In this document: in pieces, positions 1 to 64,000 of the stretch
Layout of the letters: every line of letters begins with the position of its first letter
How positions within the stretch are numbered: position 1 is the first letter of the stretch
NCBI GenBank assembly: GCA_028286835.1
Contig: JAQBQT010000011.1
Location: 5,246 to 69,245 of the forward strand
Direction: 5' to 3'
Length of the DNA stretch: 64,000 nt
DNA from: Candidatus Parcubacteria bacterium
Lineage (GTDB): Bacteria; Patescibacteriota; Minisyncoccia; Phycocordibacterales; PALSA-1337
The notes under the pieces: model-generated
What the model was told of the DNA's origin: nothing
The model's input: only the letters and a program-made list of their open reading frames with translations
Database searches by the model: none
Made by a program: the position numbers and the translations under genes

Positions 1-1338
1 AAGATCATTGACCGCCTCGAATATGATGAGGAGCTTCCTGATATGCTCGTCCTTGAGAAGGTCGTCGTCTGATTCTATGCGGAACGGTATGCCTTCTTTG
101 GCTAGAGCTTCCGCAACGGGAAATGCATCTTTGTTGTCATGATAGAGAACGGCGATCTCTTCGGGGTCGGCGCCGGCCGCTATCCGGGCCCTGATGTCTT
201 CGGCCACGAATGCCCGTTCGCTATCGGCAGAGGCGAATTCGCGAACCTGGATGAGCTGCGAGCCTTTCGCTGCACCTGCGCGGAGCTTCGCCCGGGTTAT
301 GCCCTCGGGCAGAGCGTTGCGCGTAATGAGGCTATGTGAAGCGTCGAGGATGGCCTGGGTGGAGCGATAGTTGTCTTCGAGGTCTATGAGGACAGCATCG
401 GGATACAAAGTTTTGAAGTGAAGGAAGTTCTGCAATGAGGCTCCTTGAAATCGAAAAATTGCCTGCTTCTCGTCGCCGACGATGAATAGATTTGGCTGGT
501 CATGAAAATTCGACAGAAGCTCGAGCACTGCGTTCTGGGCATTATTAGCGTCCTGATGCTCGTCAGCAAGGATATATTGATACATCTCCTGGAGGATGAG
601 CAGAAGATCCTCATCGGTGCGCATCGCCTTCACGGCTTCGACGATCATATCCTCGAAGTCATAGAATGATTGCTCGGTGAGCGCGGCTTCGTAGGCGCGA
701 TAGAGCTGCAAGAGCTCGGTGTTCTTTTTGATGCGCTCCTGGACCTTTATGAAATCGCCCTTCATCTTGCCGGCGTGTGCCCCTTTGGCATGGACCTTGT
801 CAGGCTCGTCATCGAAGGCCTTCTGCTGCTGGGCGATGATCTTTTCGAAATCATCAGGGCTTATGGTTTCGCGCTTCATGCTCCGGATGGCATCGAGAGC
901 AGGCCGGACATAATAGAACCGATCGCCATATGGCCTGAGGAATTCGAGCTTGGAATCTTCGATGATCTTCTCCATGATGGCGACCCTGTCTATATCCGCG
1001 ATGGCCGTCGAACCTATGATGCGCGGAAATCGCTCCGGATACTGGGCGATTACGTCATTGCAAAAGCCATGGAACGTATGGATCGCGACTTTGTAGCCTG
1101 CGGTGCCGATGGTCTCCACCAGTTTGCGACGCATAGTGCGGGCGCCGGATTCCGTGAATGTGAGGGCCAGAATGTTCTCAGGCGCGGTATCTGTGCGCTT
1201 GAGGATATTGGCGATGCGCAGGGTGAGAATGGTCGTCTTGCCAGTTCCTGGACCGGCAATGACCATGACGGGGCCTTCGATGGTATCGACGGCCTTCTTC
1301 TGGGCTTTATTGAGTCTTTTATACTGCTCGTCGAACAT
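1..1338 (-). CDS. uvrD: ATP-dependent DNA helicase, UvrD/PcrA/Rep family. N-terminal part only; the gene runs off the left edge of the window.
   Basis: Minus-strand translation from the ATG at 1336-1338 reads MFDEQYKRLNKAQKKAVDTIEGPVMVIAGPGTGKTTILTLRIANIL..ALTFTESGA..HTFHGFCN. This carries the Walker A motif and helicase motifs I-II. It is missing from the ORF track because no stop falls inside the window. The plus-strand ORF 670..1371 is its antisense shadow. Confidence 0.85.
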   Translation of the reverse strand, partial: MFDEQYKRLNKAQKKAVDTIEGPVMVIAGPGTGKTTILTLRIANILKRTDTAPENILALTFTESGARTMRRKLVETIGTAGYKVAIHTFHGFCNDVIAQYPERFPRIIGSTAIADIDRVAIMEKIIEDSKLEFLRPYGDRFYYVRPALDAIRSMKRETISPDDFEKIIAQQQKAFDDEPDKVHAKGAHAGKMKGDFIKVQERIKKNTELLQLYRAYEAALTEQSFYDFEDMIVEAVKAMRTDEDLLLILQEMYQYILADEHQDANNAQNAVLELLSNFHDQPNLFIVGDEKQAIFRFQGASLQNFLHFKTLYPDAVLIDLEDNYRSTQAILDASHSLITRNALPEGITRAKLRAGAAKGSQLIQVREFASADSERAFVAEDIRARIAAGADPEEIAVLYHDNKDAFPVAEALAKEGIPFRIESDDDLLKDEHIRKLLIIFEAVNDL

Positions 1339-1375
1339 GATGGCTTCATTATAGGATGCTATACTAGCTAACACC

Positions 1376-1954
1376 ATGCCTACGCAATCAAAAAAGAAAA
1401 ATATCGTCATCGCGCTCGTTGTCCTCTTTATCATTGCCGCAATCGGCGTTCTCTATACCCGTCATGCAGATGATGCTACTGCTTCCTGGAAGCCATACAC
1501 GAACGATGAGTTCGGCATAACAGTGAAGGCTCCTCCGGGATGGCATCTCATAGACAGTCTCAGCCCCATCACCCCCTGCTGCCTTTTCCTCCTGAATTAT
1601 GAGGAATCAGCCACGACCACCTATAAGAACCCGGGAAACATGAAGATCCAGATCGGCTACTACATCATTCCCGGATTCGATCCGTTCAAGCTCGGAAGCA
1701 CAACAAAGAAGACTCTTGGCAAGAATGTGGTCTACACCGGAACCGCAGCAAGCACGCCGTTCTATATCCTTCCCCGCACAGAGAAGGAAGGCTTCGGTCT
1801 TTCGGTTATCTCCCTTCCGGATAGCAGCGCAAAAGCCTCACAGATAGCTGAGAAGATCCTTGAAACAGCTGTGGTCAAGTCATTCGACTCCATGGTCGGC
1901 ACCACAACCGCAACATCGACAGCGACGACATCCGCAACAACGACAACCCGCTAG
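1376..1954 (+). CDS. hypothetical membrane-anchored secreted protein (N-terminal TM helix, Thr-rich C-terminal tail)
   Basis: ATG start. Hydrophobic helix IVIALVVLFIIAAIGVLY after a K-rich N-terminus. C-terminal TTTATSTATTSATTTTR low complexity. No family recognised. Confidence 0.55.
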   Translation: MPTQSKKKNIVIALVVLFIIAAIGVLYTRHADDATASWKPYTNDEFGITVKAPPGWHLIDSLSPITPCCLFLLNYEESATTTYKNPGNMKIQIGYYIIPGFDPFKLGSTTKKTLGKNVVYTGTAASTPFYILPRTEKEGFGLSVISLPDSSAKASQIAEKILETAVVKSFDSMVGTTTATSTATTSATTTTR

Positions 1955-1976
1955 CATTCGCGATCAATATGGAGAT

Positions 1977-2003
1977 AAAAAAGCCGCTTGAAGCGGCTTT
2001 TTT
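1977..2003. terminator. bidirectional rho-independent terminator between the convergent genes at 1376..1954 (+) and rpoD (-)
   Basis: Hairpin AAGCCGC-TTGAA-GCGGCTT flanked by an A6 run upstream and a T6 run downstream. Confidence 0.7.
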
Positions 2004-2005
2004 AA

Positions 2006-3232
2006 TTAATAGTTCTTGAGGCGATTCGCCTGATCATGCTGGCGGATCTTCTCATGGGCCTTTGCTTCGATCTGGCGGATGCGCTCGCGGGTGACGCCGA
2101 ATTCGCGGCCCACCTCTTCGAGGGTATGAGTGATGCCGTCATTCAGACCGTGGCGCATCTCGAGGATCTTACGCTCTTTTTCTGAAAGGTCGTTCAAAAT
2201 GACATTGACCTGATCGCGGAGGATGCGGCGGGATGCCTCGTCTGCTGGGGAAAGGATCTTGTCGTCCGGAATGAAATCCTGGAGCGTGGATTTGCTGTCG
2301 TCTGATGAATCATCGCCGACCGGGCTCTCGAGGGACACGACATCCTGCTCGATCTTCTCGATCTGGTAGATCTTGTCGACGTCCATACCCATTTCTGTGG
2401 CGATCTCATCTGGCAGCGGCTCACGACCGAGGTCCTGCATGAGGCGGCGGACGACCTGTTTGTATTTGGCGATGGTCTCGACCATATGGACCGGCACGCG
2501 GATGGTGCGTGACTGATCGGCGAGGGCGCGAGTGATAGCCTGGCGGATCCACCAAGTTGCGTATGTGGAAAACTTATAGCCCTTTGTCCAGTCGAACTTG
2601 TCGACGGCGCGGAAAAGGCCGAGATTGCCTTCCTGAATGAGGTCGAGAAGGGTCAAGTCCGGCGAGCGGCCCACGTACTTCTTGGCAATAGAAACGACGA
2701 GGCGGAGGTTGGCCTTTGCCAGAAGGTTCTTGGCTTCGAGATCGCCTGCCTGGATGCGCTTGGCGAGCTCCTTCTCCATGCTCGCGTTGATGAGCGGGTA
2801 CTGGCCGATCTCCTTCAGGTACATCTGAATGGAATCGTACGCGCTGTCGGAACCGCTTCGGGAATAGTGAGGAGCCTTCTTCTCCTTTTCCTTGAGGTCC
2901 TCCACCTCCAAAAGACCGCCGCCTTCGAGGACGTCGACGTTGGCAGAGGAGAGCTTGCTATAAAGATCGTCGAGGAATGTGATGTCATTCTCGATCTGCG
3001 GGAACTCTTTGAGGATCTCGTCGTAGGTGACGAAACCGCGGTTGCGCCCCTTCACAATGAGGGCCTGGGCCTTGGCCTCGAAGCTTTTGGCGGAATTCGC
3101 GCCCTTCGCGCCTCCTTTGGCCGAGGACCCGACGATGTTACGGGTGACAGAACGCTTCTTCGCGGCTGTGACACTGCGGGGCGACCGGCTGGAACGTCCG
3201 GCAGAACGGGCTGCTTTTTTTGGTTTGCTCAT
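2006..3232 (-). CDS. rpoD: RNA polymerase sigma factor RpoD (primary sigma-70)
   Basis: Region 2 motifs ([48 protein letters not shown]), region 3, and region 4 ([29 protein letters not shown]). Basic, low-complexity N-terminus. The track start at 3286 is TTG; I chose the ATG at 3232 (MSKPKK). The start is uncertain by 54 nt. Confidence 0.9.
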
Positions 3233-3320
3233 GGAGTAAGAGGTTAACGTACGGGCTATTGTACGCCAGAAATAGATTGGAGGCAAGTATTTCCCTGCAT
3301 ATAGCCTATTAGGGTAGACG

Positions 3321-5096
3321 TTACTTCCCCTTTCCTATTTCAGCTTTTCGCATCGACAGTTCCTGGCACTTCTTGGCCAATTCCGAAACAGTGGCGTTAT
3401 CTCCGGCGCGTTCGGCGGCGCGGAGCTTGGCCATGGTGTCCAGAAGCTCGGCATTGAGCATATCGCGCTCAAAGTTGACGATGAGATCATCCATATGGAG
3501 ATCCCAGCGCGAGATATCCTTTCCGAAAAGGGTGTCGACCTCGAAGAGCACGTCGCTCATGAGCGGCCTGATGCGTTCGACTCGCGCGGCGTACGTATCC
3601 CCGGCGATCTTCTCGATGCGGGTACGATAGCCTGGGGCGTTGGCGGATTGGGATTTCTCCATGAGCTCCAAGAGGCCGAACATGCGCCGTTCCACCAGAT
3701 CGATGCGTGTAGCAGCAGTCGATACCGAAGGAGCGGCAGCGGAAGCCTTTGGAGCCGGCTGTCGGATAGACGCTGAAGAAGCGCTCCCATCAGCCTTAAG
3801 CTTGGCTTCGGCGGCATGCACATCATCCCAGAGCGCCTGTTCGGGCAGATTGGCCTTGTCCGCTATGAGCCTTACCGCATATGCCTTGTCCGTGGCGCTT
3901 TCGAGATTGACCACGAATGGCAGGACGCGGTCACGAATGGCCTTTGGCACCTTGCGGGGATCCGCAGTTTCTCTCATGACATTGCCGAGCTCGAACTCCA
4001 CGACAGGCTTGGCAGCACGGAGGGCGTTCTTCCAGTCTTCAGGATTGCCGCGCACGAGATCCGCAGGATCCTTGCCTCCCTGTATGTCGCAGACTTTTAC
4101 GTCCATTCCTAGCGAGAGCGCGATGCCTGAAGCGCGCATGGCTGCCTTGCGGCCAGCCGAATCAGAATCGAATGCGATGATGACGTTGCTTGAGAGGCGC
4201 CGCAGAAGACCGAGATTGTTGACTACGCCTTCCCTGTTCGATTCAGCTTCGGCGAGAGCCGTGCCAGAAGCGGCGACTGCATTCTTGACCCCGGCCTGAT
4301 GGGACATGATGAGATCCATCTGCCCTTCGACTAGAATGGAATAGTCGAGCCTGCGTATGAAGCTCTTCGCTTTGTCGAGCCCATAGAGAACGGAAGATTT
4401 GTCGAACAAAGGCGTATCGGGGCTGTTAAGATACTTCGCCGACTTGCCGTCGTCCTTGAGGATGCGGCCAGAGAATGCGATCACGCGGCCGCTCGAATCG
4501 CTTATGGGAAACATGACACGGCCACGGAAGCGGTCATAGTATGTGCCCTTTTTATCTTCAGCTTCTTTGGCAAGACCGGCCTTGACGATGAGCTCTACAG
4601 GCCACTTCTTGGCCCGAAGAAAATCATGGAGATTGCGCCAGCCTTCGGGCGCCCAGCCGATCCTGAATTCCTGTCGGGTCTGATCAGTCGCCCCGCGGCT
4701 TTTGACATATTCTTTTGCGTCTGAGGACTTGATGAATTCTGCCTCGAAATACTTTGCGGCCTCTTCCATGATCTGGAACAGCCTGTCGCGTTCGCTGTCG
4801 GCCTTGCTGTCGAAGGTGAGAGTAACGCCCGCTCTGTCAGCGAGCACCTTAAGAGCGCCCTTGAAATCGAGCCCCTCGAACTGCTCTACGAAGGAGAAGA
4901 TGTCTCCCTTAGCGCTGCAGCCGAAACAATAGTAGCCACCACGGTCCGGAGATATGAAAAAGGAAGCTGTCTTCTCATGATGGAAGGGGCATTTGGCCTT
5001 GTACGATTTGCCGGATTTCTCAACCTTGATGTATGAGCCTATGACTTCTTCGATGGGCAAACGGGCCTTGATTTCCTCGACATTCGTGCGGTTCAT
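3321..5096 (-). CDS. dnaG: DNA primase DnaG
   Basis: N-terminal CHC2 zinc finger ([15 protein letters not shown]), TOPRIM region ([19 protein letters not shown]). ATG start. Sits upstream of rpoD, as in the classical macromolecular-synthesis operon. Confidence 0.9.
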
Positions 5097-5232
5097 GGGG
5101 GTAGTATAGCGGCTAGCGAGGACTTGTGGAAGCTTGCTTACACAAAGTCCGAGCGAAGACGATATATGAGCGCAGCGAGTATATACGAAAAATAAAAAAG
5201 GCGCCCAATTGAAACAAATGAGGAACTCGCCG

Positions 5233-5269
5233 GAAAAACAGAGCCCCTACCGCGGCAAGACGGTAGGGG
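5233..5269 (-). terminator. rho-independent terminator (9-bp GC stem followed by a U-tract) ending a short non-coding unit
   Basis: On the minus strand: CCCCTACCG-tcttgccg-CGGTAGGGG, then CTCTGTTTTTCC. Confidence 0.6.
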
Positions 5270-5394
5270 TTGTAAGGATATGCAACGGCAAGAGCGATGG
5301 TTCCTGACTTGCCGTACTCGATTGCTGTTGCAGATGCCTTAGGAGTAGCTGTGACCCACTTCGCTGTCTTTGCCTTGCTATGGGCAACGACCAC
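5236..5394 (-). ncRNA. candidate small non-coding RNA (~160 nt) between rpoC and dnaG; identity unknown
   Basis: An extended -10 (TGGTATGAT, minus strand ~5402-5410) lies immediately after the rpoC terminator. The predicted transcript contains no ATG at all and ends at the strong terminator at 5233-5269. The track ORF 5113..5406 has its ATG inside the -10 element and reads through the terminator hairpin, so it is probably spurious. Confidence 0.3.
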
Positions 5395-5410
5395 CGCGTA
5401 TATCATACCA

Positions 5411-5438
5411 GATACACAAAAGCCCCCGAAGGGGCTTT
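5411..5438 (-). terminator. rho-independent terminator downstream of rpoC
   Basis: Minus strand: AAAGCCCC-TTCG-GGGGCTTT followed by TGTGT. It sits 22 nt after the rpoC stop. Confidence 0.65.
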
Positions 5439-5460
5439 GCGTGAATAAATAAATGTCTGA

Positions 5461-8400
5461 CTATTCCCCGTCCAATTCCGGGCTGTTGGCGTGGATGGCG
5501 TCGATCATGGCCTTCTTCGGAGAACCCGGGAAACCGGTTCCTGCCGGAACGAGACGGCCAATGATGACGTTCTCCATGAGGCCCACGAGGTCGTCTTCGG
5601 CGCCGCGGACTGCGTTGCCAATGAGGACGCGGGTCGTGTGCTGGAATGAGGCAGCTGAGAGGAATGACTTGCGGGACAATGAAGTCTCCGTGATGCCCAT
5701 CACGAGCCTTTCAGTCTTGGCCTGAGTCTGGCCGGCCTCCTTGGCGCGGTCGTTCTCTTCGCCGAGCTGGATGTCGTCGACGATCATGCCTTCGGTGAAC
5801 TGCGTCTCGCCTGCTTCGGAGATGCGGCGGCGGCTGAACATCTGCTTCACGATGAGCTCGATGTGCTTTCGCGACACCGTCTCGCCCTGGAGCTCGTAGA
5901 TCTTGCCGATCTCATTGATGACGTAATCCTTCGCGCGCTCCTCGCCTCCGTATTCGAAGACTTCGTCGATGTCAGCCGAGCCGTCCGTGAGGATCTGGCC
6001 CTTGGTGACCTTGTCGCCGACCTTCACGAGGGTCGTGCGGCGGTATGGGAAGACGTATTCGATCTCGGCCGCCTTCTTCGGAGCCTTCGCAGAGGCGGAT
6101 GCCTTGCTCTGGTCTTCGATCTCAGGGAGGACCTTGATCATCTTCTCTTTGCCCATATCCCTTACTTCCAGGATAACGCCGTCGACTGAGGCGACGACAG
6201 CCGGGATCTTCGGGCGGCGCTTCTCAAAGACTTCTTCGACGCGAGGGAGACCCTGCGTGATGTCGCCGCCTGCTGAGGCAGCTCCGCCGGCGTGGAATGT
6301 TCGCATCGTGAGCTGTGTGCCAGGCTCGCCGATAGCCTGAGCTGCAACGGTGCCTACGGCTTCGCCGAGGGCGACCAGTTCATTGCGGCCGAGGTCCATG
6401 CCGTAGCATTTGGCGCAGACGCCGCGGATGGTCTTGCATGAGAGCGGCGAACGGACCGCGACCTGATTGATGCCTGCATCCTCGATGACCTGAGCATCAG
6501 CCTTCGTGAGCATAGTGCCCTTCTTGAAGAGGACTTTGCCGTCTGCGTCCGTCACGTCTTCCGTGATCATGCGGCCGCGGATGTTCTTCGAGAGAGGGAT
6601 GTTCATGCCTGAGGCTGTCTGGCGGTGGATGACGATCGACTCCTTGGTTCCGCAGTCGACTTCCGAGACGACGACGTCCTGGGCGACGACGAAGAGCTTG
6701 CGCGTGAGGTAACCGGCCTTGGCTGTGTTGAGAGCCGTGTCAGTGAGACCCTTGCGCGAGCCGTGAGTGGTGATGAAATATTCGATCGGCGTAAGGCCTT
6801 CCTTGGCGCAGGACAGAATCGGGAATTCGATGGTCTCGCCGGAAACTGAGGCGATAAGGCCCTTCATGCCTGCCATGATCGTGATCTGAGAGAGCGATCC
6901 GCGGGCGCCGGATGTGACCATGTCGTAGACGGAACCCATCTTGTCGAGGGATGCCGGAATGGCCTTCTCCACTTCGCCCTTGGCCTTCTGCCAGATCTCG
7001 ACGTGCTTCCTGATGCGCTCTTCCTCGGTGAGGAGGCCTTCGCTGAAGTGCATGGTGACGATATCGACCTGCTTCTTTGCGCGGCCGATGATCTCCCCCT
7101 TCTCCTGTGGGATCTTGATGTCATCGATGCCCCACGTCGTGCCTGAATATGTGGCGTAGCCGAAGCCGAATGTCTTCACGCGGTCGAGGATGGGAGCGAT
7201 ATGATTCGGTCCGTAGAGCGTGATCATGTCATCGACGATGGCGCCGAGCTTCTTGCGGCCGACTTCCTCGTTGATGAATGTGTACTCTTCCGGAAGGACT
7301 GCGTTGAAGAGGATGCGTCCCACGGTCGTTTCGAAGATGCCTCCGTTGAAGCGTTCGTACTTCTTCGTGTTCGGGGCGAGCACCTTCACCTTGGCGCGGA
7401 GGTCGATGGCCTTGAATGAGTGAGCGAGAGCGGCAGCATCAGGAGATTCGAAGATCTTGCCTTCGCCGAGCGTCTTCTCTGCTATCTTCGTGACCCAGAA
7501 ACAGCCGAGCACGATGTCGAGCATCTTTGCCGTGACTGTCGGATCGTTGTTACCCGGCTTGAGGACGTTCTTGTCAGCAGCCATGATCTCCTTGGCTTCC
7601 TTCTGAGCTTCGTCGGAAAGCGGTACGTGAATGGCCATTTGGTCGCCGTCGAAGTCGGCGTTGAAAGCCGTACATACGAGCGGGTGAACCTGGATGGCAT
7701 TGCCTTCGATAAGGGTCGGGCGGAATGCCTGGATGCCGAGGCGGTGAAGGGTCGGGGCGCGGTTCAGGAGAACGTACTTGCCCTTGATGACCTCTTCGAG
7801 GATCTCCCAGACTTCCTTGGCGCCGTCGTCTATGAGGCGGTTCGCGCCGCGGATGTTATAGGCGAGCTCGCGCTTGAGGAGGCCGGAAATGATGAACGGG
7901 CGGAACAATTCGAGGGCCATGTGCTTCGGAAGGCCGCACTCGTCGAGCTTGAGCTCAGGACCGACGACGATCACTGAACGGCCGGAATAATCTACGCGCT
8001 TTCCGAGAAGGTTCTGGCGGAAGAGGCCGCGCTTCGACTTGAGCGAATCTGAAAGCGACTTGAGGGCGCGCTTCTCGCGGGCGAGAGCTGCGGCGCCTGC
8101 GGACGATGAATGGCGGATGGAGTTGTCGATGAGGGCGTCGACAGCTTCCTGGAGGATGCGCTTCTCGTTGCGGAGAATGACTTCAGGGGCGTGGATCTCC
8201 TTCAATTTCAAAAGGCGGTTGTTGCGGTTGATGACGCGGCGATAGAGGTCGTTCACATCGGACGTCGCGTAGCGACCACCGTCGAGGGCGACCATCGGGC
8301 GAAGCCCTGGCGGAATGACCGGAATGCGGACGAGGAACATCCATTCAGGACGGATCTTCGCCTTGATCATCTGCTTCACGAGCGAGAGGCGCTTTGCGAG

Positions 8401-9162
8401 CCTGTCGCTGTCGGCGGCTCCGGCCGTTTCGTATGCGGCTTCGAGCTCGGTCTGGAGCTTGGAAAGGTCGATCTTCTTCAAGAGATCATAGATGGCTTCT
8501 GCGCCGATCGATGCTTCGAAGAAACCGCCGTATTTGACTGCGAACTTATGATAGGTGACTTCGTCGAGGACGAGGCCTGCCTCGATGGACTCGATCTCCT
8601 TGCGGGCGCCGAGGAGGAGCTCCTTGAGAGCCTCCTTCGTCTTGTCGTCGTTGGCGGTCTTGACCTTGGTCTTATATTCAGCGTCGAGCTCCTTCAAGAA
8701 GCGGGCCTTCTCTGCCTCATCGACTTTGCCGATGATATAGCCTGCGAAGTACACGACCTTCTCGAGGTCTGCTGTCGTCATGCCGAGAATGAGTCCGATC
8801 CTGGACGGAACCGAGCGGAGGAACCAGATATGCGAGACCGGCGTGGCGAGCTCGATGTGGCCCATGCGGTCGCGTCGGACAATAGAGCGCGTTATCTCAA
8901 CGCCGCACTTCTCACAGACGATCCCCTTATAGCGGATGCCGCGATATTTTCCGCAGTAGCATTCGTAGTCGCGGTCTGGACCGAAGATGCGTTCGTCGAA
9001 GAGACCGCTCTTTTCCGAGCGCTGGGTGCGGTAGTTGATGGTCTCAGGCTTGGTGACTTCGCCGTATGACCACTCGAGGATCTTCTCAGGAGACGCGAGC
9101 TGGAGGCGCACTGCGTCGAACTGTACCGGATCCGCTGGCTTCTTTGTGATGGTTGGTTGCAT
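5461..9162 (-). CDS. rpoC: DNA-directed RNA polymerase subunit beta' (RpoC)
   Basis: 1233 aa. Zinc-binding CxxC..CxxC near the N-terminus, catalytic NADFDGDQM, and trigger loop/bridge helix regions. ATG start. Sits 11 nt downstream of rpoB. Confidence 0.97.
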   Translation of the reverse strand: MQPTITKKPADPVQFDAVRLQLASPEKILEWSYGEVTKPETINYRTQRSEKSGLFDERIFGPDRDYECYCGKYRGIRYKGIVCEKCGVEITRSIVRRDRMGHIELATPVSHIWFLRSVPSRIGLILGMTTADLEKVVYFAGYIIGKVDEAEKARFLKELDAEYKTKVKTANDDKTKEALKELLLGARKEIESIEAGLVLDEVTYHKFAVKYGGFFEASIGAEAIYDLLKKIDLSKLQTELEAAYETAGAADSDRLAKRLSLVKQMIKAKIRPEWMFLVRIPVIPPGLRPMVALDGGRYATSDVNDLYRRVINRNNRLLKLKEIHAPEVILRNEKRILQEAVDALIDNSIRHSSSAGAAALAREKRALKSLSDSLKSKRGLFRQNLLGKRVDYSGRSVIVVGPELKLDECGLPKHMALELFRPFIISGLLKRELAYNIRGANRLIDDGAKEVWEILEEVIKGKYVLLNRAPTLHRLGIQAFRPTLIEGNAIQVHPLVCTAFNADFDGDQMAIHVPLSDEAQKEAKEIMAADKNVLKPGNNDPTVTAKMLDIVLGCFWVTKIAEKTLGEGKIFESPDAAALAHSFKAIDLRAKVKVLAPNTKKYERFNGGIFETTVGRILFNAVLPEEYTFINEEVGRKKLGAIVDDMITLYGPNHIAPILDRVKTFGFGYATYSGTTWGIDDIKIPQEKGEIIGRAKKQVDIVTMHFSEGLLTEEERIRKHVEIWQKAKGEVEKAIPASLDKMGSVYDMVTSGARGSLSQITIMAGMKGLIASVSGETIEFPILSCAKEGLTPIEYFITTHGSRKGLTDTALNTAKAGYLTRKLFVVAQDVVVSEVDCGTKESIVIHRQTASGMNIPLSKNIRGRMITEDVTDADGKVLFKKGTMLTKADAQVIEDAGINQVAVRSPLSCKTIRGVCAKCYGMDLGRNELVALGEAVGTVAAQAIGEPGTQLTMRTFHAGGAASAGGDITQGLPRVEEVFEKRRPKIPAVVASVDGVILEVRDMGKEKMIKVLPEIEDQSKASASAKAPKKAAEIEYVFPYRRTTLVKVGDKVTKGQILTDGSADIDEVFEYGGEERAKDYVINEIGKIYELQGETVSRKHIELIVKQMFSRRRISEAGETQFTEGMIVDDIQLGEENDRAKEAGQTQAKTERLVMGITETSLSRKSFLSAASFQHTTRVLIGNAVRGAEDDLVGLMENVIIGRLVPAGTGFPGSPKKAMIDAIHANSPELDGE

Positions 9163-9173
9163 GATAGTGATTG

Positions 9174-12100
9174 TTATTCGGCGTCAACGATCTTCGGCTT
9201 GCTGATAAGTTCGACATTCAATGCCAATCCGCGGAGGGTCTTCAAAAGGACATTAAAGGATGCTGGCAAATTCGGTGCGCGGAGGCGTTCGCCCTTCACG
9301 ATGGCGTCGAAGGTCTGCGAACGGCCGACAATATCGTCGGACTTCACCGTCAGGATCTCGCGCAGAGTATGCGCTGCACCGTGGCCGAGGAGAGCCCAGA
9401 CTTCCATTTCTCCGAAGCGCTGGCCGCCGCCCTGGGCCTTGCCGCCGAGAGGCTGCTGGGTGATGAGGGAGTAAGGACCGATGGAACGCATGTGGATCTT
9501 GTCTTCGACCATGTGATGAAGCTTGAGGATATACATGTATCCGACGGCTACGACCTGGTCGAAGTGCTCGCCTGTGCGTCCGTCGCGGAGCTTCATCTTG
9601 CCGGAGGCATCGTAGCCTGCCTTGACGAGCTCTTCCTTGATCTCGGCTTCGGTCGCGCCGGTGAACGGCGGAACGATGGCCTGATATCCCAGGGAGTTCG
9701 CTGCGAGACCAAGGTGCAATTCGAGGATCTGGCCGAGGTTCATGCGGCTCGGAACACCGAGTGGCGTGAGGATCACGTCGACTGGCGTGCCGTCTTCCAT
9801 GTACGGCATGTCTTCTTCCGGAAGGATCTTGGAGATGACACCCTTGTTGCCGTGGCGTCCGGCCATCTTGTCACCGACAGAGACATTGCGGACTTCTGCG
9901 ACTTCGATGTAGATCTTCTTGATGATGCCCGATTCGAGCTTGTCGCCGCGCTCGCGTGAGAACACTTTGACTGAAATGACGCGGCCGCGCTTGCCGTTCT
10001 CCATGCGCTTCGATGTGTCTTTGACGTCGCGTGCCTTCTCGCCGAAGATGGAGCGGAGGAGGCGCTCTTCAGGAGTGAGCTGCGTCTCGCCTTTCGGTGA
10101 GATCTTGCCCACGAGGATATCGCCCGGGCGGACTTCTGCGCCGATGCGGACTATGCCCTCTTCCGTGAGATTCTTGAGCTTGGCTTCGCCGACGTTCGGG
10201 ATGTCGCAGGTCGTGACTTCCGGACCCAGCTTGGTGTCGCGGACGTTGACGACGAACTCTTCGATATGGACGGAGCTCCACTTGGAGTTCTTGACGACGC
10301 GCTCCGAAAGGATGATGGCGTCTTCGTAGTTGTTTCCGGACCATGACATGAATGCGATCAGAGCGTTGTGGCCGAGAGCGATCTCGCCGTTGTCTGACGT
10401 TGAAGTGTCAGCGAGAACCTGGCCCTTCTTCACCTTATCGCCGACAGAAACGATCGGGCGCTGATGGAAGGCTGTGAAGCCGTTGGTGCGCTGGAAAAGG
10501 ACGAGATCGTACTCGCGCTTCTTGCCGGACTTCTTGCCGTGGAATGTGATCTTCTTGGCGTCGACGGCTGTGATCTCGCCTTCTTCAGGGGCGACGATGA
10601 TGCGGCCTGTGTCGAGAACGGCTTTGTGCTCCATGCCTGTGGCGACGAACGGAGCTTCCGGAACAAGGCACGGCGTGGCTTGGCGGAGCATGTTCGATCC
10701 CATCAATGCGCGGTTGGCATCGTCATGGTTGAGGAACGGGATGAGGGACGTTGCGATAGAAAAGGCCTGGTTGGTCGCGACGTCGATGAAATCCACGTCG
10801 GTGATCTTGGCGAGAGAAGGCTTGCCGTTGATGCGGACCTCTACTTCGTCGCCTTCGATGGTACCGTCTTCGGCGCGCGCCATGGCGGCATGGGCGATTC
10901 GGAAGTTCTCTTCCTCAAGGGCGTTGAGGTAGACGATCTCCTTCGTGACTTTGCCGTTCTTGACCTTGGCATACGGAGTCTCGATCATGCCGAAATCGTT
11001 GATGCGGGCATATGTGGTGAGGCGGAGCACGAGACCGATGTTCGGACCTTCAGGGGTGTGGATCGGGCAGAGGCGGCCGTAGTGGGACGGGTGAACGTCG
11101 CGGACTTCGAAGCCTGCGCGCTCGCGTGAAAGGCCTCCGGGACCGAGGGCAGTCAGAGTGCGGAGATTCTCGATCTCGCCGAGCGTGTTGGTCTGTTCCA
11201 TGAACTGGGACAGCTGGTTCGTTGAGAAGAATTCCTTGATGCGGGCCTGGAGAGGGCGCGGGTATATGAATGAGACAGGCATGGTGACATCCGGTTCGAT
11301 CGTGGACATCTTGTCCTGGATGTTTCGCTTCATCTGCGAAAGGCCTAGGCGGACACGCTGTTCGAGGAGCTCTCCTACGTAGCGGACGCGGCGGCTTCCG
11401 AGGTGGTCGATGTCATCAGCCTGCATGTCAGGGGTGATATTGAGCATGACGATGTGAATGATCGCGGTCGCAAGATCATCGACGTCGAGCGTGCGGCGTT
11501 CGAGAGCCTTCTCGTCCATGGACTTTCCGAAGCGCTTGTTGAAGCGAAAACGGCCCACGCGCGAGAGGTCGTAGCGGTCCTGGTTGAGGAGGGTCTGTAT
11601 GAATGAGCGGGCGTTGTCCGGAGTGGCCAGATCGCCGTCGCGGAGGCGCTTGTGGATCTCTATGTATGCCTCTTCGGGGGTCTTGGCATGATCCTTGGCG
11701 AGCGTGAGCTCCATGATCTTGCGGGCCTCTTCGTTGCCCTTGAAGAGATCCATGATCTTGGCGTTGGTGTCTGCGCCGGTGATGCGGAGGAGCGATGTGA
11801 CCGGGAACTTGCGCTTCCTGTCGATCCTGCAATAGACGGTGCCGTCGGTGTCGGTCTCGATCTCCATCCAAACGCCGCGGGCCGGAATGATCTTGGCGCC
11901 GAAGTAGTTCTTGCCCTTCGTTTCCGTAGCCGTGAAGAAAATGCCGAATGAGCGGGCGAGCTGAGGGACGATGACGCGCTCGACGCCATTGATGATGAAC
12001 GTGCCGTGATCGGTCATGAGCGGCAGGTCAGCAAGGAACATCTCCTGCTCCTTGACCACATTCAAGGATTTGTTCTTCAGGATGACGCGGATCTTGAGCT

Positions 12101-12365
12101 GACCCTCGTAGTTGAGCTTGTTCTCCTTCGCGTAGTGCTCGCCGAACTTCGGGCGGATGAGCTCGATGCCTCCCATCGAGAGCTCGAACTTCTTCTCGGC
12201 ATAGTCCTTGATCGGAGAGAACTCCTTGAGGAGGTTCGGCAATCCCCTTTCAACGAGATCGGTGAAAGAGAGGAGCTGGGACTCCACGAGATGCGGCATC
12301 TCTGTGAGCGGCTCCTGATATCGTGCGAAATACTTCTTTGGGCGCGGACCTGTTTGGATATGCAT
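9174..12365 (-). CDS. rpoB: DNA-directed RNA polymerase subunit beta (RpoB)
   Basis: 1063 aa. The N-terminus KKYFARYQEPLTEMPHLVESQLLSF matches the beta N-terminus. Rif-cluster-like region. ATG start at 12363-12365. Confidence 0.97.
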   Translation of the reverse strand: MHIQTGPRPKKYFARYQEPLTEMPHLVESQLLSFTDLVERGLPNLLKEFSPIKDYAEKKFELSMGGIELIRPKFGEHYAKENKLNYEGQLKIRVILKNKSLNVVKEQEMFLADLPLMTDHGTFIINGVERVIVPQLARSFGIFFTATETKGKNYFGAKIIPARGVWMEIETDTDGTVYCRIDRKRKFPVTSLLRITGADTNAKIMDLFKGNEEARKIMELTLAKDHAKTPEEAYIEIHKRLRDGDLATPDNARSFIQTLLNQDRYDLSRVGRFRFNKRFGKSMDEKALERRTLDVDDLATAIIHIVMLNITPDMQADDIDHLGSRRVRYVGELLEQRVRLGLSQMKRNIQDKMSTIEPDVTMPVSFIYPRPLQARIKEFFSTNQLSQFMEQTNTLGEIENLRTLTALGPGGLSRERAGFEVRDVHPSHYGRLCPIHTPEGPNIGLVLRLTTYARINDFGMIETPYAKVKNGKVTKEIVYLNALEEENFRIAHAAMARAEDGTIEGDEVEVRINGKPSLAKITDVDFIDVATNQAFSIATSLIPFLNHDDANRALMGSNMLRQATPCLVPEAPFVATGMEHKAVLDTGRIIVAPEEGEITAVDAKKITFHGKKSGKKREYDLVLFQRTNGFTAFHQRPIVSVGDKVKKGQVLADTSTSDNGEIALGHNALIAFMSWSGNNYEDAIILSERVVKNSKWSSVHIEEFVVNVRDTKLGPEVTTCDIPNVGEAKLKNLTEEGIVRIGAEVRPGDILVGKISPKGETQLTPEERLLRSIFGEKARDVKDTSKRMENGKRGRVISVKVFSRERGDKLESGIIKKIYIEVAEVRNVSVGDKMAGRHGNKGVISKILPEEDMPYMEDGTPVDVILTPLGVPSRMNLGQILELHLGLAANSLGYQAIVPPFTGATEAEIKEELVKAGYDASGKMKLRDGRTGEHFDQVVAVGYMYILKLHHMVEDKIHMRSIGPYSLITQQPLGGKAQGGGQRFGEMEVWALLGHGAAHTLREILTVKSDDIVGRSQTFDAIVKGERLRAPNLPASFNVLLKTLRGLALNVELISKPKIVDAE

Positions 12366-12385
12366 GTGGATAAGATTGTGGATAA
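12365..12385 (-). promoter_or_regulatory. two perfect DnaA-box 9-mers (TTATCCACA on the minus strand) in tandem, 3 bp apart, overlapping the rpoB start codon
   Basis: Plus strand reads TGTGGATAA at 12365-12373 and again at 12377-12385. A perfect 9-mer is expected about once per 130 kb per strand, so two in tandem is unlikely by chance. Function is unproven. Confidence 0.3.
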
Positions 12386-12640
12386 CCTGTTTATAAAAAC
12401 GAACCGATCTCTTTCACACTCTTTATTTTTCCCTCTCGATCTCTCAAAACCGCCGACGCAAAAAACGCAAAAGCCGTTCTCCAGGGACGGGAACGGTGCG
12501 GAATTTGAATTACCTCAAATGTTTTGACACTGGTAGGACTAATGATGAACCTTTCTAATCCTTCAACTATAGGCAGAACTCACTCGGTGAAGTTATTGAT
12601 ACCCTAGCAAATAGCCAAAGTTAAGTCAATAGGATAATTC

Positions 12641-13342
12641 CTACTTCCCCTTCTTTCCCTTCAATTTCCACTCATCTATGAGCGCATGGTTCCCCCCGAG
12701 CAGTACTTTCGGCACTTTGTACTTTTTGCCCTTGAATTCAAGGACTTCGGGACGGGTATACACGTCTGAGCTGGCTATGCGGGATTCTTCGATAGAAAGG
12801 TCGTCGCCGAGGACTCCAGGGATGCGTCGCGATACGGTATCGATGACTATCATGGCCGGAAGCTCGCCGCCGGTAAGCGTGTAAGGACCGACCGAAACCG
12901 GCATGGTCTTGAAAGCCTGATTCACGCGGGCATCGATGCCTTCATAGCGTCCGCAGATAAGGACGATGTCGGTAAGGGTCTTGAATGAGTCGGCAGCGGC
13001 ATTCGAGAACTGTTCGCCGGCCGGGCTGAAGAAAAGTATCTTCACTTTCTTGGCCGAAGCCGCCTTAGCAAGCTTCTTGCCCACCGCCTTGTCGATGGCC
13101 TTCAAGATCGGCAGCGCTTCGATGACCATTCCTGGACCGCCTCCATATGGGCGCTTGTCCACGCGGCGATCGGCAAAACTGAGTTTGTCAGCCTTCTTGC
13201 CTTTCGGGACTGCGACAAAATCGCGCGGGTTGTAGCACTTCACCGAAATAAGCCCGCGCTCGCCTGCGCGCCTCACGATGGAAGCATTCAGGTACGATTC
13301 GAGGCTTTCGGGAAAAAGCGTTATGACATGAAACGTGATCAT
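12641..13342 (-). CDS. trmD: tRNA (guanine37-N1)-methyltransferase TrmD
   Basis: MITFHVITLFPE start, SPOUT-knot motifs (GRYEGID, GGELPAMIVID). ATG start. Confidence 0.9.
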   Translation of the reverse strand: MITFHVITLFPESLESYLNASIVRRAGERGLISVKCYNPRDFVAVPKGKKADKLSFADRRVDKRPYGGGPGMVIEALPILKAIDKAVGKKLAKAASAKKVKILFFSPAGEQFSNAAADSFKTLTDIVLICGRYEGIDARVNQAFKTMPVSVGPYTLTGGELPAMIVIDTVSRRIPGVLGDDLSIEESRIASSDVYTRPEVLEFKGKKYKVPKVLLGGNHALIDEWKLKGKKGK

Positions 13343-13359
13343 GCCGCTACTCTAGCATA

Positions 13360-13779
13360 TTACCGGGCGTTGGGAACTTGAGCGGGCTGATGAGCTAAAA
13401 ACTTACGATCGAGCGACAGCATGTCCGCGCCTGCGCAGAATATTGAGAATGTCGCGGCAGCGAGACCGATATCGCGGACTCCGACCGGAGAAATGCCGAT
13501 GGTTGCAGCGATCCCAACAAGATGGAGGGCGAGAAGGAGCGCTGCTATGCGGGTTTGGAAGCCGACGAAAAGAGCGAGACCGAATATAAGCTCGAACCAG
13601 GCATTCAAGAGAACAAGGAGTACGGCATTGCCGCCGAACAAGGCGACCACGCCCTGAGGCACATACCCTGTCCACGCGGAAGGATCAGAGAACTGGCTGA
13701 AGCTGAAGTAAAAGAACACCAGGCTCATGCCGATGCGGACGACAACTGGTGCGTATGCGGTTAGGCGTGATGTATTCAT
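13360..13779 (-). CDS. DoxX family membrane protein
   Basis: 139 aa with four hydrophobic helices. RIGMSLVFFYFSFSQF and FELIFGLALF patterns typical of DoxX. Confidence 0.7.
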   Translation of the reverse strand: MNTSRLTAYAPVVVRIGMSLVFFYFSFSQFSDPSAWTGYVPQGVVALFGGNAVLLVLLNAWFELIFGLALFVGFQTRIAALLLALHLVGIAATIGISPVGVRDIGLAAATFSIFCAGADMLSLDRKFLAHQPAQVPNAR

Positions 13780-13788
13780 GTGTTGGAA

Positions 13789-14253
13789 CTATTTAACCAA
13801 AGCACCGATGTAGAACGTGGCGAGTTCGGACGCAGGACGTCGTTCTCCCCCGTGCTGTCCATTGAAAGCAGACGAGCCGTCTTTGCCACACAGGCTTAGG
13901 ATCGGATTCTGACCTCCCGGATGCTGATTGATCCATGAAGTCACGTCGTAGACCTTGCCGTTGATGGCTGTCCAGCAGCTAGATGCATTCGTGTGCGCTG
14001 AAACATCCGCCATACTGTACGTCTTGCCCTGAGAAACGCCGGTGCCCACTGTCGCTCCTGCGGAAACACCGCTCGTGTCAGCAGTCGTGGCATTCGGATT
14101 GCCCGCATTCGGGTTCAATGTCTCTGAGCCTGCTGAAGTGCCGCCGGTGAATGGCGAAACGCCACCGTTTGAAGCCTGCTTATTTGAAACGACAATGGCG
14201 ATTGCTCCGATAATAAGTACAGCGATGATAGCGAGAGTGATTTTTGTTCTCAT
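13789..14253 (-). CDS. membrane-anchored cytochrome b5-like heme-binding domain protein
   Basis: N-terminal TM helix, a Gly/Thr-rich linker, then WTAINGKVYDVTSWINQHPGG, which matches the cytochrome b5 HPGG heme-binding signature. Confidence 0.6.
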   Translation of the reverse strand: MRTKITLAIIAVLIIGAIAIVVSNKQASNGGVSPFTGGTSAGSETLNPNAGNPNATTADTSGVSAGATVGTGVSQGKTYSMADVSAHTNASSCWTAINGKVYDVTSWINQHPGGQNPILSLCGKDGSSAFNGQHGGERRPASELATFYIGALVK

Positions 14254-14286
14254 GTGTAATTGATGAAATAAAATGAAGTAAACAGG

Positions 14287-14673
14287 CTATTCTAATTTCA
14301 GATCTGCCATGGCTTCGTCCACAGTCTTTGATGCAGATTGGCCTGATGAGCGTGACGGGGCTTCCGATGAGGAAGACTGCGATGAACCTGAGCCCATGTT
14401 GCCCATATTCTCTGGCGAACGGAGGCCGCCGGCAGGTTCGTTGATCTTCAGATTCACGCGCGAGTTGTTCTTCATGCCGACGACGCGGAGAAGGGTACGG
14501 ATGGACTTGGCCGTGTTGCCCTGGCGTCCGATGATCTTGCCCATATCGGCTGCGGAAATATCCAAAGTGAGGAGCACGCCCATCTCGTCGACGGAGCGGA
14601 TGATTTTGACCTCTTCAGGATTGTCTACCAAAGCTTTTATAACGTATTCGAGGAATTGCTGGTCTTGAGGCAT
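14287..14673 (-). CDS. KH-domain RNA-binding protein (YlqC/UPF0109 family)
   Basis: LTLDISAADMGKIIGRQGNTAKSIR carries the KH GxxG loop. The position immediately downstream of rpsP matches the conserved rpsP-KH-(rimM)-trmD neighbourhood. Ser-rich C-terminal tail. Confidence 0.8.
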   Translation of the reverse strand: MPQDQQFLEYVIKALVDNPEEVKIIRSVDEMGVLLTLDISAADMGKIIGRQGNTAKSIRTLLRVVGMKNNSRVNLKINEPAGGLRSPENMGNMGSGSSQSSSSEAPSRSSGQSASKTVDEAMADLKLE

Positions 14674-14771
14674 ATGTGTAGTGCTAGCTTATCTGTTAAA
14701 TCGTACAGACAATATCCTGTACTGCTAAAATTGTAGCAGATACTGAAGGGGCGTCAAAGCCTATAGTAATA

Positions 14772-15125
14772 CTATGCTGTTGCGGCCTGTGGTGCAGGAG
14801 CAGTGGCGGCGGCCGGAGCTGCGGCTGCATCCCCTTCTTTTTTGATAGGAGTCTTCTTTGGGAGAGCGTTGACCTTCTTGCCGGCGATGGCCTTCTGGTG
14901 GACGAGGAAATTATGGAGCGTGACGGAAAGCTGCGCGCCCTGGGATATCCAGCGCTTTATCTCCTCCACTTCGAGCTGATCGAGTGTGTTCTTGCGGCGA
15001 GTATCGTACCAGCCGAGGTTCTTGAGGTATTTGCCGCTCTTAGGGCCGTTCTTTGAGTCGGTCAAAACGACACGAAACGTTGGTTCGTGCTTGCGGCCTA
15101 CGCGTTGGAGCCTGATCATTAGCAT
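14772..15125 (-). CDS. rpsP: 30S ribosomal protein S16 with a C-terminal Ala/Pro-rich extension
   Basis: MLMIRLQRVGRKHEPTFRVVLTDS..YLKNLGWYD is a classic S16 N-terminus. The track ORF extends 43 codons further upstream; the ATG at 15125 is preceded by TGGTAAAGT (an extended -10) 7 nt away, which implies a leaderless mRNA. Confidence 0.85.
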   Translation of the reverse strand: MLMIRLQRVGRKHEPTFRVVLTDSKNGPKSGKYLKNLGWYDTRRKNTLDQLEVEEIKRWISQGAQLSVTLHNFLVHQKAIAGKKVNALPKKTPIKKEGDAAAAPAAATAPAPQAATA

Positions 15126-15164
15126 GCGAAGGACTTTACCAGATTGCGGAATAGAACGCAACAT

Positions 15165-15173
15165 TGGTATACT
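15165..15173 (+). promoter_or_regulatory. extended -10 element (TGGTATACT) 6 nt upstream of the response-regulator ATG (leaderless architecture)
   Basis: seen directly; this is the divergent partner of the rpsP extended -10 about 40 bp away. Confidence 0.45.
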
Positions 15174-15179
15174 GCGGCC

Positions 15180-15872
15180 ATGAAAATATTGATAGTCGAA
15201 GATGATCGGAACATGGCCCAAGTCGTCAAAGACAGCCTGACGGCTTACTCCCATACCGTCGACATTTCAAGCGACGGGGCTGACGGCTCATTCCTCGCAC
15301 GAAGCTACGAATACGACGCGATCGTCCTCGACTACAATCTCCCGAAGAAAGACGGTCTGGCCATCTGCCGCGAGATACGCGCCGCGGGCAAGACCACTCC
15401 GATCATATTCATGTCGGTGACGGATGATCCGACGACTAAGATAGCGGCCCTGCGCCAGGGCGCGGATGATTACATCACCAAGCCTTTTTCCCTTGAAGAA
15501 TTGAGGGCCCGCCTCGATGCGGTCTCACGCCGCTCGCCTGTTATTAAGCAGGCTTCCCTTCGGGTGGGCGATCTGTTCCTCGATTCGAGCATGCACAAGG
15601 CGACGCGCTCAGACTCGACCATCCAGCTCACCCGCAAGGAGTTCCATATGCTCGAATACTTCATGCAGAATGCAGGCACCATCCTTTCGCGCGCCCAGCT
15701 CATGGAGCATATCTGGACCGCAGACGGGAATCCGTTCTCGAATACCGTCGAAGCGCACATACGCAACCTCAGGAAGAAGCTTAACGCCGACGGGGCAGCG
15801 AATCTCATCATCAATGTGCCTGGAAGAGGCTACATCCTCGATAGCCCGGAAAATCTCGCGCGCTTCAAATAG
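15180..15872 (+). CDS. OmpR-family two-component response regulator (receiver + winged-helix domains); no adjacent histidine kinase
   Basis: MKILIVEDD, the D..D..K receiver pattern, and a C-terminal winged helix (LTRKEFHMLEYFMQNAG..VEAHIRNLRKK). The track start at 15144 is TTG; the ATG at 15180 fits the family. Confidence 0.85.
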   Translation: MKILIVEDDRNMAQVVKDSLTAYSHTVDISSDGADGSFLARSYEYDAIVLDYNLPKKDGLAICREIRAAGKTTPIIFMSVTDDPTTKIAALRQGADDYITKPFSLEELRARLDAVSRRSPVIKQASLRVGDLFLDSSMHKATRSDSTIQLTRKEFHMLEYFMQNAGTILSRAQLMEHIWTADGNPFSNTVEAHIRNLRKKLNADGAANLIINVPGRGYILDSPENLARFK

Positions 15873-16145
15873 AAAACGCTCCCAAGCAGGATTGCGATCG
15901 ACATTTTATTATTTTTTGAATCTTTCTTCACGAAGATTTTAACTTTTCTTCACCGGGATTTGATGGCCCGACTGCTACGCTTGGCATGGTTATGTGTCGA
16001 CATAGCCATTATCAATCAAGGTATGATCATTCCCACGGCTTCTTCCTGAGGCGTCGATGTGTTTTCTGCGCTTTTGTCATGACGGCAGCCATGCGAAAGC
16101 AGCCGTGAGCCGTGCGGAATTCATCGCGCGGCTTTCGGCGTTGGC

Positions 16146-16919
16146 TTATTTCTTCTTCCCTTCCTGCTGGACATCGCGAGCCGCCTTGCGGTAGTTGCAA
16201 TAGTCGCAGAGCGATGCCGGCTTCGGAGGAGTCGGCGCTTCCAGGCACTTCCTCATGTCCATAAGTGTCTTCTCCACCCAGGAATCGTCGCCTTTATACG
16301 GAATGATGTCCACGTCGAATTCGAGCTTTGCGTCGAATGCCTTGCGATCCGTCTTACCGTTGCAATAGACGAAATATCCGGTATCGGAGACTTTCAAATC
16401 GTTCTTTCGGAGGAGCCATTGATAGACTTCCATCTGGCGCTTGTATCCGATCTGCCATTCGCTGTCGAGATTGACCTTGGATTCTTTGCTTGTCGCTTTA
16501 TAGTCCACGACGATGAGCTCTCCCTTTCCGTTGATCCACACATCATCGACTCCACCGGTCACATTGAAATTGGTAGGTTCGTGCACGAATGTGACGCCGC
16601 GCTTCAGAGCGTCGCGCCATGCTTCCATCCTGGAATCGGCGTACGGCACGACATCCTTGAGTCCGAATGCCTCCATGAGCGGATGAGCTGATTTTGCGGC
16701 GCGATGGATATCGAACTCCTTCTTGAGGAGCGTATCGACAGCGCTGTTGAGGTTGAACGGGAAGCCTGGCGGACGGGCTACGCCCATCTTGCGATCCAGA
16801 TAGAAGCAGAGCGGGCAGTTCAGGAATAGGTCGATCTTGGAACGGCTTATGCGAAAAGGCTCTGCTCCTTCCGGATCGTAGAGGCCTTTGGTTCTGCGGG
16901 GGTTGTAATAATCAGACAT
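16146..16919 (-). CDS. Cas4/RecB-like PD-(D/E)xK nuclease with a 4-Cys cluster, standalone
   Basis: N-terminal CPLC, core GELIVVDYKATSK (the D-x-K motif), QMEVYQWLL (the QxxxY motif), and C-terminal CDYC. No cas genes or CRISPR array nearby. Confidence 0.65.
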   Translation of the reverse strand: MSDYYNPRRTKGLYDPEGAEPFRISRSKIDLFLNCPLCFYLDRKMGVARPPGFPFNLNSAVDTLLKKEFDIHRAAKSAHPLMEAFGLKDVVPYADSRMEAWRDALKRGVTFVHEPTNFNVTGGVDDVWINGKGELIVVDYKATSKESKVNLDSEWQIGYKRQMEVYQWLLRKNDLKVSDTGYFVYCNGKTDRKAFDAKLEFDVDIIPYKGDDSWVEKTLMDMRKCLEAPTPPKPASLCDYCNYRKAARDVQQEGKKK

Positions 16920-16997
16920 GGAGACATGTTATCACATGGATAAAAAATAGGCGCTTCGATCGAGAAGCACCTATTTTTAGCGACAGCACTATCTATA

Positions 16998-17684
16998 TTA
17001 CTTTGTCGCAACCGTAACGGATGTCATCGTTATCGGAGTGACTGGCTTGTCATTGGCGCCCGTCTCGGTGGCTGCGATAGCGTCTACCACGTCCATTCCT
17101 GAGATAACTCTGCCGAAGATCGTGTAGTTGTGAGGCAAAGCCTGATCCTTATGCATGATGAAGAATTGGCTGCCATTGGTGTTCGGTCCGGCGTTAGCCA
17201 TGGCTACCGTGCCGCGGACATACCCCTCCTTATATGATTGAGTTGCGGCGTTGAGTTCGTCTGCGAACTTATAGCCAGGGCCGCCCGTGCCTGTACCCGT
17301 CGGATCTCCGCCCTGGATCATGAAGCCCGAAATGACGCGATGGAATATCGTGCCGTTATAGAAGCCCTTGTTCGCGAGCGTGATGAAATTCTCAACAGTC
17401 TTCGGAGCATCGGCGTCATATGTCTCGAAGACGATAGTGCCCTTGTTGGTCTTGATGGTGATGGTATGCATGAAATTTTTGACTGATGAAGCATTATTAG
17501 TAGTAGTGGAAGCAGGGGTAGGCGTGACTGTTGCAGGCGAAGCGGAAGTATCAGCAGGCGGCGTCGACGTGGAATACGCGTCTGAAACGACGGAAAGCGG
17601 CGGATGCCTGCGGTCGAGCGAGAACCAGGCGATCCCTATAATGATAATGGCGACGATGATGGTCCAGATATTTTTTGTTCTCAT
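16998..17684 (-). CDS. peptidyl-prolyl cis-trans isomerase, cyclophilin type, membrane-anchored
   Basis: [32 protein letters not shown], and [17 protein letters not shown]-terminal TM helix and a T/P/A-rich linker. Confidence 0.85.
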
Positions 17685-17687
17685 AGA

Positions 17688-18731
17688 TTACAGATTATAC
17701 AATTCTTTAGCTTTTGCAACCACAGCCTTCTTGGCTTCCTCGAGAGGCATGTTCAATGTCGTCCCTGCAGCGGCTTTGTGTCCCCCGCCTCCGAGCGCGA
17801 CGGCGAGTTTGGATACGTCGTAGGCGTTGCCGTCCTTGCTGCGGAAGCTGAATTTGATCACATTCGGCTCAGTCTCTATGCATGCGCCGACGATGTCGAA
17901 TGAGCCGATCCTTCTCAGGATAGACGAGATCATTCCAGCCGAGGCGTTTTCATCCTCGATATTTTTTTCCTGCATCTTGGCGAACGGAACGACCGATAAT
18001 GCGAACCTGCCTGCGAACAATGACTCGATCGAGCTCAGGGCCAGGCCTTGAAAGGCCAGATCCTGAAGCGTGATGCTGTTTTCCATCGCTGAAATAAGCT
18101 GTGGAAAATCCGGAGCCTTCGCAGCCAATGCAGAAGCGATCATGAATGTCCTGGAAGTCGTACCTGTGTATTTGAATCCACCCGTATCGGTATATATGCC
18201 CATGAATAGATTCGCAGCGATCTCAGGCGTGATCTTGATCTTCCATTCCCAGAAGAGATCGAACAGGACTTGAGCCGTGGCAGGATAGGAAGGCTCGACA
18301 AGATTGATCGCCCCGTATCCCGAATTGGAATTATGATGATCAATGACGATGATCTTGAGATGCTCAGGAAATTCGATAGGCTTCAGCTTGGAGACCATCT
18401 CGGCCTTCGAGCTGTCCTGCACGATGAAGAGGTCGAATCCGCTCAGGTCGAGCTCAAAGAAATTCTTGGCCACGATATCAGCCGCCCCGGGGAAATGCAT
18501 AAATGCCTGCGGGATCGCTGAATCGCCCGCGATGATTGTCACCTTCCCGCTCCCGCGCTCGCCCAATTGTTCGATGGCGAACCTCATAGCCAAAGCCGAA
18601 CCCACAGAATCTGGGTCCGGCGATGGATGGCAGTGAAGAAGGATGGATTTCGCCTTCTGTATTTCGCTCAGGATGAGCGGGGCTTTTTCGCGTATGATCG
18701 GGGAGATGTCGGAGGCTGTATCTGAAGTCAT
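17688..18731 (-). CDS. nrnA: DHH/DHHA1 family phosphoesterase (NrnA-like nanoRNase / pAp phosphatase)
   Basis: DHH motif (IVIDHHNSN), the DxD region, and DHHA1 GGGGHKAAAG near the C-terminus. Confidence 0.8.
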   Translation of the reverse strand: MTSDTASDISPIIREKAPLILSEIQKAKSILLHCHPSPDPDSVGSALAMRFAIEQLGERGSGKVTIIAGDSAIPQAFMHFPGAADIVAKNFFELDLSGFDLFIVQDSSKAEMVSKLKPIEFPEHLKIIVIDHHNSNSGYGAINLVEPSYPATAQVLFDLFWEWKIKITPEIAANLFMGIYTDTGGFKYTGTTSRTFMIASALAAKAPDFPQLISAMENSITLQDLAFQGLALSSIESLFAGRFALSVVPFAKMQEKNIEDENASAGMISSILRRIGSFDIVGACIETEPNVIKFSFRSKDGNAYDVSKLAVALGGGGHKAAAGTTLNMPLEEAKKAVVAKAKELYNL

Positions 18732-18775
18732 GGCATCATCCTAGCACAGCACCGCGAAGAGCCGCTACGAACGGG

Positions 18776-19354
18776 CTATTTGAACGTGACCTGGATCTCG
18801 ATCGAGGCATCGTTTGCAGCGAGGCCGGACGGATTGTCCTTCTTCAGGATAAGCACGCCCTTGGAGCCTGTCGCCTGGCGGGCGAATGAAAGCTTGCCTG
18901 CGAACGATACGAAATCGGTGGTCATCCAGTCCGTAAGAGCGCCTGCGTTCGTCTTCGCAAGGATCTTGCCATTCACGTCAGTCAGAATGATCGGAAATGA
19001 AGCTTCGAAATACCACGGGCCTTTTGCCTTTCCAGTAACGGAGAGAGGCGAGATGATGGACGTGTTCGCAGGAGGATTATTGACCTGAATGGACATTCCA
19101 GTCGTGCCCGTTGCTGAATTCACTGGAGTGTAATAAATGGACGGTCCGTTGCTCTTGATATGGATAGGATATGTGCCGAGAGGGGCGTTCGCGGTCGACG
19201 GCGTCTCGCCTACCGCCTGCTGGCTTGACTGGGTTCCTGTCTGCGCAGGCTGTTCAGAAGCCGGCACCGTGGATTTGCTTCCGCTCCAGATGACGCAGAT
19301 GATAATGACGATCACGATCACAACGCCTAGGATCCAGTAATTTTTGGCTTTCAT
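18776..19354 (-). CDS. hypothetical secreted protein, Ig-like (Gmad2-type) domain suspected
   Basis: N-terminal TM helix, a Q/T-rich linker, then GPWYFEASFPIILTDVNGKIL, which resembles Gmad2 Ig-like domains. Confidence 0.5.
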   Translation of the reverse strand: MKAKNYWILGVVIVIVIIICVIWSGSKSTVPASEQPAQTGTQSSQQAVGETPSTANAPLGTYPIHIKSNGPSIYYTPVNSATGTTGMSIQVNNPPANTSIISPLSVTGKAKGPWYFEASFPIILTDVNGKILAKTNAGALTDWMTTDFVSFAGKLSFARQATGSKGVLILKKDNPSGLAANDASIEIQVTFK

Positions 19355-19411
19355 GTAATGAATTATGAAATGGTTAAACGGTTAAATACCATATGCATTA
19401 TAGCAGTTGTG

Positions 19412-19420
19412 TGGTATATT
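19412..19420 (+). promoter_or_regulatory. extended -10 (TGGTATATT) 7 nt upstream of the AspRS ATG (leaderless architecture)
   Basis: seen directly. Confidence 0.45.
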
Positions 19421-19427
19421 TTCCCGC

Positions 19428-20756
19428 ATGAATCGAACAACTATCAAGGATCTGAAGGCTGCGGTGGGTCAGGAAGTCTCCATCGCAGGCTGGGTCGACG
19501 TGCGCCGCGACCACGGCAAGCTCATCTTTTTCGACATCCGCGATGCAACCGGAAAAGTCCAGGCAGTCGCCCTCCCCAATCATCCCGAAGCGAAGCAGAT
19601 AGCCGAAACCCTTCGCAGTGAATGGGTCGTGCGCATGACCGGCAATGTGAATGCCCGTCCCCCGAAGATGGTCAAGAATGAGGAAGCGAACGGAGGCATC
19701 GAATTCGAGATCCTCGGCATCGAGGTCCTCTCGGCCGCCAAGGAGCTTCCGTTCGAGCTCAATGCCGATATAAATATAGACACGTATCTCGACAATCTTC
19801 CCCTCACTTTGCGCGCGCCCAAGCACGCAGCCACTTTCAAGGTGCAAGCCGTCATCGCCCGTGAATTCCGCGCGTTCTTCAATTCCCAGGGTTTCACCGA
19901 ATTCCAGGCGCCTAAGCTCATCGGCGACGATGCCGAAGGCGGCGCCAACTCTTTCGACGTCGAATACTTCAAGCATACGGCCCATCTCGCCCAGAGCCCT
20001 CAGCTCTATAAGCAGATCATGGTCGGCGTCCTCGAGCGAGTATTCGCCCTCGGCAACGTCTATCGCGCCGAAAAGCACTCCACCACCCGCCACCTCAACG
20101 AATACACTTCCATGGATATCGAAATGGGCTTCATCAAAGACCACCATGACGTCATGAATATAGAAGGCGCATTCATGTCGCACCTCATGAAAGTCCTTGC
20201 CCAGGAATGCGCGGCTGAGTTCAAGCTCCTTGGAGCGACCATTCCGACCGTGCCAGAACAGATCCCCTTCATGACATTGCGCGAGGCTCAGCAGCTCATC
20301 ACGAAAGAGACCGGCAAGGACTGTACGAACGAGCCTGACCTCGAACCCGAGCACGAACGCTGGCTTTGCACATATGCGTCCGAGAAGCTCGGCTCCGACT
20401 TTATTTTTATCACGCATTTTCCGACAGCAAAGCGCCCATTCTATACGTATCGCGACGAGAAGGATCCGGCATACACGAAGGGCTTCGACCTTCTCTTCCG
20501 TGGCGTGGAGATCACTACCGGCGCACAGCGCATCCATAACTACGACGACCTCGTCCAGTCCATGAAGGACAAGAAGCTCGATCCGGAGAAATTCAGCTAC
20601 TACCTTCAAGCCTTCAAATACGGACTGCCTCCGCATGGCGGCTTCGGCATGGGCCTCGAGCGCCTCACCGCGAAACTCCTCGGCATCGATAATGTCAAAG
20701 AAGCCGCACTCTTCCCGCGAGATATCAATCGCATCGACAATTTGCTATCGAAGTAG
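19428..20756 (+). CDS. aspS: class IIb aminoacyl-tRNA synthetase: aspartate--tRNA ligase of archaeal/eukaryal type (AsnRS not excluded)
   Basis: N-terminal OB anticodon-binding domain (VSIAGWVDVRRDHGKLIFFDIRD). Class II motifs FRAEKHSTTRHLNEYT, GFDLLFRGVEITTGAQR, and GLPPHGGFGMGLERL. ~443 aa. The track start at 19407 is TTG; the ATG at 19428 is preferred. Confidence 0.85.
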   Translation: MNRTTIKDLKAAVGQEVSIAGWVDVRRDHGKLIFFDIRDATGKVQAVALPNHPEAKQIAETLRSEWVVRMTGNVNARPPKMVKNEEANGGIEFEILGIEVLSAAKELPFELNADINIDTYLDNLPLTLRAPKHAATFKVQAVIAREFRAFFNSQGFTEFQAPKLIGDDAEGGANSFDVEYFKHTAHLAQSPQLYKQIMVGVLERVFALGNVYRAEKHSTTRHLNEYTSMDIEMGFIKDHHDVMNIEGAFMSHLMKVLAQECAAEFKLLGATIPTVPEQIPFMTLREAQQLITKETGKDCTNEPDLEPEHERWLCTYASEKLGSDFIFITHFPTAKRPFYTYRDEKDPAYTKGFDLLFRGVEITTGAQRIHNYDDLVQSMKDKKLDPEKFSYYLQAFKYGLPPHGGFGMGLERLTAKLLGIDNVKEAALFPRDINRIDNLLSK

Positions 20757-20779
20757 AGTTCTTTAGATCGAGTATTAAG

Positions 20780-21031
20780 CTACCGATGAGGACACCCGGC
20801 CCAGCAGCACGGCCTCCGCATGCCGCCGGATAGTTTTGAGAGGGCCTTTTTGATTCGGATCGTTCTCGTCTCTACTTTCTTGCCTGATATGACCCAGCAG
20901 ATCCATTCGCTGCGCGCGAGCGGCGTTATGTCTTCCCATACTGCATGAGCCTTCGGAGAAGCAGCCAGAGCCGCCCGCAGATCCGCAGGTATCTGATGGA
21001 CAGAGCCTGTAGAGATTTTTTGTACGGCCAT
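20780..21031 (-). CDS. small YdeI/OmpD-associated family-like protein
   Basis: DLRAALAASPKAHAVWEDITPLARSEWICWVISGKK resembles the YdeI (PF13376-type) domain. Family assignment is tentative. Confidence 0.45.
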   Translation of the reverse strand: MAVQKISTGSVHQIPADLRAALAASPKAHAVWEDITPLARSEWICWVISGKKVETRTIRIKKALSKLSGGMRRPCCWAGCPHR

Positions 21032-21046
21032 GAGACTATTATTGTA

Positions 21047-21454
21047 TTACTTCTTACCCTCCTCCGCTCTCAATTCCAGGCACACTGAATTCATGCAGTA
21101 GCGCTCGCCAGTATCTGTAGGGCCATCATTGAATACGTGCCCGAGGTGCGAACCGCACTTGGAGCAGATGACTTCCATGCGTCTCATGCCATGCGCCATA
21201 TCCGTCTCGAGCTTCACAGCGCCTGGAAGTGCCTGATCGAATGAAGGCCACCCCGTACCGCTTTCGAACTTCGCCGTCGAAGGAAAGAGCGCCTGTCCGC
21301 AGACCTTGCACATATATGTACCCGCACGCTTCTCATGCAGGAGCGCGCCGCTTCCTGGCGCCTCAGTGCCCTTCTCGCGCAGCACGTGGTATTCCTCGGG
21401 AGTGAGTTTTGCCCGGAGCTCTTCTTCATTCATATCGCTGTTCTGTATGTTCAT
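21047..21454 (-). CDS. msrB: peptide-methionine (R)-S-oxide reductase MsrB
   Basis: CxxC..CxxC zinc site and GTGWPSF..HLGHVF, the SelR signature. Confidence 0.9.
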   Translation of the reverse strand: MNIQNSDMNEEELRAKLTPEEYHVLREKGTEAPGSGALLHEKRAGTYMCKVCGQALFPSTAKFESGTGWPSFDQALPGAVKLETDMAHGMRRMEVICSKCGSHLGHVFNDGPTDTGERYCMNSVCLELRAEEGKK

Positions 21455-21488
21455 ATATTTTATTTTCGCGGAGTTGCCGCGTGATCGA

Positions 21489-22046
21489 TTATTTTACTAA
21501 CTGCGCGAACTTCCTTTGCAGCTTCTCAAGCTTCGGCTCGATGATTATCTGGCAGTATCGCTGATCCTTGTGAGTCTCGTAGTATTTTTGGTGATAGTCT
21601 TCAGCCTCATAGAAATCGCCCAGGGGCCTTTCAAGCGTGACGACGGGCTTGCCATATGCGTTCGTGTCGTTCAGTTCCTTGATGAGCGCATCGGCCTCGC
21701 GCTTCTGATCCTCGTCGGCATAGAAAATAGCAGACTGATATTGAGTGCCAACGTCGTTGCCCTGCCGGTTGGGCGTCGTCGGATCATGCGTATTGAAAAA
21801 AACGGCCAGCAAGTCTCCGTATGAGATCACTGCCGGGTCATAGTTTATCCTGATCGATTCGATATGGCCTGTAGCGCCATTCGAGACATCCTCATATGTC
21901 GGATCCTTGACGGTGCCGCCGGTATAGCCCGACATCACCCCGCTCACTCCCTTCAACGCAGAAAAAACTGCTTCTGTGCACCAGAAGCATCCCCCACCGA
22001 AGACAGCGGTCTTCGTGCTTATTTCTTTTTTGGAGCTGTTTTCCAT
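21489..22046 (-). CDS. msrA: peptide-methionine (S)-S-oxide reductase MsrA
   Basis: The GCFWCTE active-site motif, HDPTT, and QGNDVGTQY. Confidence 0.9.
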   Translation of the reverse strand: MENSSKKEISTKTAVFGGGCFWCTEAVFSALKGVSGVMSGYTGGTVKDPTYEDVSNGATGHIESIRINYDPAVISYGDLLAVFFNTHDPTTPNRQGNDVGTQYQSAIFYADEDQKREADALIKELNDTNAYGKPVVTLERPLGDFYEAEDYHQKYYETHKDQRYCQIIIEPKLEKLQRKFAQLVK

Positions 22047-22148
22047 GCGTACTTTTTAGCCAAGCGCTTCTTGGTCTTTCGTGAACGCGATGATTTGCCC
22101 TGAACTGATGCTCGTTTTGCCATAAAACTAGTATATACTTATTGGGTA

Positions 22149-22319
22149 ATGAACGCAAAATCTTTTATCTGGATCGGCGTCTTCGTGGGCAGCTCCATCG
22201 GCGCATACATCCCCGCTCTCTGGGGCGCCGGAGTCTTTTCATTCTCATCCATACTCCTCTCCGCAGTCGGCGGCTTCGCAGGCATTTGGGCAGGGTTCAG
22301 ACTCGGACAGATGCTGTAA
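22149..22319 (+). CDS. small membrane protein (56 aa, two predicted TM helices); absent from the ORF track because it falls under the 60-aa cutoff
   Basis: ATG at 22149 gives MNAKSFIWIGVFVGSSIGAYIPALWGAGVFSFSSILLSAVGGFAGIWAGFRLGQML. A TATATACT -10-like element lies 7-15 nt upstream. The track ORF 22142..22348 is the other frame. Confidence 0.4.
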   Translation: MNAKSFIWIGVFVGSSIGAYIPALWGAGVFSFSSILLSAVGGFAGIWAGFRLGQML

Positions 22320-22334
22320 GTCCTCTCGAGGAAT

Positions 22335-24191
22335 CTAGCCGAATGTGAATGTATACGCTCTCACGCCGGGCTTGCTGAAGATGATATCGATGCGGTGCCG
22401 GCCCATGGCCGGATTCGCATACAGGCCATAGAGGCGCGAAGCATCGATCATGAGCAGGCCCTTCTTCACGTCAGCGCCTGACCAGGAATCGGGGATCTCC
22501 TTGCCGTCGATGAGGACGTGCGCCGTAGCCGCCGAGCCGTCGGCAGTCTGCGCCACGATATACATCTTGCTTGCCGTGAACGTATACGAGAGCGTGGCAT
22601 TGGCCGTCACGGTCTCCGCATATTCCTTCTGTATATCCCAGGTACCGCCAAGATAGAACTGATTCGGCGCGATATCGCCCGTTGGAGCGATAAAAGCCTT
22701 CTGGCCTATCGTGAATGGCGCGCCGTTGCCGAAACGCTCGTTCCTCTTGGCTCCGAAATACGTCTCGGGGCTGGCCGCCTGGATGGCTTCATCCGACACT
22801 GCCGAGCCCGACGCGGTCACGACGCCGCTCTCGCCGAGAGCCTGCTTCCTGATATTGAGCTGCTTCACGATCTCGGCTTCGGTCTCCGCATAATTACCCT
22901 CGCCAATATGGTCGTACACGACGTTGCCATGGATGTCGATGAGATATTTGTGCGGCCAGTACTGGTTGCCGTATGCATTCCATGTGCCGTAGTCGTTATC
23001 GAGCACGATCGGGAAGCGCAGGTCGAAGCGCTTTGCTGCGTCCTTCACGTTGTTGATATCCTTCTCGAATGAGAACTCAGGCGTCTGGAAGGCGACGATC
23101 TCGAGCCCCTGGTCCTTGTACTTCGCCCACCAGTCCTTCATGTACGGGAATGTGCGCTGGCAGTTGATGCAGGTGTAGTCGATGAAGTCGATCAGTATGA
23201 CTTTCTTGCCCACATAGTCCGCAAGCTTGAACGGCTCGCTGTTCACGTAGCCGGAAGGCTTAACCATCTCGACATATTTGCCCTGATTGCGTTCGCCTGG
23301 GATGACCGCGCTTATCAGTTTCTGTATGAGAGACTTGGTATCAGCCGACTGTACCGGCTTTGTTCCGGGAGTTGTCGATGCAGGTGTCACGCCGGAAGTC
23401 GAAGTGGCTGCGTTGCTGCCTAGCCCATTCCCTGCCGGATCTTGCGGGATATTTTTCTGCCCTTCGAGCGATATATGGAGCGACTGCTCGAGCGCGGTCA
23501 CATCGAAGAATCCGCTGGCGAGGATATCTGCTTCTACCTTCTTGTCATAGCCGGTCGCGATCGCGAGCGCTACAAGGACGAACAGGATGCCGAGGACCTT
23601 CCTGAACCAGCCGTTCGGATTGATGGCCCACTCGAGCTTGCCCACGAGCTTCTGCCCGATCCATGAGATGAGAAGGAGCGACAGGGCGAGGCCGACGACA
23701 TACGCAGCGAGATCGATGAGGCCCTTAGCCAGAGACTGCGGCAATACCGTGGCCAGAATGACGAAGAACGTCGGAGAGCATGTCGTGAAGACCGGGCCGA
23801 GCGCAGCACCGACCAAAACGTCGCCCCACCAATGCGAGCGCGACTGGTACCCTTTCGCCATCCATGAGTCGGGCTTGCGGTGGCCCGGAACCTTCAGCAT
23901 GAGCTTCGCCCACGTTATCGGAAACAGAAGCGAGAAGCCGAACACGGCAAGTATTGCTGCAGAAATATAGGCCCAGAACGAAGGCGACGCTCCGATAAGG
24001 GCCGTCGAACCCTTGAGAAGAAGCGTGAATATGAAAACGGACACCGACAGCGAGCCGATGATGATGAGAGGTCGGCGTTTGTTCCCTGCTTCGCCGAGCG
24101 CCGAGCCGAGCGTGACTGGTAAAAGCGGCAATACGCACGGCGCGAGCACCGTGAGCACTCCGGCGACAAAGGATACGATAAATAGGATCAT
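22335..24191 (-). CDS. CcdA/DsbD-type transmembrane thiol-disulfide transporter fused to an extracytoplasmic thioredoxin-like (TlpA/ResA-like) domain
   Basis: The N-terminal half has multiple TM helices and the CcdA-like Cys pair (LAPCVLP, TTCSP). After an S/T/P-rich linker, the C-terminal domain has YTCINCQ (a CxxC motif), FPYMK, and EIVAFQTPEF. 618 aa. Confidence 0.8.
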   Translation of the reverse strand: MILFIVSFVAGVLTVLAPCVLPLLPVTLGSALGEAGNKRRPLIIIGSLSVSVFIFTLLLKGSTALIGASPSFWAYISAAILAVFGFSLLFPITWAKLMLKVPGHRKPDSWMAKGYQSRSHWWGDVLVGAALGPVFTTCSPTFFVILATVLPQSLAKGLIDLAAYVVGLALSLLLISWIGQKLVGKLEWAINPNGWFRKVLGILFVLVALAIATGYDKKVEADILASGFFDVTALEQSLHISLEGQKNIPQDPAGNGLGSNAATSTSGVTPASTTPGTKPVQSADTKSLIQKLISAVIPGERNQGKYVEMVKPSGYVNSEPFKLADYVGKKVILIDFIDYTCINCQRTFPYMKDWWAKYKDQGLEIVAFQTPEFSFEKDINNVKDAAKRFDLRFPIVLDNDYGTWNAYGNQYWPHKYLIDIHGNVVYDHIGEGNYAETEAEIVKQLNIRKQALGESGVVTASGSAVSDEAIQAASPETYFGAKRNERFGNGAPFTIGQKAFIAPTGDIAPNQFYLGGTWDIQKEYAETVTANATLSYTFTASKMYIVAQTADGSAATAHVLIDGKEIPDSWSGADVKKGLLMIDASRLYGLYANPAMGRHRIDIIFSKPGVRAYTFTFG

Positions 24192-24260
24192 AGGAATAGT
24201 ATACTCCTTCTTTTAAAACGCTGACTACCCCAATCAGGCATCATATGCCATTATGGACAT

Positions 24261-24839
24261 ATGGATTACTCTGCCATTCCTGATACAGAGCTGGCAGTAA
24301 CGGCCCAAGGCGGGGACGACGCGGCTTTCCAGGAATTGATGCGCCGCAACATCCGACCCATCTGGGCCTTCTCGAGACAATATGCCAAGTCCGATGAAGA
24401 CGCCGAGGACATCGTCCAGGACACTTTCTTCAAGGCCTGGAAATATCTCAAGCGCTTCACAGCCGGAAAAGCATTCAGGCCCTGGCTCTATGCCATCGCG
24501 CGGAACACCGCGCTCGACTACCTGAAGAAGCGGCGCTCGTCGAGCTTCTCGGAACTGCACAACGACGACACCGACTCGGATTTTGCGGACTCGCTCGAAG
24601 ATGCTGAGCCGCTCGCACCCGAGATGTTCGAGAAAGCCGAGCTCGTCGCTGAACTCGACAAGTCCATGGAAGGCCTCCCGCCGGATTACAAGGCCGTCCT
24701 GCGGATGCACTACCATGACGGCATGACATTCAATGAGATCTCAGAGATTCTGGGCAAGCCCATGAATACCGTGAAAAGCTGGCACCGCCGCGCGCTCCAG
24801 AAAGTCCGCAAGAATTTGCCGCACCGAAAGCCGGACTAG
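24261..24839 (+). CDS. ECF-type RNA polymerase sigma-70 family factor
   Basis: Region 2 (DIVQDTFFKAWKYL..FRPWLYAIARN) and region 4 (LRMHYHDGMTFNEISEILGKPMNTVKSWHRRAL). Confidence 0.85.
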   Translation: MDYSAIPDTELAVTAQGGDDAAFQELMRRNIRPIWAFSRQYAKSDEDAEDIVQDTFFKAWKYLKRFTAGKAFRPWLYAIARNTALDYLKKRRSSSFSELHNDDTDSDFADSLEDAEPLAPEMFEKAELVAELDKSMEGLPPDYKAVLRMHYHDGMTFNEISEILGKPMNTVKSWHRRALQKVRKNLPHRKPD

Positions 24840-24875
24840 GCTCGTATACTCTCCAACGCCTAAAGCGCAGAAATC

Positions 24876-25283
24876 ATGAACAAACTTACTTTGCAGGAGG
24901 AGCGTGTGTGCCAAAGCGTCATGGGACATATAGCCCAAAAGCGCATTCAGACTGCCAGGGCCCGGGCCGGTCTGTATGGCTTTTTTTTGATAGCGGCCGT
25001 AGTCGCCTTGATCCCATCGATCCAGTACATCGCGGCGCAGGCGGCGGCATCGGGCTTCAACGAATACGTATCTCTCATCATGTCCGACGGCAGCAGCCTC
25101 TCCGGATCGTGGGGCCCGCTCGCGCTTTCGATCGTCGATTCCATCCCGCTTCTGGGAGTCATCGCCATGCTCTTCGCCCTCACTGCTTCGGCATTCTGCG
25201 CGAAGAAATTCATGGGCAATTTTGGAAACAACTTCGGCAATGGAACATCAGCAGGCCGCTTAGCGCATTCCCCTTTATACTAA
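24876..25283 (+). CDS. putative anti-sigma factor / small membrane protein encoded after the ECF sigma gene
   Basis: 135 aa with two hydrophobic helices. Lies directly downstream of the ECF sigma gene, which is the typical sigma/anti-sigma arrangement. No sequence family recognised. Confidence 0.4.
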   Translation: MNKLTLQEERVCQSVMGHIAQKRIQTARARAGLYGFFLIAAVVALIPSIQYIAAQAAASGFNEYVSLIMSDGSSLSGSWGPLALSIVDSIPLLGVIAMLFALTASAFCAKKFMGNFGNNFGNGTSAGRLAHSPLY

Positions 25284-25309
25284 ATACAGAGTAACTCTCA
25301 ATCATCGTT

Positions 25310-25807
25310 ATGAAAACATTCATGGAGTCTTCCTGGTTCAACAAGCTCATCGCCGTGTTCGGCATCCTTGTGGTCGCACTTGCCATATTCTGGCTCGGGA
25401 CCGTCGTCGGATCCCGTCACGCGGAATTCTCTTCGCGCTGGTCCAACCACTACGCTGAGAACTTCGGCGGAATGAGGTCGCCGTTCGCGATGCCGTCAGG
25501 ATCCGGATCGCCAGGCGACGACAGGCTCGACGCCTCGAACGGAGCTGTCGGCACGGTTATGTCTGTGAATCTCCCGAACATCGCGGTCAAGAATCAGAGC
25601 GAGGCCGAAAAGGTCATCGTCGTCGGATCCACGACCATCATCAGGAAAATGCGCTCGCCTGCTACGGTAACTGACATCCGGGTCGGCGATTTCCTCGTAA
25701 CTGTGGGAACCCCGGATGATCAGGGACGCATCGTCGCGACCTTCGTGCGCATCATGCCTACCCCGCTACGGACCGCAGCTGTTTCGACTTCTTCACAAAA
25801 TAAATAA
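25310..25807 (+). CDS. hypothetical membrane-anchored protein
   Basis: N-terminal TM helix (LIAVFGILVVALAIFWLGTVV) and a soluble C-terminal domain. No family recognised. Confidence 0.5.
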   Translation: MKTFMESSWFNKLIAVFGILVVALAIFWLGTVVGSRHAEFSSRWSNHYAENFGGMRSPFAMPSGSGSPGDDRLDASNGAVGTVMSVNLPNIAVKNQSEAEKVIVVGSTTIIRKMRSPATVTDIRVGDFLVTVGTPDDQGRIVATFVRIMPTPLRTAAVSTSSQNK

Positions 25808-25812
25808 AACAT

Positions 25813-27681
25813 ATGAACACAACCCCCGTTTCGACGACGCGCCCCGCCGCCCCCAAAAATTGGTTCGGCCGCATGAAGGCACGCATCCGCGCGCATAAGA
25901 TCATCACATCGGTCATTGTGATCGTGCTCGTTATCGCAGGATACGAGATATACAAGGCTCATGCCGCAGCGAACGTCACGCCGCAGTATTCCGTTTCCGT
26001 GGCGCGCCTGGGCACCATCCGGCAGACCGTGACAGGATCAGGACAGGTCTCAGCGGAGAACCAGCTTGATGTGACCAGCCAAGTCTCCGGTACCGTAAAG
26101 GCCGTGAATGTTTCCGTGGGCCAGCATGTCAAAACCGGAGACCTCCTCGCCACCATCGATCCGAAGGATGCACTCGTCTCTTTGCAAAACGCTCAGATCG
26201 CCTATGCGAAGCTCGTGGCCCCGGCCAAAAATGGAGATCTCGCCAACGCCGAGAACAGCGTGGTCAAATCATACAGCGACGCTTTCAATACAGTCGCAAG
26301 CACATTCGTCGATCTCCCGACTGTCATGACGGGCCTTAAGAGCATGCTCTATGGCGCCAATGGATACCTGAGCGACGCATACGCCGTGCACCTCAACAGC
26401 ACCGCGCGCCCGATGCGCGATGCCGCCGGCCTGCGCTTCGATGCGGCCGCCAAGCAGTATGCGGTGGTCATTCAGGAATACCAGGGCCTCACCCGCGCGA
26501 GCGCAACGTCGAGCATAGATGCGCTTCTCTCCGATACATATTCATTGCTCAAGACCGTCTCCACGGCCGTCCAGGAGACGCAGAACACCGTCAACTACGC
26601 GAGCGTCAATCAGCCAGACTATTATCCGCGCGATGCGACGACAGCCGTGACAAATCTCAATTCATGGTCGGGCACGGTCAATTCCGATCTGGCATCAATC
26701 CTTTCCGCCCAGAGCACCATCACGAGCAACGCCAATTCCCTTGCGACGCTTCAGACCGGCGCAGACACCCTGGACGTCCAGAGCCAGCAGCTCTCGCTCC
26801 AGCAGGCCCAGGAAAATTATGCCAAATATTTCATCCGCGCCCCATTCGACGGCATCGTCGGCCGCATCCCTGTCTCAGTATATGGCCAGGCCAGCGCCAG
26901 CACCGTCGTCGCGACGATCGTAGGCGATCAGAAGATCGCGACCATTTCCCTGAATGAAGTCGACGCCGCAAAAGTAGCGGTCGGCCAGCCGGTCGCCATC
27001 ACTTTCGATGCCATCGACGGCCTCACAGCCACAGGCACCGTGAGCCAAGTCGACCTCGTGGGAACAGTCACGCAGGGCGTCGTCTCATACGGCGTGAAGA
27101 TAACCATCAACACAAGCGATACGCGCATCAAGCCGGGAATGAGCCTCAATACGACGATAACGACCAAGGAAAAGGCGAATGTCCTCATAGTCCCTTCCGT
27201 TGCAGTGAAATCCTCCGGCACCACGCGCTACTTAGACACGCTCGATGCCGCCACAGTCCGTACTGCGATGGCTGCGAACATTCCTGCCGGAACAGCTGCG
27301 AGCCGCTTTAGCTCGACAACGAGGCAGTTCAGGAATCAGGGGCAGAGCGCTTCGACAACTGCTAGCACCACTGCGGGCACTGCAACCACTACCGCAGGCG
27401 CCCCTCGCCAATTCACCGGCGCAGGCACAGGAGGCGCGAGCGTACAGCTCGCAGTCACGACATCCGTGGCTCCTCAGCGCGTGAACGTGACAGTCGGCGA
27501 TTCAGATGACACGAATACGGAGATAACGAGCGGCCTTTCGGAAGGACAGTTCATCATAACGAGGACCCTCGCCTCCGGTTCGACAGCATCAGCTGCCGCT
27601 CCGAGCATCCTCTCAGGCATCGGCGGAAATCGCCCAGGCGGAGCAGCACGGACAACAGGAGGGGCCGCGGCAGGAAGATAG
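25813..27681 (+). CDS. HlyD/MacA-family periplasmic adaptor (membrane fusion protein) with a long Gly/Ala/Thr-rich C-terminal tail
   Basis: N-terminal TM anchor, a lipoyl/beta-barrel segment (VTSQVSGTVKAVNVSVGQHVKTGDLLATID), and YFIRAPFDGIVGRIP. Located upstream of MacB-like ATPase and permease genes. Confidence 0.8.
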   Translation: MNTTPVSTTRPAAPKNWFGRMKARIRAHKIITSVIVIVLVIAGYEIYKAHAAANVTPQYSVSVARLGTIRQTVTGSGQVSAENQLDVTSQVSGTVKAVNVSVGQHVKTGDLLATIDPKDALVSLQNAQIAYAKLVAPAKNGDLANAENSVVKSYSDAFNTVASTFVDLPTVMTGLKSMLYGANGYLSDAYAVHLNSTARPMRDAAGLRFDAAAKQYAVVIQEYQGLTRASATSSIDALLSDTYSLLKTVSTAVQETQNTVNYASVNQPDYYPRDATTAVTNLNSWSGTVNSDLASILSAQSTITSNANSLATLQTGADTLDVQSQQLSLQQAQENYAKYFIRAPFDGIVGRIPVSVYGQASASTVVATIVGDQKIATISLNEVDAAKVAVGQPVAITFDAIDGLTATGTVSQVDLVGTVTQGVVSYGVKITINTSDTRIKPGMSLNTTITTKEKANVLIVPSVAVKSSGTTRYLDTLDAATVRTAMAANIPAGTAASRFSSTTRQFRNQGQSASTTASTTAGTATTTAGAPRQFTGAGTGGASVQLAVTTSVAPQRVNVTVGDSDDTNTEITSGLSEGQFIITRTLASGSTASAAAPSILSGIGGNRPGGAARTTGGAAAGR

Positions 27682-27705
27682 GCGCGCATAAACCCACAGC
27701 ACTCT

Positions 27706-28425
27706 ATGATCGAAATCAAAAACATCACCAAGACATATGTGAACGGCGACAACGAGACCCGCGCATTGCGCGGGGTCTCATTCACGATCAAGGACGGTGA
27801 ATTCGTGGCCATCATGGGCCCGTCAGGATCAGGCAAATCCACGCTCATGCACATCCTCGGATGCCTCGACACGCCGACGTCCGGCACGTATGTGCTCGAC
27901 GGCAATGACGTCTCGACGCTTTCGGATGACGATCTCGCCGACATCCGCCATAACCGCATAGGCTTCGTCTTCCAGTCATTCAACCTGCTGTCGCGCGCCA
28001 CTGTACTCCGAAACGTCACCCTTCCCCTCATATACGCTGAAGTGCCTGAATCGGAGCGCAATGCCCGGGCGCATGCCGCCCTTTCAGCAGCGGGGCTTCC
28101 CGAGGATCGCTACAACCACATGTCGAACCAGCTTTCCGGCGGACAGATCCAGCGCGTGGCCATCGCCCGAGCTCTCGTGAATAACCCGTCTCTCATCCTC
28201 GCTGACGAACCGACCGGCAACCTGGACTCGCAGACCGGCGATATCGTCCTTGGCACGTTCCAGCGCCTGAACAAGGAGTTTGCGCGCACCATCATCCTCA
28301 TCACCCACGAGCGCGAAGTCGCCGAGCATGCCGACCGCATCATTTATATAAAGGACGGCGCCATCCTGGAGGACGGGAGCTCGCATAAGAAGCGCATGAT
28401 CGAGCACGGCAAGAAAAAGGCTTAG
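27706..28425 (+). CDS. ABC transporter ATP-binding protein, MacB/LolD-like
   Basis: Walker [10 protein letters not shown], the [15 protein letters not shown] signature, Walker [12 protein letters not shown], and the H-loop. Confidence 0.9.
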
Positions 28426-28457
28426 CATCTGCATCATACCCTCTTCAACCAAAAAAC

Positions 28458-29684
28458 ATGACCACCACAGACATACTCCATGAGACATTCTCGGCCCTGA
28501 CCGCCAACAAGGTGCGGACGGCCCTCACCATGCTCGGAATCGTCATCGGCATCAGCTCGGTCATCATCATGGTCTCGATCGGCCAGGGCGCACAGGCGAC
28601 CATCCAGAACTCGATCCAGTCCATCGGCTCCAACCTCATCATGGTGTCGCCGGGAGCCACCCGCAGCTTCGGCTACGGCGCTTCGACCGGGCGAGGCTCC
28701 GCGCGCACGCTCACCATGGGAGACGTATCCGCGATCTCTTCGGGCGTCCAGAATATAAACGCCATCTCCCCCGAAGTCTCCAGCCGCTACCAGGTCACGG
28801 CCAAAGGCACGAATACGAACACGACAGTGACAGGCTCGACTCCGGCCTATACGACAGTCCACAACGTCACCGTCGATGACGGCTCGTTCATCTCCCAAGG
28901 CGATGTGGACAATAAGAGCAAAGTCGCCGTGATAGGCCCGACGACGGCCACCGACCTGTTCGGCGATGGCGTAGAGGCAGTCGGCCAGTCCATCCGCATC
29001 AACGGCCTGGAATTCAAGGTGATCGGGGTCACCAAATCAAAAGGCGGCAGCGGCTTCGGGAACCAGGACGATGCCATCTATGTTCCGCTTTCGAGCGCCC
29101 AGCTCTTCCTGGCCGGCAACACGACATACATAACGGCCCTGAGCGTCTCAGCGACCGACGCGTCTGTCATGACGCAGGTCCAAAATGACATCACGAACAT
29201 CCTTCTCGAGCGCCACAAGATCGCAGACGCCGCCAACGCAGACTTCAACGTTTTGAATCAAGCCGACATCGTCTCGGCGGCTGCTGGCGTTACAGGAACA
29301 TTCACCATCCTCCTCGCGGCAGTGGCTGGCATATCGCTCGTCGTCGGCGGCATCGGCATCATGAACATGATGCTCACCACGGTGACCGAGCGCACCCGAG
29401 AAATCGGATTGCGCAAAGCCATCGGCGCAAAGCGCCGCGACATAACCATTCAATTCTTGACCGAAGCGATGGCTCTCACCATCATCGGCGGTGCGATAGG
29501 CGTGGCCATAGGCTGGGGAGCGGCATACGCAGTCACTGCCACCGGGATCCTTCAGACCAGCGTTTCAATGTCATCTATTTTACTTGCCTTCGGCGTCTCT
29601 GCGGCGATCGGCATCATCTTCGGCTACTACCCCGCCCTGCGCGCAAGTCGGCTCAATCCGATAGAAGCCTTGAGGTACGAATAG
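28458..29684 (+). CDS. ABC transporter permease, FtsX/MacB family
   Basis: MacB-type topology: an N-terminal TM helix, a large periplasmic domain, and three C-terminal TM helices. Contains the conserved TERTREIGLRKAIGA motif. Confidence 0.9.
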   Translation: MTTTDILHETFSALTANKVRTALTMLGIVIGISSVIIMVSIGQGAQATIQNSIQSIGSNLIMVSPGATRSFGYGASTGRGSARTLTMGDVSAISSGVQNINAISPEVSSRYQVTAKGTNTNTTVTGSTPAYTTVHNVTVDDGSFISQGDVDNKSKVAVIGPTTATDLFGDGVEAVGQSIRINGLEFKVIGVTKSKGGSGFGNQDDAIYVPLSSAQLFLAGNTTYITALSVSATDASVMTQVQNDITNILLERHKIADAANADFNVLNQADIVSAAAGVTGTFTILLAAVAGISLVVGGIGIMNMMLTTVTERTREIGLRKAIGAKRRDITIQFLTEAMALTIIGGAIGVAIGWGAAYAVTATGILQTSVSMSSILLAFGVSAAIGIIFGYYPALRASRLNPIEALRYE

Positions 29685-29704
29685 TTTGGATGGCCGAGAA
29701 TAAT

Positions 29705-30313
29705 CTATCTCACGTACGCTTTCAGCATCGCGGCGACATCTACGAAGTTCACGCCCGTCGGCACTGTGAACTGGCTATCGGCTGCAACCCATGGAGAACA
29801 TGAGTATGAGACCTGCTGATCCAAGCTGACCTGATTCTTATTCATGCTCGAAGACTGCAAGGATTCCATGGAAGAAAGGGTCATAGTCGCGCCCTGCGAG
29901 CCGGACCAGACATGCACTGAATCGCCGCTGCGGATCATGTGAGAAACAACTGTGTTTCCCGAGACTGTCGAAGTGAAATCGCCGCGCATCTTGCCATCGT
30001 GGAGATAGACGGTGCCAGTCGTGCCGCCCTGCTTTGTCGTTGCGTTCACCTCACACTTCTGGCTTCCCGAGAACGAAAGGAATGCCCTGATGGAAGCCAT
30101 CGAGGAGTTCTTGGTCGAAGTCGCGTTTGTCTTAGTGCCGGCCACAGAGGCAGACGTGGACGATGTAACAGATGCAGCGGCAGAGGTATCTGCAGGCGCC
30201 GGTGCTGGTGCTTTTTTGTTGTGATAATAGACTCCTCCACCGATCGCGGCGACTACCGCAATAGCAATGACGATAAGGATCGGAACGAACCCCTTGGTAT
30301 ATGTGTTATTCAT
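29705..30313 (-). CDS. hypothetical secreted/membrane-anchored protein
   Basis: TM helix followed by an Ala/Ser/Thr-rich linker. The start was moved to the ATG at 30313 (MNNTYTKGF). This removes the overlap with the upstream gene and puts a TATATACT element 9 nt upstream. Confidence 0.5.
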   Translation of the reverse strand: MNNTYTKGFVPILIVIAIAVVAAIGGGVYYHNKKAPAPAPADTSAAASVTSSTSASVAGTKTNATSTKNSSMASIRAFLSFSGSQKCEVNATTKQGGTTGTVYLHDGKMRGDFTSTVSGNTVVSHMIRSGDSVHVWSGSQGATMTLSSMESLQSSSMNKNQVSLDQQVSYSCSPWVAADSQFTVPTGVNFVDVAAMLKAYVR

Positions 30314-30332
30314 GGTGCCAGTAGTATATATC

Positions 30333-30959
30333 CTACTGGCGTTCGGCAAAAGCGGCATTTATGTCCTTCACGATCTCGGGGAATTCCGCCATGCGGAAAT
30401 GGCCCTTATTCTTGAACACGGTTGTCCGAGCTTGCGGCAAAAGCTTCGCGTATTTCTTGAAGCTAGAAAATGACACGACTGGATCGTCCTCGCTCGCATA
30501 GAGGTGAACCTTGTCGCCCAGCTTCTCGAGGCGCGACAAGTCCTTCGGCAGGACGAAATCTGCAAGCTGATCCTTCGAATCACGATCGCGATATGGGGCG
30601 GCGACAAGGAATAAGGCAGTTATCTTTTTCTTGTCAGCATTCTCGGCAAAGTATCTGGCTAGGAATATCCCGCCCAAGGAATGCCCTATGAATATCGGGC
30701 CATTGTCCAGGAACTTGAACAGCTTCTCGAACCAGATCTTCCATTCGGCATATTTCGCGTTCATCCAGTTCGGCATTTCAGGCGAGAGCACTTCATACCC
30801 TTCGCCGAGCGCCGCGTGCAGGTTGCTCTTCCAGCCCTGCATGGTCGGATTGGAAACAAGCTCGTCTTTTTCTATTGTCCACGCACGAAGCGCGCGGAGG
30901 TATGATACCTCGTTGTTGTGCACATCGCCGCCGTGAATGGTGACTATCTGTCTTTTCAT
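30333..30959 (-). CDS. alpha/beta hydrolase, YdeN/RBBP9-like serine hydrolase
   Basis: The GHSLGG nucleophile elbow, a later Asp, and GHF near the C-terminus. ~208 aa. Confidence 0.7.
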   Translation of the reverse strand: MKRQIVTIHGGDVHNNEVSYLRALRAWTIEKDELVSNPTMQGWKSNLHAALGEGYEVLSPEMPNWMNAKYAEWKIWFEKLFKFLDNGPIFIGHSLGGIFLARYFAENADKKKITALFLVAAPYRDRDSKDQLADFVLPKDLSRLEKLGDKVHLYASEDDPVVSFSSFKKYAKLLPQARTTVFKNKGHFRMAEFPEIVKDINAAFAERQ

Positions 30960-31028
30960 GGATCCAGTATATCAAAGTCAGGCAATAAAAAAGCCCGCGC
31001 ACGCGCGCAGGCTCTGAGGCTAAATGAT

Positions 31029-31484
31029 TTACGCTGGGATGAACAATCTCCGAAGCCTGTCGATATCGTTCTGGAGAAAATCCCGAAGATACAGACACGG
31101 AAACGGATCCGTTTCCAGACCATGGCCGATGCCTCCGAAGATGACGTATTTGCCTTTACGCAGGTACACACCCGGAATGCCGAAATCTGCATCGAAACGC
31201 AGCGCATATTCCTTGTCGGTGTCATCGTAGTCGCGTACAAGATCGTACGCTGTTGCCAGCATCGCCCCGTTCAGAGGGCGTTCGAGATCCGAGCGGTAAT
31301 TCTTCGGATTGCGGAATGCATGCGTTGTCAGCACATACGAATCGTTGCCGCTATTCTTAAAGAATTTTATATGACATGCGCCAGCCGTATGCGTGGTTTC
31401 TCGGACGCTTTCCGGTGTCTGCGATATCAACATGTCCATTCCATGCGGGTGCCACCAGAAAGGCGGCATTTCTTCTTCGTTCAT
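31029..31484 (-). CDS. hypothetical protein
   Basis: 151-aa ORF in the same-strand series. No motif recognised. Confidence 0.45.
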   Translation of the reverse strand: MNEEEMPPFWWHPHGMDMLISQTPESVRETTHTAGACHIKFFKNSGNDSYVLTTHAFRNPKNYRSDLERPLNGAMLATAYDLVRDYDDTDKEYALRFDADFGIPGVYLRKGKYVIFGGIGHGLETDPFPCLYLRDFLQNDIDRLRRLFIPA

Positions 31485-31553
31485 TTGTAATCCTTGGTTG
31501 TAGGTTTCAGTTCCTGTTTCTGTTTTCTACCTTACAATCAAAAACATATTTTG

Positions 31554-32009
31554 TCAAACGAGATATGGGACGAAGATGAGCAATCCGATAATTGCTGCAG
31601 TCACCGAAGAAATGAGCACCGCACCGGCTGCGACGTCCTTGGTGTCTCGCGCATAGGGGTGATACTGAGGGGACGTGAGATCGATGTCTATCTCTATCGC
31701 GCTATTGAAAGCTTCAGCTGTGAGAACAAGCCCGCTGGCGAGGATGATGGCGATCCACTCGACGGATGTGATGGAAAAATAGATGCCGAGACATATCGCG
31801 GCGGTGGACATGGCGATCTGAAGCAGCGCGTTCGGCGTATTCAACAGAAAGACCCAGACGCCCCTGCCTGCATGCACGAAGCTCTTCGCGCGATGCTTGA
31901 CGGAGAAGTTGCCTTTCTTTGCGTGATCAGAAGGATGAGCGCTCGGATGAACCGTCGGATGCTCGTTGGTCAGATCGAGAGAATGCTCGGCTGGATGTTG
32001 TTCGTTCAT
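31554..32009 (-). CDS. dgkA: prokaryotic diacylglycerol kinase / undecaprenol kinase family (DgkA)
   Basis: Three TM helices and the conserved EAFNSAIEIDIDLTSPQYHPYARDTKDVAAGAVL pattern of the DAGK_prokar family. Confidence 0.75.
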   Translation of the reverse strand: MNEQHPAEHSLDLTNEHPTVHPSAHPSDHAKKGNFSVKHRAKSFVHAGRGVWVFLLNTPNALLQIAMSTAAICLGIYFSITSVEWIAIILASGLVLTAEAFNSAIEIDIDLTSPQYHPYARDTKDVAAGAVLISSVTAAIIGLLIFVPYLV

Positions 32010-32017
32010 ATGCTCAA

Positions 32018-33094
32018 TTATAGCACCGGCTCCCCTTTTCGCTTGCGCTGGAAAAGCGCTTTTTCAAGGGTGTATTTGTCATATCCATGGGCGAAGAGCG
32101 CCATATTCACGCCGAACAATATGAGATGCGGCCAGACTGTTTCCCCGAAGAAGAGGAGCGAGATGGTGATGAAGAACGTGAAGAAGAGCGCTGCAAAACG
32201 GATCTCGAAGCCAGTCGCAAAGCAGATGCCGATAAGGGCTTCGATGATGAAGGCGCCGAGCACGAGGAAAAGGGGCGTGAAATGGAAATAATTCGTCAAA
32301 TGATAATCATTCACGGTCTGGAGCGCCAGATTGCTGTGCAGGAATTTGGCATAGAATGACGCGAAGAAAAGGGCCGTACCAAAAAGCACCCGGAGTATGA
32401 GGAAGCTGTACCGCTCGGCCGAGCGCGCGAGCCTGCCGAACGCGCGGTCCAGGGCGCGCAATTCCGGAACTGCCCCGTCTAGGGACCATCGTCCTCCGCC
32501 GAGGATGAGGAAAAGGACTGCTTCACCCAGATAATTCGCGTAGGTGAGCATGTAGGTTCCGTATGTGCTCGCGGCGAACGTGAATACAGCCAGCATATAG
32601 AGGGCCATGAATCGCGTCAGGAATCCAAGGACGATGAGCGCCCCGGCGATCATGAGCGAGATGCTCACGGCTGATGCGAACCCTTCGGCGAAGAGAGAGT
32701 GTATCTGAAGTTCGGGCCCGAAGAACGAGCCGAAATACCCCGATGCGAAAACCGAAAGGCCGAATGTCACGCGGGCAATGATGGGCGCATATTTTTTGAG
32801 CCTAATGAGGAATGGATCGAATACTTTCTCAAAGAGGCGCGAGACGGAAATTGAAAGCACGACCAGCGCGACGACGAGGGTGAGCGCGCCATAACTGAGG
32901 AATTTCAGTTCCTGTCCGGGAATGGCCCCGAATGGATTCGGCGACGGGGCCGTGATAGCCGTACTAACCTCTGGCGATGTAAGAACGTACACCTCATGAG
33001 CAGATGCCACGGATGCATGGCTTCCGAAACCGACGAAGCCCATCGAGGCTGTAGCCAGGACTATCGCTCCAAAAAAAGCTGTTAGATTCTTCAT
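32018..33094 (-). CDS. polytopic integral membrane protein of unknown function (DoxX-like repeats suspected)
   Basis: 358 aa with about 8-10 hydrophobic helices and a signal-like N-terminus. Confidence 0.45.
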   Translation of the reverse strand: MKNLTAFFGAIVLATASMGFVGFGSHASVASAHEVYVLTSPEVSTAITAPSPNPFGAIPGQELKFLSYGALTLVVALVVLSISVSRLFEKVFDPFLIRLKKYAPIIARVTFGLSVFASGYFGSFFGPELQIHSLFAEGFASAVSISLMIAGALIVLGFLTRFMALYMLAVFTFAASTYGTYMLTYANYLGEAVLFLILGGGRWSLDGAVPELRALDRAFGRLARSAERYSFLILRVLFGTALFFASFYAKFLHSNLALQTVNDYHLTNYFHFTPLFLVLGAFIIEALIGICFATGFEIRFAALFFTFFITISLLFFGETVWPHLILFGVNMALFAHGYDKYTLEKALFQRKRKGEPVL

Positions 33095-34767
33095 GACGTT
33101 TTGACGATGTGCTCGAATGCGTATTCCAGGGTGCCTCCGACTTTCTTGCCCGGATTGAATATTCCCTTCGGGTCCCAGATCTTCTTGGTCTTCTCGAAGA
33201 GCTCGTAGACCTTGTCGCCGTACTGCATCTTTACGAATGGCGTGCGGATGATGCCGTCGTTGTGCTCGCCCGTGATCGATCCGTTGTAGCTATGCACCAG
33301 CTCGTACACCTTCACCGAAAGGTCGCGGATGATGACGTGCGCTTTTGGGTCAGCCAGATTCATGAGCGGGATGATATGGAAATTGCCGTCGCCCACATGG
33401 CCGGCGATGGTATAGGTGAGGTCGTGCTTGTACGGCTCGAAGATCGCGTAGAGCTTGGGGAGGAACTCCGGCAGGAATTTCGGCAGCACGACGAAGTCGT
33501 CGATGAAGGGCGCCGTGCGCACGCCGTGGATGTGCTGGCGGAGCATATTGAAGCTCTCGCGGCGGATGACCCAGTATTTATGCTCGTCGTTCTCTGTTTT
33601 GGTCACACGGGTACGGACATGGAATTCTTTGAGGGATGTCTGGGCTTCAGTCGCGAGTCTCAAGGCTTCCTCATTCGTGTCGGCGGTGAATTCGGCCATG
33701 AGGACGAGCTTGGGCATGCCTCCTTCGAGGACGGCCATCATTTCCGGAATGAATTCGAGACCGAGAGTAATGATGTTGCCGCCCATCTGATGCATGAGCT
33801 GAGGCAGGAATTTGAAGGCAACCTTGAGCGTCTGGTCGTCATATGACTCGAAGCTCTCGGGATTGTATTTGAGGATATGCGTCGCAGTCTCTCCGAGCTG
33901 ATCGAGGCTCGTGAGGAATGCGACGAGAAGATGCGAGAATTTCTTCGGCTTCACCAGGGCGAATTCTATCTCGGTGATCATGCCGAGCGTTCCCTGCGCG
34001 CCCACGATCATTTTTGTGAGGTCGAACGTGCGCGCGGCTTTGTCGTATACGTTCCAGAGATAGTAGCCACAGGAGTTCTTGGACACGACCGGCTTTGCGG
34101 AGCCTATGAGCTCGGCGTTGTTCATGATGAGGTCCGACATCTTACGGTATATCTCGCCTTCGAACGTCGTGAGGCGCTTCTTATGCTCGAACTCTTCAGC
34201 GGAAAGAGCGGTGAATTCATATTCATTGCCGTCGGCTCATACCATCTTGAGGCGTCGGACGTAGCGCTCGGTCTTGCCGTAGGTCAGCGTCTTCTCGCCG
34301 CCGGAATTGTTGGCTGCGATGCCGCCCACAGTACATAGCTCGCGCGACGCCGGATAGCTCGGGAATATCTGGCCACCCTTCTCCATGGTGGCCTTATCGA
34401 AGTCACGGAAGTAGACGCCTGGCTGGGTTACGGCGTAGCCAGAGATCTCGACGCCTTTTATCGGCGGCTGCGGCTTCTCAACGACTTCTTTGATCTGCGT
34501 GAAATATTTCAGGAATGAGACGACAATAGAGTCCGTGAGCGGCCCGCCCGACATGTCAGTGCCGGCCGAGCGCGCGGTTATATGAACGCCTGGATGGTCG
34601 GATGCGTACTTCACAAGCTTCTTCACATCCTCGACATTTTTTGGATGGACGACCGCCTGAGGACGAACTTCAAAGAGGCTTGCGTCATGGCTTGCTGCCG
34701 TGAGCGCGGCGTCCGTCGTCTCCACATCGCCAGAAATGAGCGCGGCGAGTTCCTGAGGGTTTATCAT
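33091..34767 (-). pseudogene. FAD-linked oxidase (GlcD/D-lactate dehydrogenase family) whose reading frame is broken by a single in-frame TGA at 34237-34239
   Basis: The track ORFs 34237..34767 (FAD_binding_4-like) and 33091..34140 (FAD-oxidase C-terminal domain) are in the same frame. Read-through gives ..YGKTERYVRRLKMV*ADGNEYEF.., and the stop falls where family members carry a hydrophobic residue (the ..VVLADG.. position). Confidence 0.65.
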
Positions 34768-34844
34768 GGATATATTATACCCTACTGATGGCTCTGGGTT
34801 GAAGCATAAAAAAACCGACCTCCGATGGGGCCGGTTGAGGGTAA

Positions 34845-35078
34845 CTATCTACGCAGGGTCTTTTTTGCCAAAACAAAATGGCGTTCGGGTGTAAGCTCCA
34901 ACTCATTCAATTCGAGGCGCTGCCACATGCGCTCAAGTGATTCAAATCGGGAAAGATTATGCCTCTTACCCTCCGCAATTATCTCGTCAGGGCTATTTTT
35001 TCCTGCGCGTATCAAATCGTCTACTGCTGCGTCAAATGCGGCTATAGCAGAAAATGAGTCAGCTGGTTGTTCATTCAT
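34845..35078 (-). CDS. small hypothetical protein (77 aa, predicted helical)
   Basis: ORF with an AT-rich 195-bp upstream region. No family recognised; may not be real. Confidence 0.3.
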   Translation of the reverse strand: MNEQPADSFSAIAAFDAAVDDLIRAGKNSPDEIIAEGKRHNLSRFESLERMWQRLELNELELTPERHFVLAKKTLRR

Positions 35079-35371
35079 GAAATGTCCTTTGTTGGGTTCG
35101 GAATGACTATAGCAGGACAGTTAAAAATGCACAAAACAGGGCGACTTCTCAGACAAAACTCTTTCATTTTGGTTCAGAAAATTCATGTACATTTTACCTG
35201 AGGCGTGTCATAAAAATAGCAATTAATAGAGCCGTGATATGCCAAACTTGACCACAGTATTATACAATTCATGTCAATGAAATTTGTGGATCTGAGCGAA
35301 AGCCTTTTGCCTCAAGCATGTCAGGCCTTCTGAACCTTCCCTGAATCTTAAAAAGAAAAACCACCCTCTCC

Positions 35372-35749
35372 CTACGCCCCGCTCCTGTCGCGCATACGCA
35401 TCCCGCGCACAAAATACGAGCTCTTCACATTGCGACCGATATCCCACATGAGCCAGCCGCCGGCAGCCATAGCAACCACGACGGCGCCTTCCACAACAAC
35501 GGATGTATTCAAAAAAGCGCCCATGAGATAGGCGGCCTCTGCGGCGATACCGGGCACGTTCGACAGATTCTGGATGACGTTCGGAATGGAAACCATGAAT
35601 ACGGCAGTGACGCAACACGACATAAAAATGACAATCTTGAAGGTCTCGGAGCCGAGAGTGCGCTTAACGAAAAAAACCATCCAGACGCGGCGCATGACGT
35701 CCCGGCTGAGCTGGCTCTGATATTCGTATTGATTCAGCGATTGATTCAT
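35372..35749 (-). CDS. putative anti-sigma factor / membrane protein downstream of the ECF sigma gene
   Basis: 125 aa with two to three hydrophobic helices. Starts 5 nt after the sigma gene stop. The overlapping track ORF 35274..35618 is likely spurious. Confidence 0.4.
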   Translation of the reverse strand: MNQSLNQYEYQSQLSRDVMRRVWMVFFVKRTLGSETFKIVIFMSCCVTAVFMVSIPNVIQNLSNVPGIAAEAAYLMGAFLNTSVVVEGAVVVAMAAGGWLMWDIGRNVKSSYFVRGMRMRDRSGA

Positions 35750-35753
35750 TGGT

Positions 35754-36452
35754 TTAACTTTTTGATACCCCCTCTCCTGATTCCGCGGGCGCGAACTCCA
35801 GATTCATCTTCTTGAGCTCCTTCTTGGCGCGGTATATGCGCTGGCGCACCACCTCGTTCGAAACCCCTTCCCTGCGGGCGATCTCCTTCTGGGCCACTCC
35901 CTCGATGAAGTAGAGCCTGACCACACGCCTCAGGAATATCGGCAGCTTCGAAACCAAGCTCATGACATAGTCCGACGTCAGCCGTTTCTCCATCGCATCG
36001 AGCCCCGCCTTGTCCGGAATGATCTCGGCGAACTCAGGCTCGGCCTCGAACGAAACCGTCTGGTGCCGCTCGCGCTTGGTATGGGCCGTATAGCACTGGT
36101 TGACCAGTATCTTATACGCCCAGGAGGAAAAAGACGCTCCCTCCTGTTTCTTGAATTTATGCGAAGCGATGTAAATGCGCACGAACGTTTCCTGGACTGC
36201 GTCATAGGCTGCGTCACGGTCCCGCAAAATAGCGATAGCCTTGCGCATAAAGAGCCGCTCATACCGGCGCACGATCTCCTCGAAAAGAGCCGGGCGGCCC
36301 ACCGAAGCTTTCAGCAATTCCGCATCCCCCAGGGCTTGGAGGCCCAGATCGGCAACGGAAGCATTGAGCTCTAACGTGTGCGTCTTCACAGTACCCTTTA
36401 TAACTCCTATCGAAGCAAAAATGTTACGGGGATGGAATCGTTCCATATGCAT
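35754..36452 (-). CDS. ECF-type sigma-70 family RNA polymerase sigma factor
   Basis: Region 2 (YDAVQETFVRIYIASHKF..FSSWAYKILVNQ) and region 4 (LYFIEGVAQKEIARREGVSNEVVRQRIYRAKKEL). Start chosen at the ATG at 36452 or 36446 (MHMERF / MERF); a TATACT -10 lies immediately upstream. The track start at 36515 is further upstream. Confidence 0.85.
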   Translation of the reverse strand: MHMERFHPRNIFASIGVIKGTVKTHTLELNASVADLGLQALGDAELLKASVGRPALFEEIVRRYERLFMRKAIAILRDRDAAYDAVQETFVRIYIASHKFKKQEGASFSSWAYKILVNQCYTAHTKRERHQTVSFEAEPEFAEIIPDKAGLDAMEKRLTSDYVMSLVSKLPIFLRRVVRLYFIEGVAQKEIARREGVSNEVVRQRIYRAKKELKKMNLEFAPAESGEGVSKS

Positions 36453-36546
36453 ATAAGTATACACCTGCCAGCAGAATGCAAAAAGCCGGATATTTTCCGG
36501 CTTTTGTGCGTGCATTCAGGCGAAGGCCGCCTGAGTTATCCGAAAT

Positions 36547-36948
36547 TTACCAAGAGAGAGCGTACATCCACGGAAGCGGAACGGCCAAGAGCATGAGAAG
36601 CGCTGCTGCGAGGGCGATATCCTTCCAGAAGTGGATATTCTCCGACATGACTGCATTCGGCTCCGTCTCCTTCCAGTATGCGTGCATCTTGAATGCGGCG
36701 CCGAGAAGGAAGATGACGAGACAGAGGATGCCCAAACGAACCCAGATGCCGAGAAGCAGCGTGATGCCGCCAATGGCGAGAAGGACGCCCGTGCCAATGA
36801 CCGCGAACTTGGCGGTACCGACGGACTTGTAGCCGGCCTTGGCCTGCGTGTAGCCCACAAGCCCTGCTGACTTGAAGAGATGCTGATACGCGGCATGGAG
36901 CCAGTACAATGCGAAAACGATGCGTCCGACGAGGAATAAGACTGTCAT
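36547..36948 (-). CDS. DoxX family membrane protein
   Basis: 133 aa with four TM helices and a DoxX-like pattern. Confidence 0.7.
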   Translation of the reverse strand: MTVLFLVGRIVFALYWLHAAYQHLFKSAGLVGYTQAKAGYKSVGTAKFAVIGTGVLLAIGGITLLLGIWVRLGILCLVIFLLGAAFKMHAYWKETEPNAVMSENIHFWKDIALAAALLMLLAVPLPWMYALSW

Positions 36949-37000
36949 ATGTGGTATATGGTATTAAATCAACCTTTTATAAAACCGTGGGTACTATAGT

Positions 37001-38881
37001 CTATTTCTTCCCCGCTCTCAAGGCATTGCCAATCGGAATAAAGTCTGTCAGAAAATTATACGTGGCTGCGCCGGCCGGACCGAGGGGCGACATGAATCCC
37101 GGCAGGCCGAATGCGACCAGCGCCAAGCCAATGAGATTCGTCAGCGCCCAGATGGCGAAGTTCTGCTTCATAACTCCGGTCACACGACGGGCGATCGACA
37201 TGACTTCGGGCAGACGGCCAAGATTGTCCTTCATGATGGTGACATCTGCGGCTTCTATCGCCGCATCCGCGCCGATGCCACCCATTGCTATCGAAACATC
37301 CGCGAGGGCAAGCGACGCTGCGTCATTCACGCCATCGCCGATGTAGCCCACGATGGCTGGCGCATGCTCGCGCTCGAAGCGGCGCACGAACTCGAGCTTG
37401 GTCTCAGGAGTCATATTGGCATGGAAATGCGTGATGCCGAGCTCGCCGGCAACAGCCGCCGCGGCATGCTCATTATCGCCGGTGAGCATGTGCCATTCCT
37501 TCACGCCATAGCGCTTGGTCTCGGCGATGATCTCCTTGGCATGCGGCCGCAGCTCGTCCATATAGGAGATGAGACCGGCGAGCCTTCCATTCACGGACAG
37601 CACGGCGATGCCCCGGCCAGCGTCCTTTTCGAGGACGATGTCGCGCTTGGCTTCTTCGGGGATATGGATCTTCTCCTTTTCCATGAATGAGGGGCGGCCC
37701 AGGAGCATGGTCTCCATGCCGTGACTGAACCTCACGCCCTGTCCGGACACTTCCTCAAGCTCATGCGGAGCGTGGGTCGCAGCTTTCTGGGCTATGCCAT
37801 ATTCGGCGATGGCTCTCGATACTGCATGCTTGGATTCGGATGCGCCCATGAGGGCGAGCTCGAGGACCTTGTGTGTCGAAAAATCTCCGTACGCCCTCAC
37901 ATCCACGACCTTCGGCATGCCTTTCGTGAGCGTGCCGGTCTTGTCAGTGAGGACATAGCGCAGCTTGGAGAGCTGTTCGAAGGCTGCGGACCCTTTGACG
38001 ATCACGCCCCGCTTGGCGGCGCGCGCGATGGCCGAAGTGAATGCGAGAGGAATGGCAACGGCGATGTCATCCGCGCACACGACAAGAAGAACGGCCAGAA
38101 TCTCTCGCGAAGAAAGGCCTACGAGATACATGACGACAGCTGCGACCAACGACAAGAATATGTACCACTGCGTGAAGCGATCCGCGGCGCGCTCAGCTTT
38201 GTTTTTGGCCCGGCTTGCCTCCTCGACAAGGGCGATCATGCGCGCGAGGGTGGTGTCTGCACCCACACGATCCGTCTTCACCACAATGGAACCGGATTCG
38301 TTGACCGTGGCCGTTGAGACTTTATCGCCAGGCTTCTTGGATACGAGGTCGCTCTCGCCTGTGAGCGAGGATTCATTCAGGTCCGCGCCGCCTGAAACAA
38401 CCGTACCATCGACAGGCACCCGATCGCCGGCTTCGACGATGACAAGGTCGCCTGGACGCACCGCGCTTATATGGACATCCTTCACTGTTTCGCCGATCTT
38501 GAGCCGTACATTCTCGACATGATATTTCATCAAGCTCTGGATGGTGCGCTTGGCCTTGGCCGATGTGATCTCCTCGAATATCCGCGCGAATGCGAGCATG
38601 AGAGTGATGAAAGCGGCCGACTTCCATTCCTGTGCAAGAAGCGAGAAGCCGAGAGCAATGGAAGCCAGGAGATCGACGGATAGCTGACGCCCTATGAGCG
38701 ACCTCACAGCGCTCAGGGCGACGGGTATGAGGCCCAGGAATGACAAAGCCGCCAGGATGATGTTGGCGGCAGGTGTGGCAGCGAAGAAATCGACTGCCAA
38801 AGAAGCGGATGTGAGGACTATGAGAGCGACGTCAAATCCGAAAAATACCTTTTCTTCAAGGGAGGAGGCTGACGTGTTCAT
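37001..38881 (-). CDS. P-type ATPase, heavy-metal (P1B)-like core; lacks an N-terminal metal-binding domain and has an atypical TM6 motif
   Basis: DKTGTLT phosphorylation site, TGES in the actuator region, GDGVNDAASLALADVSIAMG hinge, and an HP-like SKHAVSRAI. Where P1B pumps carry CPC, this protein reads VVCADDIAVAIP. Confidence 0.85.
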   Translation of the reverse strand: MNTSASSLEEKVFFGFDVALIVLTSASLAVDFFAATPAANIILAALSFLGLIPVALSAVRSLIGRQLSVDLLASIALGFSLLAQEWKSAAFITLMLAFARIFEEITSAKAKRTIQSLMKYHVENVRLKIGETVKDVHISAVRPGDLVIVEAGDRVPVDGTVVSGGADLNESSLTGESDLVSKKPGDKVSTATVNESGSIVVKTDRVGADTTLARMIALVEEASRAKNKAERAADRFTQWYIFLSLVAAVVMYLVGLSSREILAVLLVVCADDIAVAIPLAFTSAIARAAKRGVIVKGSAAFEQLSKLRYVLTDKTGTLTKGMPKVVDVRAYGDFSTHKVLELALMGASESKHAVSRAIAEYGIAQKAATHAPHELEEVSGQGVRFSHGMETMLLGRPSFMEKEKIHIPEEAKRDIVLEKDAGRGIAVLSVNGRLAGLISYMDELRPHAKEIIAETKRYGVKEWHMLTGDNEHAAAAVAGELGITHFHANMTPETKLEFVRRFEREHAPAIVGYIGDGVNDAASLALADVSIAMGGIGADAAIEAADVTIMKDNLGRLPEVMSIARRVTGVMKQNFAIWALTNLIGLALVAFGLPGFMSPLGPAGAATYNFLTDFIPIGNALRAGKK

Positions 38882-38893
38882 TCAGCTAGTATA

Positions 38894-39505
38894 TCAAGCT
38901 TTCCTGCCTGCGTGCGCCGCTCCCATAGTGAGAAGATAGGTCAGGAGCAGAAAGCCGATCCAGCCGAGGAAGGATATCCAGCCGAGCTGATCGACGCGGG
39001 CCTCTGTGTCGCGAAGAGATCTGGCGGCAAGGACAAAGCCTGACTGAGGAGCGCCCTGAGTCGATGTGCCGATAGATATCGCGACCCCGGTCGATGAGGC
39101 GACTTTCCACGGAAGCGCGACGGCTGCGAACCTGAGGCCATTCGATGTCTCCCAGGTCACGCGATCTTCGCCGTTCTTGCGCACGTAGTCGAATATGCCG
39201 GCCGGAGGAAGGAGAGGCGTCGATGAGGCGCCGAAGTATGCGGAGGAGCCGAGGAGCGTGCCCTGCTCGTCGAACACCATGCCGAATGGAGACTGGCTTT
39301 GGGACATATCTGTACCTGCCGCCGTGAACATCTGATTGACCGGGTAGCCGCTCGAAAGCGCTGCGGCCGCATCTTCGGCCAGCATGATCTGGGGATCATT
39401 GGCTGTCTGACGGTAGTTCTGCTGAAGCGTCGCGTACCCCACGAGCATGATGACCGTGCCGCCAATGGCCAACGGGAGCCATGAAATTAAAGTTTTGTGT
39501 GTCAT
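38894..39505 (-). CDS. hypothetical membrane protein (N- and C-terminal TM helices), 12 nt upstream of the P-type ATPase
   Basis: 203-aa ORF with hydrophobic termini. No family recognised. Confidence 0.5.
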   Translation of the reverse strand: MTHKTLISWLPLAIGGTVIMLVGYATLQQNYRQTANDPQIMLAEDAAAALSSGYPVNQMFTAAGTDMSQSQSPFGMVFDEQGTLLGSSAYFGASSTPLLPPAGIFDYVRKNGEDRVTWETSNGLRFAAVALPWKVASSTGVAISIGTSTQGAPQSGFVLAARSLRDTEARVDQLGWISFLGWIGFLLLTYLLTMGAAHAGRKA

Positions 39506-39554
39506 ATGCTTATTATAACCATACTATGCCTATAAATGTCACACTGGGAGAACC

Positions 39555-40352
39555 CTACTTCATTACCTTAGCGTGATAATACAAATGATTCGCATCTTTT
39601 GCATCATAATTAGGTTGATTAGTAACCAGAGAGAACGATTTCGGATCTGCACCTGAAATAGGTGTGCCAAGGGTCATTATTCCATCATTCACAACCTCGG
39701 GAATGACTGAGTACACTTTCTGGCTGTCTTTGGCATACCATTCATTCAAAACTACAAAAGTATCAGGATCAGCATTTCCATTTATTGGTTGTGCAGTAAA
39801 AGCATTATAAATGTGCCTGCTATCCTTTGCATATCCAGTTTGCTGGCCAGAATTATCTAGAATGAAATGAAACGAGGCGTCTGCTCCCGCAACCAAAGCA
39901 TCGAGAAAATATATATTGCTTTTATCCTTTGCATAAAATCCATAATAGCTATCAGCCTCGGTGTTATAGCCGATGAAAGAGAAGGTCGCGGGGTCTGCCA
40001 TTGGAAGAATTCTGATATTCCCCCACTGGTCCGGAAGGTAGACATGATTTTTATCTTTTGCATATTCATGCTCTGTACCAACAAATGTAGCCGGATCAGC
40101 ACCCGGAATAAGGGCTCTACAACCTGCCGTAGGGCAAGGAGAACTTTCAGTCAGGTAGAATACGCCAGAAGAGTCCCTTAAATAACCGCCATGCCCGTTA
40201 TAACCCATTGGACCGGCTATGGGAATACTTTTTTCTTCTTTTTGCTCTTCTTTTTTTGGGGAAAGATTTCGTATGGAAAGAGCATTGTAAACATACAGAC
40301 CCAATACGAAAAAAAGGGATAGGCCTATGAGTAATTTTATTGGTGATTTCAT
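39555..40352 (-). CDS. DKNYY-repeat secreted protein
   Basis: Repeated YAKDKNHVY / YAKDKSNIY / YAKDSRHIY / YAKDSQKVY / DAKDANHLYY units and an N-terminal TM/signal sequence. The gene is visibly more AT-rich than its flanks. The ATG at 40352 was chosen (MKSPIKLL). Confidence 0.6.
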   Translation of the reverse strand: MKSPIKLLIGLSLFFVLGLYVYNALSIRNLSPKKEEQKEEKSIPIAGPMGYNGHGGYLRDSSGVFYLTESSPCPTAGCRALIPGADPATFVGTEHEYAKDKNHVYLPDQWGNIRILPMADPATFSFIGYNTEADSYYGFYAKDKSNIYFLDALVAGADASFHFILDNSGQQTGYAKDSRHIYNAFTAQPINGNADPDTFVVLNEWYAKDSQKVYSVIPEVVNDGIMTLGTPISGADPKSFSLVTNQPNYDAKDANHLYYHAKVMK

Positions 40353-40387
40353 AATAGAGCTAGTTTGGATCCGAAATAAAACCCTTT

Positions 40388-41692
40388 TTACAGCTTCGTG
40401 ATATCCCTCGGCGACACGAGTTCGAATGCCCATTCAGCGGCGATGCGGATGCGCTTGCGCCACGAAGCGAACTTGGAAAGATAGACCGTGCGCCAGAGCC
40501 ACCACGTGAATCGGCCGGCAAGCTTCATAGAGAATATCTCGCCGATGGCAAACCACTGACCCACCGACACCATGCTGCCCGGCGAATTATAATGAAAATC
40601 CTTGAGAGGCTTTCCCGCTATGGCGGCGATTATGTTCTTAGCTACCCTTCCCGATTGGGATTGAGCCACCTGAGCGAGCATCGGCAATGGCCGAGTCTTG
40701 CTGGAGTCCTTGGCGAAATCGCGGGCATCGACATACGCAGCGGCATCGCCGAGCACGAATATGCGATCGCTGCCGAGGAGGCGGAAATTGCCGTCGACCG
40801 CGAGGCGACCGCCGGTCAGGGTCGGCTTGAGGTCTTCGAAATGCGGGATGATCGCCTTCACGCCCGCAGTCCATACGATCATCGAGGCGGGAATGGTCTC
40901 GCCGGATGCGAGCGTGAGCCCGGTCCGGGTCACTGCGCTCACGACAGTGCTGGATCTGACCGTGACCCCATTCTTGGTCAGGCGGTCCTGAGCGGCAGTG
41001 CGGAGGGACGGCTTGAACATCTCGAGCAATTCCTTGCTTGCATTGACGAGGGTGAGAGACGGCTCTTCAGGAGAGCATTTGCGCGGATCTTCGGCGCTGC
41101 AGTGGCTGGCGCCATAATAGCGGCCGACCAGGCCCGACATGAATTCAGACAGCTCTGCGGCGAGCTCGACTCCGGTAGCGCCGCCTCCGACGACGACGAA
41201 CGAGAGGAGCGCTTTGCGGTCATCGGCATTCTCGGTGAGGACTGCGCGTTCAAAAGTGTCGATGATGCGATTGCGTATGGCGGTTGCATCGGCGAGGCTC
41301 TTCAGGGGCAATGTGAATTCCGGAGCGCCTGGAATGCCATAATAGTTCGTCTCTGCGCCGAGGGCTGCGACGAGATAATCATAGCGGAGGATATGCACCT
41401 GGCCGTTCTCGCGGACCGCCACTGTCCGCTCGGCCGCGTTGATGCCATCGACGCTTCCCTGCACGATCCGGATGCCAGTATGCACGAAGACTTCACGGAG
41501 AGGCTCCGCGACATTCCTCGGGCTGAGGCCTCCCGTCGCCACTTCATGAAGGAGCGGCGTAAAAAGGAAATAATTGGTGCGATTGACGATGGTGACATCT
41601 ATCTCGCCGCGCTTGACGCGTGCCCTGAGTTTCTTGGCGACATTGGTTCCGCCGAATCCGGCTCCGAGGATGACAATGTGAGGACGAAGCAT
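40388..41692 (-). CDS. ndh: type II NADH dehydrogenase (NDH-2) / FAD-dependent pyridine nucleotide-disulfide oxidoreductase
   Basis: N-terminal GAGFGG dinucleotide-binding motif, a second GGGATGVE motif, and a C-terminal membrane-anchoring region. Confidence 0.85.
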   Translation of the reverse strand: MLRPHIVILGAGFGGTNVAKKLRARVKRGEIDVTIVNRTNYFLFTPLLHEVATGGLSPRNVAEPLREVFVHTGIRIVQGSVDGINAAERTVAVRENGQVHILRYDYLVAALGAETNYYGIPGAPEFTLPLKSLADATAIRNRIIDTFERAVLTENADDRKALLSFVVVGGGATGVELAAELSEFMSGLVGRYYGASHCSAEDPRKCSPEEPSLTLVNASKELLEMFKPSLRTAAQDRLTKNGVTVRSSTVVSAVTRTGLTLASGETIPASMIVWTAGVKAIIPHFEDLKPTLTGGRLAVDGNFRLLGSDRIFVLGDAAAYVDARDFAKDSSKTRPLPMLAQVAQSQSGRVAKNIIAAIAGKPLKDFHYNSPGSMVSVGQWFAIGEIFSMKLAGRFTWWLWRTVYLSKFASWRKRIRIAAEWAFELVSPRDITKL

Positions 41693-41707
41693 GGATGAAG
41701 TATATCA

Positions 41708-42454
41708 CTACACGCCGGCAAAATGTATGGCGACGTAAAGGGCTCCTGCGCCGAGCAGGGTCATGAAAGTGGTCAGAAACTTAGGGTGCGCATGATGGCT
41801 TTCGGGAATGAGGTCGGTCGCGCCGATGTACAGGAAGAAGCCGGCGAACAATGCCAGAATGGCGGAGAGGACGTTCTCTGGAAGCGTGAAGAGAAGCGTC
41901 GAAGCGGCACCGAGAACGGGCGCAAAGGCATCCGTGAGGAGCCAGTGGAATGCGCGCGTCTTGTTTCCCTTGTTCTTCAGTATGAGATTGACGGTATTGA
42001 TGCCGTCGGAAAAATCGTGGGTAAGGACAGCCGCCGTGACAATGGCTCCGACAGCCGGAGACACTTGGAAAGCGAGGCCGATCGCCACGCCATCAAGGAA
42101 GCTGTGAAGCGACAGGCTCCCCGCTCCGAGCATGCCCCTACGGATGCCATGCGACTCGGTCGAAGAAAGATCATGCTCATGTCCTTCTTCATGCGTATGA
42201 GCGTGCAGGAATATGAGGCGGTCCAGAATGAGATAGAGGAAGAAGCCAACTGCGACCATGGCCATGGTAGTACCTGCTGTATAGAACTTCCAGCCCAGAT
42301 CCAACGCCTCAGGAATGAGATCGAAGAACGCGACGGCGATGACTGCGCCAGCGCTGAAGCCAAGAATGAGATGCAGCTTATCCCTGAATCGCAAGGCAAA
42401 GAGCCCTCCGACGAGCGTGGCGACAAATGTAGCGATGGCAATGAGTATGATCAT
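41708..42454 (-). CDS. ZIP family metal transporter (ZupT-like)
   Basis: Eight TM helices, with the HSFLDGVAIG and THDFSDG signature regions and a His-rich loop (HAHTHEEGHEHD). Confidence 0.85.
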   Translation of the reverse strand: MIILIAIATFVATLVGGLFALRFRDKLHLILGFSAGAVIAVAFFDLIPEALDLGWKFYTAGTTMAMVAVGFFLYLILDRLIFLHAHTHEEGHEHDLSSTESHGIRRGMLGAGSLSLHSFLDGVAIGLAFQVSPAVGAIVTAAVLTHDFSDGINTVNLILKNKGNKTRAFHWLLTDAFAPVLGAASTLLFTLPENVLSAILALFAGFFLYIGATDLIPESHHAHPKFLTTFMTLLGAGALYVAIHFAGV

Positions 42455-43167
42455 GATTGGTATTTCTTTTTAAGCTCAAGAGCGCTTTTCACGTGCATGT
42501 CTTTAGTGACTGCTCCTGACATATTGGAAGAATGAACACGATGCAGATGCGAGATGAAGTCACATATATGCGGCATATGACCCTTAAGCAGGACCCTAAC
42601 GCACAAATCGAGATCTTCCCCCATTTTAACCGATGGATCGAACATGCCGACATTGATGAATAAGCTCTTCTTTATAAAAATATTTTGCTGAATGTAGTGC
42701 TCACCCTTGAAGATGGAATCGAGCATGTTCCCTATGTCCTTAAAATTCCATGAATAGTAATCATCGCCGATGATATATCTCAGATTTTCATCTACATGCA
42801 AGAAATCGGCGACAAACCATCCCGCACCAGGAAACTCCTTGGCTTTCGCAGCGAATTTATATAATGTGCGCTGAAGGAGGATATCATCGCTGTCCAAGAA
42901 GAACAAATACTCTCCCCTTGCCTCTTTTACAGCCTCATTCCTGGCTTTTGATTGGCCCTGATTATTATCATTGCGAATATAACGGATATTCGGATGCTGT
43001 TCTTTTTGGAAAAGCTCAGGAGTCCCGTCTGTAGATCCATCGTCATATATGATGTACTCCCACGATACATCCTCATACGGAATGAGTAGGCTTTTTTTAA
43101 CGCTTTCAACCGTCTCCTGGAGAAGGTGTTTTCTATTATATGTCGGCGTTATAATTGATATCTTCAT
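42451..43167 (-). CDS. family 2 glycosyltransferase
   Basis: ISIITPTYNR, YDDGSTDGT, and the DSDD motif (the GT-A DxD). The ATG at 43167 was chosen over the track TTG at 43191. Confidence 0.8.
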   Translation of the reverse strand: MKISIITPTYNRKHLLQETVESVKKSLLIPYEDVSWEYIIYDDGSTDGTPELFQKEQHPNIRYIRNDNNQGQSKARNEAVKEARGEYLFFLDSDDILLQRTLYKFAAKAKEFPGAGWFVADFLHVDENLRYIIGDDYYSWNFKDIGNMLDSIFKGEHYIQQNIFIKKSLFINVGMFDPSVKMGEDLDLCVRVLLKGHMPHICDFISHLHRVHSSNMSGAVTKDMHVKSALELKKKYQS

Positions 43168-43169
43168 AT

Positions 43170-44312
43170 CTATTGAACGTGACGTGCCCAATGTGTCGAC
43201 CAGATAAGATCGTGCATAGCGGTATAAGCCTTCTCGGCTTTCATGCGCTCGGCGAGGGGCATAGTCTTAAGCGAACGCACCGCATTAAGAAGCATGAGAG
43301 CTCCCTTCTCTATCTCGGAAGGATTCCAACAGACGGGAGAGAATGGTCCTAGCTTGCGGCCGTTCGCCCACCACCAGGCACAGCTTGCATAGCCTTTGTC
43401 GAGACAAATTTCCGCAAGCGCATAATGATCATCTGCGGCATGAGCTGTGACGATCTTCTCCACAAGATGCGCAAAGTCCCACAGCTTCTGATGGACTTCA
43501 TTGTCGGGCGAATTCCATAGTGCGAACGGATTGCGTGCCGCGATCTCGTCCGGCGTCGATTCCCATGAGCCCTTGCGGAGCTTGATGATCTTCCCCTCCT
43601 TCAGTTCCTGGATATGCTCGGAGACCGTGACCATGTGTATGTTCGGCGACGTGAAGGCCTTCTCATAGAAACCTTTGTCGTCGGTGTGCCAATGGCCATA
43701 GAGTTCGCCGTCATGAGCAGTGACCAGCGGGTCCGGTGCCCGATTCATGTTGCTGATGATGAACTCTGGCGGGAACGAGCGCGAGAATTCGCGATTCCTG
43801 AAGACGACAGTGAGGCCGCTGTCGAGGATCTTATAGGTGATGTCAGGCTCGATCTGACCGGGCGCATTGATCTCATCGAGGACCGTCCATTCGAAGCCGA
43901 GCTCCTTTACGATTTCTCCTGCCCCGGCGGAATATGCCATCTCGGGAAAATAGAAACCGCGCGGTACGCACGATTCGCCGAAATACGTCTTGAGGATGGC
44001 GCTGTTGCGCTTGATCTGCCTGCGCATCATCTCGGGCGATGTGAGCGGCATGAGCGGATGATAGAGCGCGCTTCCTGTGAGTTCGATGCGACCTTCTTTA
44101 ACGAGGGCGCGATAGGAATCGATGATATCCCTATGCCCATACCTATCGAAAAGCTCGAGGAGAGATCCGGTGATGTTCATCGTCAGGCGCATATTCGGAT
44201 ACTTCTTCATCAATTCCGGTATGAGCGTATAGCTTTCGCGCACGACCTTATCCACGATCTCCTTGGACTGGGTCGGGGGCTGATATATGTGTAGAAAGTT
44301 GACCCACTTCAT
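43170..44312 (-). CDS. glycoside hydrolase family 57-like protein
   Basis: N-terminal FLHIYQPP, which matches the H-x-H/Y-Q-P start of GH57 enzymes. Neighbours a glycogen synthase gene. Confidence 0.6.
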   Translation of the reverse strand: MKWVNFLHIYQPPTQSKEIVDKVVRESYTLIPELMKKYPNMRLTMNITGSLLELFDRYGHRDIIDSYRALVKEGRIELTGSALYHPLMPLTSPEMMRRQIKRNSAILKTYFGESCVPRGFYFPEMAYSAGAGEIVKELGFEWTVLDEINAPGQIEPDITYKILDSGLTVVFRNREFSRSFPPEFIISNMNRAPDPLVTAHDGELYGHWHTDDKGFYEKAFTSPNIHMVTVSEHIQELKEGKIIKLRKGSWESTPDEIAARNPFALWNSPDNEVHQKLWDFAHLVEKIVTAHAADDHYALAEICLDKGYASCAWWWANGRKLGPFSPVCWNPSEIEKGALMLLNAVRSLKTMPLAERMKAEKAYTAMHDLIWSTHWARHVQ

Positions 44313-44327
44313 AATGATAGGTAAAGC

Positions 44328-45851
44328 TTATTCCTTCTTCTTTGCAAGCTCGCGGGAATGGAGTTCGGATGCGCGAGCGAAGACGTCGATGTATTTGCGT
44401 GCCGACTCCTCCCAGGAGAAGTTCTCCAGCATGCCGCGCCTGACGATGTTTGCCCAATCCTTCTTGTTCCTGAAGTTCTCCACTGCGCGGATGAGGGCGA
44501 TCATGAGGGATGATGAGTCGAATTTCTCAAAAGTGAAGCCCGTGCCGGTCTCCTTATCCGGATCATAGTCCTTGACCGTATCGGCCAAGCCGCCAGTTTC
44601 GCGGACGATTGGCACTGCGCCCATGCGGAGTGCCTCCATCTGTGTGAGTCCGCACGGTTCGAACTGCGACGGCATGAGTGCGGCGTCGGCACCGGCGAAG
44701 ATGACGTGCGGCAGGATGGCATCGAACGAGAGGTGTGCAGCCACACGGCGCGGGTACTTGGTCTCAAGATTGCGGAAGAAGCCCATGAGGTCTGCTTCGC
44801 CGGTTCCTACGATTGCTATCTGCACTGGCAATTCCTGCATGATGATGTCAGCAATAGGCATAAGAAGGTCGAACCCCTTCTGACGCGTGAGACGCGACGC
44901 GATGCCGATGACGAAGGCATTCTTGTCGTTCTCGAGGCCGAAGCGCTCCTGAAGGACCGCCTTATTGCGTGAGCGCAGGACGATGTCGTCCTTGCTGTAC
45001 GGATACATGATGTACGGATCGTTCTGGGGATTCCAGATGCTGTAGTCGATGCCGTTCAGGATGCCGGCAAGCACATTCCTGCGCTCTCGGAGGAGGCCGT
45101 CGAGAAGCTGGCCGTATTCCGGAGTAAGTATCTCGCGGGCGTACGTCGGCGAAACCGTGGTGATGATATCGGCATACATGATGCCGCGGCGCATGCTGTT
45201 GATCTTGTTAAGGCGCTCGCTCTCGAATGCTGGCACAGGCGAATGGCCGTCGTCCCGATCCATTTCCTGCACGAAGCTGTGGTCGAACATTCCCTGGTAT
45301 GAAAGGTTGTGAATGGAGAAGATGGTCGCGATCTTATTGACGGTCGGGTCGTCGCGGTATTCGGTCTTGAGATAGTTGACGATGAGTCCAGCCTGCCAGT
45401 CGCAGGCGACGATGACATCCGGGTGCCATTCCTTGTTGATACGCAAAAATTCGATGATGCCGCGCGACAGGAGCGCCCAGCGGATCGGATCGTCTGCATA
45501 GCCGTACACGTTGCTGCGCTTCTCGTAATATTCCTGGTTCTCCAGGAAGTACGTCGTCACAGGATCAGAGGGAGCCTTCGGTGTGAACTTCTTCACGTTG
45601 CAGATGAAATGCGAAGGGCCCTCGGTGTTGCCGGTCGGGACCTGGATATCTTCGAGAACGGTGGAGAGTTTGTACTTGCCTTCAATGGGCAGGTACTTCG
45701 GTATCATCACGCGGGCATCACAGCCTATGTCGCGCAGGGCCCGCGGAAGCGAGTCCATGACTGAGGCAAGTCCGCCGACTTTGACGAAAGGAGCTGCTTC
45801 GGCGGCTACAAACAAGACCCTCGCCGGCTCCTTGAATGTAAGAAACTTCAT
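44328..45851 (-). CDS. glgA: glycogen/starch synthase (GT5, GlgA-like)
   Basis: AEAAPFVKVGGLASV (the K-x-GGL ADP-glucose binding signature), a C-terminal GT-B domain, and MPSQFEPCGL. Confidence 0.85.
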   Translation of the reverse strand: MKFLTFKEPARVLFVAAEAAPFVKVGGLASVMDSLPRALRDIGCDARVMIPKYLPIEGKYKLSTVLEDIQVPTGNTEGPSHFICNVKKFTPKAPSDPVTTYFLENQEYYEKRSNVYGYADDPIRWALLSRGIIEFLRINKEWHPDVIVACDWQAGLIVNYLKTEYRDDPTVNKIATIFSIHNLSYQGMFDHSFVQEMDRDDGHSPVPAFESERLNKINSMRRGIMYADIITTVSPTYAREILTPEYGQLLDGLLRERRNVLAGILNGIDYSIWNPQNDPYIMYPYSKDDIVLRSRNKAVLQERFGLENDKNAFVIGIASRLTRQKGFDLLMPIADIIMQELPVQIAIVGTGEADLMGFFRNLETKYPRRVAAHLSFDAILPHVIFAGADAALMPSQFEPCGLTQMEALRMGAVPIVRETGGLADTVKDYDPDKETGTGFTFEKFDSSSLMIALIRAVENFRNKKDWANIVRRGMLENFSWEESARKYIDVFARASELHSRELAKKKE

Positions 45852-45885
45852 GAATATATACTATACCCCATAGGGGTGCTTTAGT

Positions 45886-46929
45886 CTACGATTTTGAAGC
45901 ATCCACGAATGCACGCACTCCCTGAGAAGTAAGGGTATAGGTGCGGACAAAGGAATCATCGACATGGGCATATAATATCCCTTCGTTTTTACTTGTCTCG
46001 ATGAACTGGCTGGCGAATGTTATCGTCTTGGCTTCTGTGTCCTGAATGAACGGTTCCGGCGAAACCCAGTCGATTTTGCCGTGTTCGTAGTCATATATAA
46101 AGAGGCCAACTGAGAACATGCCGTACTTCGTCTCGCCTCCCTCTTTTGTGTTAGCTTCACGGCCATTAATGATGCCTAAGGCCTTGCCTTCCCCCGCATC
46201 ATAAAATTCGCGGGAAAAGAGCGGGCCTGGCGATGCGTGGCCGCTGATCCATGGTATGCCCTGTTCCTTTGGATGAAATACGGTTTCGCCAAATTTCCAT
46301 GGCTTGCCCATGTCTTCCACAATAGCGATTCGTACGGTTGAATATTTGTCTTCACCATCGACTATCCGGGATTCAACGAGATTGAGCCTGACTCCATTCT
46401 TGTTTATCGGAGCGATGGATATTTCCTTTGCGCCCGGCATGCCATGTACATCCATTTCTGGAGACAGGGCGGGCACAGTCATCTCGAGATGCGCCAAGTC
46501 CTTCCCCACCGCATGTCCGAGATATATGAGAGATTCTTTTGGTTTTATATTTTTACGAATGAACGGCATCGTAAAATAGAGGTGTGTGAGCCCGGTGAAG
46601 GAATCAATGAAAATATCCGGATCTTCAAGACCTATAAAATCCCGATCATCACTTGTAAGACCGGCGATAACTGCTGCTTCATTTTTTATTGGAATTCTTT
46701 CTCCGATTTTAAAGCTTTCAAGAGAGCTTCCCGTCACAAAGCGAAGCTCGCTGCGATCAGTAAATCCTTTTATTCCCACATTTCCTTCACGACTAGTAAT
46801 ACAGCGCAGGATGCCCTTCTTGTAGCCTGAAGACGGATCGAGTGCGATCGCCATCACATGCGTATACCGAGCGTCTGTTTCTATGACCTTGCCTTTATGC
46901 TCGATATACAAAGTCGGCTTTTTCATCAT
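45886..46929 (-). CDS. hypothetical protein, possible beta-propeller glycosidase/phosphorylase (GH130-like)
   Basis: 347 aa. Weak resemblance only. Confidence 0.35.
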   Translation of the reverse strand: MMKKPTLYIEHKGKVIETDARYTHVMAIALDPSSGYKKGILRCITSREGNVGIKGFTDRSELRFVTGSSLESFKIGERIPIKNEAAVIAGLTSDDRDFIGLEDPDIFIDSFTGLTHLYFTMPFIRKNIKPKESLIYLGHAVGKDLAHLEMTVPALSPEMDVHGMPGAKEISIAPINKNGVRLNLVESRIVDGEDKYSTVRIAIVEDMGKPWKFGETVFHPKEQGIPWISGHASPGPLFSREFYDAGEGKALGIINGREANTKEGGETKYGMFSVGLFIYDYEHGKIDWVSPEPFIQDTEAKTITFASQFIETSKNEGILYAHVDDSFVRTYTLTSQGVRAFVDASKS

Positions 46930-48995
46930 CGTTGTAGAGAATAATCCAGAACCTTCTTGTCTAAATCCGCTGACATGACCTTGAATGTCACCTTGTCGCC
47001 GAGCGTGTATGTCTTCTTGCTCCGCTCCCCATGGACCGAATATGTCTTCTGATCGAAGACCCAGTAGTCATCGCCGAGGTTCTTGAAATTGATCATGCCT
47101 TCGGACTTGCTGATGTCCTCCTCGACATACATGCCCCACTTAGTCACGCCGGAAATAGTGCCGGTGAATGTCTGGCCGATCCTGGTCGCCATATACTCGA
47201 CCTGCTTGAGCTTCTTGGAGGCGCGCTCTGCTTCGGCGGCGTCGATCTCGCGATCGGTCGACGTCTCGGCGATGTGCTGAAAATTGACGATATCCTTGTC
47301 GCCGAACGGCTGGTTGGCCAGATGCTTGGCAAGGACGCGATGGACCAAAAGATCGGGATAGCGGCGGATCGGCGAGGTGAAATGAGTATAAAAATCAAAA
47401 GCCAGACCGAAGTGGCCGATATTCTTGGTCGAGTAGATGGCCTTCTGCATGGAGCGGATGGTGGCAGTGCGGATGAGAGACTCGTGCGCCGTGCCTTCGA
47501 TCTGCTCGAGAAGGCTGTTGAGACCGCGGGCGGTGACAGCGCCGTCCTTCCCGAGTTGGAGGTCGTAACCGAGAGCCTTCACGAATGTGGCGAGCTCGCC
47601 GATCTTTTCCTTGTCCGGCGAATCATGGATGCGGTATATGGCTCCCGTGTCGCGCGTCCCCTTCTTCTTGATCTCGTCGAAGATGAACCTGGCGACCTCG
47701 CGGTTGGCGAGCAGCATATATTCCTCGACGAGCTTGTGGGTGTCGAGGCGCGGCTTCGTGTAGACGCCGATAGGACGGCCTTCGGCATCGAGCTTGAATT
47801 TGACCTCCTCCTGCTCGAACTCGATGGCGCCTTCGGCGAACTTGTTCTTCTGGAGGATCTTGGCGATGCGGTTCAGTATGATGAGGCTGTCGCGATAGTG
47901 CATGCCTGCTTCCGCGGATGCGGCTGTCTGAATGCCGTTCGAATACTTATCGATGTTGGCCGTGGTGCCGTCGATCGCCGACTGCGCCGTCTCATATGTA
48001 TAGCGATGCGTCGAATTCATGATGGTGCGGCCGAACCAGCGCTCGAGTATCTCCGCCTTGTCATTCATGACGAAGATGGCCGAGAATGAGAGCTTGTCCT
48101 CGTGTGGATTGAGCGAGCACACATCGTTGGAGAGCACTTCGGGAAGCATGGGGATGGTGCGGTCGACGAGGTATACGGAACAGCCGCGCTTCACGGCCTC
48201 CTTGTCGAGAGCGGATCCTTCGCGGACATAGTGCGACACGTCGGCGATATGCACGCCGATCTCGTACCGCTTGGCATCACCCCCTGCACCCGGCAGTTCC
48301 TTGAATGAGATGGCGTCGTCGAAATCCTTGGCGTCGAACGGGTCGATCGTGAATGTCTGAGTGGTGCGCATGTCGCGGCGATCGGCGATCTCCTCCGCGG
48401 TGATGATCTTGCCCTTGGTGCCGATCTCGCGAGCTTCGCGCTCTACCTCCGGCGGGAAGCCGACGGCGAAGCCCTTCTCGAGCACGATGGACTCCATCTC
48501 GACATCATTCACGCCCTTCTTGCCGAGGATTCGGATGACTTTTCCTGTCGGGCGCTTCTGCGCATCTTTCCAGGAGGCAAAATCGATCTCGACATACACC
48601 TTGAGGCCGTCGACAAGCCCAGCGGCCGCAGCAGCAGGAATAAGGATGCTCGTATACATGCGCTTGTCATCAGGAATGAGGATGACATCTCCACGTTCTG
48701 CTCCGCCCGGCTTGGTATCTATAGTTCCCACGAATGCGGTCTTTGCGCGCTCGATGACGCGCGTGACGACGCCGACGCGCTCCATGACGCCTCGCATCTT
48801 GCGGTTCTCCACGCGGACTTCGACGGTGTCATTATTGAGCGCCGTATTGAGGAAGCCTGGCTCTATATATATTGACTCCTTAGTTGGATCCGGATCATCC
48901 AAAAAGCCCGCGCCTTTGGCGATGGTCGAGATGGAGCCGATAACGAGCTGCTCTTTTTGCTGGCCAGACATATTGTTTTCTGCGGAGGGATTCAC
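46926..48995 (-). CDS. rnr: ribonuclease R (RNB family 3'-5' exoribonuclease)
   Basis: N-terminal cold-shock/OB domains, the RNB catalytic region (TIDPFDAKDFDDAISF, GVHIADVSHYV), and a C-terminal S1 domain. Confidence 0.9.
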   Translation of the reverse strand: MNPSAENNMSGQQKEQLVIGSISTIAKGAGFLDDPDPTKESIYIEPGFLNTALNNDTVEVRVENRKMRGVMERVGVVTRVIERAKTAFVGTIDTKPGGAERGDVILIPDDKRMYTSILIPAAAAAGLVDGLKVYVEIDFASWKDAQKRPTGKVIRILGKKGVNDVEMESIVLEKGFAVGFPPEVEREAREIGTKGKIITAEEIADRRDMRTTQTFTIDPFDAKDFDDAISFKELPGAGGDAKRYEIGVHIADVSHYVREGSALDKEAVKRGCSVYLVDRTIPMLPEVLSNDVCSLNPHEDKLSFSAIFVMNDKAEILERWFGRTIMNSTHRYTYETAQSAIDGTTANIDKYSNGIQTAASAEAGMHYRDSLIILNRIAKILQKNKFAEGAIEFEQEEVKFKLDAEGRPIGVYTKPRLDTHKLVEEYMLLANREVARFIFDEIKKKGTRDTGAIYRIHDSPDKEKIGELATFVKALGYDLQLGKDGAVTARGLNSLLEQIEGTAHESLIRTATIRSMQKAIYSTKNIGHFGLAFDFYTHFTSPIRRYPDLLVHRVLAKHLANQPFGDKDIVNFQHIAETSTDREIDAAEAERASKKLKQVEYMATRIGQTFTGTISGVTKWGMYVEEDISKSEGMINFKNLGDDYWVFDQKTYSVHGERSKKTYTLGDKVTFKVMSADLDKKVLDYSLQR

Positions 48996-49010
48996 GAAAA
49001 GACTATATCA

Positions 49011-49598
49011 TTAAACGGTTTTCTGCGCATTTGGATTCTCTTCTCGAGGCGAATCGCGATGCTCCTTCAATATCTTATATTCCTTCCAGATGAACCAGAG
49101 GACGACGATGTCGATGGCCGTAAGAACAGCCTGCACGGCGGAATGAGCCGTTATCACCAGATATATCTGATACACCATGGAGAGCCCGATGATGGCGATG
49201 GAAACCGGGTATGCCCACAGATATCTCTTGAGAAGGGCGACCACAAGAGCCAGCTTTATGATTCCCCTGCTGAGGAGATATATGGCGAGCGAGATTGCGC
49301 CGGCCACGGAAAAATGATGGGCGATCTGCATGAGATGGAGGCCGATGAAGTCTGTAGGATCCTCCGCAAGCTCGCCTTGCGCGATGAAGATGAGCTTGCT
49401 CGCGACTTCAGACACAGGCACGAAGAATAAAGCCGCTCCTGTGATTATTTCCAGGATGGAGAGGATGCCCTTTATAAAAACGCTGATCTTGAAGAATCGA
49501 TCGATGCGTTTTTCTTCGTTCGGAGTGTATGACATGGATGCGATGCGGCTTCGGAACGCCCTAACTATACTCTTATGGAGTGGAAGTGGCCACTTCAT
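49011..49598 (-). CDS. DUF2127-like integral membrane protein
   Basis: 195 aa with four to five TM helices. Confidence 0.5.
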   Translation of the reverse strand: MKWPLPLHKSIVRAFRSRIASMSYTPNEEKRIDRFFKISVFIKGILSILEIITGAALFFVPVSEVASKLIFIAQGELAEDPTDFIGLHLMQIAHHFSVAGAISLAIYLLSRGIIKLALVVALLKRYLWAYPVSIAIIGLSMVYQIYLVITAHSAVQAVLTAIDIVVLWFIWKEYKILKEHRDSPREENPNAQKTV

Positions 49599-50826
49599 GC
49601 AGGCCCGGAATGCCGAGCCAGGCGGTGAAATAGATCTTTCCCGTGGAAGGCTCCCGAAGGAGCTCGTTCACTTCGAGATCCTGACCCTTGGTATCGAAAG
49701 GCGACTTTTCATCGGTGACTTTGTACCTAGACAGGAAGCGGAGGTCGCCATTCAAAAATACATCTATATGCCCGTCCTGCGCTGCGTTGTATATGTCCGT
49801 GCCGAAGGCAAAGAAGCCGAATGAAGCTCCCGGGAGGGAGAACCGCTCGACCCTCATATCGCTGGTCCGGATCCTCAGGCCATACGGCACGATCTCGCAG
49901 CCGATATACACATACCCTCCCGATCCGCTCGTGCGGACGAACGGCATGTCGTCGCTCATCGCGCATGGCGCAACCTGGATTGCAGAGATGGGCGCGAGCG
50001 TAAGGGCATTCGTCTTCTCAAAGCCGTTCCCCATGCCTCCGCCGAAATAAAGCTCGGTTGTGGTGCCCTGTGCCGAACCGTATTTGGCGATCGCTGCGGA
50101 GTGGCCATAGAAAACATGACCCTGAGTGTTCACCGTCAGAGAGCCGTCCGAGATCTTTACCTTATACACGGTCGAAGGCGCGGTGTCGGTGATCCCATAT
50201 ATGTATTCGCCGTCGGTCGTGATGGCAGGTTTGCGCCCGGCGTCCACTGTCGTCGTGCTCAGAATGGTCGCAATGGCATAGGTGTGCGGATTGACGACAT
50301 AAAGCTTGAGCGCGCTGTTGTTTGAAAGCTCTATATAGACTTTGTCATTCATGTCGTCATAGACCATGGTCTGAATGTCTCCCCATTCGGGCAGCGTGAT
50401 GATGACGGGCTTCGAAATGTCATCCTCATCGCCGAATATGGTGAGCTGATTCGGCGGGTAGATGTTCCCTGATTTGTTCGACATGCCCACGAAGAATTTT
50501 CCATCCGCCTCCACTGTTCCGTGGGCATATGCAAAGACTTTTGGGGACGAGGAGATTACTCGAGCGGTTCCAAGAGTGATCTCTGGGTGCAGCGCGGGTA
50601 TGACAGGATCGGGATGCCGCTTGAATGGAGGGGTGGAAGAAGCTACAGGACTTTTTGCAGGCTGAGCTTTTGACGGAGGCGGCACAGCCACTACGTAAGG
50701 GCGCGGCAGGAAGCACCAATAGGCGCAGATGGCTGCTATCAGAATGATCCCGAGAATACCCGCACGCAGATATATCCTGCGGCTCTTATTTATTCTTGAT
50801 CGTGAACGTGAAGCGGTACTCTTCAT
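49573..50826 (-). CDS. hypothetical secreted beta-propeller-like protein
   Basis: N-terminal TM/signal sequence, a Pro-rich linker, and repeated beta-strand-rich segments. Confidence 0.5.
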   Translation of the reverse strand: MKSTASRSRSRINKSRRIYLRAGILGIILIAAICAYWCFLPRPYVVAVPPPSKAQPAKSPVASSTPPFKRHPDPVIPALHPEITLGTARVISSSPKVFAYAHGTVEADGKFFVGMSNKSGNIYPPNQLTIFGDEDDISKPVIITLPEWGDIQTMVYDDMNDKVYIELSNNSALKLYVVNPHTYAIATILSTTTVDAGRKPAITTDGEYIYGITDTAPSTVYKVKISDGSLTVNTQGHVFYGHSAAIAKYGSAQGTTTELYFGGGMGNGFEKTNALTLAPISAIQVAPCAMSDDMPFVRTSGSGGYVYIGCEIVPYGLRIRTSDMRVERFSLPGASFGFFAFGTDIYNAAQDGHIDVFLNGDLRFLSRYKVTDEKSPFDTKGQDLEVNELLREPSTGKIYFTAWLGIPGLHEVATSTP

Positions 50827-51514
50827 CCGTGATTTTATGCGTTGATATCGGATACGGCGCGACCTTGTCGAGAGTGATAGCGAGAGTCTCGGTCGTGACT
50901 GTCTGGCCCGGCACTATCTCCATCATCTTTGAAGTCCCCGAAGGCGTCTCGAGCGAGAGGGCGGCTTTGACCCTTCCGGCCCAGATGCAGGTGACGTCTG
51001 ACGGGCAACGGCTGTCTTCGGTGACTGCCCATACTCGGATGGTGGTATTGCCGACCTTGAGCGGCTTCTTGAGCTCAGCGGTCACGGTCGAGCTTGCAGG
51101 GTACGAAGGAATACCCGAAGCGAGTTCTTTGTATGTATCAACCTTGATGATGCCCCTGATGTCATATGCCTGCCAGTGATTGCTATTCAGCATTTCGGCC
51201 GGAACGAATAAGCCCGTCACTGTATACGGCCTATCCATCGGGAGATCGAAGGCGGATACGGACGTACCGCTCCAATCGAGCGCGTAGTATGCGCCGCTGT
51301 CAGCCTTCATGCCGAATGCGCACTCCATGGTCGAAGGACCAGGACCCTTATGCGGCAAGCATGCGAATGTTCCGGCCACCGTTGTCGTGGCGGAAACCGG
51401 CGACGGCGTGCCTCCCTGCGGCACCCGCACCGGCATATGGGTATTGAGCTGGACCAGCACTACGAAGGCCTCGGCTGCGACCAGGATGATAAGCGAAATA
51501 AGAAGTTTTTTCAT
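50786..51514 (-). CDS. hypothetical secreted protein
   Basis: Signal peptide MKKLLISLIILVAAEAF and several Cys residues. Confidence 0.5.
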   Translation of the reverse strand: MKKLLISLIILVAAEAFVVLVQLNTHMPVRVPQGGTPSPVSATTTVAGTFACLPHKGPGPSTMECAFGMKADSGAYYALDWSGTSVSAFDLPMDRPYTVTGLFVPAEMLNSNHWQAYDIRGIIKVDTYKELASGIPSYPASSTVTAELKKPLKVGNTTIRVWAVTEDSRCPSDVTCIWAGRVKAALSLETPSGTSKMMEIVPGQTVTTETLAITLDKVAPYPISTHKITDEEYRFTFTIKNK

Positions 51515-51538
51515 GCAAAAAGTATAGCATTTTTCCGC

Positions 51539-52402
51539 CTACTCGATAGTGCTCGGATCCCAGGTTATATGAAGGTTCTCGTTGAGCGCATCGATGGCCT
51601 TCATGTCTTCCGGCGAGATCTCAAAATCGAATACGTCGATATTCTCTTTGATACGCGCTTCCCTCACGGATTTAGGAATGACAATGCAACCATGCTGAAG
51701 GCCCCATCGGATGAATACCTGCGCATTGCTCTTGCCGTACTTCTTCGCGATCTCAGTCACTCGAGGATCGGCAAGCTTTTCTCCTCTGGCGAGCGGGCTA
51801 TATGCCTCAAGCGCAATGCCTGCGTCCTTGCAGTACGCAAGCAATTCTTCCTGATACAGAAATGGATGGAACTCCACCTGATTCACGGCCGGCTTTATCT
51901 TGGCGTACTTCTTCATCTCCTCAAGATGGCGAACGGTATAGTTAGAAACGCCGATTGCCTTCGCCTTGCCCGATGCATGTATCTCCTCCATGGCTTTCCA
52001 GGTCTCTTCGCGCTTGTTTAGCGCCTTGCCGGACCATATGTTTCCCGCGCCAGGCCAGTGAATGAGATACAGATCGACATAGTCCAGACCGAGAAGTCCG
52101 AGTGACGTATCGATGGCACGCAGCGCATTTTCGTATCCCTGATCCTCATTCCAGAGCTTGGTCGTGACAAAGATATCCTCGCGCGGCACGCCGGAATTCC
52201 TGATGGCATTGCCCACTCCTTCTTCATTGCCATAGATCATGGCCGTATCGATAAGCCTGTATCCAGCGTCCAATGCGTGGCCAATGGCCGCCTCAACCTC
52301 CGCGCCATCCTCCGCCTTCCACACTCCGAGGCCTATGACCGGGATCTCGGTGCCATTAGTAAGTCGAATCGTAGAATCCTTTGTAAGTTTGTTCATATGC
52401 AT
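51539..52402 (-). CDS. aldo/keto reductase (DkgA/YvgN-like)
   Basis: IPVIGLGVWK, GYRLIDTA..YGNE, the catalytic tetrad context, and IPKS near the C-terminus. Confidence 0.85.
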   Translation of the reverse strand: MHMNKLTKDSTIRLTNGTEIPVIGLGVWKAEDGAEVEAAIGHALDAGYRLIDTAMIYGNEEGVGNAIRNSGVPREDIFVTTKLWNEDQGYENALRAIDTSLGLLGLDYVDLYLIHWPGAGNIWSGKALNKREETWKAMEEIHASGKAKAIGVSNYTVRHLEEMKKYAKIKPAVNQVEFHPFLYQEELLAYCKDAGIALEAYSPLARGEKLADPRVTEIAKKYGKSNAQVFIRWGLQHGCIVIPKSVREARIKENIDVFDFEISPEDMKAIDALNENLHITWDPSTIE

Positions 52403-52453
52403 AGTATAAACGTTCTGCCTGGAATAAATTTACCGTTCGCCTATACTTACCCC

Positions 52454-53422
52454 ATGGAACCCCGCGCGATACGCCCTCATACCAAGATCGGACCCTTCTT
52501 TATTTCCGCGCACTTCAAGGACGCCAAGGATCCCTGCATCGTGCATGACGGAGTGACCTGGCACATATTCGGCTCGGGCGGAACGGTCGTGAAGGAGGAG
52601 TGGAGCATCCTGCATGCAACGGCGCCGGACATCGGCGGACCGTGGACCGAACAGGAGCCGGCGAAGCTTGTCGGACTCGAAGGCATGCATGTTGCCGCGC
52701 CCAGCGTGATGTACGACCATCGCGACAAGCTTTTCCATATGGCGATCCAGGAGGACTTCACCGCACCAAGCGGCGGCATCGAATATCTCGTATCCGCGGA
52801 CGGCAAGACGTTCAGCTGGATGAAGAACCTCCTCGAGCCGATCTCTGGCTCGGCCGAAGCCGGACTCTATGATCCGCATTTTTCCGGGATCCGCGGAGAG
52901 AAATACCTGGTGTACGCCGGCATGCCTGCGTTCATGAGCAATGACCGGCCATTCATCCCCCAGCCGGACATCTTCGTCGCAAAGAGCCAGACGAACCTCT
53001 GGACCGGCCCGTGGAACCGCATGCAGAAGATCCTCGATCATGACGAGATCGCCTGGCATCACAACAGGCGCCAGGATCCCGACTACGAATGGGGCATCGA
53101 AGGGCCTCAGCTCGTCGAGCTTCCGAACGGCAAGATACTCCTCAATGCGACCTGCTTCCTGCCGGAAGGCAGGCGCGGCACGAGGCAGCGAGTATTCTTC
53201 GCCCTTGCCGACAATCCTGAAGGCCCATTCAAGAGCCTCGGCCCCGTCCTATCCGATCGGGACCAGGAATGGGAGTCCGGCGAGAATGGGCATGCGACCG
53301 CCTGGGTCTATCGCGACCAGCTCTATCTCTTCTATCAGGCGCGATCGCAAAAAAATCCCGATCCCCTTGCCAACAACTGGCAATACGGGCTCGCGATGTT
53401 CGACCTCAAGGACTTGATGTAA
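52454..53422 (+). CDS. beta-propeller glycoside hydrolase-like protein (GH43/GH130 superfamily suspected)
   Basis: DPCIVHDGVTWHIFGS resembles the first blade of five-bladed propeller glycosidases. The ATG at 52454 was chosen, which avoids a 125-nt antisense overlap with the AKR gene. Confidence 0.5.
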   Translation: MEPRAIRPHTKIGPFFISAHFKDAKDPCIVHDGVTWHIFGSGGTVVKEEWSILHATAPDIGGPWTEQEPAKLVGLEGMHVAAPSVMYDHRDKLFHMAIQEDFTAPSGGIEYLVSADGKTFSWMKNLLEPISGSAEAGLYDPHFSGIRGEKYLVYAGMPAFMSNDRPFIPQPDIFVAKSQTNLWTGPWNRMQKILDHDEIAWHHNRRQDPDYEWGIEGPQLVELPNGKILLNATCFLPEGRRGTRQRVFFALADNPEGPFKSLGPVLSDRDQEWESGENGHATAWVYRDQLYLFYQARSQKNPDPLANNWQYGLAMFDLKDLM

Positions 53423-53449
53423 AAAACGAGAAATAAGCTGCGTCGCTGG

Positions 53450-53974
53450 TTATGGATCCGGCTGGACTGCGCAATTGACGCAATAGCCCGGGACATTCTC
53501 GTCCCGATGCGCGGTGCAAGGGCCGGATACGCACCAGTACACGGCGCTATTCACCTGGAAATTCTGAGCCCATGCAGCCTTGGGGAATTGGCAATCTGAC
53601 AGATCTCCCCCGAGCGGGCAGAAGCGTATGCTGATCTGATCCACGGGAGTAGGCAGATCCGACCAGTTATCCCAGTCGTACACGCTTCCGGGCCACGGCG
53701 CATTCGGCCATGAATGAACATTGCCCCCGGCGATATATGGGCCGAGCCCGGGAGGGATATTCCTGTCGACATCATCGGGGTATTGCCCGTTATGTTCGGA
53801 TTGATAGAGCTCGAGGGCCGTCCAGATCGTGTAGAGCTCCTGTTTGGCGCGGCCTAGGTATGCCTTATCTCGCGCTTCATTCACGGAGACGAGCACGATC
53901 GAGGCGAGCATGCCGATGATGGAGAGGACGACCAGAAGCTCGATGAGCGTAAAGCCTTTTTGAGTCTGTTCCAT
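53450..53974 (-). CDS. type IV pilin / pseudopilin with a prepilin N-methylation site
   Basis: KGFTLIELLVVLSIIGMLASIVL is the class III signal peptide G/FTLIE. C-terminal Cys pairs. The ATG at 53974 was chosen (MEQTQKGFTLIE). Confidence 0.75.
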   Translation of the reverse strand: MEQTQKGFTLIELLVVLSIIGMLASIVLVSVNEARDKAYLGRAKQELYTIWTALELYQSEHNGQYPDDVDRNIPPGLGPYIAGGNVHSWPNAPWPGSVYDWDNWSDLPTPVDQISIRFCPLGGDLSDCQFPKAAWAQNFQVNSAVYWCVSGPCTAHRDENVPGYCVNCAVQPDP

Positions 53975-54084
53975 GACAATATAGTAGCATTTTTGCTGAT
54001 TGACCCGCATCATTTCCCATGATACTTTTGAGCCATCCAACAGCACCTTTTAAACCTCAACCGCACATAATCACAGGGGTATGT

Positions 54085-54396
54085 ATGAAAACACTGACCG
54101 ATCGCGAACGCCAGGGAGGGCGCGAGCGGCGAACAGCTGAATGCGCTCCCCTGCTGAAACAGCTTCATAAATGCAAGGGCCTGGCAAAGCTCAAGGAGGA
54201 GATAACCCTGTCAGTCCATGACCCTCTCAATGACGGCACCGAACCGTGGTCGAGCCTCCATGTGACCCGCCAAGGCTTGGAGATACAGAAGGAAGGGATC
54301 AGATCGCGTGTGACTGATTTCGAGTATTGCGCCCAGCTCTTCGAGTTTCTGAATGAGCACGAGATCAGTATGCTGATCGATGATCTGAGCTCCTGA
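54085..54396 (+). CDS. hypothetical small protein (103 aa)
   Basis: ORF with an ATG at 54085, followed immediately by a strong rho-independent terminator. No family recognised. Confidence 0.45.
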   Translation: MKTLTDRERQGGRERRTAECAPLLKQLHKCKGLAKLKEEITLSVHDPLNDGTEPWSSLHVTRQGLEIQKEGIRSRVTDFEYCAQLFEFLNEHEISMLIDDLSS

Positions 54397-54411
54397 GATA
54401 TCATGCGTGCC

Positions 54412-54441
54412 GCCGGTCCTTCCGAAAGGGCCGGCTTTTTT
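54412..54441 (+). terminator. rho-independent terminator
   Basis: GCCGGTCCTTCCGAAAGGGCCGGC followed by TTTTTT. Confidence 0.7.
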
Positions 54442-54471
54442 ATTCAGATGAGCTCGGATTTATCGGACAGC

Positions 54472-54873
54472 TTACGCAATTACCTGAGTGCAGTGGGAAC
54501 AGCGCTTGGCCTGAATGGGGATCTCGCTCATGCATTCAGGGCATTTCTTGGTCGTCGGATCGGCGGGAGGCTGCCTGCGCGAGCGCGACACAAGGACGTT
54601 TATCGGCTTCACCACGAAGAAGAAGACGGTGGAGGCGACGAGAACGAACGAGATGAGCGCATTCAGGAGATGGCCGTATGCGAACGTGCTTCCATGCACA
54701 GTAAAAACAAGATGGCTCAGATCGGGGATATTAGCGACGGTCGATATAAAAGGCGTCAGAAGGTCGGCTACGAGGGCATTCACGACCGAGGTGAATGCCG
54801 CACCGACGACGACACCGACCGCAAGGTCCACCACATTGCCTCGGAGCAGGAATTGTTTGAAGTCTTTGAACAT
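54472..54873 (-). CDS. mscL: large-conductance mechanosensitive channel MscL with a C-terminal zinc-ribbon extension
   Basis: MFKDFKQFLLRGNVVDLAVGVVVGAAFTSVVNALV is the MscL signature. C-terminal CPEC..CSHC. The ATG at 54873 was chosen; the track ORF has a 60-codon upstream extension. Confidence 0.85.
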   Translation of the reverse strand: MFKDFKQFLLRGNVVDLAVGVVVGAAFTSVVNALVADLLTPFISTVANIPDLSHLVFTVHGSTFAYGHLLNALISFVLVASTVFFFVVKPINVLVSRSRRQPPADPTTKKCPECMSEIPIQAKRCSHCTQVIA

Positions 54874-54943
54874 GGCGATATTATAAGCAAAAGACGTGCA
54901 CAGGACAACCTGTGCACGTGTTGCATGAGGCTTATTTGGACAA

Positions 54944-54971
54944 TAAAAAGACCGTCTCAAGGACGGTCTTA
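54944..54971 (-). terminator. rho-independent terminator after the HD-domain gene
   Basis: AAGACCGTC-TCAAG-GACGGTCTT, with a T-run on the minus strand. Confidence 0.6.
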
Positions 54972-54974
54972 TAC

Positions 54975-55535
54975 TCACAACCCAAAACGTATCGCGGCTT
55001 TCGCATATTCGGCTTCGAAAAGCGCATCGAGCACGGGACTTATTCCTTTGCATTCATCCGCAATCAGCTTGGCACCTCGAATGTAATTAGCCAATTCGCC
55101 TTCCTTTTCCGCCCATTTTTTGGAAGGATCAACAGTAAGCGACCTTACATTCGAAGTCTGATCGGCAATCTTGATTCTTTTCACCGAGTTACTCTTGCCC
55201 CTAACACGAACAGATTGTCGGCGTTTTCGTTCTGCTGTTGGTAGATCCGTGAACTCGGGTGGATCGGTGAGACCATCAACATTGGCCGCAACCTGATTCT
55301 CAAACCTAGCTTCAATTTCAGCAAGTGTTATCTTCGTATCCTCAACCATGTCATGAAGCCATGCTGAAGCGATTTCGATATCGCTGCCACCTGAGGCCCA
55401 GACAAGATCTGCAACCTCTTGTAGGTGTTCAGTCTGTTGTAGCCGACGACCTGATATCATTTCCCAAAAAATATCTTTATGCTCGCACAGCGCAAAAACT
55501 TTTGCCCGAATAATGAGATTATTATGATTTGTCAT
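54975..55535 (-). CDS. HD-domain (p)ppGpp-hydrolase-like protein, RelA/SpoT-type HD (small alarmone hydrolase, Mesh1-like)
   Basis: HLQEVADLV..SGGSDIEIASAWLHDMVEDT..LAEIEARFENQVAANVDGLT matches the SpoT-type HD motif. ~186 aa with no synthetase domain. The ATG at 55535 was chosen. The region is AT-richer than its surroundings. Confidence 0.65.
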   Translation of the reverse strand: MTNHNNLIIRAKVFALCEHKDIFWEMISGRRLQQTEHLQEVADLVWASGGSDIEIASAWLHDMVEDTKITLAEIEARFENQVAANVDGLTDPPEFTDLPTAERKRRQSVRVRGKSNSVKRIKIADQTSNVRSLTVDPSKKWAEKEGELANYIRGAKLIADECKGISPVLDALFEAEYAKAAIRFGL

Positions 55536-55642
55536 ATCTGGGCTGATACTAACAGAGATCGCTATTGAGTCAATATTAAAATTATAGCCAAATTTGCTAG
55601 TCGTATGGTTCGACGTTTGAAGCACTTCCAACAAATTGCTAC

Positions 55643-56158
55643 CTAACTAGCCCTGCTTAAAATATCATTAATAAATTCGATTTTCCTGCGATAATATTCT
55701 TTGACTGTCACACCATTGCTTTCTTCCTTTAATATTCTATAACGCTCCAGTTCCTCGGGATGTTTCCATAGATATGCCTCAAAAATCTTGCCGCGAATAT
55801 GATTAGGGTGATCCTCATCCGATATCTTCAGATCGATCTTTTTCCCTTCCACTTCTGTTTTGAATCTGACTCGATCAGGATATTGCGACTTCATAGGACC
55901 AAACTCCTTTTCTAGCTTGGGGATATAATCGGCAAACATTGCCTTATTGGCTACGATCGTAACATCGATTTCATCCTGTCCTGATATGCCAAAACTGCTC
56001 GCTCCGCAATGCTCTACAACCGCTTCTGGACCCAAAACTTTCAATATCCTCTCTTTGATCGAACCGTATAATCTTTCTGTCCTTGGATCGTACGGAACAA
56101 TTGATATAGCTTTATCGGAAAGAGTGCTCAAAAATTCTTCTTGTTCTTTGGTGATCAT
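55643..56158 (-). CDS. GrpB family protein (nucleotidyltransferase fold, UPF0157)
   Basis: HCGASSFGISGQDEIDV and FEAYLWKHPEELERYRILK correspond to the GrpB motifs hGSTAVPGL..IDI and FRDYLRxHPE..Y..LK. The ATG at 56158 was chosen. Confidence 0.6.
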   Translation of the reverse strand: MITKEQEEFLSTLSDKAISIVPYDPRTERLYGSIKERILKVLGPEAVVEHCGASSFGISGQDEIDVTIVANKAMFADYIPKLEKEFGPMKSQYPDRVRFKTEVEGKKIDLKISDEDHPNHIRGKIFEAYLWKHPEELERYRILKEESNGVTVKEYYRRKIEFINDILSRAS

Positions 56159-56168
56159 AAATTGATGA

Positions 56169-56522
56169 CTATATAGTTCGCAAAATCTTCTCCATCGGCC
56201 TGCCCTTGGCCAGCTCATCGATCAATTTGTCTAGATAACGGAGATTCTGCATGAGGGGGTCTTCGATCTCTTCGACACGTATGCCGCAGATAACGCCGGT
56301 GATCTGGGATCGCGCAGGATTCATCTTAGGAGCCTCGCCGTAGAAATCCCTGAATGGCGTCTGCTTCTTGAGCTGCCCCTCCAATCCTTTCTGGGTATAC
56401 CCCGTCAGCCAGCAGATGATCTCATCGACTTCGGCTTTGGTGCGACCCTTCCTCTCCGCCTTGGCGATGTAATACGGATAGACTTTTGCGAACGGCGTTG
56501 CGTAGAGATTTTCTTTAAGCAT
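56169..56522 (-). CDS. DUF2200-like protein
   Basis: [42 protein letters not shown]. The ATG at 56522 was chosen. Confidence 0.5.
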
Positions 56523-56587
56523 GGGATTTAATCTGCGATCTTGTTGGCTGTATGGTTGGGTGTATGAACAATTATGCAACAAATTCG

Positions 56588-56616
56588 ATAAAACAAAAAG
56601 GGCTAGTCATTGTAAC
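56588..56616 (-). terminator. rho-independent terminator after the small ORF 56647..56844
   Basis: AAGGGCTAGT-cattgta-ACTAGCCCTT, followed on the minus strand by TTTTTGTTTT. Confidence 0.65.
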
Positions 56617-56646
56617 TAGCCCTTGATTTACTATCTTAGAATTTGA

Positions 56647-56844
56647 TTACCGGGGCTTCCGATTATCAACCTGCGACAGTACAAACCTCACTACATCCTC
56701 AACGCTGACCCCAACAGCAAACTGAGGGGGCCGGTCCTTTAGTGCGTTGGCAATAGGATTGCCTACGGTTTCTTGACCTGCGCCGAACGTTCTGAATTGC
56801 AAACTCACGCTTTTTATAATTTTTTGAATTTTTTCTTCATTCAT
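56647..56844 (-). CDS. small hypothetical protein (65 aa)
   Basis: ORF with its own downstream terminator. The ATG is at 56844 (MNEEKIQKII). Confidence 0.35.
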   Translation of the reverse strand: MNEEKIQKIIKSVSLQFRTFGAGQETVGNPIANALKDRPPQFAVGVSVEDVVRFVLSQVDNRKPR

Positions 56845-56896
56845 ATACAAAACCTTTCTATGCTATTATAGCATAATACTAGATTCTGTCAAGTTG

Positions 56897-56967
56897 CTGC
56901 GGGACTTGGACTCGAACCAAGATAACGACCTCCAGAGGGTCGCGTCCTACCATTAGACGATCCCGCA
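56897..56967 (-). tRNA. tRNA-Gln (anticodon CUG)
   Basis: Cloverleaf built by hand. U1-A72, acceptor TGCGGGA/TCCCGCA, discriminator G73, anticodon loop CTCTGGA, T-arm CTTGG-TTCGAGT-CCAAG. CCA is not encoded. Confidence 0.88.
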
Positions 56968-57066
56968 AAATTTCCGCCGCTTTCAAACGTTTTCCGGAAG
57001 TACAAAGAGAATAGCGCAAAAAGGCTGATATTTCAATGCGCACTCGCTTTGTTTCCTGTGAGAGCC

Positions 57067-58857
57067 TTATTCCGCAAACAGCTCCTTCTCTATGGAAATG
57101 CCGCCGGGAATGTTCGCAGCCATGGCGTCGTCGGCCGATTTGGAGACGATGATCTTCGTGCGGTCCTTGGCCGCCTTCATAAATGCCGTGAACAAGGGAT
57201 GCGGCGAAAGCGGACGGGCCAAAAGCTCCGGATGGAACTGGGTGCCGAGGAAGAACGGGTGCTGTTCTCGCGGCAATTCGGCGATCTCCATGAGGACGCC
57301 GTCCGGGGACGTGCCCGAGAATACGAGGCCTCCCTTCCTGAGCTGATCGACATACTTCGGGCTGACTTCATAGCGATGGCGGTGGCGCTCCTTCACTGCC
57401 TGCGCGCCATATGCGGCTTCGGCGATCGTGCCCTTTCCGAGCTTGGCGGGATACACGCCGAGACGCATCGAGGCGCCATAGTTCCCTTCAGCCACTTTCT
57501 TCTTCTGGTCGGGCATGATGTCGATGACGAGATGCGGAGCTCGCGGATTGATCTCGGCGGTCTGCGCGCCCTTGAGACCGAGCACATTCCTGGCGAATTC
57601 GATGGTCATGAGCTGCATGCCGTAGCAGAGGCCGAAATACGGGATCTTGTTCTCACGGGCATGGCGGATGACATTGAGCTTCCCTTCGATGCCGCTTTCG
57701 CCGAATCCGCCCGGCACAATGATGCCGTTGTATTTGTCGAACGATGCGTAGTTCGGATTCTTGCCCTCGAAGTCGCGCGCATTAACGGTGTGAATGACAG
57801 CCTTCACGCCAGCGGCATACGCGGAGAATTTGATCGCCTCGAGTACCGAGATATACGAGTCAGAGAGGATGAAGTCGCCCGTATTGAAATATTTTCCGAC
57901 AACGCCTATGTGCACTTCGTGCTTGGTGTTGTTCTTGATGCCGCGGGCCATCTTTTTCCAGGCCTGGAATGAAGCCGTGGTTTTCCTCGCAGGCATATGC
58001 AGGGTCTCCATAAGGATGTCGCCGAGGTGGTCATGCTCGAAGTTGATAGGCACATCGTAGATACTCTTTATGTCGGGAGCAGAGATGACGCGCTCGGGAA
58101 GGATGTTGCAGGCAGTGGCGATCTTCTCCTTGCGCTTCTGATCGAGCGGGATCTCCGCGCGGGCGATGATGATGTCGGTATTCACTCCGTACGAAGCGAG
58201 CTGATGCACGGCATTCTGTGTCGGCCGTGTCTTCATCTCGCCGAGCTTGGACGGAACGGGCAGGTACGAAACCATGATGAACGCGACGTCCTGGGGGCGG
58301 CGAATCTTGAGGGTACGTGCGGCCTCGATGAACATGATGTTCTGATAGTCGCCAACGGTGCCGCCGATCTCGATGATGGAGATGTCGGACTTGTTGACCT
58401 TGGCCGCATGCTCGAAGCGGCGCATGACCTCGTCGCGAATATGCGGAATGGCCTCGACGCATTTGCCCCCATACCCGAGGGCACGCTCACGGTCGATGAC
58501 CGCCTTGTAGACCATGCCAGACGTCATATAGTCGGCATCGGTGAGGTCGCGATTAAGGAAGCGCTCGTAGTTGCCCATGTCCTGATCCGTCTCGAGGCCG
58601 CTGTTCAAAACAAAAACCTCACCGTGCTCGGTGGGGTTCATGGTGCCCGCGTCGACGTTGAGATATGGATCGACCTTCACGAGATTGACCTGGAAGCCTT
58701 TGGCGGAGAGGAGCGTGCCGATCGAGGAGGATGCGATGCCCTTTCCGACTCCCGACATCACGCCGCCGATGACGAAGATGTATTTGTGCGGGGCGCGCTT
58801 TTTGCTTGTCTTGCCCGCCAAGGCGCCCTTCTTCGTCTTCGGAGTTTTCTTTTTCAT
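57067..58857 (-). CDS. pyrG: CTP synthase PyrG
   Basis: N-terminal synthetase domain (KYIFVIGGVMSGVGKGI) and C-terminal class I glutamine amidotransferase (GGFGESGIEGK, LCYGMQ, H..E). K-rich N-terminal extension. Confidence 0.95.
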   Translation of the reverse strand: MKKKTPKTKKGALAGKTSKKRAPHKYIFVIGGVMSGVGKGIASSSIGTLLSAKGFQVNLVKVDPYLNVDAGTMNPTEHGEVFVLNSGLETDQDMGNYERFLNRDLTDADYMTSGMVYKAVIDRERALGYGGKCVEAIPHIRDEVMRRFEHAAKVNKSDISIIEIGGTVGDYQNIMFIEAARTLKIRRPQDVAFIMVSYLPVPSKLGEMKTRPTQNAVHQLASYGVNTDIIIARAEIPLDQKRKEKIATACNILPERVISAPDIKSIYDVPINFEHDHLGDILMETLHMPARKTTASFQAWKKMARGIKNNTKHEVHIGVVGKYFNTGDFILSDSYISVLEAIKFSAYAAGVKAVIHTVNARDFEGKNPNYASFDKYNGIIVPGGFGESGIEGKLNVIRHARENKIPYFGLCYGMQLMTIEFARNVLGLKGAQTAEINPRAPHLVIDIMPDQKKKVAEGNYGASMRLGVYPAKLGKGTIAEAAYGAQAVKERHRHRYEVSPKYVDQLRKGGLVFSGTSPDGVLMEIAELPREQHPFFLGTQFHPELLARPLSPHPLFTAFMKAAKDRTKIIVSKSADDAMAANIPGGISIEKELFAE

Positions 58858-59089
58858 CCGACTATTGTAGTAAAGGGCACGGCGAAAGGCAATCGCACCG
58901 GCAAAAAATCTTCATTGACAAGAATGTTCTAATACTATGGTGAAATATTCCAAACGACGTTACAGATACTCAATCTTTTAAAACACAATTTCTATGAAAT
59001 GTGAATGAAAATTCCTGAACTGAACGAGAGAGCATTATGCCACAGGGTGACGTGGACACACTGGCATGAAGCAAATCGTTCCAGGCTCC

Positions 59090-60046
59090 CTATACCCTTA
59101 AATACCTTCGTGCCGCGATATAGCTCGATAGTCCGCCGAGGATTATTCCCGCTCCCATGATGACCGAGAAGAGTTCAGTGAAATTCGTCGAGAAGTAGCG
59201 CGAGAATACGTTGATAGCAAAAGAGAAATTCTGGGCGACATCGACTCCGGCAACGCGCAGGATGAGCGCATCGCTCCAGTAGGCAGCAGCAGCAAGAATG
59301 ACAAGCGTTATGAGCGCCGAAACGACGCCATACATTATGCCTGCGACGACGAGCGGGCCGCGCACGTACACATTGGAAGCGCCGACGAGCTTCATGACCG
59401 CGAGCTCATCGCGAACGGTATAGGTGATCAGGCGGATGGTATTGAAAATGACGATGGCCGCGACGAGAGCGAACACTATGGCCAGAATGGTCCCAGTCTG
59501 CTCCACCGTCGGGATGATCCGGTTCAAACGATCGATGACGAGCTTGTTCTCCTCATAGTTAATCTTGTCGATAATGGGCGTTCCCGAAGAGTCGGTCGGA
59601 TTCTTGTTCTCAAGATATCGCGCGATGCCGCCGTATTGGCCGGGATCCTTGGCCTTGATATTGAGCGATGCTGGAAAAGGATTGGCACCAAGCTCCTGAA
59701 GGCCCTGCATGATAAGCGTATTGTCTTTCCACTTCGCCTGGAAATCAGACATGGTCTGCTCGCGGGAGATGTATGTGGTCGTGGAGACTTCGGCGAGGCT
59801 GTTAACTTCCTGCTGAAGGGTGAGGATATCGGCTTCCGGAGCCGCGAGCGCAAAATACACGTTGATATCAACCTGGCTTTTGACCTGCTCGAGGAGCGAG
59901 CGACCAAAAGCGCCTGCGAAGATGAGGCCGCCAAGCGTCAAAAGAGACAGGGTGATGACGACGATGGCCGCGAACGACAGAAAGCCGTTGCGCCAGAAGC
60001 TCACGAAGCCGGTACGAGTTATGCGCTTGAATGTCGTCAGGATCAT
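59090..60046 (-). CDS. ftsX: cell-division ABC transporter permease FtsX
   Basis: Four TM helices with a periplasmic domain between TM1 and TM2. Lies downstream of the ftsE-like ATPase gene. Confidence 0.85.
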   Translation of the reverse strand: MILTTFKRITRTGFVSFWRNGFLSFAAIVVITLSLLTLGGLIFAGAFGRSLLEQVKSQVDINVYFALAAPEADILTLQQEVNSLAEVSTTTYISREQTMSDFQAKWKDNTLIMQGLQELGANPFPASLNIKAKDPGQYGGIARYLENKNPTDSSGTPIIDKINYEENKLVIDRLNRIIPTVEQTGTILAIVFALVAAIVIFNTIRLITYTVRDELAVMKLVGASNVYVRGPLVVAGIMYGVVSALITLVILAAAAYWSDALILRVAGVDVAQNFSFAINVFSRYFSTNFTELFSVIMGAGIILGGLSSYIAARRYLRV

Positions 60047-60076
60047 CTTAGTAGTATACCACTATGCACACCGCTC

Positions 60077-60757
60077 CTACAGGATATATTTGCCTTCCTT
60101 GTCGTCGCGGACGACTTTGCCCTTCTCGATAGTGATAACGCGGCCGCCGACTGTGTCGACGACGCCCTTGTTATGGGTCGTAAGGAGGATGGTCGTGCCG
60201 AGCTCGTTGATCTTCTTCAAGATGCGGACGATCTCGTATGTATTCCCTGGATCGAGGTTGCCAGTCGGCTCATCGGCAATGATGACGTCCGGCTGGGTGA
60301 CGATGGCGCGCGCAATGGCGACGCGCTGGCGTTCGCCGCCCGAGAGCTCGCGAGGAAAATTCCAGATCTTGTGGCCGAGGTCGACCAATTCGAGTACGTG
60401 CGGCACGTCAGCCGCTATCTCGCGGTCCTTGCGGCCTGATGCCTCCATGGCAAAGGCGATATTCTCGTACACGGTCTTGGTCGGAATGAGACGATAGTCC
60501 TGGAATACGGTGCCGATGCGGCGGCGGAGCTTGGCTGTCTGGCCTTTTGAGAGCTTGTGGATATCAGCCGATTCAAAGAAGACTTTTCCATCAGTCGGCC
60601 AATCCTCTGCGATGAGCAATTTGAGAAGCGTCGATTTGCCGGCACCTGAATGGCCGACAATCGTCACGAATTCTTTAGGTTCTATGCCGAAACTGACCCC
60701 TTCGAGGGCGACGGTCTTGTCAGGATATACCTTGCTGACTTTGTCATAATAGATCAT
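60077..60757 (-). CDS. ftsE: cell-division ABC transporter ATP-binding protein FtsE
   Basis: Walker A GHSGAGKST, signature [14 protein letters not shown], and Walker [12 protein letters not shown]. Confidence 0.9.
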   Translation of the reverse strand: MIYYDKVSKVYPDKTVALEGVSFGIEPKEFVTIVGHSGAGKSTLLKLLIAEDWPTDGKVFFESADIHKLSKGQTAKLRRRIGTVFQDYRLIPTKTVYENIAFAMEASGRKDREIAADVPHVLELVDLGHKIWNFPRELSGGERQRVAIARAIVTQPDVIIADEPTGNLDPGNTYEIVRILKKINELGTTILLTTHNKGVVDTVGGRVITIEKGKVVRDDKEGKYIL

Positions 60758-60774
60758 CTTCCGATTATAGCACT

Positions 60775-61662
60775 TTATAGCATTTTTTCTGCCTCTATGA
60801 ACTCATCCAATTCGCCGTCGAGCACCTTATCCACCTGAGAAGTCTCCACATCAGTGCGGTGATCCTTGACCATCTTGTAGGGATGGAGGACGTATGAGCG
60901 TATCTGGCTTCCCCATTCGATCGAGGCCGTCGACGAGATCTGCATGCCTTTCTCCTTGGCGATGCGCTCGTCTTCGAGGCGCTTCCAGAGCTTTGCGCGA
61001 AGGATGTCCATCGCCTTCTCGCGATTCTGGGCCTGCGAGCGCTCCGATGTGACATGAATGGATATGCCGGAAGGCTTATGGAGGAGGCGCACAGCCGTCT
61101 CGCGCTTATTCACGTTCTGGCCTCCGGGACCGCCTGACTTGGCGATCGAGATCTCAAGATCGCTTTCAGGAATGGCCAGGTCGGCTGCGGATGTCTTCTC
61201 GAATCTCGGGATCACTTCGACGAGCGAGAATGAGGTCTGGCGCTTGCTGTTGGAATTGAACGGCGAGATGCGCACGAGGCGATGGACGCCCGACTCGTTC
61301 TTGAGCGTGCCGTATGCATTCTTGCCCGTGACCTCCACGGTTATGTTGCGGTAGCCCCCGTGATCATTCTCGTTGGCATGGACGACGGACCAGCCCCACC
61401 CCTTTGCGTCCGCATACTTGCGGTACATCTTGAGGAGCATCGCCGAGAAGTCTTCCGCGTCGTCCCCGCCCGCACCTGAAAGAAGCGAGAGGATCGCGTC
61501 CCCTTTGTCGTACTTCCCGATGCCTTCCAGGTCGGATTTGAGGTCCTGCAGCTCCTTGACGCCCGCCTGCGCCTTGGCCTTGTCTGCCCAGAAATCCCCC
61601 GAAGCCATTGCTGCTTCAAGAGCGGCGATTTTCTCCTGTATTTTTTCCCTTGTATCTGACAT
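60775..61662 (-). CDS. prfB: peptide chain release factor 2, encoded as a single uninterrupted ORF with a short N-terminal domain
   Basis: SPF tripeptide motif ([16 protein letters not shown]) and the GGQ motif ([17 protein letters not shown]). 295 aa, compared with ~365 aa in E. coli. No CTT-TGA-C shift site or short upstream 0-frame ORF was found. Confidence 0.85.
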
Positions 61663-61673
61663 TGATTTACATC

Positions 61674-62138
61674 TTACCCCATCCGCCTCAAAACAGAAAA
61701 GTTAAGTTTACGCGCTTCCTGAGATCGTATGCTTATAGCCCTATTCCTCCTTCCTTTTCCTTTATTCAAACCAGCATAGGTCAAAGTTAAGGCATCGCAG
61801 TTTGGGCAAATCAAACGAAGATTACTTTCTAAATTATTACGCCAATTTCCATCCATATGATCTGCAACCAGAGGGACCTGGCCTGTCTTAGGATGAACTT
61901 CGCACCAGCCGCATATGCAGCACTTATTGCCATACTTCTTCCTCAAATATTTCTTAACGTATTTAGAGACTATGCCAAGACTTTGTAATCCCGTCTTCTC
62001 TCCCTTTTTCCACTGCTCGATATAAATACTGTACTGATATTCCAATTGGCAATTATTGCTGCAGTATTTACGTCTAGAATGGGAGTTCGGTTTTTGGCAA
62101 TTCAGGCATTTATCTTTGATGGATTTGGATATAGCCAT
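61674..62138 (-). CDS. HNH endonuclease (zinc-binding HNH nuclease, homing-endonuclease-like)
   Basis: CLNCQ..C..C and [36 protein letters not shown] carry the H-N-H plus CxxC motifs. The ATG at 62138 was chosen because the track ORF extends into the tRNA-Thr gene. The stop lies 11 nt upstream of the prfB ATG. Confidence 0.75.
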
Positions 62139-62197
62139 AAGACATCTTATTATTAAAGAATAATCGAGACTGTATATTTCACTTTTCCTCCCTTCTG

Positions 62198-62270
62198 AGC
62201 CGAAGGCCGGGATTGAACCGGCGACCCCATCTTTACGAAAGATGTGCTCTACCAACTGAGCTACTTCGGC
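62198..62270 (-). tRNA. tRNA-Thr (anticodon CGU)
   Basis: Acceptor GCCGAAG/CTTCGGC, D-arm GCTC-AGTTGGTA-GAGC, anticodon arm CATCT-TTCGTAA-AGATG, T-arm GCCGG-TTCAATC-CCGGC. Confidence 0.88.
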
Positions 62271-62412
62271 ACCTATGCGTATGCGCTCCGTACTCTAGCA
62301 AAATCTATGCCCGTGGACAAATGCGCGTGTGGCCAAGCGTATTGACCAAAGACAAATGATATGGGAGGGTGAGGCTAGTACAATAGAACCCTCAAAATTC
62401 AATATTTACACT

Positions 62413-63048
62413 ATGAACGCAGAAGAACAGCTTGACTCTCAGGCCTATCCAGCTGCAAGGCCACTCCTTTTAGTCGTCGCTGGTCCGGCAGGATCCGGCA
62501 AGACAACGCTCTGCGACCGCCTGATCCATGAGCATCCTGATTTCAACAGAGTGATCACCGCCACCACGCGCAAGCCGCGTGAAGGAGAAATCGACGGGGT
62601 ACATTACCACTTCCTCGATGTATTCCAATTCCAACAAAAAATAAACCGGCATGAGTTCATCGAATGGACATCGGTCCATAGCGCAAACCGCCTTTATGGA
62701 ACCCTGAGGTCCAGCGTCATCGCACCGTTGCTGTTCGGGAAAAACCTTATTCTGAACATCGACGTAAAGGGCGTCGAAAGCTTTAGGCAGATGGCAGCAG
62801 CCAATACTCTGATCAAACATTCCCTTCATACAGTGTTCATACGTGTCGACCATAAGAAGCTCCTCGAACGCATGATCACCCGGGACAAGGATCACCCGGA
62901 AGAGATCGCCCTCAGAATGGCTACAGCCGAAGCAGAGATGCTCGAAGCGCCGAAATTCGATTCCGTGATCGAAAGCGGTACGCGAGACGAGGACTTTGCC
63001 TCGCTCTGCTCGATCGTGCAGAAGGCACGCGCTCGTATCGCCGCTTAA
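62413..63048 (+). CDS. gmk: guanylate kinase
   Basis: P-loop GPAGSGKTTL, TTRKPREGEIDGVHYHF, and the NMP-binding/lid regions. The ATG at 62413 (MNAEEQ) was chosen over the track GTG at 62329. Confidence 0.85.
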   Translation: MNAEEQLDSQAYPAARPLLLVVAGPAGSGKTTLCDRLIHEHPDFNRVITATTRKPREGEIDGVHYHFLDVFQFQQKINRHEFIEWTSVHSANRLYGTLRSSVIAPLLFGKNLILNIDVKGVESFRQMAAANTLIKHSLHTVFIRVDHKKLLERMITRDKDHPEEIALRMATAEAEMLEAPKFDSVIESGTRDEDFASLCSIVQKARARIAA

Positions 63049-63077
63049 GCAGCAGCATAAATAATAGTTGGGGCCCA

Positions 63078-63115
63078 GCACCATCATCGCCTTACGGCAG
63101 AGATGGTGCTTTTTT
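63078..63115 (+). terminator. rho-independent terminator after gmk, abutting the 3' end of tRNA-Thr(GGU) on the opposite strand
   Basis: GCACCATC-atcgccttacggcaga-GATGGTGC followed by TTTTTTT. Confidence 0.6.
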
Positions 63116-63191
63116 TGGAGCCGTTGTCCGGGATTGAACCGGAGACCTCGTTCTTACCAAGAACGTGCTCTACCAACTGAGCTACAACGGC
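63116..63191 (-). tRNA. tRNA-Thr (anticodon GGU), CCA encoded
   Basis: Acceptor GCCGTTG/CAACGGC, discriminator U, CCA present. Anticodon arm CGTTC-TTGGTAA-GAACG, T-arm TCCGG-TTCAATC-CCGGA. Confidence 0.88.
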
Positions 63192-63218
63192 ACTGGCTAT
63201 CAAACGCCTCGCGAACTG

Positions 63219-63292
63219 CGTACCCGATGGGATTCGAACCCACGACCTCTCCCGTGACAGGGGAGCGTTCTAACCAGCTGAACTACGGGTAC
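63219..63292 (-). tRNA. tRNA-Asp (anticodon GUC)
   Basis: Acceptor GTACCCG/CGGGTAC, discriminator G73, anticodon arm CTCCC-CTGTCAC-GGGAG, T-loop TTCGAAT. Confidence 0.85.
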
Positions 63293-63384
63293 AATCGAAG
63301 AAAGAAACCTTCGTGCGTGCCCACTAATGTAGCAGAAAGGAGCCGAAAATCAAAGCGCGCCGGATCCCCCTATTCCCCTTCGTG

Positions 63385-63458
63385 TGTCGGCGGCAGGACT
63401 TGCACCTGCGACCTAGGGCTTATGAGTCCCTCGCTCTAACTACCTGAGCTACGCCGAC
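63385..63458 (-). tRNA. tRNA with CAU anticodon: elongator Met or lysidine-type Ile2. Non-canonical T-loop (TGCAAGT, G at position 55) and an A31.G39 mismatch.
   Basis: Acceptor GTCGGCG/CGCCGAC (7 of 7 bp), D-arm GCTC-AGGTAGTTA-GAGC, anticodon loop CTCATAA. The T-arm GCAGG-TGCAAGT-CCTGC is closest by eye to E. coli tRNA-Ile2 (GCTGG-TTCAAGT-CCAGC). Confidence 0.7.
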
Positions 63459-63579
63459 AGATCTGAATTCGAGCCAGCCTCGATACGCCATACAATAAAC
63501 GAAAAACCCCCTCTCCGCAATGAGCGATGCCCCAAAAGCTTGCACAAAGGGCTTTTTTGTGGGAAACTATTGCCTACAT

Positions 63580-63651
63580 CGCGGGGTAGGGTAACGGTAA
63601 CCCGTCAGGCTCATAACCTGAAAATTGGCGGTTCGATTCCGCCCCCCGCAA
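63580..63651 (+). tRNA. initiator tRNA-fMet (anticodon CAU)
   Basis: Begins CGCGGGG and ends CCCCGCA-A, so C1.A72 is unpaired as in the E. coli initiator tRNA. Anticodon arm TCAGG-CTCATAA-CCTGA, T-arm GGCGG-TTCGATT-CCGCC, discriminator A. Confidence 0.85.
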
Positions 63652-63657
63652 CACGTT

Positions 63658-63996
63658 TTAGATATAGTAGAACTCCTCGAAGACCTTCCGGTACTGCTGG
63701 ATGGTGTGGTTCGCCAAGTGATGAGTGACCTGGAAAGCCGCTCCGTCGTGGGCGATCTGGTTGCGGACTTTGTGCGCGTCCCATGCTTCCTGCACACTCT
63801 TGAATTCGCCCGGCTGCACACGCTTCAGCTTCTCCCCTATGGAGCTTCCCTGGTAGCCGAGGCTATTCAGTATCTTGTCGAGCATCGTGTCGGCCTCGAG
63901 GATGGCCTGCTTCCAATCATTCTGATTCTCGGAATTGAGGAGCGACGTCACCTTCTCCCACTGGGCCGAAAGATCGGCATTTCCGGATGCCTTCAC
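63658..63996 (-). CDS. small HEPN-like (DUF4145-like) protein; the start is at or beyond the window edge
   Basis: WDAHKVRNQIAHDG carries an Rx4H HEPN-type motif. The track start is GTG at 63994-63996, so the gene may continue outside the window. Confidence 0.4.
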   Translation of the reverse strand: MKASGNADLSAQWEKVTSLLNSENQNDWKQAILEADTMLDKILNSLGYQGSSIGEKLKRVQPGEFKSVQEAWDAHKVRNQIAHDGAAFQVTHHLANHTIQQYRKVFEEFYYI

Positions 63997-64000
63997 GTCC

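Follow-up and report, generated by a model that had tools for sequence, protein, structure and literature searches.

We propose that the spacer between rpoC and dnaG in this DNA of a member of the Patescibacteria (Candidatus Parcubacteria) carries a lineage-specific, independently transcribed and structured small RNA (sRNA) of ~160 nt that acts in trans. Judged from its sequence signals and from comparison with related loci, we give this reading a probability of about 65%. The whole 64-kb stretch of DNA that was analyzed is referred to as the window, and coordinates are given on its minus strand. A first-pass annotation of the window had described the element as a self-contained non-coding transcription unit and a candidate sRNA. 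This description is supported by the transcription signals, by searches that returned neither a protein nor an Rfam match, and by the presence of homologs. The unit in the window and the units on two contigs from Paceibacteria metagenomes, L167 and L087, most likely constitute one narrow sRNA family outside Rfam, which we call ‘sRNA-B’. All relatives used in the comparison are Patescibacteria/Paceibacteria MAGs.

The features of the locus are listed in Table 1. The rpoC terminator hairpin, ‘termA’, begins 25 nt past the rpoC stop codon and has the core GCCCC-UUCG-GGGGC, which A/U flanks extend to 12 bp. Read from the sequence, the hairpin with its UUCG loop is GCCCCTTCGGGGGC, followed by TTTTGTGT. 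The stretch UUUUGUGU lies 3' of the hairpin, and the extended -10 starts 3 nt further on, directly past the rpoC terminator as the first-pass annotation had stated. There is no usable -35 for this element, and the -35 position falls within the rpoC terminator hairpin. At ~160 nt downstream of the extended -10 lies the strong terminator that had been noted earlier, ‘termB’, which consists as RNA of CCCCUACCG / UCUUGCCG / CGGUAGGGG and then CUCUGUUUUU (5269..5234). Its stem has 9-10 bp, with seven G-C among 10 pairs, and it is the top-ranked terminator-like site in positions 1..20000. The predicted transcript has its 5' end at ~5396-5394 and its 3' end near 5235. We also confirmed that no ATG occurs between 5395 and 5234, and that the ATG of ORF 5113..5406 is the one within the -10 hexamer TATGAT, from which this ORF reads through termB.

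Table 1. Coordinates of the features at the rpoC-dnaG locus of the window and at related loci
Feature	Position	Strand	Sequence or basis
rpoC	9162..5461	minus	Pfam; stop codon TAG at 5463..5461
rpoC terminator hairpin (termA)	~5440..5412	minus	ACGCAAAGCCCC-UUCG-GGGGCUUUUGUGU; upstream bound of the unit
Putative extended -10	5410..5402	minus	TGGTATGAT; sequence reading
Domain 1 (predicted)	5395..5344	minus	P1, junction and P1b; own MFE fold and comparison with L167 and L087
Domain 2 (predicted)	5340..5274	minus	Long imperfect hairpin AAGG...CCUU; folds, nhmmer and pair counts
Terminator (termB)	Stem 5269..5244, U-tract to 5234	minus	CCCCTACCG / TCTTGCCG / CGGTAGGGG, then CTCTGTTTTT
dnaG promoter module	5195..5096	minus	TCCACA-16-TATACT, 6 nt to the ATG at 5096; leaderless arrangement
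dnaG	5096..3321	minus	DnaG gene; product 100% identical to a DnaG from a Candidatus Parcubacteria bacterium MAG
Extended -10 of L167	L167:2547-2555		TGGTATGCT
Extended -10 of L087	L087:2233-2241		TGTTATAGT
sRNA-A loci	L161:58-146, L162:2893-2974, L002:2782-2865, L004:1023-1144, L106:2382-2471, L124:2331-2453, L163:2351-2471		

Each taken alone, the signals in the window do not exceed chance. The -10 motif TGNTATNAT occurs seven times in the window against 6.3 expected and is not enriched, and 19 terminator-like sites were found against 17.5 expected, so that there is no overall enrichment of these either. The whole unit on the minus strand folds at -56.8 kcal/mol (z = -2.7 against shuffles), and the unit body without the terminator is no more stable than its shuffles (z = -1.2). 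The element stands above chance because the order of promoter, body and terminator, together with compensatory changes, recurs in two other genomes.

A first pass with blastn and nhmmer over 160 related loci yielded terminator similarity and an 80-nt match to L087 only, and the nhmmer comparison of the window with L087 gave E = 0.012. L167 was obtained by fetching the contigs of RpoC relatives. The C-terminus of its RpoC is 83% identical to that of the window, and its unit of ~210 nt lies directly after the rpoC terminator and ends in a GC-rich terminator. The L167 and L087 units match each other over their full length (nhmmer E = 1.2e-5). In L087 the unit does not adjoin rpoC and is located between a copy of the GCCCCTTCGGGGGCTTTTGTGT hairpin and dnaG. 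In all three members the pattern TGnTAT..T occurs right after a terminator hairpin. Terminators related to termB, with stem positions changed on both sides, are found in L087 (CCCCUCGCCG/CGGCGGGGG), in L167 (CCCCGCCGC/GCGGCGGGG) and at L006:2470-2507. L006 was rejected as a family member, as only its terminator resembles termB. The first-pass annotation had held that its reading would fail if the element were not conserved in related genomes; two such genomes carry homologous units.

We folded the three units separately, and their MFE structures share one plan, consisting of a helix P1, an asymmetric junction, a helix P1b, a long hairpin and the terminator; the minus-strand fold of the window, which had been suggested as a check, accordingly comprises two domains and the terminator. 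P1 of the window pairs GGUGGUCG (5395..5388) with CAGCUACU (5351..5344) over 8 bp, in a register that is ambiguous by 3 nt in the covariance-model alignment. The corresponding strands are AGUAGCUG/CAGCUACU in L167 and GGUUGUUG/CAAUGGCC in L087. The junction has C opposite AUA in L167 and L087, and UU opposite CA in the window. P1b pairs GCCCAU (5385..5380) with GUGGGU (5359..5354) in the window, CUCGCG with UGCGAG in L167 and CCCGUC with GACGGG in L087. We defined the 5' domain of the family by a P1 of 8 bp, a junction of 0-2 nt on one side and 2-3 nt on the other, and a P1b of 5-6 bp, and the window element has all of these. Its P1b closes a loop of 20 nt (5379..5360) that carries AAAGACAGC, where L167 and L087 have AAAGCAGCUGCC. 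The loops of L167 and L087 measure 50 and 65 nt, and the branched insert within P1b (hairpins and GGAUCC) is missing from the window. From this comparison of sequences, the window copy is a reduced variant without the 50-65 nt branched insert.

The predicted second domain contains at its apex GCAAU (5325..5321), GGCAAGUC and AUCGCUCU (5298..5291), and the stretches closest to the homologs, according to nhmmer against L087, are GCAAU/GCGAAU, GCAAG and UCGCUCU. As a mark of the family we took a long P2 hairpin that contains an inner helix GCGAA/UUCGC and a 3' stretch UUUCGCUCUCGAUA; the outer P2 is present in the window, where the inner strands read GCAAU/AUCGC and leave one A.C mismatch. The MFE fold of the window pairs the apex unlike those of L167 and L087 and does not contain the shared P2b helix; forcing this helix on the window costs 5.4 kcal/mol and leaves the A.C mismatch. 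The fold of the L167 unit gave z = -5.2.

Covariation among relatives was examined with a segment-anchored alignment, A6, which was made by hand on the predicted helices. Standard pairs account for 91.6% of the 107 cells in A6, and 15 of its 36 pairs have both partners changed; with three sequences these values are indicative only, and the pair count leans towards structure because the alignment was anchored on the helices. None of 500 shuffles reached these values, and slid partners gave 37-55% paired cells with one to four such pairs. By helix, the paired cells amount to 95.8% in P1, 100% in P1b and 87.5% in the outer part of P2, with three, five and six pairs changed on both sides, respectively. 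The window itself has four of 35 helix cells unpaired. Its mismatches are C.A in P1 and, in the inner helix of domain 2, A.C. When the three units were aligned with MAFFT, an internal GCAGCTGCC repeat caused domain 1 to be misaligned and the RNAalifold output was meaningless, so these alignments were dropped. As a test with less bias, we built a covariance model from L167 and L087 alone. With filters off, this leave-one-out model placed the window element (5401..5228) first in the 64 kb and over its full length, with a score of 13.2 bits and a rough E-value of 0.008, and the next match had E = 0.47; with default filters the element was missed. The shared fold is a prediction, for which the compensatory changes in the two homologs provide indicative support.

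The scan with Rfam/Infernal that the first-pass annotation had proposed was run with Rfam 15, and at gathering thresholds it returned no family for the units of the window, L087 or L167. At E <= 10, the best matches of the window scored 13-19 bits against gathering thresholds of 37-95 and were chance-like, and the L087 and L167 units likewise gave chance-level matches alone. ARAGORN found no tRNA or tmRNA at the window locus or at the homologous loci; the six tRNAs that it placed in the window are all distant (56.9-63.7 kb). The earlier statement that the element is not S21, 6S, SRP, tmRNA or RNase P RNA was borne out in that no homolog, Rfam match or ARAGORN match pointed to any of them. The window contains no second copy of the element, phage and plasmid records show no similarity to it, and motif scans of IMG/VR gave chance matches only, inside phage coding sequence.

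The rpoC-dnaG slot had been described as one that usually holds rpsU. This serves here as context only, and it is the gene order rpoC-dnaG-rpoD that is the rule in this clade. Among the relatives (L001-L171), the spacer between rpoC and dnaG ranges from -4 to ~2900 nt and contains, for example, the end of an RT-like ORF (L133), a Ser_hydrolase gene (L163), a gene for a pilin-like N_methyl protein (L169) and, in L087 and L006, small ORFs without a Pfam family. Read from these sequences, gene turnover has a hot spot in this spacer, which is also a mosaic of modules. One module is the dnaG promoter region of ~100 nt, which is ~78% identical to L042:2990-3095 from a more distant relative, where it precedes a different gene of 196 aa. 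Within the module, the block TCGCTnCGCTCATATATCGTCTTCnCTCGG is almost invariant, and an inverted repeat, GGACTTTGTG...CACAAGTCC, overlaps the -35 and may be an operator; two pairs of the L042 repeat (GGGTTTCGTG..CACAAACCC) are changed on both sides relative to the window. The window and nearly all relatives (e.g., L001, L005, L010, L016, L161 and L162) have the dnaG -10 (TATACT/TATAAT) 6-7 nt upstream of the ATG and lack a Shine-Dalgarno sequence. From this arrangement, dnaG appears to be leaderless throughout the clade, and with its own promoter it would not need the upstream unit for its transcription. The sRNA-B unit is absent from the rpoC-dnaG slot of L162, L001 and L106, and a different unit occupies the 166 nt before dnaG that are visible in L161, which with 86% DnaG identity is the closest relative found. 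When ~1.1 Mb of related loci were searched with a model from all three sequences, no further member appeared, so that the family is rare and patchy.

Several other explanations of the element have to be weighed against an sRNA acting in trans. ORF 5113..5406 stays open for 97 codons and spans the whole spacer, the C-terminal half of its product would be hydrophobic, and a GTG at 5394 lies 7 nt past the -10, the same spacing as in leaderless dnaG. The spacer might on these grounds be taken as a small protein gene, encoded either by this ORF (97 aa) or from a leaderless GUG start at 5394, an idea that we find hardly credible. The first-pass annotation had judged a protein product unlikely and had named a significant homolog of the ORF as evidence that would overturn its reading. 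A HMMER scan of 1.84 billion representatives gave no real homolog; the sole match was weak (E 5.5e-5) and covered residues 64-96, that is, the part beyond the terminator. Pfam likewise had no family for this ORF or for two other overlapping ORFs. The homologous unit of L087 has stops in all three frames, an ORF across the L167 homolog (a JGI call) is not similar to the window ORF, tblastx against all loci gave no support for protein coding, and the homologous loci share no conserved reading frame. Moreover, the ORF crosses the conserved terminator, the stem changes of which pair as RNA (TAC/GTA vs CGC/GCG) and are not conservative in protein. The strand of the RNA may also be questioned, because in the window the plus strand folds better than the minus strand, both as a whole unit (-64.4 kcal/mol, z = -4.2, vs -56.8 kcal/mol, z = -2.7) and as the body (-45.2 vs -37.3 kcal/mol). 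A functional plus-strand RNA, antisense to rpoC and dnaG, is nevertheless very improbable. The plus strand has no promoter-like site, and no U-tract was seen by eye after either of its hairpins. In L087 and L167 it is the given strand that yields the lower z-values (-2.2 and -2.8, against -0.6 and -2.0 for the opposite strand). The consensus helices contain 15 G.U cells vs four A.C cells, and those of L087 alone seven vs none, an excess that, as a property of the sequences, favours the strand of rpoC and dnaG.

A structured RNA and a terminator placed before an operon form the classic layout of a cis-acting leader or attenuator, in which transcription from the extended -10 would enter dnaG-rpoD unless termB forms, and the L087 terminator lies ~25 nt before the dnaG start region. 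However, the position of the dnaG -10 and the lack of a Shine-Dalgarno sequence mean that a read-through mRNA would be leadered and have no ribosome-binding site. The window has 140 nt between termB and dnaG, a space that contains a separate and conserved promoter module, and the L167 unit is followed by non-coding hairpins for 250 nt up to the contig end, with no dnaG visible. None of the three units matched an Rfam riboswitch, and past the terminator there is no controlled ORF in the same unit, as a riboswitch would have. Given the separate leaderless promoter of dnaG and the lack of an ORF further along the unit, a role in cis is unlikely, and we place little credence in an attenuator of dnaG-rpoD. 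A different possibility is that the window holds a decaying relic of an sRNA-B gene, in which the terminator alone would retain a role, that of shielding the leaderless dnaG promoter from upstream transcription. We regard this as unlikely, with the following evidence on its side: the window copy is without the 50-65 nt insert, it has C.A and A.C mismatches in P1 and P2b, its body folds no better than shuffles, the family is patchy, and the spacer is a mosaic with a fast turnover. On the other side, domain 1 retains both of its closing helices, and the promoter element, the long hairpin and the terminator, with its perfect 9 bp, are likewise intact. Relative to L167, P1 has four substitutions, three of which keep pairing via G.U, and the deletion is a clean one, after which P1b still closes a loop with the AAAG(A)CAGC motif.

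For the preferred reading, an sRNA acting in trans, we suggest the following course. RNA polymerase with a sigma-70-type factor would start at the extended -10 past the rpoC terminator. The ~160-nt transcript would fold into a 5' domain, with P1 and P1b around the AAAG(A)CAGC loop, and a long 3' hairpin, the apex of which holds the most conserved sequence (GCAAU/GCGAAU, GCAAG and UCGCUCU). Transcription is predicted to end at the strong and conserved intrinsic terminator, and the stable RNA may then act in trans through its conserved apical and loop sequences; its partner would be a protein or another RNA.

In its layout the element resembles stand-alone bacterial sRNA genes, such as RsaE/RoxS and SR1 of Firmicutes, which are intergenic, have a sigma-70-type promoter element, measure 100-250 nt, consist of stem-loops and a Rho-independent terminator, contain no ORF and have a narrow range. 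It differs from them in matching no curated family, in its host, an uncultured Patescibacterium, and in that the conservation of sRNA-B lies mainly in helices, which show compensatory changes, and not in one clear single-stranded seed. The gene adjoins those of RNA polymerase and a sigma factor, a location that brings an RNA polymerase-binding RNA to mind, and its size is similar to that of 6S RNA (RF00013). However, there was no match to RF00013 at E <= 10, and the predicted fold of the element has two separate domains and a terminator instead of a long rod with a central bubble. Its position directly downstream of rpoC on the same strand also recalls sRNAs derived from 3'UTRs, such as CpxQ and SroC. 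In contrast to these, there is a complete terminator hairpin between rpoC and the element, the extended -10 is kept in all three members, and the L087 unit is not beside rpoC.

Our full-text literature search turned up no sRNA described for Patescibacteria (CPR) at this locus or of this kind, and no experimentally studied sRNA of Patescibacteria. These bacteria have small genomes with little room for non-functional DNA. If the element is conserved and independently transcribed, it would offer a testable entry into RNA-based regulation in Patescibacteria, and the RNA catalogues would gain sRNA-B as a new family. Because only three members are known, the benefit in practice is modest for now, and the interest would grow if several undescribed RNA units of the spacer form one system. 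Relatives carry other units with a promoter and a terminator in this spacer, which suggests that the slot commonly hosts RNA genes. It is conceivable, although we consider it doubtful, that the spacer is an island of several undescribed RNA genes, consisting of sRNA-B, sRNA-A, a tRNA-like element and the units of ~480 nt described below, and that sRNA-B is an interchangeable part of a system which works through RNA and is linked to the machineries of transcription and replication. As an equally doubtful example, sRNA-B might bind RNA polymerase or primase, in a lineage without a recognizable 6S-type RNA.

Among the other units, one of 75-120 nt upstream of dnaG is likewise undescribed, and we call it ‘sRNA-A’. 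It has a canonical promoter (TTGACA-17-TAnAAT), an invariant 5' hairpin, GUCGAU..UCGAC, followed by UGGUGGA, a variable middle and an invariant 3' hairpin, ACACAnnGCCCCUUCGGGGGCUUUUGUGU. It has no Rfam match, and our model R1 scores 76-92 bits in its seven loci (Table 1). The window element shares with sRNA-A the rpoC-dnaG slot, an own promoter and a hairpin terminator, but the body of sRNA-A is unlike that of the element. The 22-nt core of termA, GCCCCTTCGGGGGCTTTTGTGT, recurs unchanged as the 3' hairpin of sRNA-A in L002, L004, L106 and L161, whereas L124 and L162 have a near-identical version with one mismatch. We ruled out that the window element is a derivative of sRNA-A, as R1 matches the rpoC terminator hairpin only.

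Just upstream of sRNA-A, a tRNA-like cloverleaf is found at L004:~922-1000, L106:~2283-2360 and L124:~2207-2290, which neither ARAGORN nor Rfam calls. Its acceptor stem is of the G3:U70 type, with an invariant G.U at the third pair, the D arm has 4 bp, the ‘anticodon’ arm has a 5-nt loop (UUACC or UAACC) and the T arm is GCGGG-UGCAACU-CCCGU. In an unsupervised alignment of the three sequences, 10 of 31 pairs are compensatory. By eye, the ‘anticodon’ loop is complementary to UGGUAA of sRNA-A.

Directly past the rpoC terminator, L163 (~610-1090) and L002 (~2260-2760) contain non-coding stretches of ~480 nt, each equipped with a strong promoter of the form TTGACA-17-TATACT and, at its end, a hairpin terminator; the L002 stretch has no Rfam match, and these may be a larger undescribed RNA. 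A 110-nt unit at L001:195-320, the fold of which gave z = -4.0, combines a TTGATA-16-TACATT promoter with a terminator of its own. It contains GCGAA-AGCAAGAC-AUAG, with 17 of 20 nt in common with the L087 apex, and is not matched by the sRNA-B family model. In L167, two near-perfect palindromic hairpins, ACTTACTCTCACA/TGTGAGAGTAAGT and GGACTTACTCCCA..TGGGAGTGAATCC, follow the terminator (2790-2900) and start like the CGGACTT hairpin downstream of the terminator in the window. Further on there are repeated ATTTGAACCC motifs, like those upstream of the tRNA-like element of L004. Finally, the sole Rfam match above its gathering threshold in 16 related loci is an unrelated DUF3800-II RNA at L082:5089-5158 (49.9 bits).

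Follow-up and report, generated by a model that had tools for sequence, protein, structure and literature searches.

An oxidase gene interrupted by one in-frame TGA codon

The DNA analyzed here is a 64-kb stretch (64,000 nts, hereafter the window) from a metagenome-assembled genome (MAG) of a Candidatus Parcubacteria bacterium. Its minus strand carries a whole gene for an FAD-linked oxidase/2-hydroxyacid dehydrogenase of the GlcD/YdiJ/D-LDH-like type (33091..34767), which was recognized by translation, Pfam, NCBIfam, solved relatives and full-length orthologs. Translation of the minus-strand frame 34767..33094 gives 558 codons with one internal stop only, no frameshift and no further internal stop, and the frame is closed by a TGA terminator at 33091-33093. 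The internal stop is also a TGA (34237-34239, minus strand); it forms codon 177 in the context ...RRLKMV*ADGNEYEF..., and the base in dispute, 34237, is A on the gene strand and T on the plus strand. In the NCBI annotation, the 176 codons preceding the stop (34240..34767, minus strand) constitute a separate CDS, MDB5238878.1 (176 aa, "putative oxidoreductase"), and the 349-codon ORF that begins at the first ATG past the stop (33091..34140, minus strand) is MDB5238877.1 (349 aa, "FAD-binding oxidoreductase"). Both entries lie on the same 129,191-nt NCBI contig of this MAG.

Two Pfam domains were detected in the conceptual full-length product, both above their gathering cut-offs: FAD_binding_4 at residues 36-183 (E-value 3.9e-27, 95 bits) and FAD-oxidase_C at residues 278-541 (E-value 3.7e-40, 139 bits), the former extending across the internal stop. 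A database search yielded thousands of orthologs without interruption, about 541-590 aa long; the best share 87% identity with the window protein across 100% of the length, and the named ones come from MAGs of Paceibacteria, Parcubacteria and Patescibacteria. Since a domain spans the stop and the orthologs are full-length and uninterrupted, the two halves belong to one gene and are not two chance ORFs. An earlier reading made from the sequence only (the sequence-only reading) had proposed exactly this, that a single in-frame TGA divides one oxidase gene, and the frame, the Pfam matches and the orthologs all bear it out. The case that it had named against itself, in which the protein naturally ends at the stop and a separate gene starts downstream, does not agree with orthologs that run through the position without interruption.

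Enzyme family and gene neighborhood

By its sequence, the predicted protein belongs to the VAO/PCMH-type flavoenzymes, with GlcD, D-lactate dehydrogenase and the FAD half of YdiJ as relatives; those with solved structures include glycolate oxidase (9qgz) and mouse D-LDH (8jdc). It shares with the VAO/PCMH oxidases (GlcD, LDHD and YdiJ/D2HGDH) the order FAD_binding_4 followed by FAD-oxidase_C, but lacks the Fe-S/CCG C-terminal half of YdiJ and is approximately 90 aa longer than GlcD. The best NCBIfam matches were the N-terminal part of YdiJ (237 bits, cut-off 1350) and GlcD (185 bits, cut-off 568). Because all equivalog scores fall far below their cut-offs, no substrate was assigned to the oxidase.

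Oxidases of this type are widespread in Paceibacteria, where, unlike in the GlcD, LDHD and YdiJ systems, they are linked to a DoxX-domain membrane protein. In the window, the oxidase ends and the next gene begins within one ATGA tetranucleotide (33091..33094, minus strand), in which the TGA terminator and the ATG start codon overlap. That gene (32018..33094, minus strand) encodes a 358-aa polytopic membrane protein with a DoxX domain at residues 232-316 (Pfam). Through the ATGA overlap, the oxidase is predicted to be translationally coupled to the DoxX-domain gene, and the two are probably co-transcribed. A DoxX-domain ortholog is located directly downstream of the oxidase in one related contig (L019), and a gene of similar size occupies this place in another (L035). 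Moreover, the wider gene order is kept in relatives: NDH-2, P-type ATPase, DoxX, ECF sigma and anti-sigma factors, oxidase, and DoxX-domain membrane protein.

Residue and codon at the interrupted position

Alignment of orthologs at the site of the stop, a check suggested by the sequence-only reading, revealed mainly Cys. Among the best 120 orthologs, the column holds Cys in 81, Leu in 34, Ala in three and Thr in two, and an alignment of 23 orthologs gave Cys in 20, Leu in two and Thr in one. In the distant solved relatives, the residue aligned to the stop is Val (9qgz) or Leu (8jdc). The expectation of a hydrophobic residue at this position thus describes the distant relatives but not the close orthologs.

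The codon was then read in DNA from three GTDB genome loci and 26 metagenome contigs matching the context KMV-x-[AS]DG.E[YH]EF. All of these 29 orthologous loci have TGY at the site (TGT in 16 and TGC in 13) and none has TGA; the same context pattern with TGA fixed found no match in the metagenome collection. A scan of genome contigs returned relatives only at 80% identity or less. As reconstructed from these loci, the ancestral codon 177 is shown to be TGY, encoding Cys. As TGY is present in all 29 loci, the window differs from the ancestral codon by one transversion; a change from TTA or TGG to TGA, which had been offered as the simplest explanation, does not agree with the TGT and TGC codons of the orthologs.

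Conservation of the interrupted protein

We also checked the oxidase for signs of decay. There are 231 columns with at least 95% conservation in the alignment, and the window protein departs from only one of them and from none downstream of the stop; the 120 intact orthologs depart from a mean of 2.75 of the same columns. No pseudogene decay marks (further disabling mutations or relaxed constraint) were found in the oxidase frame. Apart from the stop, the predicted enzyme looks fully functional. The protein being as conserved as its intact orthologs, the TGA is either of very recent origin or not real. An established, decaying pseudogene was rejected on the basis of the single changed column, the single stop and the absence of a frameshift, together with the TGC codon described below.

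Independent assembly of the same strain

Exact look-ups of neighboring gene products identified four Logan contigs, all assembled from the SRA run SRR13312974 and none from any other sample. All four align with the window at 100.000% identity: L033 (SRR13312974_1210138; 3,395 nts) over 3382 nts, L034 (2,330 nts) over 2330 nts, L036 (1,538 nts) over 1538 nts and L037 (1,321 nts) over 1321 nts, giving zero mismatches over 8,571 nts. The stretch identical to L033 (34238..37619) stops at the base before 34237, and this base is the sole disagreement among 8,572 compared. L033 ends with ...CTCAAGATGGTATGC, then AGATCGGAAGAG, and then the contig end. We take AGATCGGAAGAG to be the start of the Illumina TruSeq adapter, reached by read-through. 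The last genomic base of L033 is therefore C, so that codon 177 reads TGC (Cys). The other seven of the eight contig ends consist of plain genomic sequence. No adapter sequence is present in the window, and a simple adapter chimera was accordingly rejected as the origin of the TGA.

Four window proteins (DoxX, diacylglycerol kinase, a 203-aa protein and release factor 2) had matches in the contig index, each on a single contig and all from SRR13312974. This suggests that the MAG was built from the reads of this run. Exact look-ups of both oxidase halves and of the downstream gene gave no match in the contig index, and the cut 181-aa product of L033 was absent from the protein collection. A literature search for the run accession SRR13312974 returned nothing useful.

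In Logan, k-mers are counted on reads streamed straight from SRA, and 31-mers occurring only once are dropped before Minia3 simplification; the passages describing this procedure mention no read-trimming step (PMC12424806). At least two reads of SRR13312974 therefore carry ...ATGGTATGC, i.e. TGC. Likewise, the run contains no path with A at 34237 leading from the left flank with at least twofold support; had there been one, Logan would have clipped the short adapter tip or ended the contig one base earlier. We infer that the A at 34237 rests on very few reads.

These data show, at the level of assembled sequence, that the public reads of this strain include TGC. Because the sole disagreement hits the very base that makes the stop, and the alternative base restores the ancestral codon, TGC should really exist in the DNA of the strain; were the C an artefact, the chance of such a coincidence would be roughly 1 in 10^4. 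As L033 reads TGC, the stop is not the fixed state of the strain. The sequence-only reading had named a sense codon in the raw reads as the result that would point to an assembly error, and in substance the independent assembly of the same strain provides one.

Origin of the TGA codon

Sequencing error was among the options listed at the outset, and it is the one that we favor: the TGA is rather likely to carry no biological signal and to reflect a consensus miscall where the assembly is thinly or ambiguously covered. The true codon 177 would then be TGC, and the deposited contig would have acquired TGA by one C-to-A change at 34237 (G-to-T on the plus strand), miscalled at a position bridged by very few reads. 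We prefer this explanation because the A path lacks twofold support in the only run in which this strain is found, because there is no other sign of heterogeneity, and because G>T on the plus strand is a common type of library damage or error. In Illumina libraries, C>A/G>T changes typically arise as artefacts of oxidative damage. The locus fits the class of consensus errors and low-coverage joins known from short-read MAGs: two independent assemblies of one strain differ by a single base, of the G>T type on the plus strand, where a contig breaks, and the contig that disagrees ends there in adapter. Oxidative damage, a low-quality read end or a single bridging read may have caused the miscall.

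Several points weigh against a miscall. The adapter junction sits immediately beside the variable base, and the C, as the last insert base before the adapter, may stem from PCR duplicates of one fragment, so that a fragment-end artefact is conceivable; to explain the data, however, such an artefact would need to have regenerated the ancestral Cys codon precisely where the nonsense codon lies. In addition, the origin of the MAG from SRR13312974 is deduced from the contig matches, and a real nonsense allele coexisting with TGC would yield the same data.

The last of these points leads to the next explanation, which we regard as possible although clearly less likely than a miscall. Here, a real TGC-to-TGA nonsense allele, a very recent loss of function in a dispensable oxidase, would segregate with the intact allele and would have been taken into the MAG consensus. 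Such a mixture accounts for TGC in reads of the same strain beside TGA in the deposited contig, and a very young mutation would account for the absence of decay. A split in coverage would also explain why the Logan graph (k=31, at least twofold counts) breaks at exactly this base. On the other hand, if A were in the majority in SRR13312974, it should have carried the Logan contig through, and the contig should not have ended in an adapter tip; furthermore, the 8,571 nts compared contain no other difference and hence no sign of strain heterogeneity.

We consider it improbable that the gene is a fixed, very recent nonsense pseudogene, with TGA in all cells and the C of L033 arising as a fragment-end or PCR artefact. 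The deposited NCBI contig does have TGA and is annotated with two CDSs, and the C is indeed the terminal insert base beside the adapter. Nevertheless, the artefact would have to strike the sole disagreement in 8,572 bases and restore the ancestral Cys codon there. The 31-mers with C were seen at least twice, and the protein shows no relaxed constraint.

Tests for recoding of the TGA codon

Selenoprotein genes are usually recognized by a TGA codon that aligns with Cys in homologs, and so selenocysteine needed a real test. More generally, the TGA might be decoded as selenocysteine, by programmed or leaky read-through with near-cognate tRNA-Cys or tRNA-Trp, or under a reassigned code, and the full-length enzyme might still be made. 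We judge decoding in any of these forms very unlikely. In its favor are the Cys found in 81 of the 120 orthologs, which together with the TGA forms the usual Sec/Cys pair, and the leakiness of UGA, which is the leakiest stop codon. The evidence against it comes from the RNA structure, the protein column, the orthologous codons and the use of TGA elsewhere in the window.

With regard to SECIS elements, the 76 nts around and after the UGA fold at -14.4 kcal/mol (z = 0.61), and 137 of 200 shuffled sequences fold as well. The codon with its 60 downstream nts (63 nts in total) reaches -11.5 kcal/mol, compared with -11.7 +/- 4.1 kcal/mol for the 29 Cys-coding orthologs, 11 of which fold at least as well. 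An Rfam scan over the window detected six tRNAs only and nothing SECIS-like. The sequence-only reading had called for a search for a SECIS-like hairpin, and neither folding nor Rfam gave one. ARAGORN detected no tRNA-Sec in the 64-kb window, there was no match to Sel proteins among the ORFs scanned in the window, and a literature search on selenocysteine in Patescibacteria/CPR found nothing useful.

The site is also not that of a conserved redox or catalytic Cys, given that Leu, Ala or Thr takes its place in 39 of the 120 orthologs and Val or Leu in the solved relatives. Bacterial selenoprotein genes likewise have an in-frame UGA at a position that is mostly Cys; however, they have a SECIS hairpin read by SelB, whereas the window oxidase has no SECIS element and no UGA in its orthologs, its Cys is replaceable by Leu, and TGC occurs in the strain. 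Selenocysteine was rejected on these grounds. The view that selenocysteine is unlikely therefore stands as a conclusion, through the lack of a SECIS element, the absence of TGA from the 29 loci, and the tolerance of Leu, but not through the argument from a hydrophobic residue from which it had been drawn, Cys being the commonest residue in the close orthologs.

Two database proteins of 380-381 aa begin with "MVLADG" or "MILADG" and were considered as further split genes. One of them (P0128) is a contig-edge call, which starts 41 nts from the contig end, and the other (P0123), encoded on a contig of only 1,217 nts, is very probably an edge call too.

As for the genetic code, UGA is reassigned in other CPR lineages (code 25, in Gracilibacteria and Absconditabacteria), with which the present case shares a CPR/Patescibacteria background and an in-frame UGA. 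The window genome differs from them in that release factor 2 is present, UGA serves as a terminator, and UGA is absent from the other coding sequence examined. The release factor 2 gene prfB (60775..61662, minus strand) was identified by sequence, with SPF and GGQ motifs and a score of 351 bits for TIGR00020 (prfB) versus 227 bits for prfA. The presence of this gene shows that UGA terminates translation in this genome. TGA also ends the genes for RNase R (46926) and a GT2 glycosyltransferase (42451). At the end of the oxidase itself, 22 of 23 orthologs terminate within two residues of the same position (...VKTS), and P0091 terminates one residue earlier. The oxidase's own terminator, its ATGA overlap with the next ATG and the orthologs ending there indicate that TGA is read as stop here.

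Furthermore, rpoB, rpoC, pyrG, rpoD, aspS and glgA are full length in the window, where the ORFs of at least 200 aa comprise 15,263 codons, stop-free by construction. The proposal that the genome uses the standard code, which had been based on rpoB, rpoC and pyrG, is confirmed by these genes and by release factor 2. No second gene joined across an in-frame TGA, or otherwise disrupted, was found in the window. Other pairs of same-frame ORFs across a TGA (42451 on the minus strand, 54394 on the plus strand and several shadow ORFs) were discarded as the true GT2 stop followed by non-coding-like sequence, or as non-genes.

Reassignment of UGA (code 4 or 25) was rejected in view of release factor 2, the use of TGA as terminator and the lack of any other interrupted gene, and a CPR bacterium that keeps a functional oxidase with a real, recoded codon 177, whether Sec were inserted at a non-canonical signal or a near-cognate tRNA-Cys/Trp read through it efficiently, is the least likely outcome of all.

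Implications

A TGA opposite Cys mimics a selenoprotein candidate, and screens for Sec/Cys pairs would pick up cases such as this. Logan, as a second public assembly made independently from the same run, can stand in for a read pile-up and can expose single-base errors in MAGs. The biological weight of the split is small, and the organism itself most probably lacks it. If the TGA were a real minor allele, it would record nothing more than ordinary gene inactivation, caught at one moment, in a reduced genome. If, as we favor, it is a miscall, the records MDB5238878.1 and MDB5238877.1 each represent one half of a single 558-aa enzyme and ought to be joined into one entry, and the organism would make this enzyme in its normal form, with no recoding.

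Gene neighbourhood of the oxidase

The FAD-linked oxidase gene (33091-34767, minus strand), which is split by an in-frame TGA at codon 177 (34237-34239), is flanked by two genes for DoxX-family membrane proteins, both on the minus strand (32018-33094 and 36547-36948). The former, immediately downstream of the oxidase and overlapping its stop codon, encodes a protein of 358 aa that carries its DoxX domain at the C-terminus. A neighbourhood comprising the DoxX pair, NDH-2 (40388-41692) and a heavy-metal P-type ATPase (37001-38881) was found again in related Paceibacteria contigs. Adjacent to NDH-2 lies a 270-aa ORF (41723-42535, plus strand) with no Pfam match; it converges on a GT2 glycosyltransferase gene, and the 3' ends of the two overlap by ~85 nt. 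Its appearance of a shadow ORF is countered by its conservation beside NDH-2 in relatives, as it was detected in contig L001 (tblastn E 3e-30) and is also present in contigs L003 and L022.

Truncated calls and adapter sequence in public contigs

Two database proteins of 380-381 aa, P0128 (positions 42-1187 of contig L035) and P0123, resemble the C-terminal half of the oxidase. Their N-termini read MVLADG or MILADG, starting at a conserved Met two residues ahead of the site corresponding to codon 177. We rejected them as split genes: P0128 is a truncated call that starts 41 nt from the contig end, and P0123, on a contig of 1,217 nt, is very probably of the same kind.

At its end (3383-3395), the public Logan contig from the same strain (SRR13312974_1210138, L033) runs into 12 nt of Illumina adapter (AGATCGGAAGAG), which shows that read-through into adapters persists in Logan contigs. 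Prodigal calls on such contigs take in the adapter, as in the cut 181-aa gene of L033, whose C-terminus reads MVCRSEE.

Stop-codon usage and release factor 2

Although the G+C content is ~54%, TGA is the least-used stop codon in the window: among the 38 ORFs of 200 aa or more, 4 end in TGA, 18 in TAA and 16 in TAG. In at least two cases (33091-33094 and 46926-46929) a genuine TGA stop forms an ATGA overlap with the start of the following gene. Another TGA separates two same-frame ORFs (54019-54396 and 54403-55086), the translations of which do not look protein-like; the G+C minimum of the window (0.477) falls at 54000-56000.

A tRNA cluster (Thr, Thr, Asp, Met, Met; 62.2-63.7 kb) is separated from prfB by a 193-aa Cys-rich ORF (61674-62255, minus strand) with CxxC and CPNCD motifs. 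This ORF has no Pfam match and may encode an HNH-like nuclease.

The prfB gene itself (60775-61662, minus strand) is a short form with no in-frame upstream extension and, unlike many bacterial prfB genes, lacks a +1 frameshift site bearing an in-frame UGA. Its 295-aa product, RF2, lacks most of domain 1, since the TIGR00020 alignment begins only at profile position 111; the SPF and GGQ motifs are both intact.

Follow-up and report, generated by a model that had tools for sequence, protein, structure and literature searches.

Accessory genes, among them one for a predicted Mesh1-like alarmone hydrolase, at a probable tRNA-Gln hotspot in a Paceibacteria genome

The islet of four genes that follows tRNA-Gln(CTG) in this Paceibacteria (Parcubacteria, CPR) genome is probably a small, now immobile mosaic of accessory genes that were acquired independently at a tRNA-Gln hotspot (positions 54975-56892 of the window, the whole 64,000-nucleotide stretch of DNA analysed here). 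The islet is genuine, if rather ordinary, and does not amount to a toxin-antitoxin-like module. The evidence comes from uneven composition and at least one internal transcriptional boundary, from the use of the orthologous site by recombinase-bearing elements in relatives, and from the separate affiliations of the four encoded proteins, one of which belongs to a family of predicted small alarmone hydrolases with its own association with tRNA genes.

Layout, composition and transcription units

The islet consists of four minus-strand genes between tRNA-Gln(CTG) and mscL. Its right-hand boundary is the tRNA-Gln(CTG) gene (56896-56967, minus strand; called by ARAGORN and matched by Rfam RF00005 with 58.9 bits), which ends a conserved prfB-ftsE-ftsX-pyrG-tRNA-Gln block with pyrG lying beyond it at 57067-58857, and the islet begins with a promoter 4 nt past the tRNA 3′ end. 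Reading away from the tRNA, the genes encode a small open reading frame (ORF; 56647-56844, minus strand, 65 aa), a DUF2200 protein (56169-56522, minus strand, 117 aa), a GrpB protein (55643-56158, minus strand, 171 aa) and an HD_4 hydrolase, hereafter HD (54975-55535, minus strand, 186 aa counted from ATG). An intrinsic terminator after HD (54948-54970, minus strand) forms the left-hand boundary, followed by a promoter-like site for mscL (54880-54908) and by mscL itself (54472-54873, minus strand). Pfam and ARAGORN searches confirmed the gene identities proposed in a first-pass annotation, which had placed four same-strand genes 3′ of tRNA-Gln. Both junctions are also covered by a second, independently assembled contig from this sample (Logan SRR13312974, 2191 bp), which matches window positions 54733-56923 without a difference.

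The block from 54975 to 56850 has the lowest GC content of any block of its size in the window (0.439, compared with a mean of 0.544 and sd of 0.030 for same-size windows; z ~ -3.5, with 0.6% of windows as low), and HD and GrpB rank second and third lowest in GC3 among ~68 window ORFs. The description of the islet as AT-richer than its flanks holds for HD (GC3 0.40), GrpB (0.40) and the small ORF (0.46) and fails for DUF2200, whose GC3 of 0.68 is host-like beside a window median of 0.67. The jump in GC3 from 0.68 to 0.40 between DUF2200 and GrpB, where the DUF2200 stop codon lies 10 nt ahead of the GrpB start, points to different histories for the two genes. The dinucleotide signature of the islet is unremarkable, with 24% of windows equally deviant. 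Single AT-rich orphan genes also occur elsewhere in the window, for example at 39555-40433 (GC3 0.345), so piecemeal acquisition of low-GC genes appears to be normal for this genome. Low GC3 could result in part from weak selection on rarely expressed genes and not from foreign origin, which counts against reading the islet as a mosaic.

The islet had been described as one unit with two terminators of its own. Both terminators are present, but the one at 56598-56624 (minus strand; a 12-bp stem followed by a T-run) is internal, lying between the small ORF and the remaining three genes, so the islet is not a single transcription unit, and its composition is also non-uniform. Upstream of the small ORF lies a consensus sigma-70 promoter (56865-56892, minus strand) with TTGACA, a 16-nt spacer and a TG-extended TATAAT, a 12/12 match; its -10 element is overlapped by a perfect 17-nt palindrome, TATGCTATAATAGCATA (56859-56875), which is a possible operator. 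RNA folding gave z = -3.4 for the small-ORF promoter region (56845-56895) and z = -5.1 for the region around the small-ORF terminator (56523-56646). An Rfam search of the intergenic regions for riboswitches and non-coding RNAs returned tRNA-Gln alone, plus a sub-threshold sRNA match that is really the terminator. The GrpB-HD spacer spans 107 nt without a terminator and contains a weak candidate promoter (55546-55573, minus strand; TTGACT, a 16-nt spacer and TG-TAGTAT) whose 9/12 match is a score that chance matches also reach. We propose that the islet comprises at least two transcription units, of which the first would be the 65-aa gene of phage type, arranged like a moron between a consensus promoter and a terminator of its own, and the second would be DUF2200-GrpB, with probable read-through into HD; HD may in addition have its own weak promoter.

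The tRNA-Gln site in related genomes

tRNA-Gln lies downstream of pyrG in 45 of the 71 relatives compared, and in all 45 the genes that follow differ from those in the window (best pyrG identity, 77%). In alignments of the relatives, similarity ends exactly at the tRNA-Gln 3′ end, and the 2 kb past the tRNA are AT-richer than pyrG in 29 of 34. Six of the 45 relatives (L001, L004, L011, L054, L055 and L060) encode a large serine recombinase with Resolvase, Recombinase and Zn_ribbon domains 6-1500 bp past the tRNA-Gln(CTG) 3′ end. The islet thereby appears to occupy a variable region directly 3′ of tRNA-Gln(CTG) that is used by large-serine-recombinase elements in related Paceibacteria.

As the first-pass annotation reported, the window has no integrase and no duplicated tRNA 3′ end: a tblastn search for recombinase homologues in the window gave no match, no mobility gene is present in the window, no copy of the tRNA-Gln 3′ end was found (25-mer, <=3 mismatches), and direct and inverted repeats between 53000 and 58000 are limited to short ones at chance level. 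Serine recombinases leave no long repeats, so the missing att repeat is weak evidence. The islet shares with tRNA-adjacent islands and integrative elements carrying large serine recombinases its position at a tRNA 3′ end, atypical composition, variable gene content and recombinases at the orthologous site of relatives, but differs in having no recombinase, att sites or mobility genes, in its length of 1.9 kb and in containing one gene that is compositionally native. At most, the islet is a remnant of an integrative element; with no recombinase, att repeat or mobility gene in the window, this is something we infer, as is the rest of its history of acquisition and decay. The earlier argument from tRNA neighbourhood to horizontal acquisition is strengthened by recombinase use of the site in relatives and has to be qualified for the hydrolase, since a family found widely across Paceibacteria and repeatedly located downstream of tRNA-Gln may hold an old position here and not a recent one.

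A predicted small alarmone hydrolase family and its tRNA neighbours

The sequence of the HD protein identifies it as a predicted standalone Mesh1-like small alarmone hydrolase (SAH) in which all catalytic residues are present. The RelA/SpoT-type HD model PF13328 recognizes the protein with 39.3 bits (cutoff 27.2), the hydrolase region of TIGR00691 matches with E 1e-10, and the single Pfam domain in 186 aa agrees with the earlier view of a standalone hydrolase without a synthetase domain. A family profile finds fly and human Mesh1 as its best PDB matches, full length, with E 3e-26 to 6e-23. Across 25 family members, the window protein among them, there is no variation at H19, H37, H61-D62, E65-D66, R103-K104, D125 and N129, and the conserved residues align to the Mesh1 motifs LHD.VEDT, ERK and LADK..N. 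Mesh1 and Mesh1-L SAHs are part of the RelA/SpoT homologue superfamily (Atkinson 2011, PMC3153485), and HD shares with them a single ~180-aa HD domain that aligns over its full length, the metal and catalytic residues, and the lack of synthetase, TGS or ACT domains, but differs in its ~27% identity to human MESH1 and in belonging to a Paceibacteria-specific clade. The family is widespread in Paceibacteria, with 292 homologues of about 180-200 aa, those with a named source being from Paceibacterota, Minisyncoccia and Nomurabacteria; in the 120 matches listed, which are 171-219 aa long, the only Pfam domains are of HD type (PF13328, accompanied in one match by PF01966). HD gene composition is host-like in most other genomes. 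No HD relatives were found in IMG/VR, and we rejected a phage origin for the gene. Searches of the literature returned nothing relevant on RSH enzymes in CPR/Patescibacteria or on the Paceibacteria-specific clade of the HD family.

By homology, on which we base every enzymatic activity proposed here for the islet proteins, a Mn2+ centre (H..HD..ED..D..N) would strip (p)ppGpp or (p)ppApp of its 3′-pyrophosphate and perhaps NADPH of its 2′-phosphate. In a nucleotide-scavenging CPR cell, HD may clear alarmones, or toxic nucleotides akin to them, that are not of the cell's own making, with host-derived molecules or the products of competitors' toxins as candidate sources. An orphan bacterial SAH is known in Xanthomonas, XccSAH, in a host that has its own RelA/SpoT (PMC9765508). 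Like HD, XccSAH has no toxic synthetase alongside, and a plausible common role would be hydrolysis of (p)ppGpp, pppApp and NADPH as a guard against competitors' (p)ppApp toxins. The two differ in that Xanthomonas encodes RelA/SpoT, whereas a tblastn search with three approximate synthetase-domain queries found no match in 1.70 Mb of scattered Paceibacteria loci including the window, a weak test that carries little weight.

Examination of 70 HD homologue loci, equivalent to 45 clusters, revealed a tRNA <=2 kb upstream of HD in 11 of 26 evaluable clusters (10 on the same strand), with tRNA-Gln (CTG or TTG) as the nearest tRNA in 7 clusters. This previously unremarked linkage of HD to tRNA-Gln is statistically strong (binomial P ~1e-10; Gln makes up 7/20 tRNAs in tRNA-HD loci), with P values overstated by the phylogenetic non-independence of the clusters. 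Together with the grouping of tRNA-linked HDs in one clade of an unbootstrapped neighbour-joining tree, the linkage is explained by old synteny no less well than by repeated insertion, which counts against the mosaic reading. It is possible, if doubtful, that HD and tRNA-Gln formed an ancestral unit, linked since early in this Paceibacteria clade and perhaps co-transcribed, into which the small ORF, DUF2200 and GrpB were later inserted, with HD becoming AT-rich through allele replacement by recombination with a lower-GC relative or through weak codon selection. Besides the counts and the single clade, gene order speaks for such a unit: L084/L093 have the order ftsX-pyrG-tRNA-Gln-(197-aa membrane protein)-HD, as in the window, and L100 and L108 have dnaX-tRNA-Gln(TTG)-HD, with the HD ATG of L108 only 2 nt past the tRNA. 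It is also favoured by the lack of a clear terminator or promoter between tRNA and HD in L100, L110 and L151, and by the absence of an adjoining recombinase from every HD locus examined; a search of 8 tRNA-HD loci found no extra RNA families. However, HD occurs in 0/45 relatives with pyrG-tRNA-Gln(CTG), within the fetched flank, and in the window the tRNA and HD are parted by a strong terminator and three genes. HD also lies downstream of tRNA-Ser, tRNA-Trp and tRNA-Ala, a pattern closer to a broad preference for variable DNA beside tRNAs, and both the inflated P values and the unbootstrapped tree lessen the case for ancestral linkage.

A functional interpretation of the same linkage is improbable in our assessment. 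The recurrent location of HD directly past tRNA-Gln, at some loci too close for a promoter to fit in between, would then reflect functional coupling in Paceibacteria, with co-transcription of HD and the tRNA, and HD would either serve as the sole alarmone clearer in a synthetase-less lineage or act on tRNA itself, freeing the CCA end of the 3′-pyrophosphate attached by toxSAS-type toxins. If true, HD would give CPR bacteria a built-in gene for tRNA/alarmone detoxification.

The remaining islet proteins and the module hypothesis

The small ORF belongs, on sequence evidence, to a phage-associated and uncharacterised conserved domain family. Its homologues comprise 369 cluster representatives (E<=1e-3) and share the motif FRTFGGG..GNPIA.ALKD.PP.FAAGVDVE.VVRFVL; seven come from viral contigs in IMG/VR, and in the three of these contigs that were examined they lie among small genes of early type. 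The 55-residue domain is predicted to be well folded (AF2 model pLDDT 91.8), finds no fold match in PDB or BFVD, and has no entry in Pfam, NCBIfam, PHROGs or PADLOC. The gene resembles phage morons in its perfect own promoter, strong own terminator and phage homologues, and differs from them in having no prophage around it.

The next two proteins are clear sequence members of families with known structures. GrpB matches PF04229 with 61.5 bits (cutoff 25.5), and its family profile matches GrpB of PDB 2NRK with E 1.4e-6. The motif G-x-S...GQDEIDV is intact, with G52, S54 and D62-E63-I64-D65 invariant in the family, and the protein is an active-looking, predicted nucleotidyltransferase. Its closest homologues, 60-67% identical, are found in Paceibacterota and Vogelbacteria in unrelated contexts; none of its relatives were found in IMG/VR, and a phage origin was rejected. 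DUF2200 matches PF09966 with 169 bits over model positions 2-111 of 111 and PDB 3C9P (S. pneumoniae SP1917) with E 3e-28, and has >8000 homologues that are 72-84% identical even between phyla. The relative L009 also carries DUF2200 after its tRNA-Gln, in a copy 63% identical to that of the window. This identity is below the 72-77% of cross-phylum homologues and points to independent insertion; we rejected common ancestry of the two copies on the basis of the 63% identity and of intergenic DNA that is not convincingly alignable. The PDB molecule names of the 2NRK and 3C9P matches are 'hypothetical/uncharacterized', and to our knowledge neither family has an established function.

We think it quite unlikely that the islet contains no foreign DNA and that its AT-richness is simply that of weakly expressed, fast-evolving native accessory genes incidentally close to a tRNA. 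A genome-typical dinucleotide signature, closest HD and GrpB homologues that all belong to the same class, and the lack of mobility genes and att sites are consistent with native genes, but GC3 departs widely, by 0.27, from the genome median and switches within 10 nt at the DUF2200/GrpB junction, the orthologous site holds recombinase-bearing inserts in 6 relatives, and phage homologues exist for the small ORF.

Some toxSAS toxins are known to have SAHs as their type IV antitoxins, as in the toxSAS-SAH pair FaRel-ATfaRel (PMC7229694), and some toxSAS pyrophosphorylate tRNA-CCA (bioRxiv 10.1101/2021.04.30.441581). The window shares with these systems an SAH beside a nucleotidyltransferase-fold protein in mobile-looking DNA: HD and GrpB are same-strand neighbours that no terminator separates, both have a GC3 of 0.40, and GrpB retains the nucleotidyltransferase catalytic motif. 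At L097, the start of HD shares 4 nt with a 136-aa ORF that contains the motif GSG...EDIDL; we rejected this ORF as a recurring nucleotidyltransferase partner, given no Pfam match and an hhalign probability of 0.3% against GrpB. The first-pass annotation likened HD and its nucleotidyltransferase-fold neighbour to a nucleotide-signalling or toxin-antitoxin-like module, in which by analogy GrpB would make a toxic or signalling nucleotide for the SAH to degrade, and this reading is very improbable, because the pairing is never conserved (GrpB and DUF2200 in 0/70 HD loci from 45 clusters; HD in 0/3 GrpB and 0/2 DUF2200 contexts), GrpB belongs to PF04229 and not to the RelA_SpoT synthetase family, Pfam reveals no RelA_SpoT synthetase among the islet neighbours GrpB, DUF2200 and mscL, the 107-nt GrpB-HD gap holds a candidate promoter, and no islet protein matches a PADLOC defence model.

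In the mosaic that we favour, the four proteins would not work jointly, and the islet is a routine case of tiny CPR genomes gathering accessory genes at a tRNA hotspot. The analysis removes a tempting yet unsupported 'alarmone module' annotation. It also brings into view an orphan Mesh1-like family in nucleotide-scavenging Paceibacteria that may lack alarmone synthetases, and with it the question of which substrate HD degrades.

Layout, composition and transcription signals of the islet

The source genome belongs to the Paceibacteria/Parcubacteria (CPR), and the nearest relatives of its pyrG are 74–77% identical, every one from a Patescibacteria MAG. Minus-strand gene order is pyrG (57067-58857), tRNA-Gln(CTG) (56896-56967), a 65-aa small ORF (56647-56844), DUF2200 (56169-56522), GrpB (55643-56158), an HD_4 protein, here HD (54975-55535), and mscL (54472-54873). 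The HD_4, GrpB and DUF2200 assignments of the first-pass annotation each exceed the curated Pfam threshold, and NCBI lists an identical copy of the DUF2200 protein from one 'Candidatus Parcubacteria' MAG. Because an independent assembly of the same sample matches 54733-56923 exactly, the islet junctions are not a binning artefact. MscL ends in a CxxC...CxxC zinc-ribbon-like tail, KKCPECMSEIPIQAKRCSHC, with a sub-threshold match to UPF0547 (23.7 bits, cutoff 29).

The four-gene block has a GC content of 0.439 versus a mean of 0.544±0.030 for same-size windows, the minimum over the 64 kb, with nothing unusual in its dinucleotide signature relative to the rest of the window. By GC3, a codon-composition measure, the reported AT-richness relative to the flanks holds for HD (0.40), GrpB (0.40) and the small ORF (0.46) but not for DUF2200, which at 0.68 sits at the window median (0.67) and near mscL (0.69), with pyrG higher (0.78); the change from DUF2200 to GrpB falls within a 10-nt spacer. 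Elsewhere in the window, a DKNYY-family orphan gene (39555-40433, GC3 0.345) and isolated genes with no Pfam match at 45886-46929 (GC3 0.49) and 61674-62138 (GC3 0.44) are also AT-rich. Low-GC insertions arriving piecemeal are a general feature of the source genome.

Both intrinsic terminators proposed earlier are present on the minus strand, after HD (54948-54970) and at 56598-56624; the second is internal and closes the small-ORF unit, setting that gene apart and contradicting a single islet unit with its own terminators. The small ORF forms a self-contained unit of gene, terminator and a perfect predicted promoter (TTGACA-16-TGcTATAAT, minus strand, 56865-56892) that begins 4 nt past the tRNA, and a perfect 17-nt palindrome over the -10 box (56859-56875) suggests possible autoregulation. 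The signal search of the islet found no terminator between DUF2200, GrpB and HD, and the 107-nt GrpB–HD spacer contains a weak promoter-like site. An RNA-family search of the islet returned only the tRNA. The two copies of a 28-nt direct repeat (71% identical, shared core AACCATAC) lie upstream of the HD start (55594-55621) and the DUF2200 start (56541-56568), either by chance or possibly as a regulatory motif common to both genes. A hairpin with an 11-bp stem (54894-54919) directly follows the HD terminator and overlaps a promoter-like site of mscL (54880-54908).

A variable region at tRNA-Gln

Among 71 relatives with enough flank, 45 carry tRNA-Gln downstream of pyrG, with anticodon CTG in all but one and the same strand in 42. 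Content past the tRNA differs in every one of the 45, aligned similarity breaks off precisely at the 3′ end of the tRNA, and the following 2 kb is AT-richer than pyrG in 29 of 34 relatives. Six relatives encode a large serine recombinase 6–1500 bp past tRNA-Gln(CTG), recognized by Pfam domains Resolvase, Recombinase and Zn_ribbon in L001 (11757-13262), L004 (14655-15953) and L011 (11531-12850) and by tblastn homology in L054 (10420-11829), L055 (13221-14498) and L060 (5897-7312); in L004 and L011, the two flanks inspected, the recombinase comes with low-GC cargo genes. Recombinases placed just past the tRNA 3′ end in six relatives imply that a family of integrative elements targets tRNA-Gln(CTG) in related Paceibacteria. 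The tRNA-adjacent position is thus meaningful: variability at this site is genuine and tied to the tRNA.

Within the islet segment we found no mobility machinery, in line with the earlier failure to see an integrase, and repeat searches likewise returned no second copy of the tRNA-Gln 3′ end and no meaningful repeats. Integration by serine recombinases does not create long direct repeats, so the absent att repeat is uninformative. In one relative (L009) DUF2200 directly follows tRNA-Gln and is 63% identical to the window copy versus 72–77% for cross-phylum homologues, and thus probably represents a separate insertion. The small ORF contains an unannotated conserved domain of about 55 residues (369 cluster representatives) that is found by itself or in fusions, such as with LexA_DNA_bind or a receiver domain; its AF2 model is confident (pLDDT 91.8), and the predicted fold has no match in PDB or BFVD. 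IMG/VR supplies homologues from 7 viral contigs, and in the three of these that were inspected they sit amid small genes of early type. Their occurrence there fits a mobile origin of the DNA abutting the tRNA. We consider it reasonably probable that the islet is a hotspot mosaic at tRNA-Gln.

A Mesh1-like hydrolase and its link to tRNA genes

HD, 186 aa long, belongs to a family of standalone HD_4 proteins of about 180–200 aa (292 homologues, 46–59% identical); those with a named source are from Paceibacterota, Minisyncoccia and Nomurabacteria. A 25-member profile of the family retrieved full-length Drosophila and human Mesh1 as top solved structures (E 3e-26 to 6e-23), above bacterial small alarmone hydrolases (SAHs) and long Rel enzymes, and residues H19, H37, H61-D62, E65-D66, R103-K104, D125 and N129 are invariant in these members. 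Since length, profile matches and invariant residues agree, HD is a Mesh1-like SAH by every sequence criterion, as the earlier call of a standalone SpoT-type hydrolase had it, and it is a genuine orphan. An alarmone synthetase search by tblastn had no match in 1.7 Mb of Paceibacteria sequence, a weak test with approximate queries. The substrates of known SAHs are (p)ppGpp, (p)ppApp and NADPH, and these enzymes act as antitoxins or protect from (p)ppApp toxins (PMC7229694, PMC9765508); animals and a few archaea have SAHs without synthetases (PMC3153485). A literature search on RSH enzymes in CPR/Patescibacteria found nothing relevant.

HD homologues lie within 2 kb downstream of a tRNA in 11 of 26 evaluable clusters, on the same strand in 10; in 7 of the 11 the closest tRNA is for Gln (CTG or TTG), the others having one for Ser, Trp or Ala. 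Random placement makes this linkage extremely improbable (P about 1e-10 for Gln), and Gln is in excess among tRNAs in HD loci (7/20 versus about 4% expected); both figures exaggerate the linkage, the clusters not being phylogenetically independent. A dnaX-tRNA-Gln(TTG)-HD order occurs in L108 (6925-7552) and L100 (3289-4362); the HD ATG 2 nt past the tRNA in L108 implies putative co-transcription, and the tRNA–HD interval in L100, L110 and L151 shows no obvious terminator or promoter. Directly beside tRNAs located ahead of HD genes we also observed small GIY-YIG proteins (L097 5578-5814, L099 1972-2205), a weakly LAGLIDADG-like protein (L087 4571-5416) and two unannotated proteins of ~230 aa whose N-termini resemble each other (L100 2569-3261, L110 6164-6853), hinting at possible homing-type activity.

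An ancestral tRNA-Gln–SAH unit, with inserts limited to the three genes in between, is a less probable reading than the mosaic and on balance unlikely. L084 and L093 share the window arrangement as ftsX-pyrG-tRNA-Gln-(membrane protein)-HD, but none of the 45 pyrG-tRNA-Gln relatives carries HD nearby, which disfavours simple ancestral synteny. The tRNA-linked HD genes, including the window copy, form one large clade (NJ, unbootstrapped), and HD is compositionally native in most genomes carrying a homologue.

An assortment of genes

The proposed functional module of HD with the nucleotidyltransferase-fold GrpB is highly improbable, with GrpB, DUF2200 and the small ORF absent from 70 HD-homologue loci (tblastn; 45 clusters at 85% identity), three GrpB homologues adjoining an NTPase, an APH-type kinase or alaS, no PADLOC defence model matching any of the four islet proteins, and no RelA_SpoT synthetase domain by Pfam in HD's neighbours. 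Two DUF2200 homologues have different contexts again, and the four islet genes are a miscellany rather than a system.

Flanks of HD homologues often hold other small nucleotide-metabolism proteins in varying sets, including a CYTH protein upstream (L101 3219-3779) and a MazG-like protein downstream (L082 6839-7186), a theme that may be non-random. In L097, a 136-aa ORF with a nucleotidyltransferase-like GSG..EDIDL motif (6573-6983) lies upstream of HD and overlaps its start; having no Pfam match and no detectable relation to GrpB, it was rejected as evidence for a nucleotidyltransferase recurring upstream of HD. DUF2200 adjoins a ~225-aa ABC_tran_Xtn protein in two other Parcubacteria (L158 3861-4547; L160 5328-5996), possibly a conserved partner, and no such protein accompanies it in the window.

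Together, the first-pass observation stands and half of its interpretation survives, namely the variable tRNA site and the SAH identity without the module. Any specialist interest would be confined to the SAH–tRNA-Gln linkage in Paceibacteria and an unannotated phage-associated mini-domain.

Follow-up and report, generated by a model that had tools for sequence, protein, structure and literature searches.

A short prfB gene without a frameshift beside a tRNA-Thr-linked HNH endonuclease gene in a Parcubacteria genome

A gene for a free-standing HNH endonuclease separates a tRNA-Thr(CGU) gene from a short prfB gene, encoding release factor 2 (RF2), in the genome of a Parcubacteria/Paceibacteria bacterium. 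The best joint explanation, with a probability of roughly three in four, is that a housekeeping RF2 of the form typical of its lineage stands beside an independent, tRNA-Thr-linked homing endonuclease. The short RF2 and the HNH neighbour are both genuine oddities and are unrelated to each other: prfB is an ordinary gene in a lineage-typical variant form, whereas the HNH gene adds a new member to a class of selfish elements that is already known.

On the minus strand of the window (the whole 64-kb stretch of DNA that was analysed), the genes follow in the order tRNA-Thr(CGU), HNH, an 11-nt gap, prfB, ftsE and ftsX (Table 1). An earlier reading made from the letters alone (the sequence-only reading) had described the tRNA-Thr, HNH and prfB genes and the 11-nt gap, and its coordinates and anatomy were confirmed on re-reading. 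Its rejection of an intein also holds, as the HNH gene is a separate ORF and the prfB ATG is offset from the HNH stop codon by 14 nt, i.e. 2 mod 3, so that the two genes are in different frames.

Table 1. Features of the tRNA-Thr(CGU)-HNH-prfB locus (positions in the window)
Feature	Coordinates	Strand	Remarks
prfB (RF2)	60775..61662	-	295 aa, one ORF, no frameshift; stop codon TAA
Spacer GATGTAAATCA, HNH stop to prfB ATG	61663..61673	-	11 nt; no SD within
Free-standing HNH endonuclease gene	61674..62138	-	154 aa; ATG at 62138 and TAA at 61676-61674 as best reading
tRNA-to-HNH spacer	62139..62196	-	read as having arrived with the HNH cassette; motifs shared with other HNH loci
tRNA-Thr(CGU)	62197..62270	-	native gene; HNH cassette of ~530 nt between it and prfB here
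Extended -10-like element TGCTAGAGT	62292..62300	-	~21 nt 5' of the tRNA
ftsE (ABC ATPase)	60077..60757	-	conserved neighbour 3' of prfB
ftsX	59090..60046	-	conserved 3' neighbour

The short prfB and its junction with tRNA-Thr(CGU)

More than 8,000 homologues of the RF2 were found, and the top 120, nearly all of them 293-302 aa long, bear the names of Parcubacteria, Patescibacteria or Minisyncoccia proteins. Clustering at 50% left only six short representatives, the next matches being 337-370 aa; RF2 clusters of intermediate length have almost no taxon names on record. An intact prfB ORF of similar length is present at all 80 of the 80 species-level genome loci, and an ftsE homologue is found at 72 of them, usually just 3' of prfB. 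Whether the short domain 1 and the missing frameshift are lineage-wide, a question raised by the sequence-only reading, is thereby answered in the affirmative. The tie that it implied between the unusual structure of prfB and its HNH neighbour is not supported, since prfB is just as long (293-302 aa) in relatives without the HNH gene; a short RF2 without a frameshift is therefore a trait of a large Parcubacteria/Paceibacteria subclade and not of this locus.

The autoregulatory +1 frameshift is absent from prfB. The in-frame stretch 5' of the ATG comprises 13 codons and has no start codon, and neither a leader ORF nor an upstream exon with a shift site was found in the 840 nt 5' of the gene. 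The sequence-only reading was right about the leader ORF and the frameshift, but its statement that nothing like CTT TGA C lies upstream needs correction: the 840 nt scanned contain a single CTTTGAC heptamer, at 61786 within the HNH ORF, after which the +1 frame is the prfB frame. This heptamer was rejected as a shift site, because neither an SD-like element nor an initiating leader ORF accompanies it, and because a TAA at 61704, 13 codons before the ATG, blocks the frame. In relatives a leader ORF would not fit, because tRNA-Thr(CGU) runs straight into the prfB ATG.

The junctions at which the 3' end of tRNA-Thr(CGU) adjoins the prfB ATG in relatives take the forms …GGC-T-C-ATG, T-C-ATG, T-CC-ATG and T-CCA-ATG. 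The ATG is at most 25 nt from the discriminator at 26 of 61 loci and at most 3 nt from it at 11 of 61, and an ORF abuts 22 of 136 distinct tRNA-Thr(CGU) genes, compared with 1 of 166 other tRNAs. No -10 hexamer was found between the tRNA and the prfB ATG at any of 18 abutting junctions. The ancestral prfB start lies 1-7 nt from the tRNA-Thr(CGU) discriminator and, since no promoter hexamer comes between them, prfB must be co-transcribed with the tRNA. The TGCTAGAGT element is conserved in the window and at four loci of relatives (L001, L002, L179 and L180), and is presumed from its sequence to be the promoter of the tRNA-Thr(CGU)-prfB unit; a promoter and terminator scan of positions 60000-62500 gave nothing above shuffled expectation.

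A TANNNT hexamer precedes the start codon by 5-8 nt in 29 of 60 window ORFs (by exactly 6 nt in 17), compared with 1.7% at the same spacing before internal start-like codons, and SD-like 4-mers are found at 5 of the 60 ORFs. The two genes 3' of prfB are examples, with TGCTATAAT 6 nt before the ftsE ATG and TATACT 6 nt before the ftsX ATG. A -10 box about 6 nt 5' of the ATG in about half of the window genes indicates leaderless expression, and since almost none of these genes has an SD, the likeliest route for prfB is that 3' processing of the tRNA would leave a leaderless or near-leaderless mRNA. In this genome, prfB would be expressed by re-initiation 11 nt past the HNH stop codon, or from TAAGAT, a -10-like hexamer that the HNH stop codon and the spacer form 8 nt 5' of the prfB ATG.

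Alternatively, prfB might be translated from an unprocessed tRNA-mRNA precursor by way of a GGAGG in the acceptor strand, in competition with maturation of the tRNA. This alternative is live because the sequence at 9 of the 18 abutting junctions is GGAGGTGGCT(C), which places GGAGG in the acceptor 3' strand 6-9 nt before the ATG, and the stretch from tRNA to ATG without a promoter hexamer agrees with it as well. It is nevertheless unlikely: the motif is missing from the other nine junctions and from the window tRNA, which have CTTCGGC or CTTTGGC acceptors; the nine occurrences are not independent events, because GGAGG comes with a single acceptor-stem variant inherited from a common ancestor; few window ORFs have SD-like motifs (5/60) and many have leaderless-type promoters (29/60); and a folded tRNA would base-pair the GGAGG. 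Release of the prfB message by tRNA 3' processing is thus preferred.

The HNH gene and its association with tRNA-Thr

The HNH protein consists of an N-terminal CxxC…CxxxC zinc module followed by CxxC…DH-DGNWRNN-E-NLRL-CPNCD, with the D-H…N…N catalytic motif of HNH (His-Me finger) nucleases between two CxxC zinc-binding pairs. Residues C73-x2-C76, D93-H94, N98/N101/N102, N106 and C111-x2-C114 are invariant in 26 family members, and all are intact in the window copy. The protein matches PHROG HNH families (E 3e-14) and the PADLOC 'homing endonuclease'/HEase profile (6e-11), and weakly matches ZorE defence HNH profiles; its Pfam HNH_3 score of 15.8 bits is below the gathering threshold of 24.8, and its top Foldseek matches are HNH nucleases, at weak E values (>= 0.047). 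The family numbers more than 1,200 genes, most copies being intact and those at L080 and L130 degenerate.

The distribution of the family is sporadic with respect to prfB and tight with respect to tRNA-Thr. Two intact copies and one remnant are present at the 80 species-level RF2 loci, and the gene is missing at the prfB locus in the closest relatives (L001, L179, L180 and L002-L009; RF2 identity 87-89% for the closest), so the earlier view of it as a mobile insertion beside a tRNA gene, together with the expected absence from relatives, is borne out. Among 77 informative metagenome loci, tRNA-Thr(CGU) is directly 3' of the HNH gene on the same strand at 75, and the HNH stop codon is inside the tRNA gene at 52. 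The order in the window, tRNA before HNH, is the reverse of this usual Patescibacteria order and is common among phage relatives; homologues occur in 141 phage records, and a tRNA-Thr adjoins the gene, on either side, in six of the seven inspected. Pairwise identity averages 0.70 for the HNH protein and 0.55 for RF2 (24 loci, 276 pairs), and the two are uncorrelated across these 24 loci (Spearman -0.02). Sporadic occurrence at a conserved site and divergence uncoupled from the host are thus both found, as is the case for homing elements. The spacer between the tRNA and the HNH gene shares ATAT(A)CAGTCTC and …GATGT..ATGG with the spacers at L094, L143, L147 and L152; it also contains weak promoter-like hexamers, TATACA-16-AATAAT and a TAAGAT 5 nt before the HNH ATG.

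From its sequence and surroundings, the HNH protein is read as a free-standing homing endonuclease of a tRNA-Thr-linked family, inserted at the tRNA/prfB junction. By analogy with T4 SegB and the T5 F-Tfl enzymes, and from the anatomy of the loci, it probably cuts or nicks the tRNA-Thr gene sequence in alleles that lack the HNH gene, which would then be copied in next to the tRNA during repair; here the cassette of spacer and ORF would have gone in at the very point where the tRNA 3' end meets the prfB ATG. Searches for further traces of the insertion gave two candidates that were set aside. A tRNA remnant 3' of the HNH gene would account for the reversed order in the window, but the best local match to one is 8 nt long, a length reached by 7.6% of shuffles (p ~0.08). 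The TAAGATGT 8-mer on the flanks of the HNH ORF is no more than chance would give in a region of this size. No group I intron was found by Rfam at the gathering threshold, the permissive scan giving 16 bits (E 0.07). The insert that yields this intron candidate is conserved across 15 loci, and association of the putative intron with HNH, a possible case of 'collaborative homing', was seen at 2 of 2 loci, compared with 4 of 78.

Base composition changes sharply at the HNH segment (GC 0.36-0.42 vs 0.56-0.61); the gene has a GC of 0.41 and a GC3 of 0.44, and prfB a GC of 0.57 and a GC3 of 0.74. Low GC loses weight as proof of recent arrival: HNH GC3 averages 0.35 against 0.48 for the host prfB and is lower at most of 43 loci, and HNH GC follows host GC (rho 0.76). 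Host-tracking GC and mostly intact copies fit long residence as well as they fit recent homing.

The same tracking of host GC could be taken to mean that the HNH protein is not selfish but a nuclease retained by the host and coupled to tRNA-Thr, with a part in tRNA or RNA processing or in defence. Its high conservation (57-86% pairwise identity, above that of RF2 in the same genomes), the full set of invariant residues in the window copy, the ZorE matches and the very tight linkage to one tRNA species would all suit such a role. A retained function is distinctly unlikely, given the sporadic occurrence and the absence from the closest relatives, the divergence uncoupled from the host, the presence of the same family beside tRNA-Thr in unrelated phages, the best profile matches, which are to homing endonucleases, and the two degenerate copies; a homing endonuclease accounts for the gene better.

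Identity of the RF2 and extent of its domain 1

The assignment of prfB to RF2, made in the sequence-only reading from SPF, GGQ and a single 295-aa ORF, is supported by profiles and alignment, and the gene is best explained as the housekeeping prfB of this Parcubacteria/Paceibacteria bacterium. The SPF tripeptide is at residues 133-135, in the context RISPFNS, and aligns with SPF in the RF2 structures from B. subtilis and E. coli; GGQ is at residues 180-182, in a Pfam RF-1 match of E 1e-35. The protein scores 351.4 bits with the prfB profile TIGR00020, 229 with prfA, 90 with prfH and 48 with ArfB. The TIGR00020 cut-off (370 bits) is not reached, because domain-1 positions are missing (profile positions 1-110 are barely matched); even so, prfB leads the next-best family by more than 120 bits. 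Scores under the curated cut-off are also the reason why many short RF2s are named by NCBI only as 'PCRF domain-containing protein'.

Over their whole length, domains 2-4 align with solved RF2 structures (E 1e-68), and the Pfam PCRF match covers only profile positions 95-194 of 194. Residues 2-46 pair with residues 26-72 of E. coli RF2; the counterpart of E. coli ~73-119, some 47-50 residues, is absent, as are the first ~24 residues. The earlier observation of a shortened domain 1 therefore stands, but its figure of ~40 aa is too low, the total deficit relative to E. coli RF2 being ~70 aa. Instead of the full four-helix domain 1 of ~110 aa, the protein retains ~46 residues and two helices, which the AF2 model (mean pLDDT 62.9, relied on for the N-terminal helices only) places at residues 2-20 and 28-46 (pLDDT ~80), leading directly into the first strand of domain 2. 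The RF2 of this subclade has thus lost the segment that is encoded 5' of the +1 shift site elsewhere. Helix 4 of domain 1 has gone too, as has helix 3 in its distal half, and the short helix 2/helix 3 hairpin that remains is joined to normal domains for SPF codon recognition and GGQ peptidyl-tRNA hydrolysis. Such a protein should still terminate translation at UGA and UAA, and UGA is the stop codon of 7 of 60 window ORFs.

The score under the trusted cut-off, the loss of most of domain 1, as in PrfH, and the vague NCBI names might instead denote a specialised paralogue that serves in rescue or as an auxiliary factor, like PrfH or ArfB, with the true RF2 elsewhere in a genome of which 64 kb were inspected. 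This is improbable, with SPF and GGQ intact, domains 2-4 matching solved RF2s, the prfH and ArfB scores so low, prfB accompanied by an ftsE homologue at nine-tenths of the species-level loci, and UGA stops in use. Nor did tblastn with RF1 and RF2, the search for a second prfB or prfA that had been proposed earlier, find any release factor gene in the 64-kb window other than this prfB; no prfA was found in 0.9 Mb of relatives' loci, and no translational GTPase is among the ten largest ORFs of the window.

That the arrangement itself is an assembly chimera, as the sharp GC drop and an HNH/tRNA order atypical for Patescibacteria could suggest, is scarcely credible, because a separately assembled contig (L178, Logan SRR13312974) is base-for-base identical over both the tRNA-HNH and HNH-prfB junctions, the HNH gene is AT-richer than its host at most loci examined, and phage relatives often have tRNA-Thr followed by HNH.

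Relation to known systems and significance

Compared with canonical RF2 (TIGR00020; structures 1GQE, 9FY1 and 4V5E; E. coli, B. subtilis and T. thermophilus), the short RF2 has the same SPF and GGQ motifs and the same PCRF and RF-1 domains. Over domains 2-4 the two are 43-47% identical, and the way in which UGA and UAA are decoded and the peptide hydrolysed is presumably unchanged. The short RF2 differs in being ~70 aa shorter and without the ~25 codons 5' of the shift site, in the absence of +1 frameshift autoregulation, and in a gene that, in relatives, begins where a tRNA gene ends. The class-I release factor relative PrfH (RF-H, TIGR03072) likewise has no domain 1, but it does not recognise codons in the SPF manner and has RtcB as its partner, whereas the short RF2 keeps the helix 2/helix 3 hairpin, falls well below the TIGR03072 cut-off (90 bits vs 167) and has tRNA, ftsE and ftsX as neighbours. 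A prfB without the programmed frameshift is known from a minority of bacteria; a survey of such genes, in its searchable text, mentions neither Patescibacteria/CPR nor N-terminal truncation (PMC12421855). The window prfB is like those genes in having a single ORF, no in-frame UGA and no SD-like stimulator, and differs in having lost the shift site together with the whole upstream coding segment.

[quoted passage not shown] These systems, too, have a free-standing nuclease gene wedged among tRNA genes. The 52 loci where the HNH gene ends inside tRNA-Thr(CGU) show the stop-codon anatomy of SegB, and a T5-like Klebsiella phage has an HNH homologue 15 nt after its tRNA-Thr. SegB is of a different nuclease superfamily, and SegB and the F-Tfl enzymes reside in phages, whereas the hosts of the window HNH are Patescibacteria with the gene on their cellular chromosomes; unlike the phage enzymes, the window HNH family is tied to a single tRNA identity (Thr). 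With I-HmuI/HNH_3 it shares the ββα-metal motif (lvaDHiDGNwrNNiesNLRl vs lvvDHkDGNkdNNlstNLRw), but I-HmuI is intron-encoded and without the two CxxC pairs, and the similarity extends over ~26 residues (E 0.11).

In mitochondrial 'tRNA punctuation', tRNA processing releases co-transcribed leaderless mRNAs. In the E. coli operon thrU-tyrU-glyT-thrT-tufB, a translation-factor gene follows tRNA-Thr, with a leader of ~100 nt and an SD between thrT and tufB. Both resemble the tRNA-prfB unit in that an mRNA is co-transcribed with an upstream tRNA and freed by processing; in place of the tufB leader, however, the prfB of relatives stands directly at the tRNA. To our knowledge, direct abutment of a tRNA and an AUG has been described for no bacterial chromosome, and no report of it was found in the open-access literature searched. 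In the same literature no earlier account turned up on release factors, leaderless mRNA or RF3 in CPR bacteria, or on HNH genes beside tRNA-Thr.

A more comprehensive account, which is tentative and somewhat short of an even chance, would join these features: an essential RF2 that, throughout a large Paceibacteria subclade, functions with a vestigial two-helix domain 1, an mRNA whose 5' end comes from 3' processing of tRNA-Thr(CGU), and the same tRNA as the homing target of an HNH family common to Patescibacteria and phages, expression of the HNH gene being throttled because RNase P would cut the stop codon off its message. If this is true, the prfB junction would be a bacterial counterpart of mitochondrial tRNA punctuation, feeding a largely leaderless translation.

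RF2 domain 1 is linked structurally to contacts with L11 and RF3 (PMC3677378). The short RF2 is thus a natural experiment on the role of this domain, and the clade-wide stub of 46 residues suggests RF3-independent recycling or another contact. The HNH family is an abundant and clean case in which homing-type nucleases keep to one tRNA identity in cells and phages alike, and it could be the source of a nuclease whose target is defined and conserved. Mostly leaderless initiation in these still largely uncultured bacteria is suggested by the tRNA-AUG junction and by the frequent -10 boxes 6 nt from start codons, which bears on gene calling, start-site annotation and heterologous expression for the whole group.

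The prfB locus and its shortened release factor

The window's tRNA-Thr(CGU), HNH and prfB genes lie in series on one strand, followed by ftsE and ftsX (see the table of coordinates). Both tRNA-HNH-prfB junctions are identical in L178, a separately assembled contig of the same locus (Logan SRR13312974), and therefore the sequence-only reading of the locus is correct, with two amendments. The single RF2 ORF with SPF (residues 133-135) and GGQ (residues 180-182) motifs, and the HNH gene ending just short of its ATG, are as described. The profile score for prfB is 351 bits, versus 229 for prfA, 90 for prfH and 48 for ArfB, and the Pfam matches are RF-1 and PCRF, the latter covering only the final 100 of the 194 positions in the profile. 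The shortening, put at about 40 residues in that reading, amounts to about 70 relative to E. coli RF2: about 24 N-terminal and about 47-50 internal residues (E. coli ~73-119) are gone. The AF2 model is modest overall (pLDDT 63) and confident for helices at residues 2-20 and 28-46, which run straight into domain 2 and correspond to α2 and α3; in E. coli RF1 complexes these touch L11 and RF3 (PMC3677378). Because domain 1 is truncated, the protein falls just under the TIGR00020 cut-off (351 vs 370 bits here). Many of the short proteins are called just 'PCRF domain-containing protein' in public annotation, and an identical protein in an NCBI MAG is annotated from a later start (277 aa). The long ORFs of the window end in TGA in 7 of 60 cases and in TAG in 24, so RF2 function is needed and RF1 must be encoded elsewhere, no RF1 gene being found within the 64 kb.

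The N-terminal piece missing here is exactly the one that E. coli prfB encodes upstream of its shift site. A CTTTGAC heptamer identical to that of the E. coli shift site does exist upstream, contrary to the earlier statement, inside the HNH ORF and with its +1 frame matching that of prfB. It was rejected as a chance match, since it has neither leader ORF nor Shine-Dalgarno (SD) sequence and its +1 frame is halted by TAA at 61704; the absence of a usable shift site or leader ORF stands.

The question of whether these features are lineage-wide was settled in the affirmative. A search of 5.8 billion proteins gave at least 8,000 RF2 homologues; the best 120 are 74-100% identical and almost all 293-302 aa, their named entries are MAGs of Parcubacteria, Patescibacteria or Minisyncoccia, and one 100% match is on a 'Candidatus Parcubacteria bacterium' contig. 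Across 80 species-level genomes collected through RF2 homologues, prfB is everywhere an intact ORF of equal length, and an ftsE homologue is present in 72 of them, usually just downstream. Only six short RF2 clusters were found against 1.8 billion 50%-cluster representatives; the next-best matches are 337-370 aa, some lacking the first helix only, and a Wolfebacteria-type cluster is 347 aa. Thus, a short RF2 without frameshift is normal for this lineage and marks a large subclade, and judging by these lengths its origin looks stepwise. Relatives without the HNH gene have prfB of the same length, which refutes the suggested connection between the HNH gene and prfB structure.

Coordinates of features (window positions, or locus handle followed by positions)
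Feature	Location	Strand
tRNA-Thr(CGU)	62270-62197	minus
Spacer, tRNA-Thr(CGU) to HNH	59 nt	minus
HNH ORF (154 aa)	ATG 62138 to TAA 61674	minus
HNH/prfB gap	11 nt, GATGTAAATCA	minus
prfB (295-aa ORF)	61662-60775	minus
ftsE	60757-60077	minus
ftsX	60046-59090	minus
CTTTGAC heptamer	61780-61786	minus
8-mer TAAGATGT	62142-62149, 61669-61676	minus
Upstream region with gmk and tRNA genes	62329-63652	opposite to the locus (gmk)
tRNA-Met, tRNA-Asp, tRNA-Thr(GGU)	63458-63116	minus
Divergent tRNA-Met	63580-63652	
Example -10/start regions	60758-60777 (ftsE), 60047-60066 (ftsX), 58858-58877 (pyrG)	
tRNA-Thr(CGU) running into prfB start codon	L001:902-980, L002:3926-4003, L179:2925-3003; also L021, L035, L049, L050, L054, L058, L064, L074	
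TfoX_N ORF	L180:2664-2999	
Phage HNH homologues beside tRNA-Thr	L198:638-1110, L194:1397-1884, L196:1355-1875, L197:285-1099, L200:276-1081, L195:1501-1931	
Split tRNA-Thr(GGU)	L010:3141-3406, L041:3115-3381, L094:2181-2430; also L012, L032, L046, L060, L123, L135, L141, L170, L177	

The tRNA-Thr(CGU)/prfB junction

Of the 80 genomes, 61 have a same-strand tRNA-Thr(CGU) gene ahead of prfB, with at most 25 nt between discriminator base and ATG in 26 loci and at most 3 nt in 11. The junctions are of the types GGC-T-C-ATG (eight loci), T-CCA-ATG and T-CC-ATG, in the last of which the A of ATG doubles as the A of a potential CCA. In the closest relatives, L001 and L179 (RF2 87% and 89% identical), the tRNA abuts the prfB start. 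Abutment is specific to this tRNA, an ORF abutting 22 of 136 distinct tRNA-Thr(CGU) genes versus 1 of 166 other tRNAs; at locus L084 the gene joined to the tRNA in this way is not prfB and encodes a metallo-beta-lactamase fold. The junction is also a recurrent insertion point: in relative L180 (88%) a 111-aa TfoX_N ORF is fitted between tRNA and prfB, 1 nt from each. The interval holds unrelated genes in other relatives (rlmH-like, putative transposase-like ORFs, kinases). The window, L001, L179, L180 and a further relative, L002, have TGCTAGAGT in common, about 21 nt ahead of the tRNA. Relatives have tRNA-Thr(GGU) directly before tRNA-Thr(CGU), or a same-strand kinase gene between the two; the window has gmk upstream and a tRNA cluster beyond it, and therefore this region has been rearranged in its lineage.

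TANNNT lies 5-8 nt before the start codon of 29 of the 60 window ORFs (at exactly 6 nt in 17), often with an upstream TG, versus 1.7% of internal start-like codons; 5 of 60 have an SD-like 4-mer. These start contexts suggest that the organism's mRNAs are predominantly leaderless. None of 18 abutting tRNA/prfB junctions has a -10 hexamer, and therefore prfB must be co-transcribed with the tRNA, whose 3' processing would supply the 5' end of the prfB mRNA. Alternatively, prfB translation may start through the tRNA acceptor itself: in 9 of the 18 junctions, all with one tRNA variant, the acceptor 3' strand GGAGGTGGCT puts GGAGG, an SD-like motif, 6-9 nt upstream of the ATG. This 3' strand belongs to the tRNA-Thr(CGU) variants with acceptor GCCACCU (L035, L050, L064, L074, L053, L001, L005, L048, L004). 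Its GGAGG might set tRNA folding or processing in competition with the initiation of translation.

In the window, the HNH ORF and its spacer, a cassette of about 530 nt, part prfB from the tRNA 3' end. Expression could then depend on read-through from the tRNA promoter or a weak cassette promoter, on re-initiation 11 nt past the HNH stop, or on a -10-like TAAGAT 8 nt before the ATG. Between tRNA and prfB the minus strand showed no terminator-like element. The 8-mer TAAGATGT is present twice, immediately ahead of the HNH ATG and across the HNH stop, close to the prfB ATG, with TAAGAT placed like a -10 box in both copies; the repeat shows no excess over chance expectation for the region.

An HNH family associated with tRNA-Thr genes

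Nothing in Pfam matches the HNH protein above threshold (HNH_3, 15.8 bits), and the hits of its AF2 model (pLDDT 77) are all HNH nucleases, and weak. PHROG HNH families (E 3e-14), the PADLOC 'homing endonuclease' profile (6e-11) and the I-HmuI catalytic motif do match, and the protein's two CxxC pairs and the D93-H94…N98/N101/N102…N106 residues between them do not vary among 26 relatives. A total of 1,243 homologues could be detected, none above about 70% identity to the window copy. Among the 80 RF2 loci the gene is present in two (L010, L041), with a remnant in L080, and the closest relatives lack it. Of 77 informative metagenome loci, 75 have it directly before a same-strand tRNA-Thr(CGU), as do nine protein-derived loci (a tenth, L091, was left out because its contig ends too soon). 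The HNH stop codon lies within the tRNA gene in 52 loci, typically as the TAG of U8-A9-G10, giving C-terminal tails P-E, P-K, P-I or P-N. tRNA-Gly(CCC) or tRNA-Thr(GGU) is often found 56-190 nt upstream of HNH, and TTGAC-17-TATAnT, with its end 6-8 nt ahead of the ATG, is present in most cassettes. The divergence of HNH shows no coupling to that of RF2 (mean pairwise identity 0.70 vs 0.55; Spearman -0.02, 276 pairs), and HNH genes have on average a higher AT content than the prfB of their host (mean GC3 0.35 vs 0.48).

HNH homologues were found in 141 phage genomes, with tRNA-Thr directly alongside in six of seven inspected. Those beside tRNA-Thr are 34-50% identical to the window protein and come from T5-like, jumbo, cyano-, Streptomyces and Enterococcus phages. 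HNH follows the tRNA in four (a T5-like Klebsiella phage, Streptomyces phage Jada, Xanthomonas phage XbC2, Salicola phage SCTP-2) and precedes or overlaps it in Enterococcus phage iF6 and Synechococcus phage DSL-LC03, the CDS of the latter running 9 nt into the 5' end of the tRNA, an overlap like those of Patescibacteria. Thus, the window's order, tRNA-Thr before HNH, is usual in the wider family but rare in Patescibacteria. The window's spacer is similar to the spacers of loci with tRNA-Thr(GGU) ahead of HNH. The cassette could have come to lie 3' of the tRNA by direct insertion, or through a left crossover within the 3' half of the tRNA and the subsequent loss of a second tRNA; a tRNA remnant was sought downstream of the window HNH, and the best match was not significant. 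A precedent is SegB, which recognises a tRNA TψC motif and whose stop codon is lost through processing of the downstream tRNA (PMC2330249). Given its sporadic presence, tRNA-Thr linkage, uncoupled divergence, phage kin and this precedent, the HNH gene is read from sequence comparison as a putative selfish element of the homing type that would target tRNA-Thr genes, in keeping with the mobile insertion first proposed.

A conserved insert of about 180-200 nt splits the anticodon loop of tRNA-Thr(GGU) in several loci; in the RF2 sample it is present in both loci with HNH, versus 4 of the 78 without. It bears a weak signature of a group I intron (Rfam Intron_gpI, 16 bits, E 0.07), and the split genes are missed by ARAGORN and by Rfam at gathering threshold.

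Frameshift-less prfB genes and homing endonucleases of tRNA clusters are of already known kinds. A clade-wide RF2 with vestigial domain 1, a tRNA-AUG junction in a leaderless-rich genome and a tRNA-Thr-specific HNH family of Patescibacteria and phages appear to be undescribed in the literature searched, and these three make modest follow-up worthwhile.
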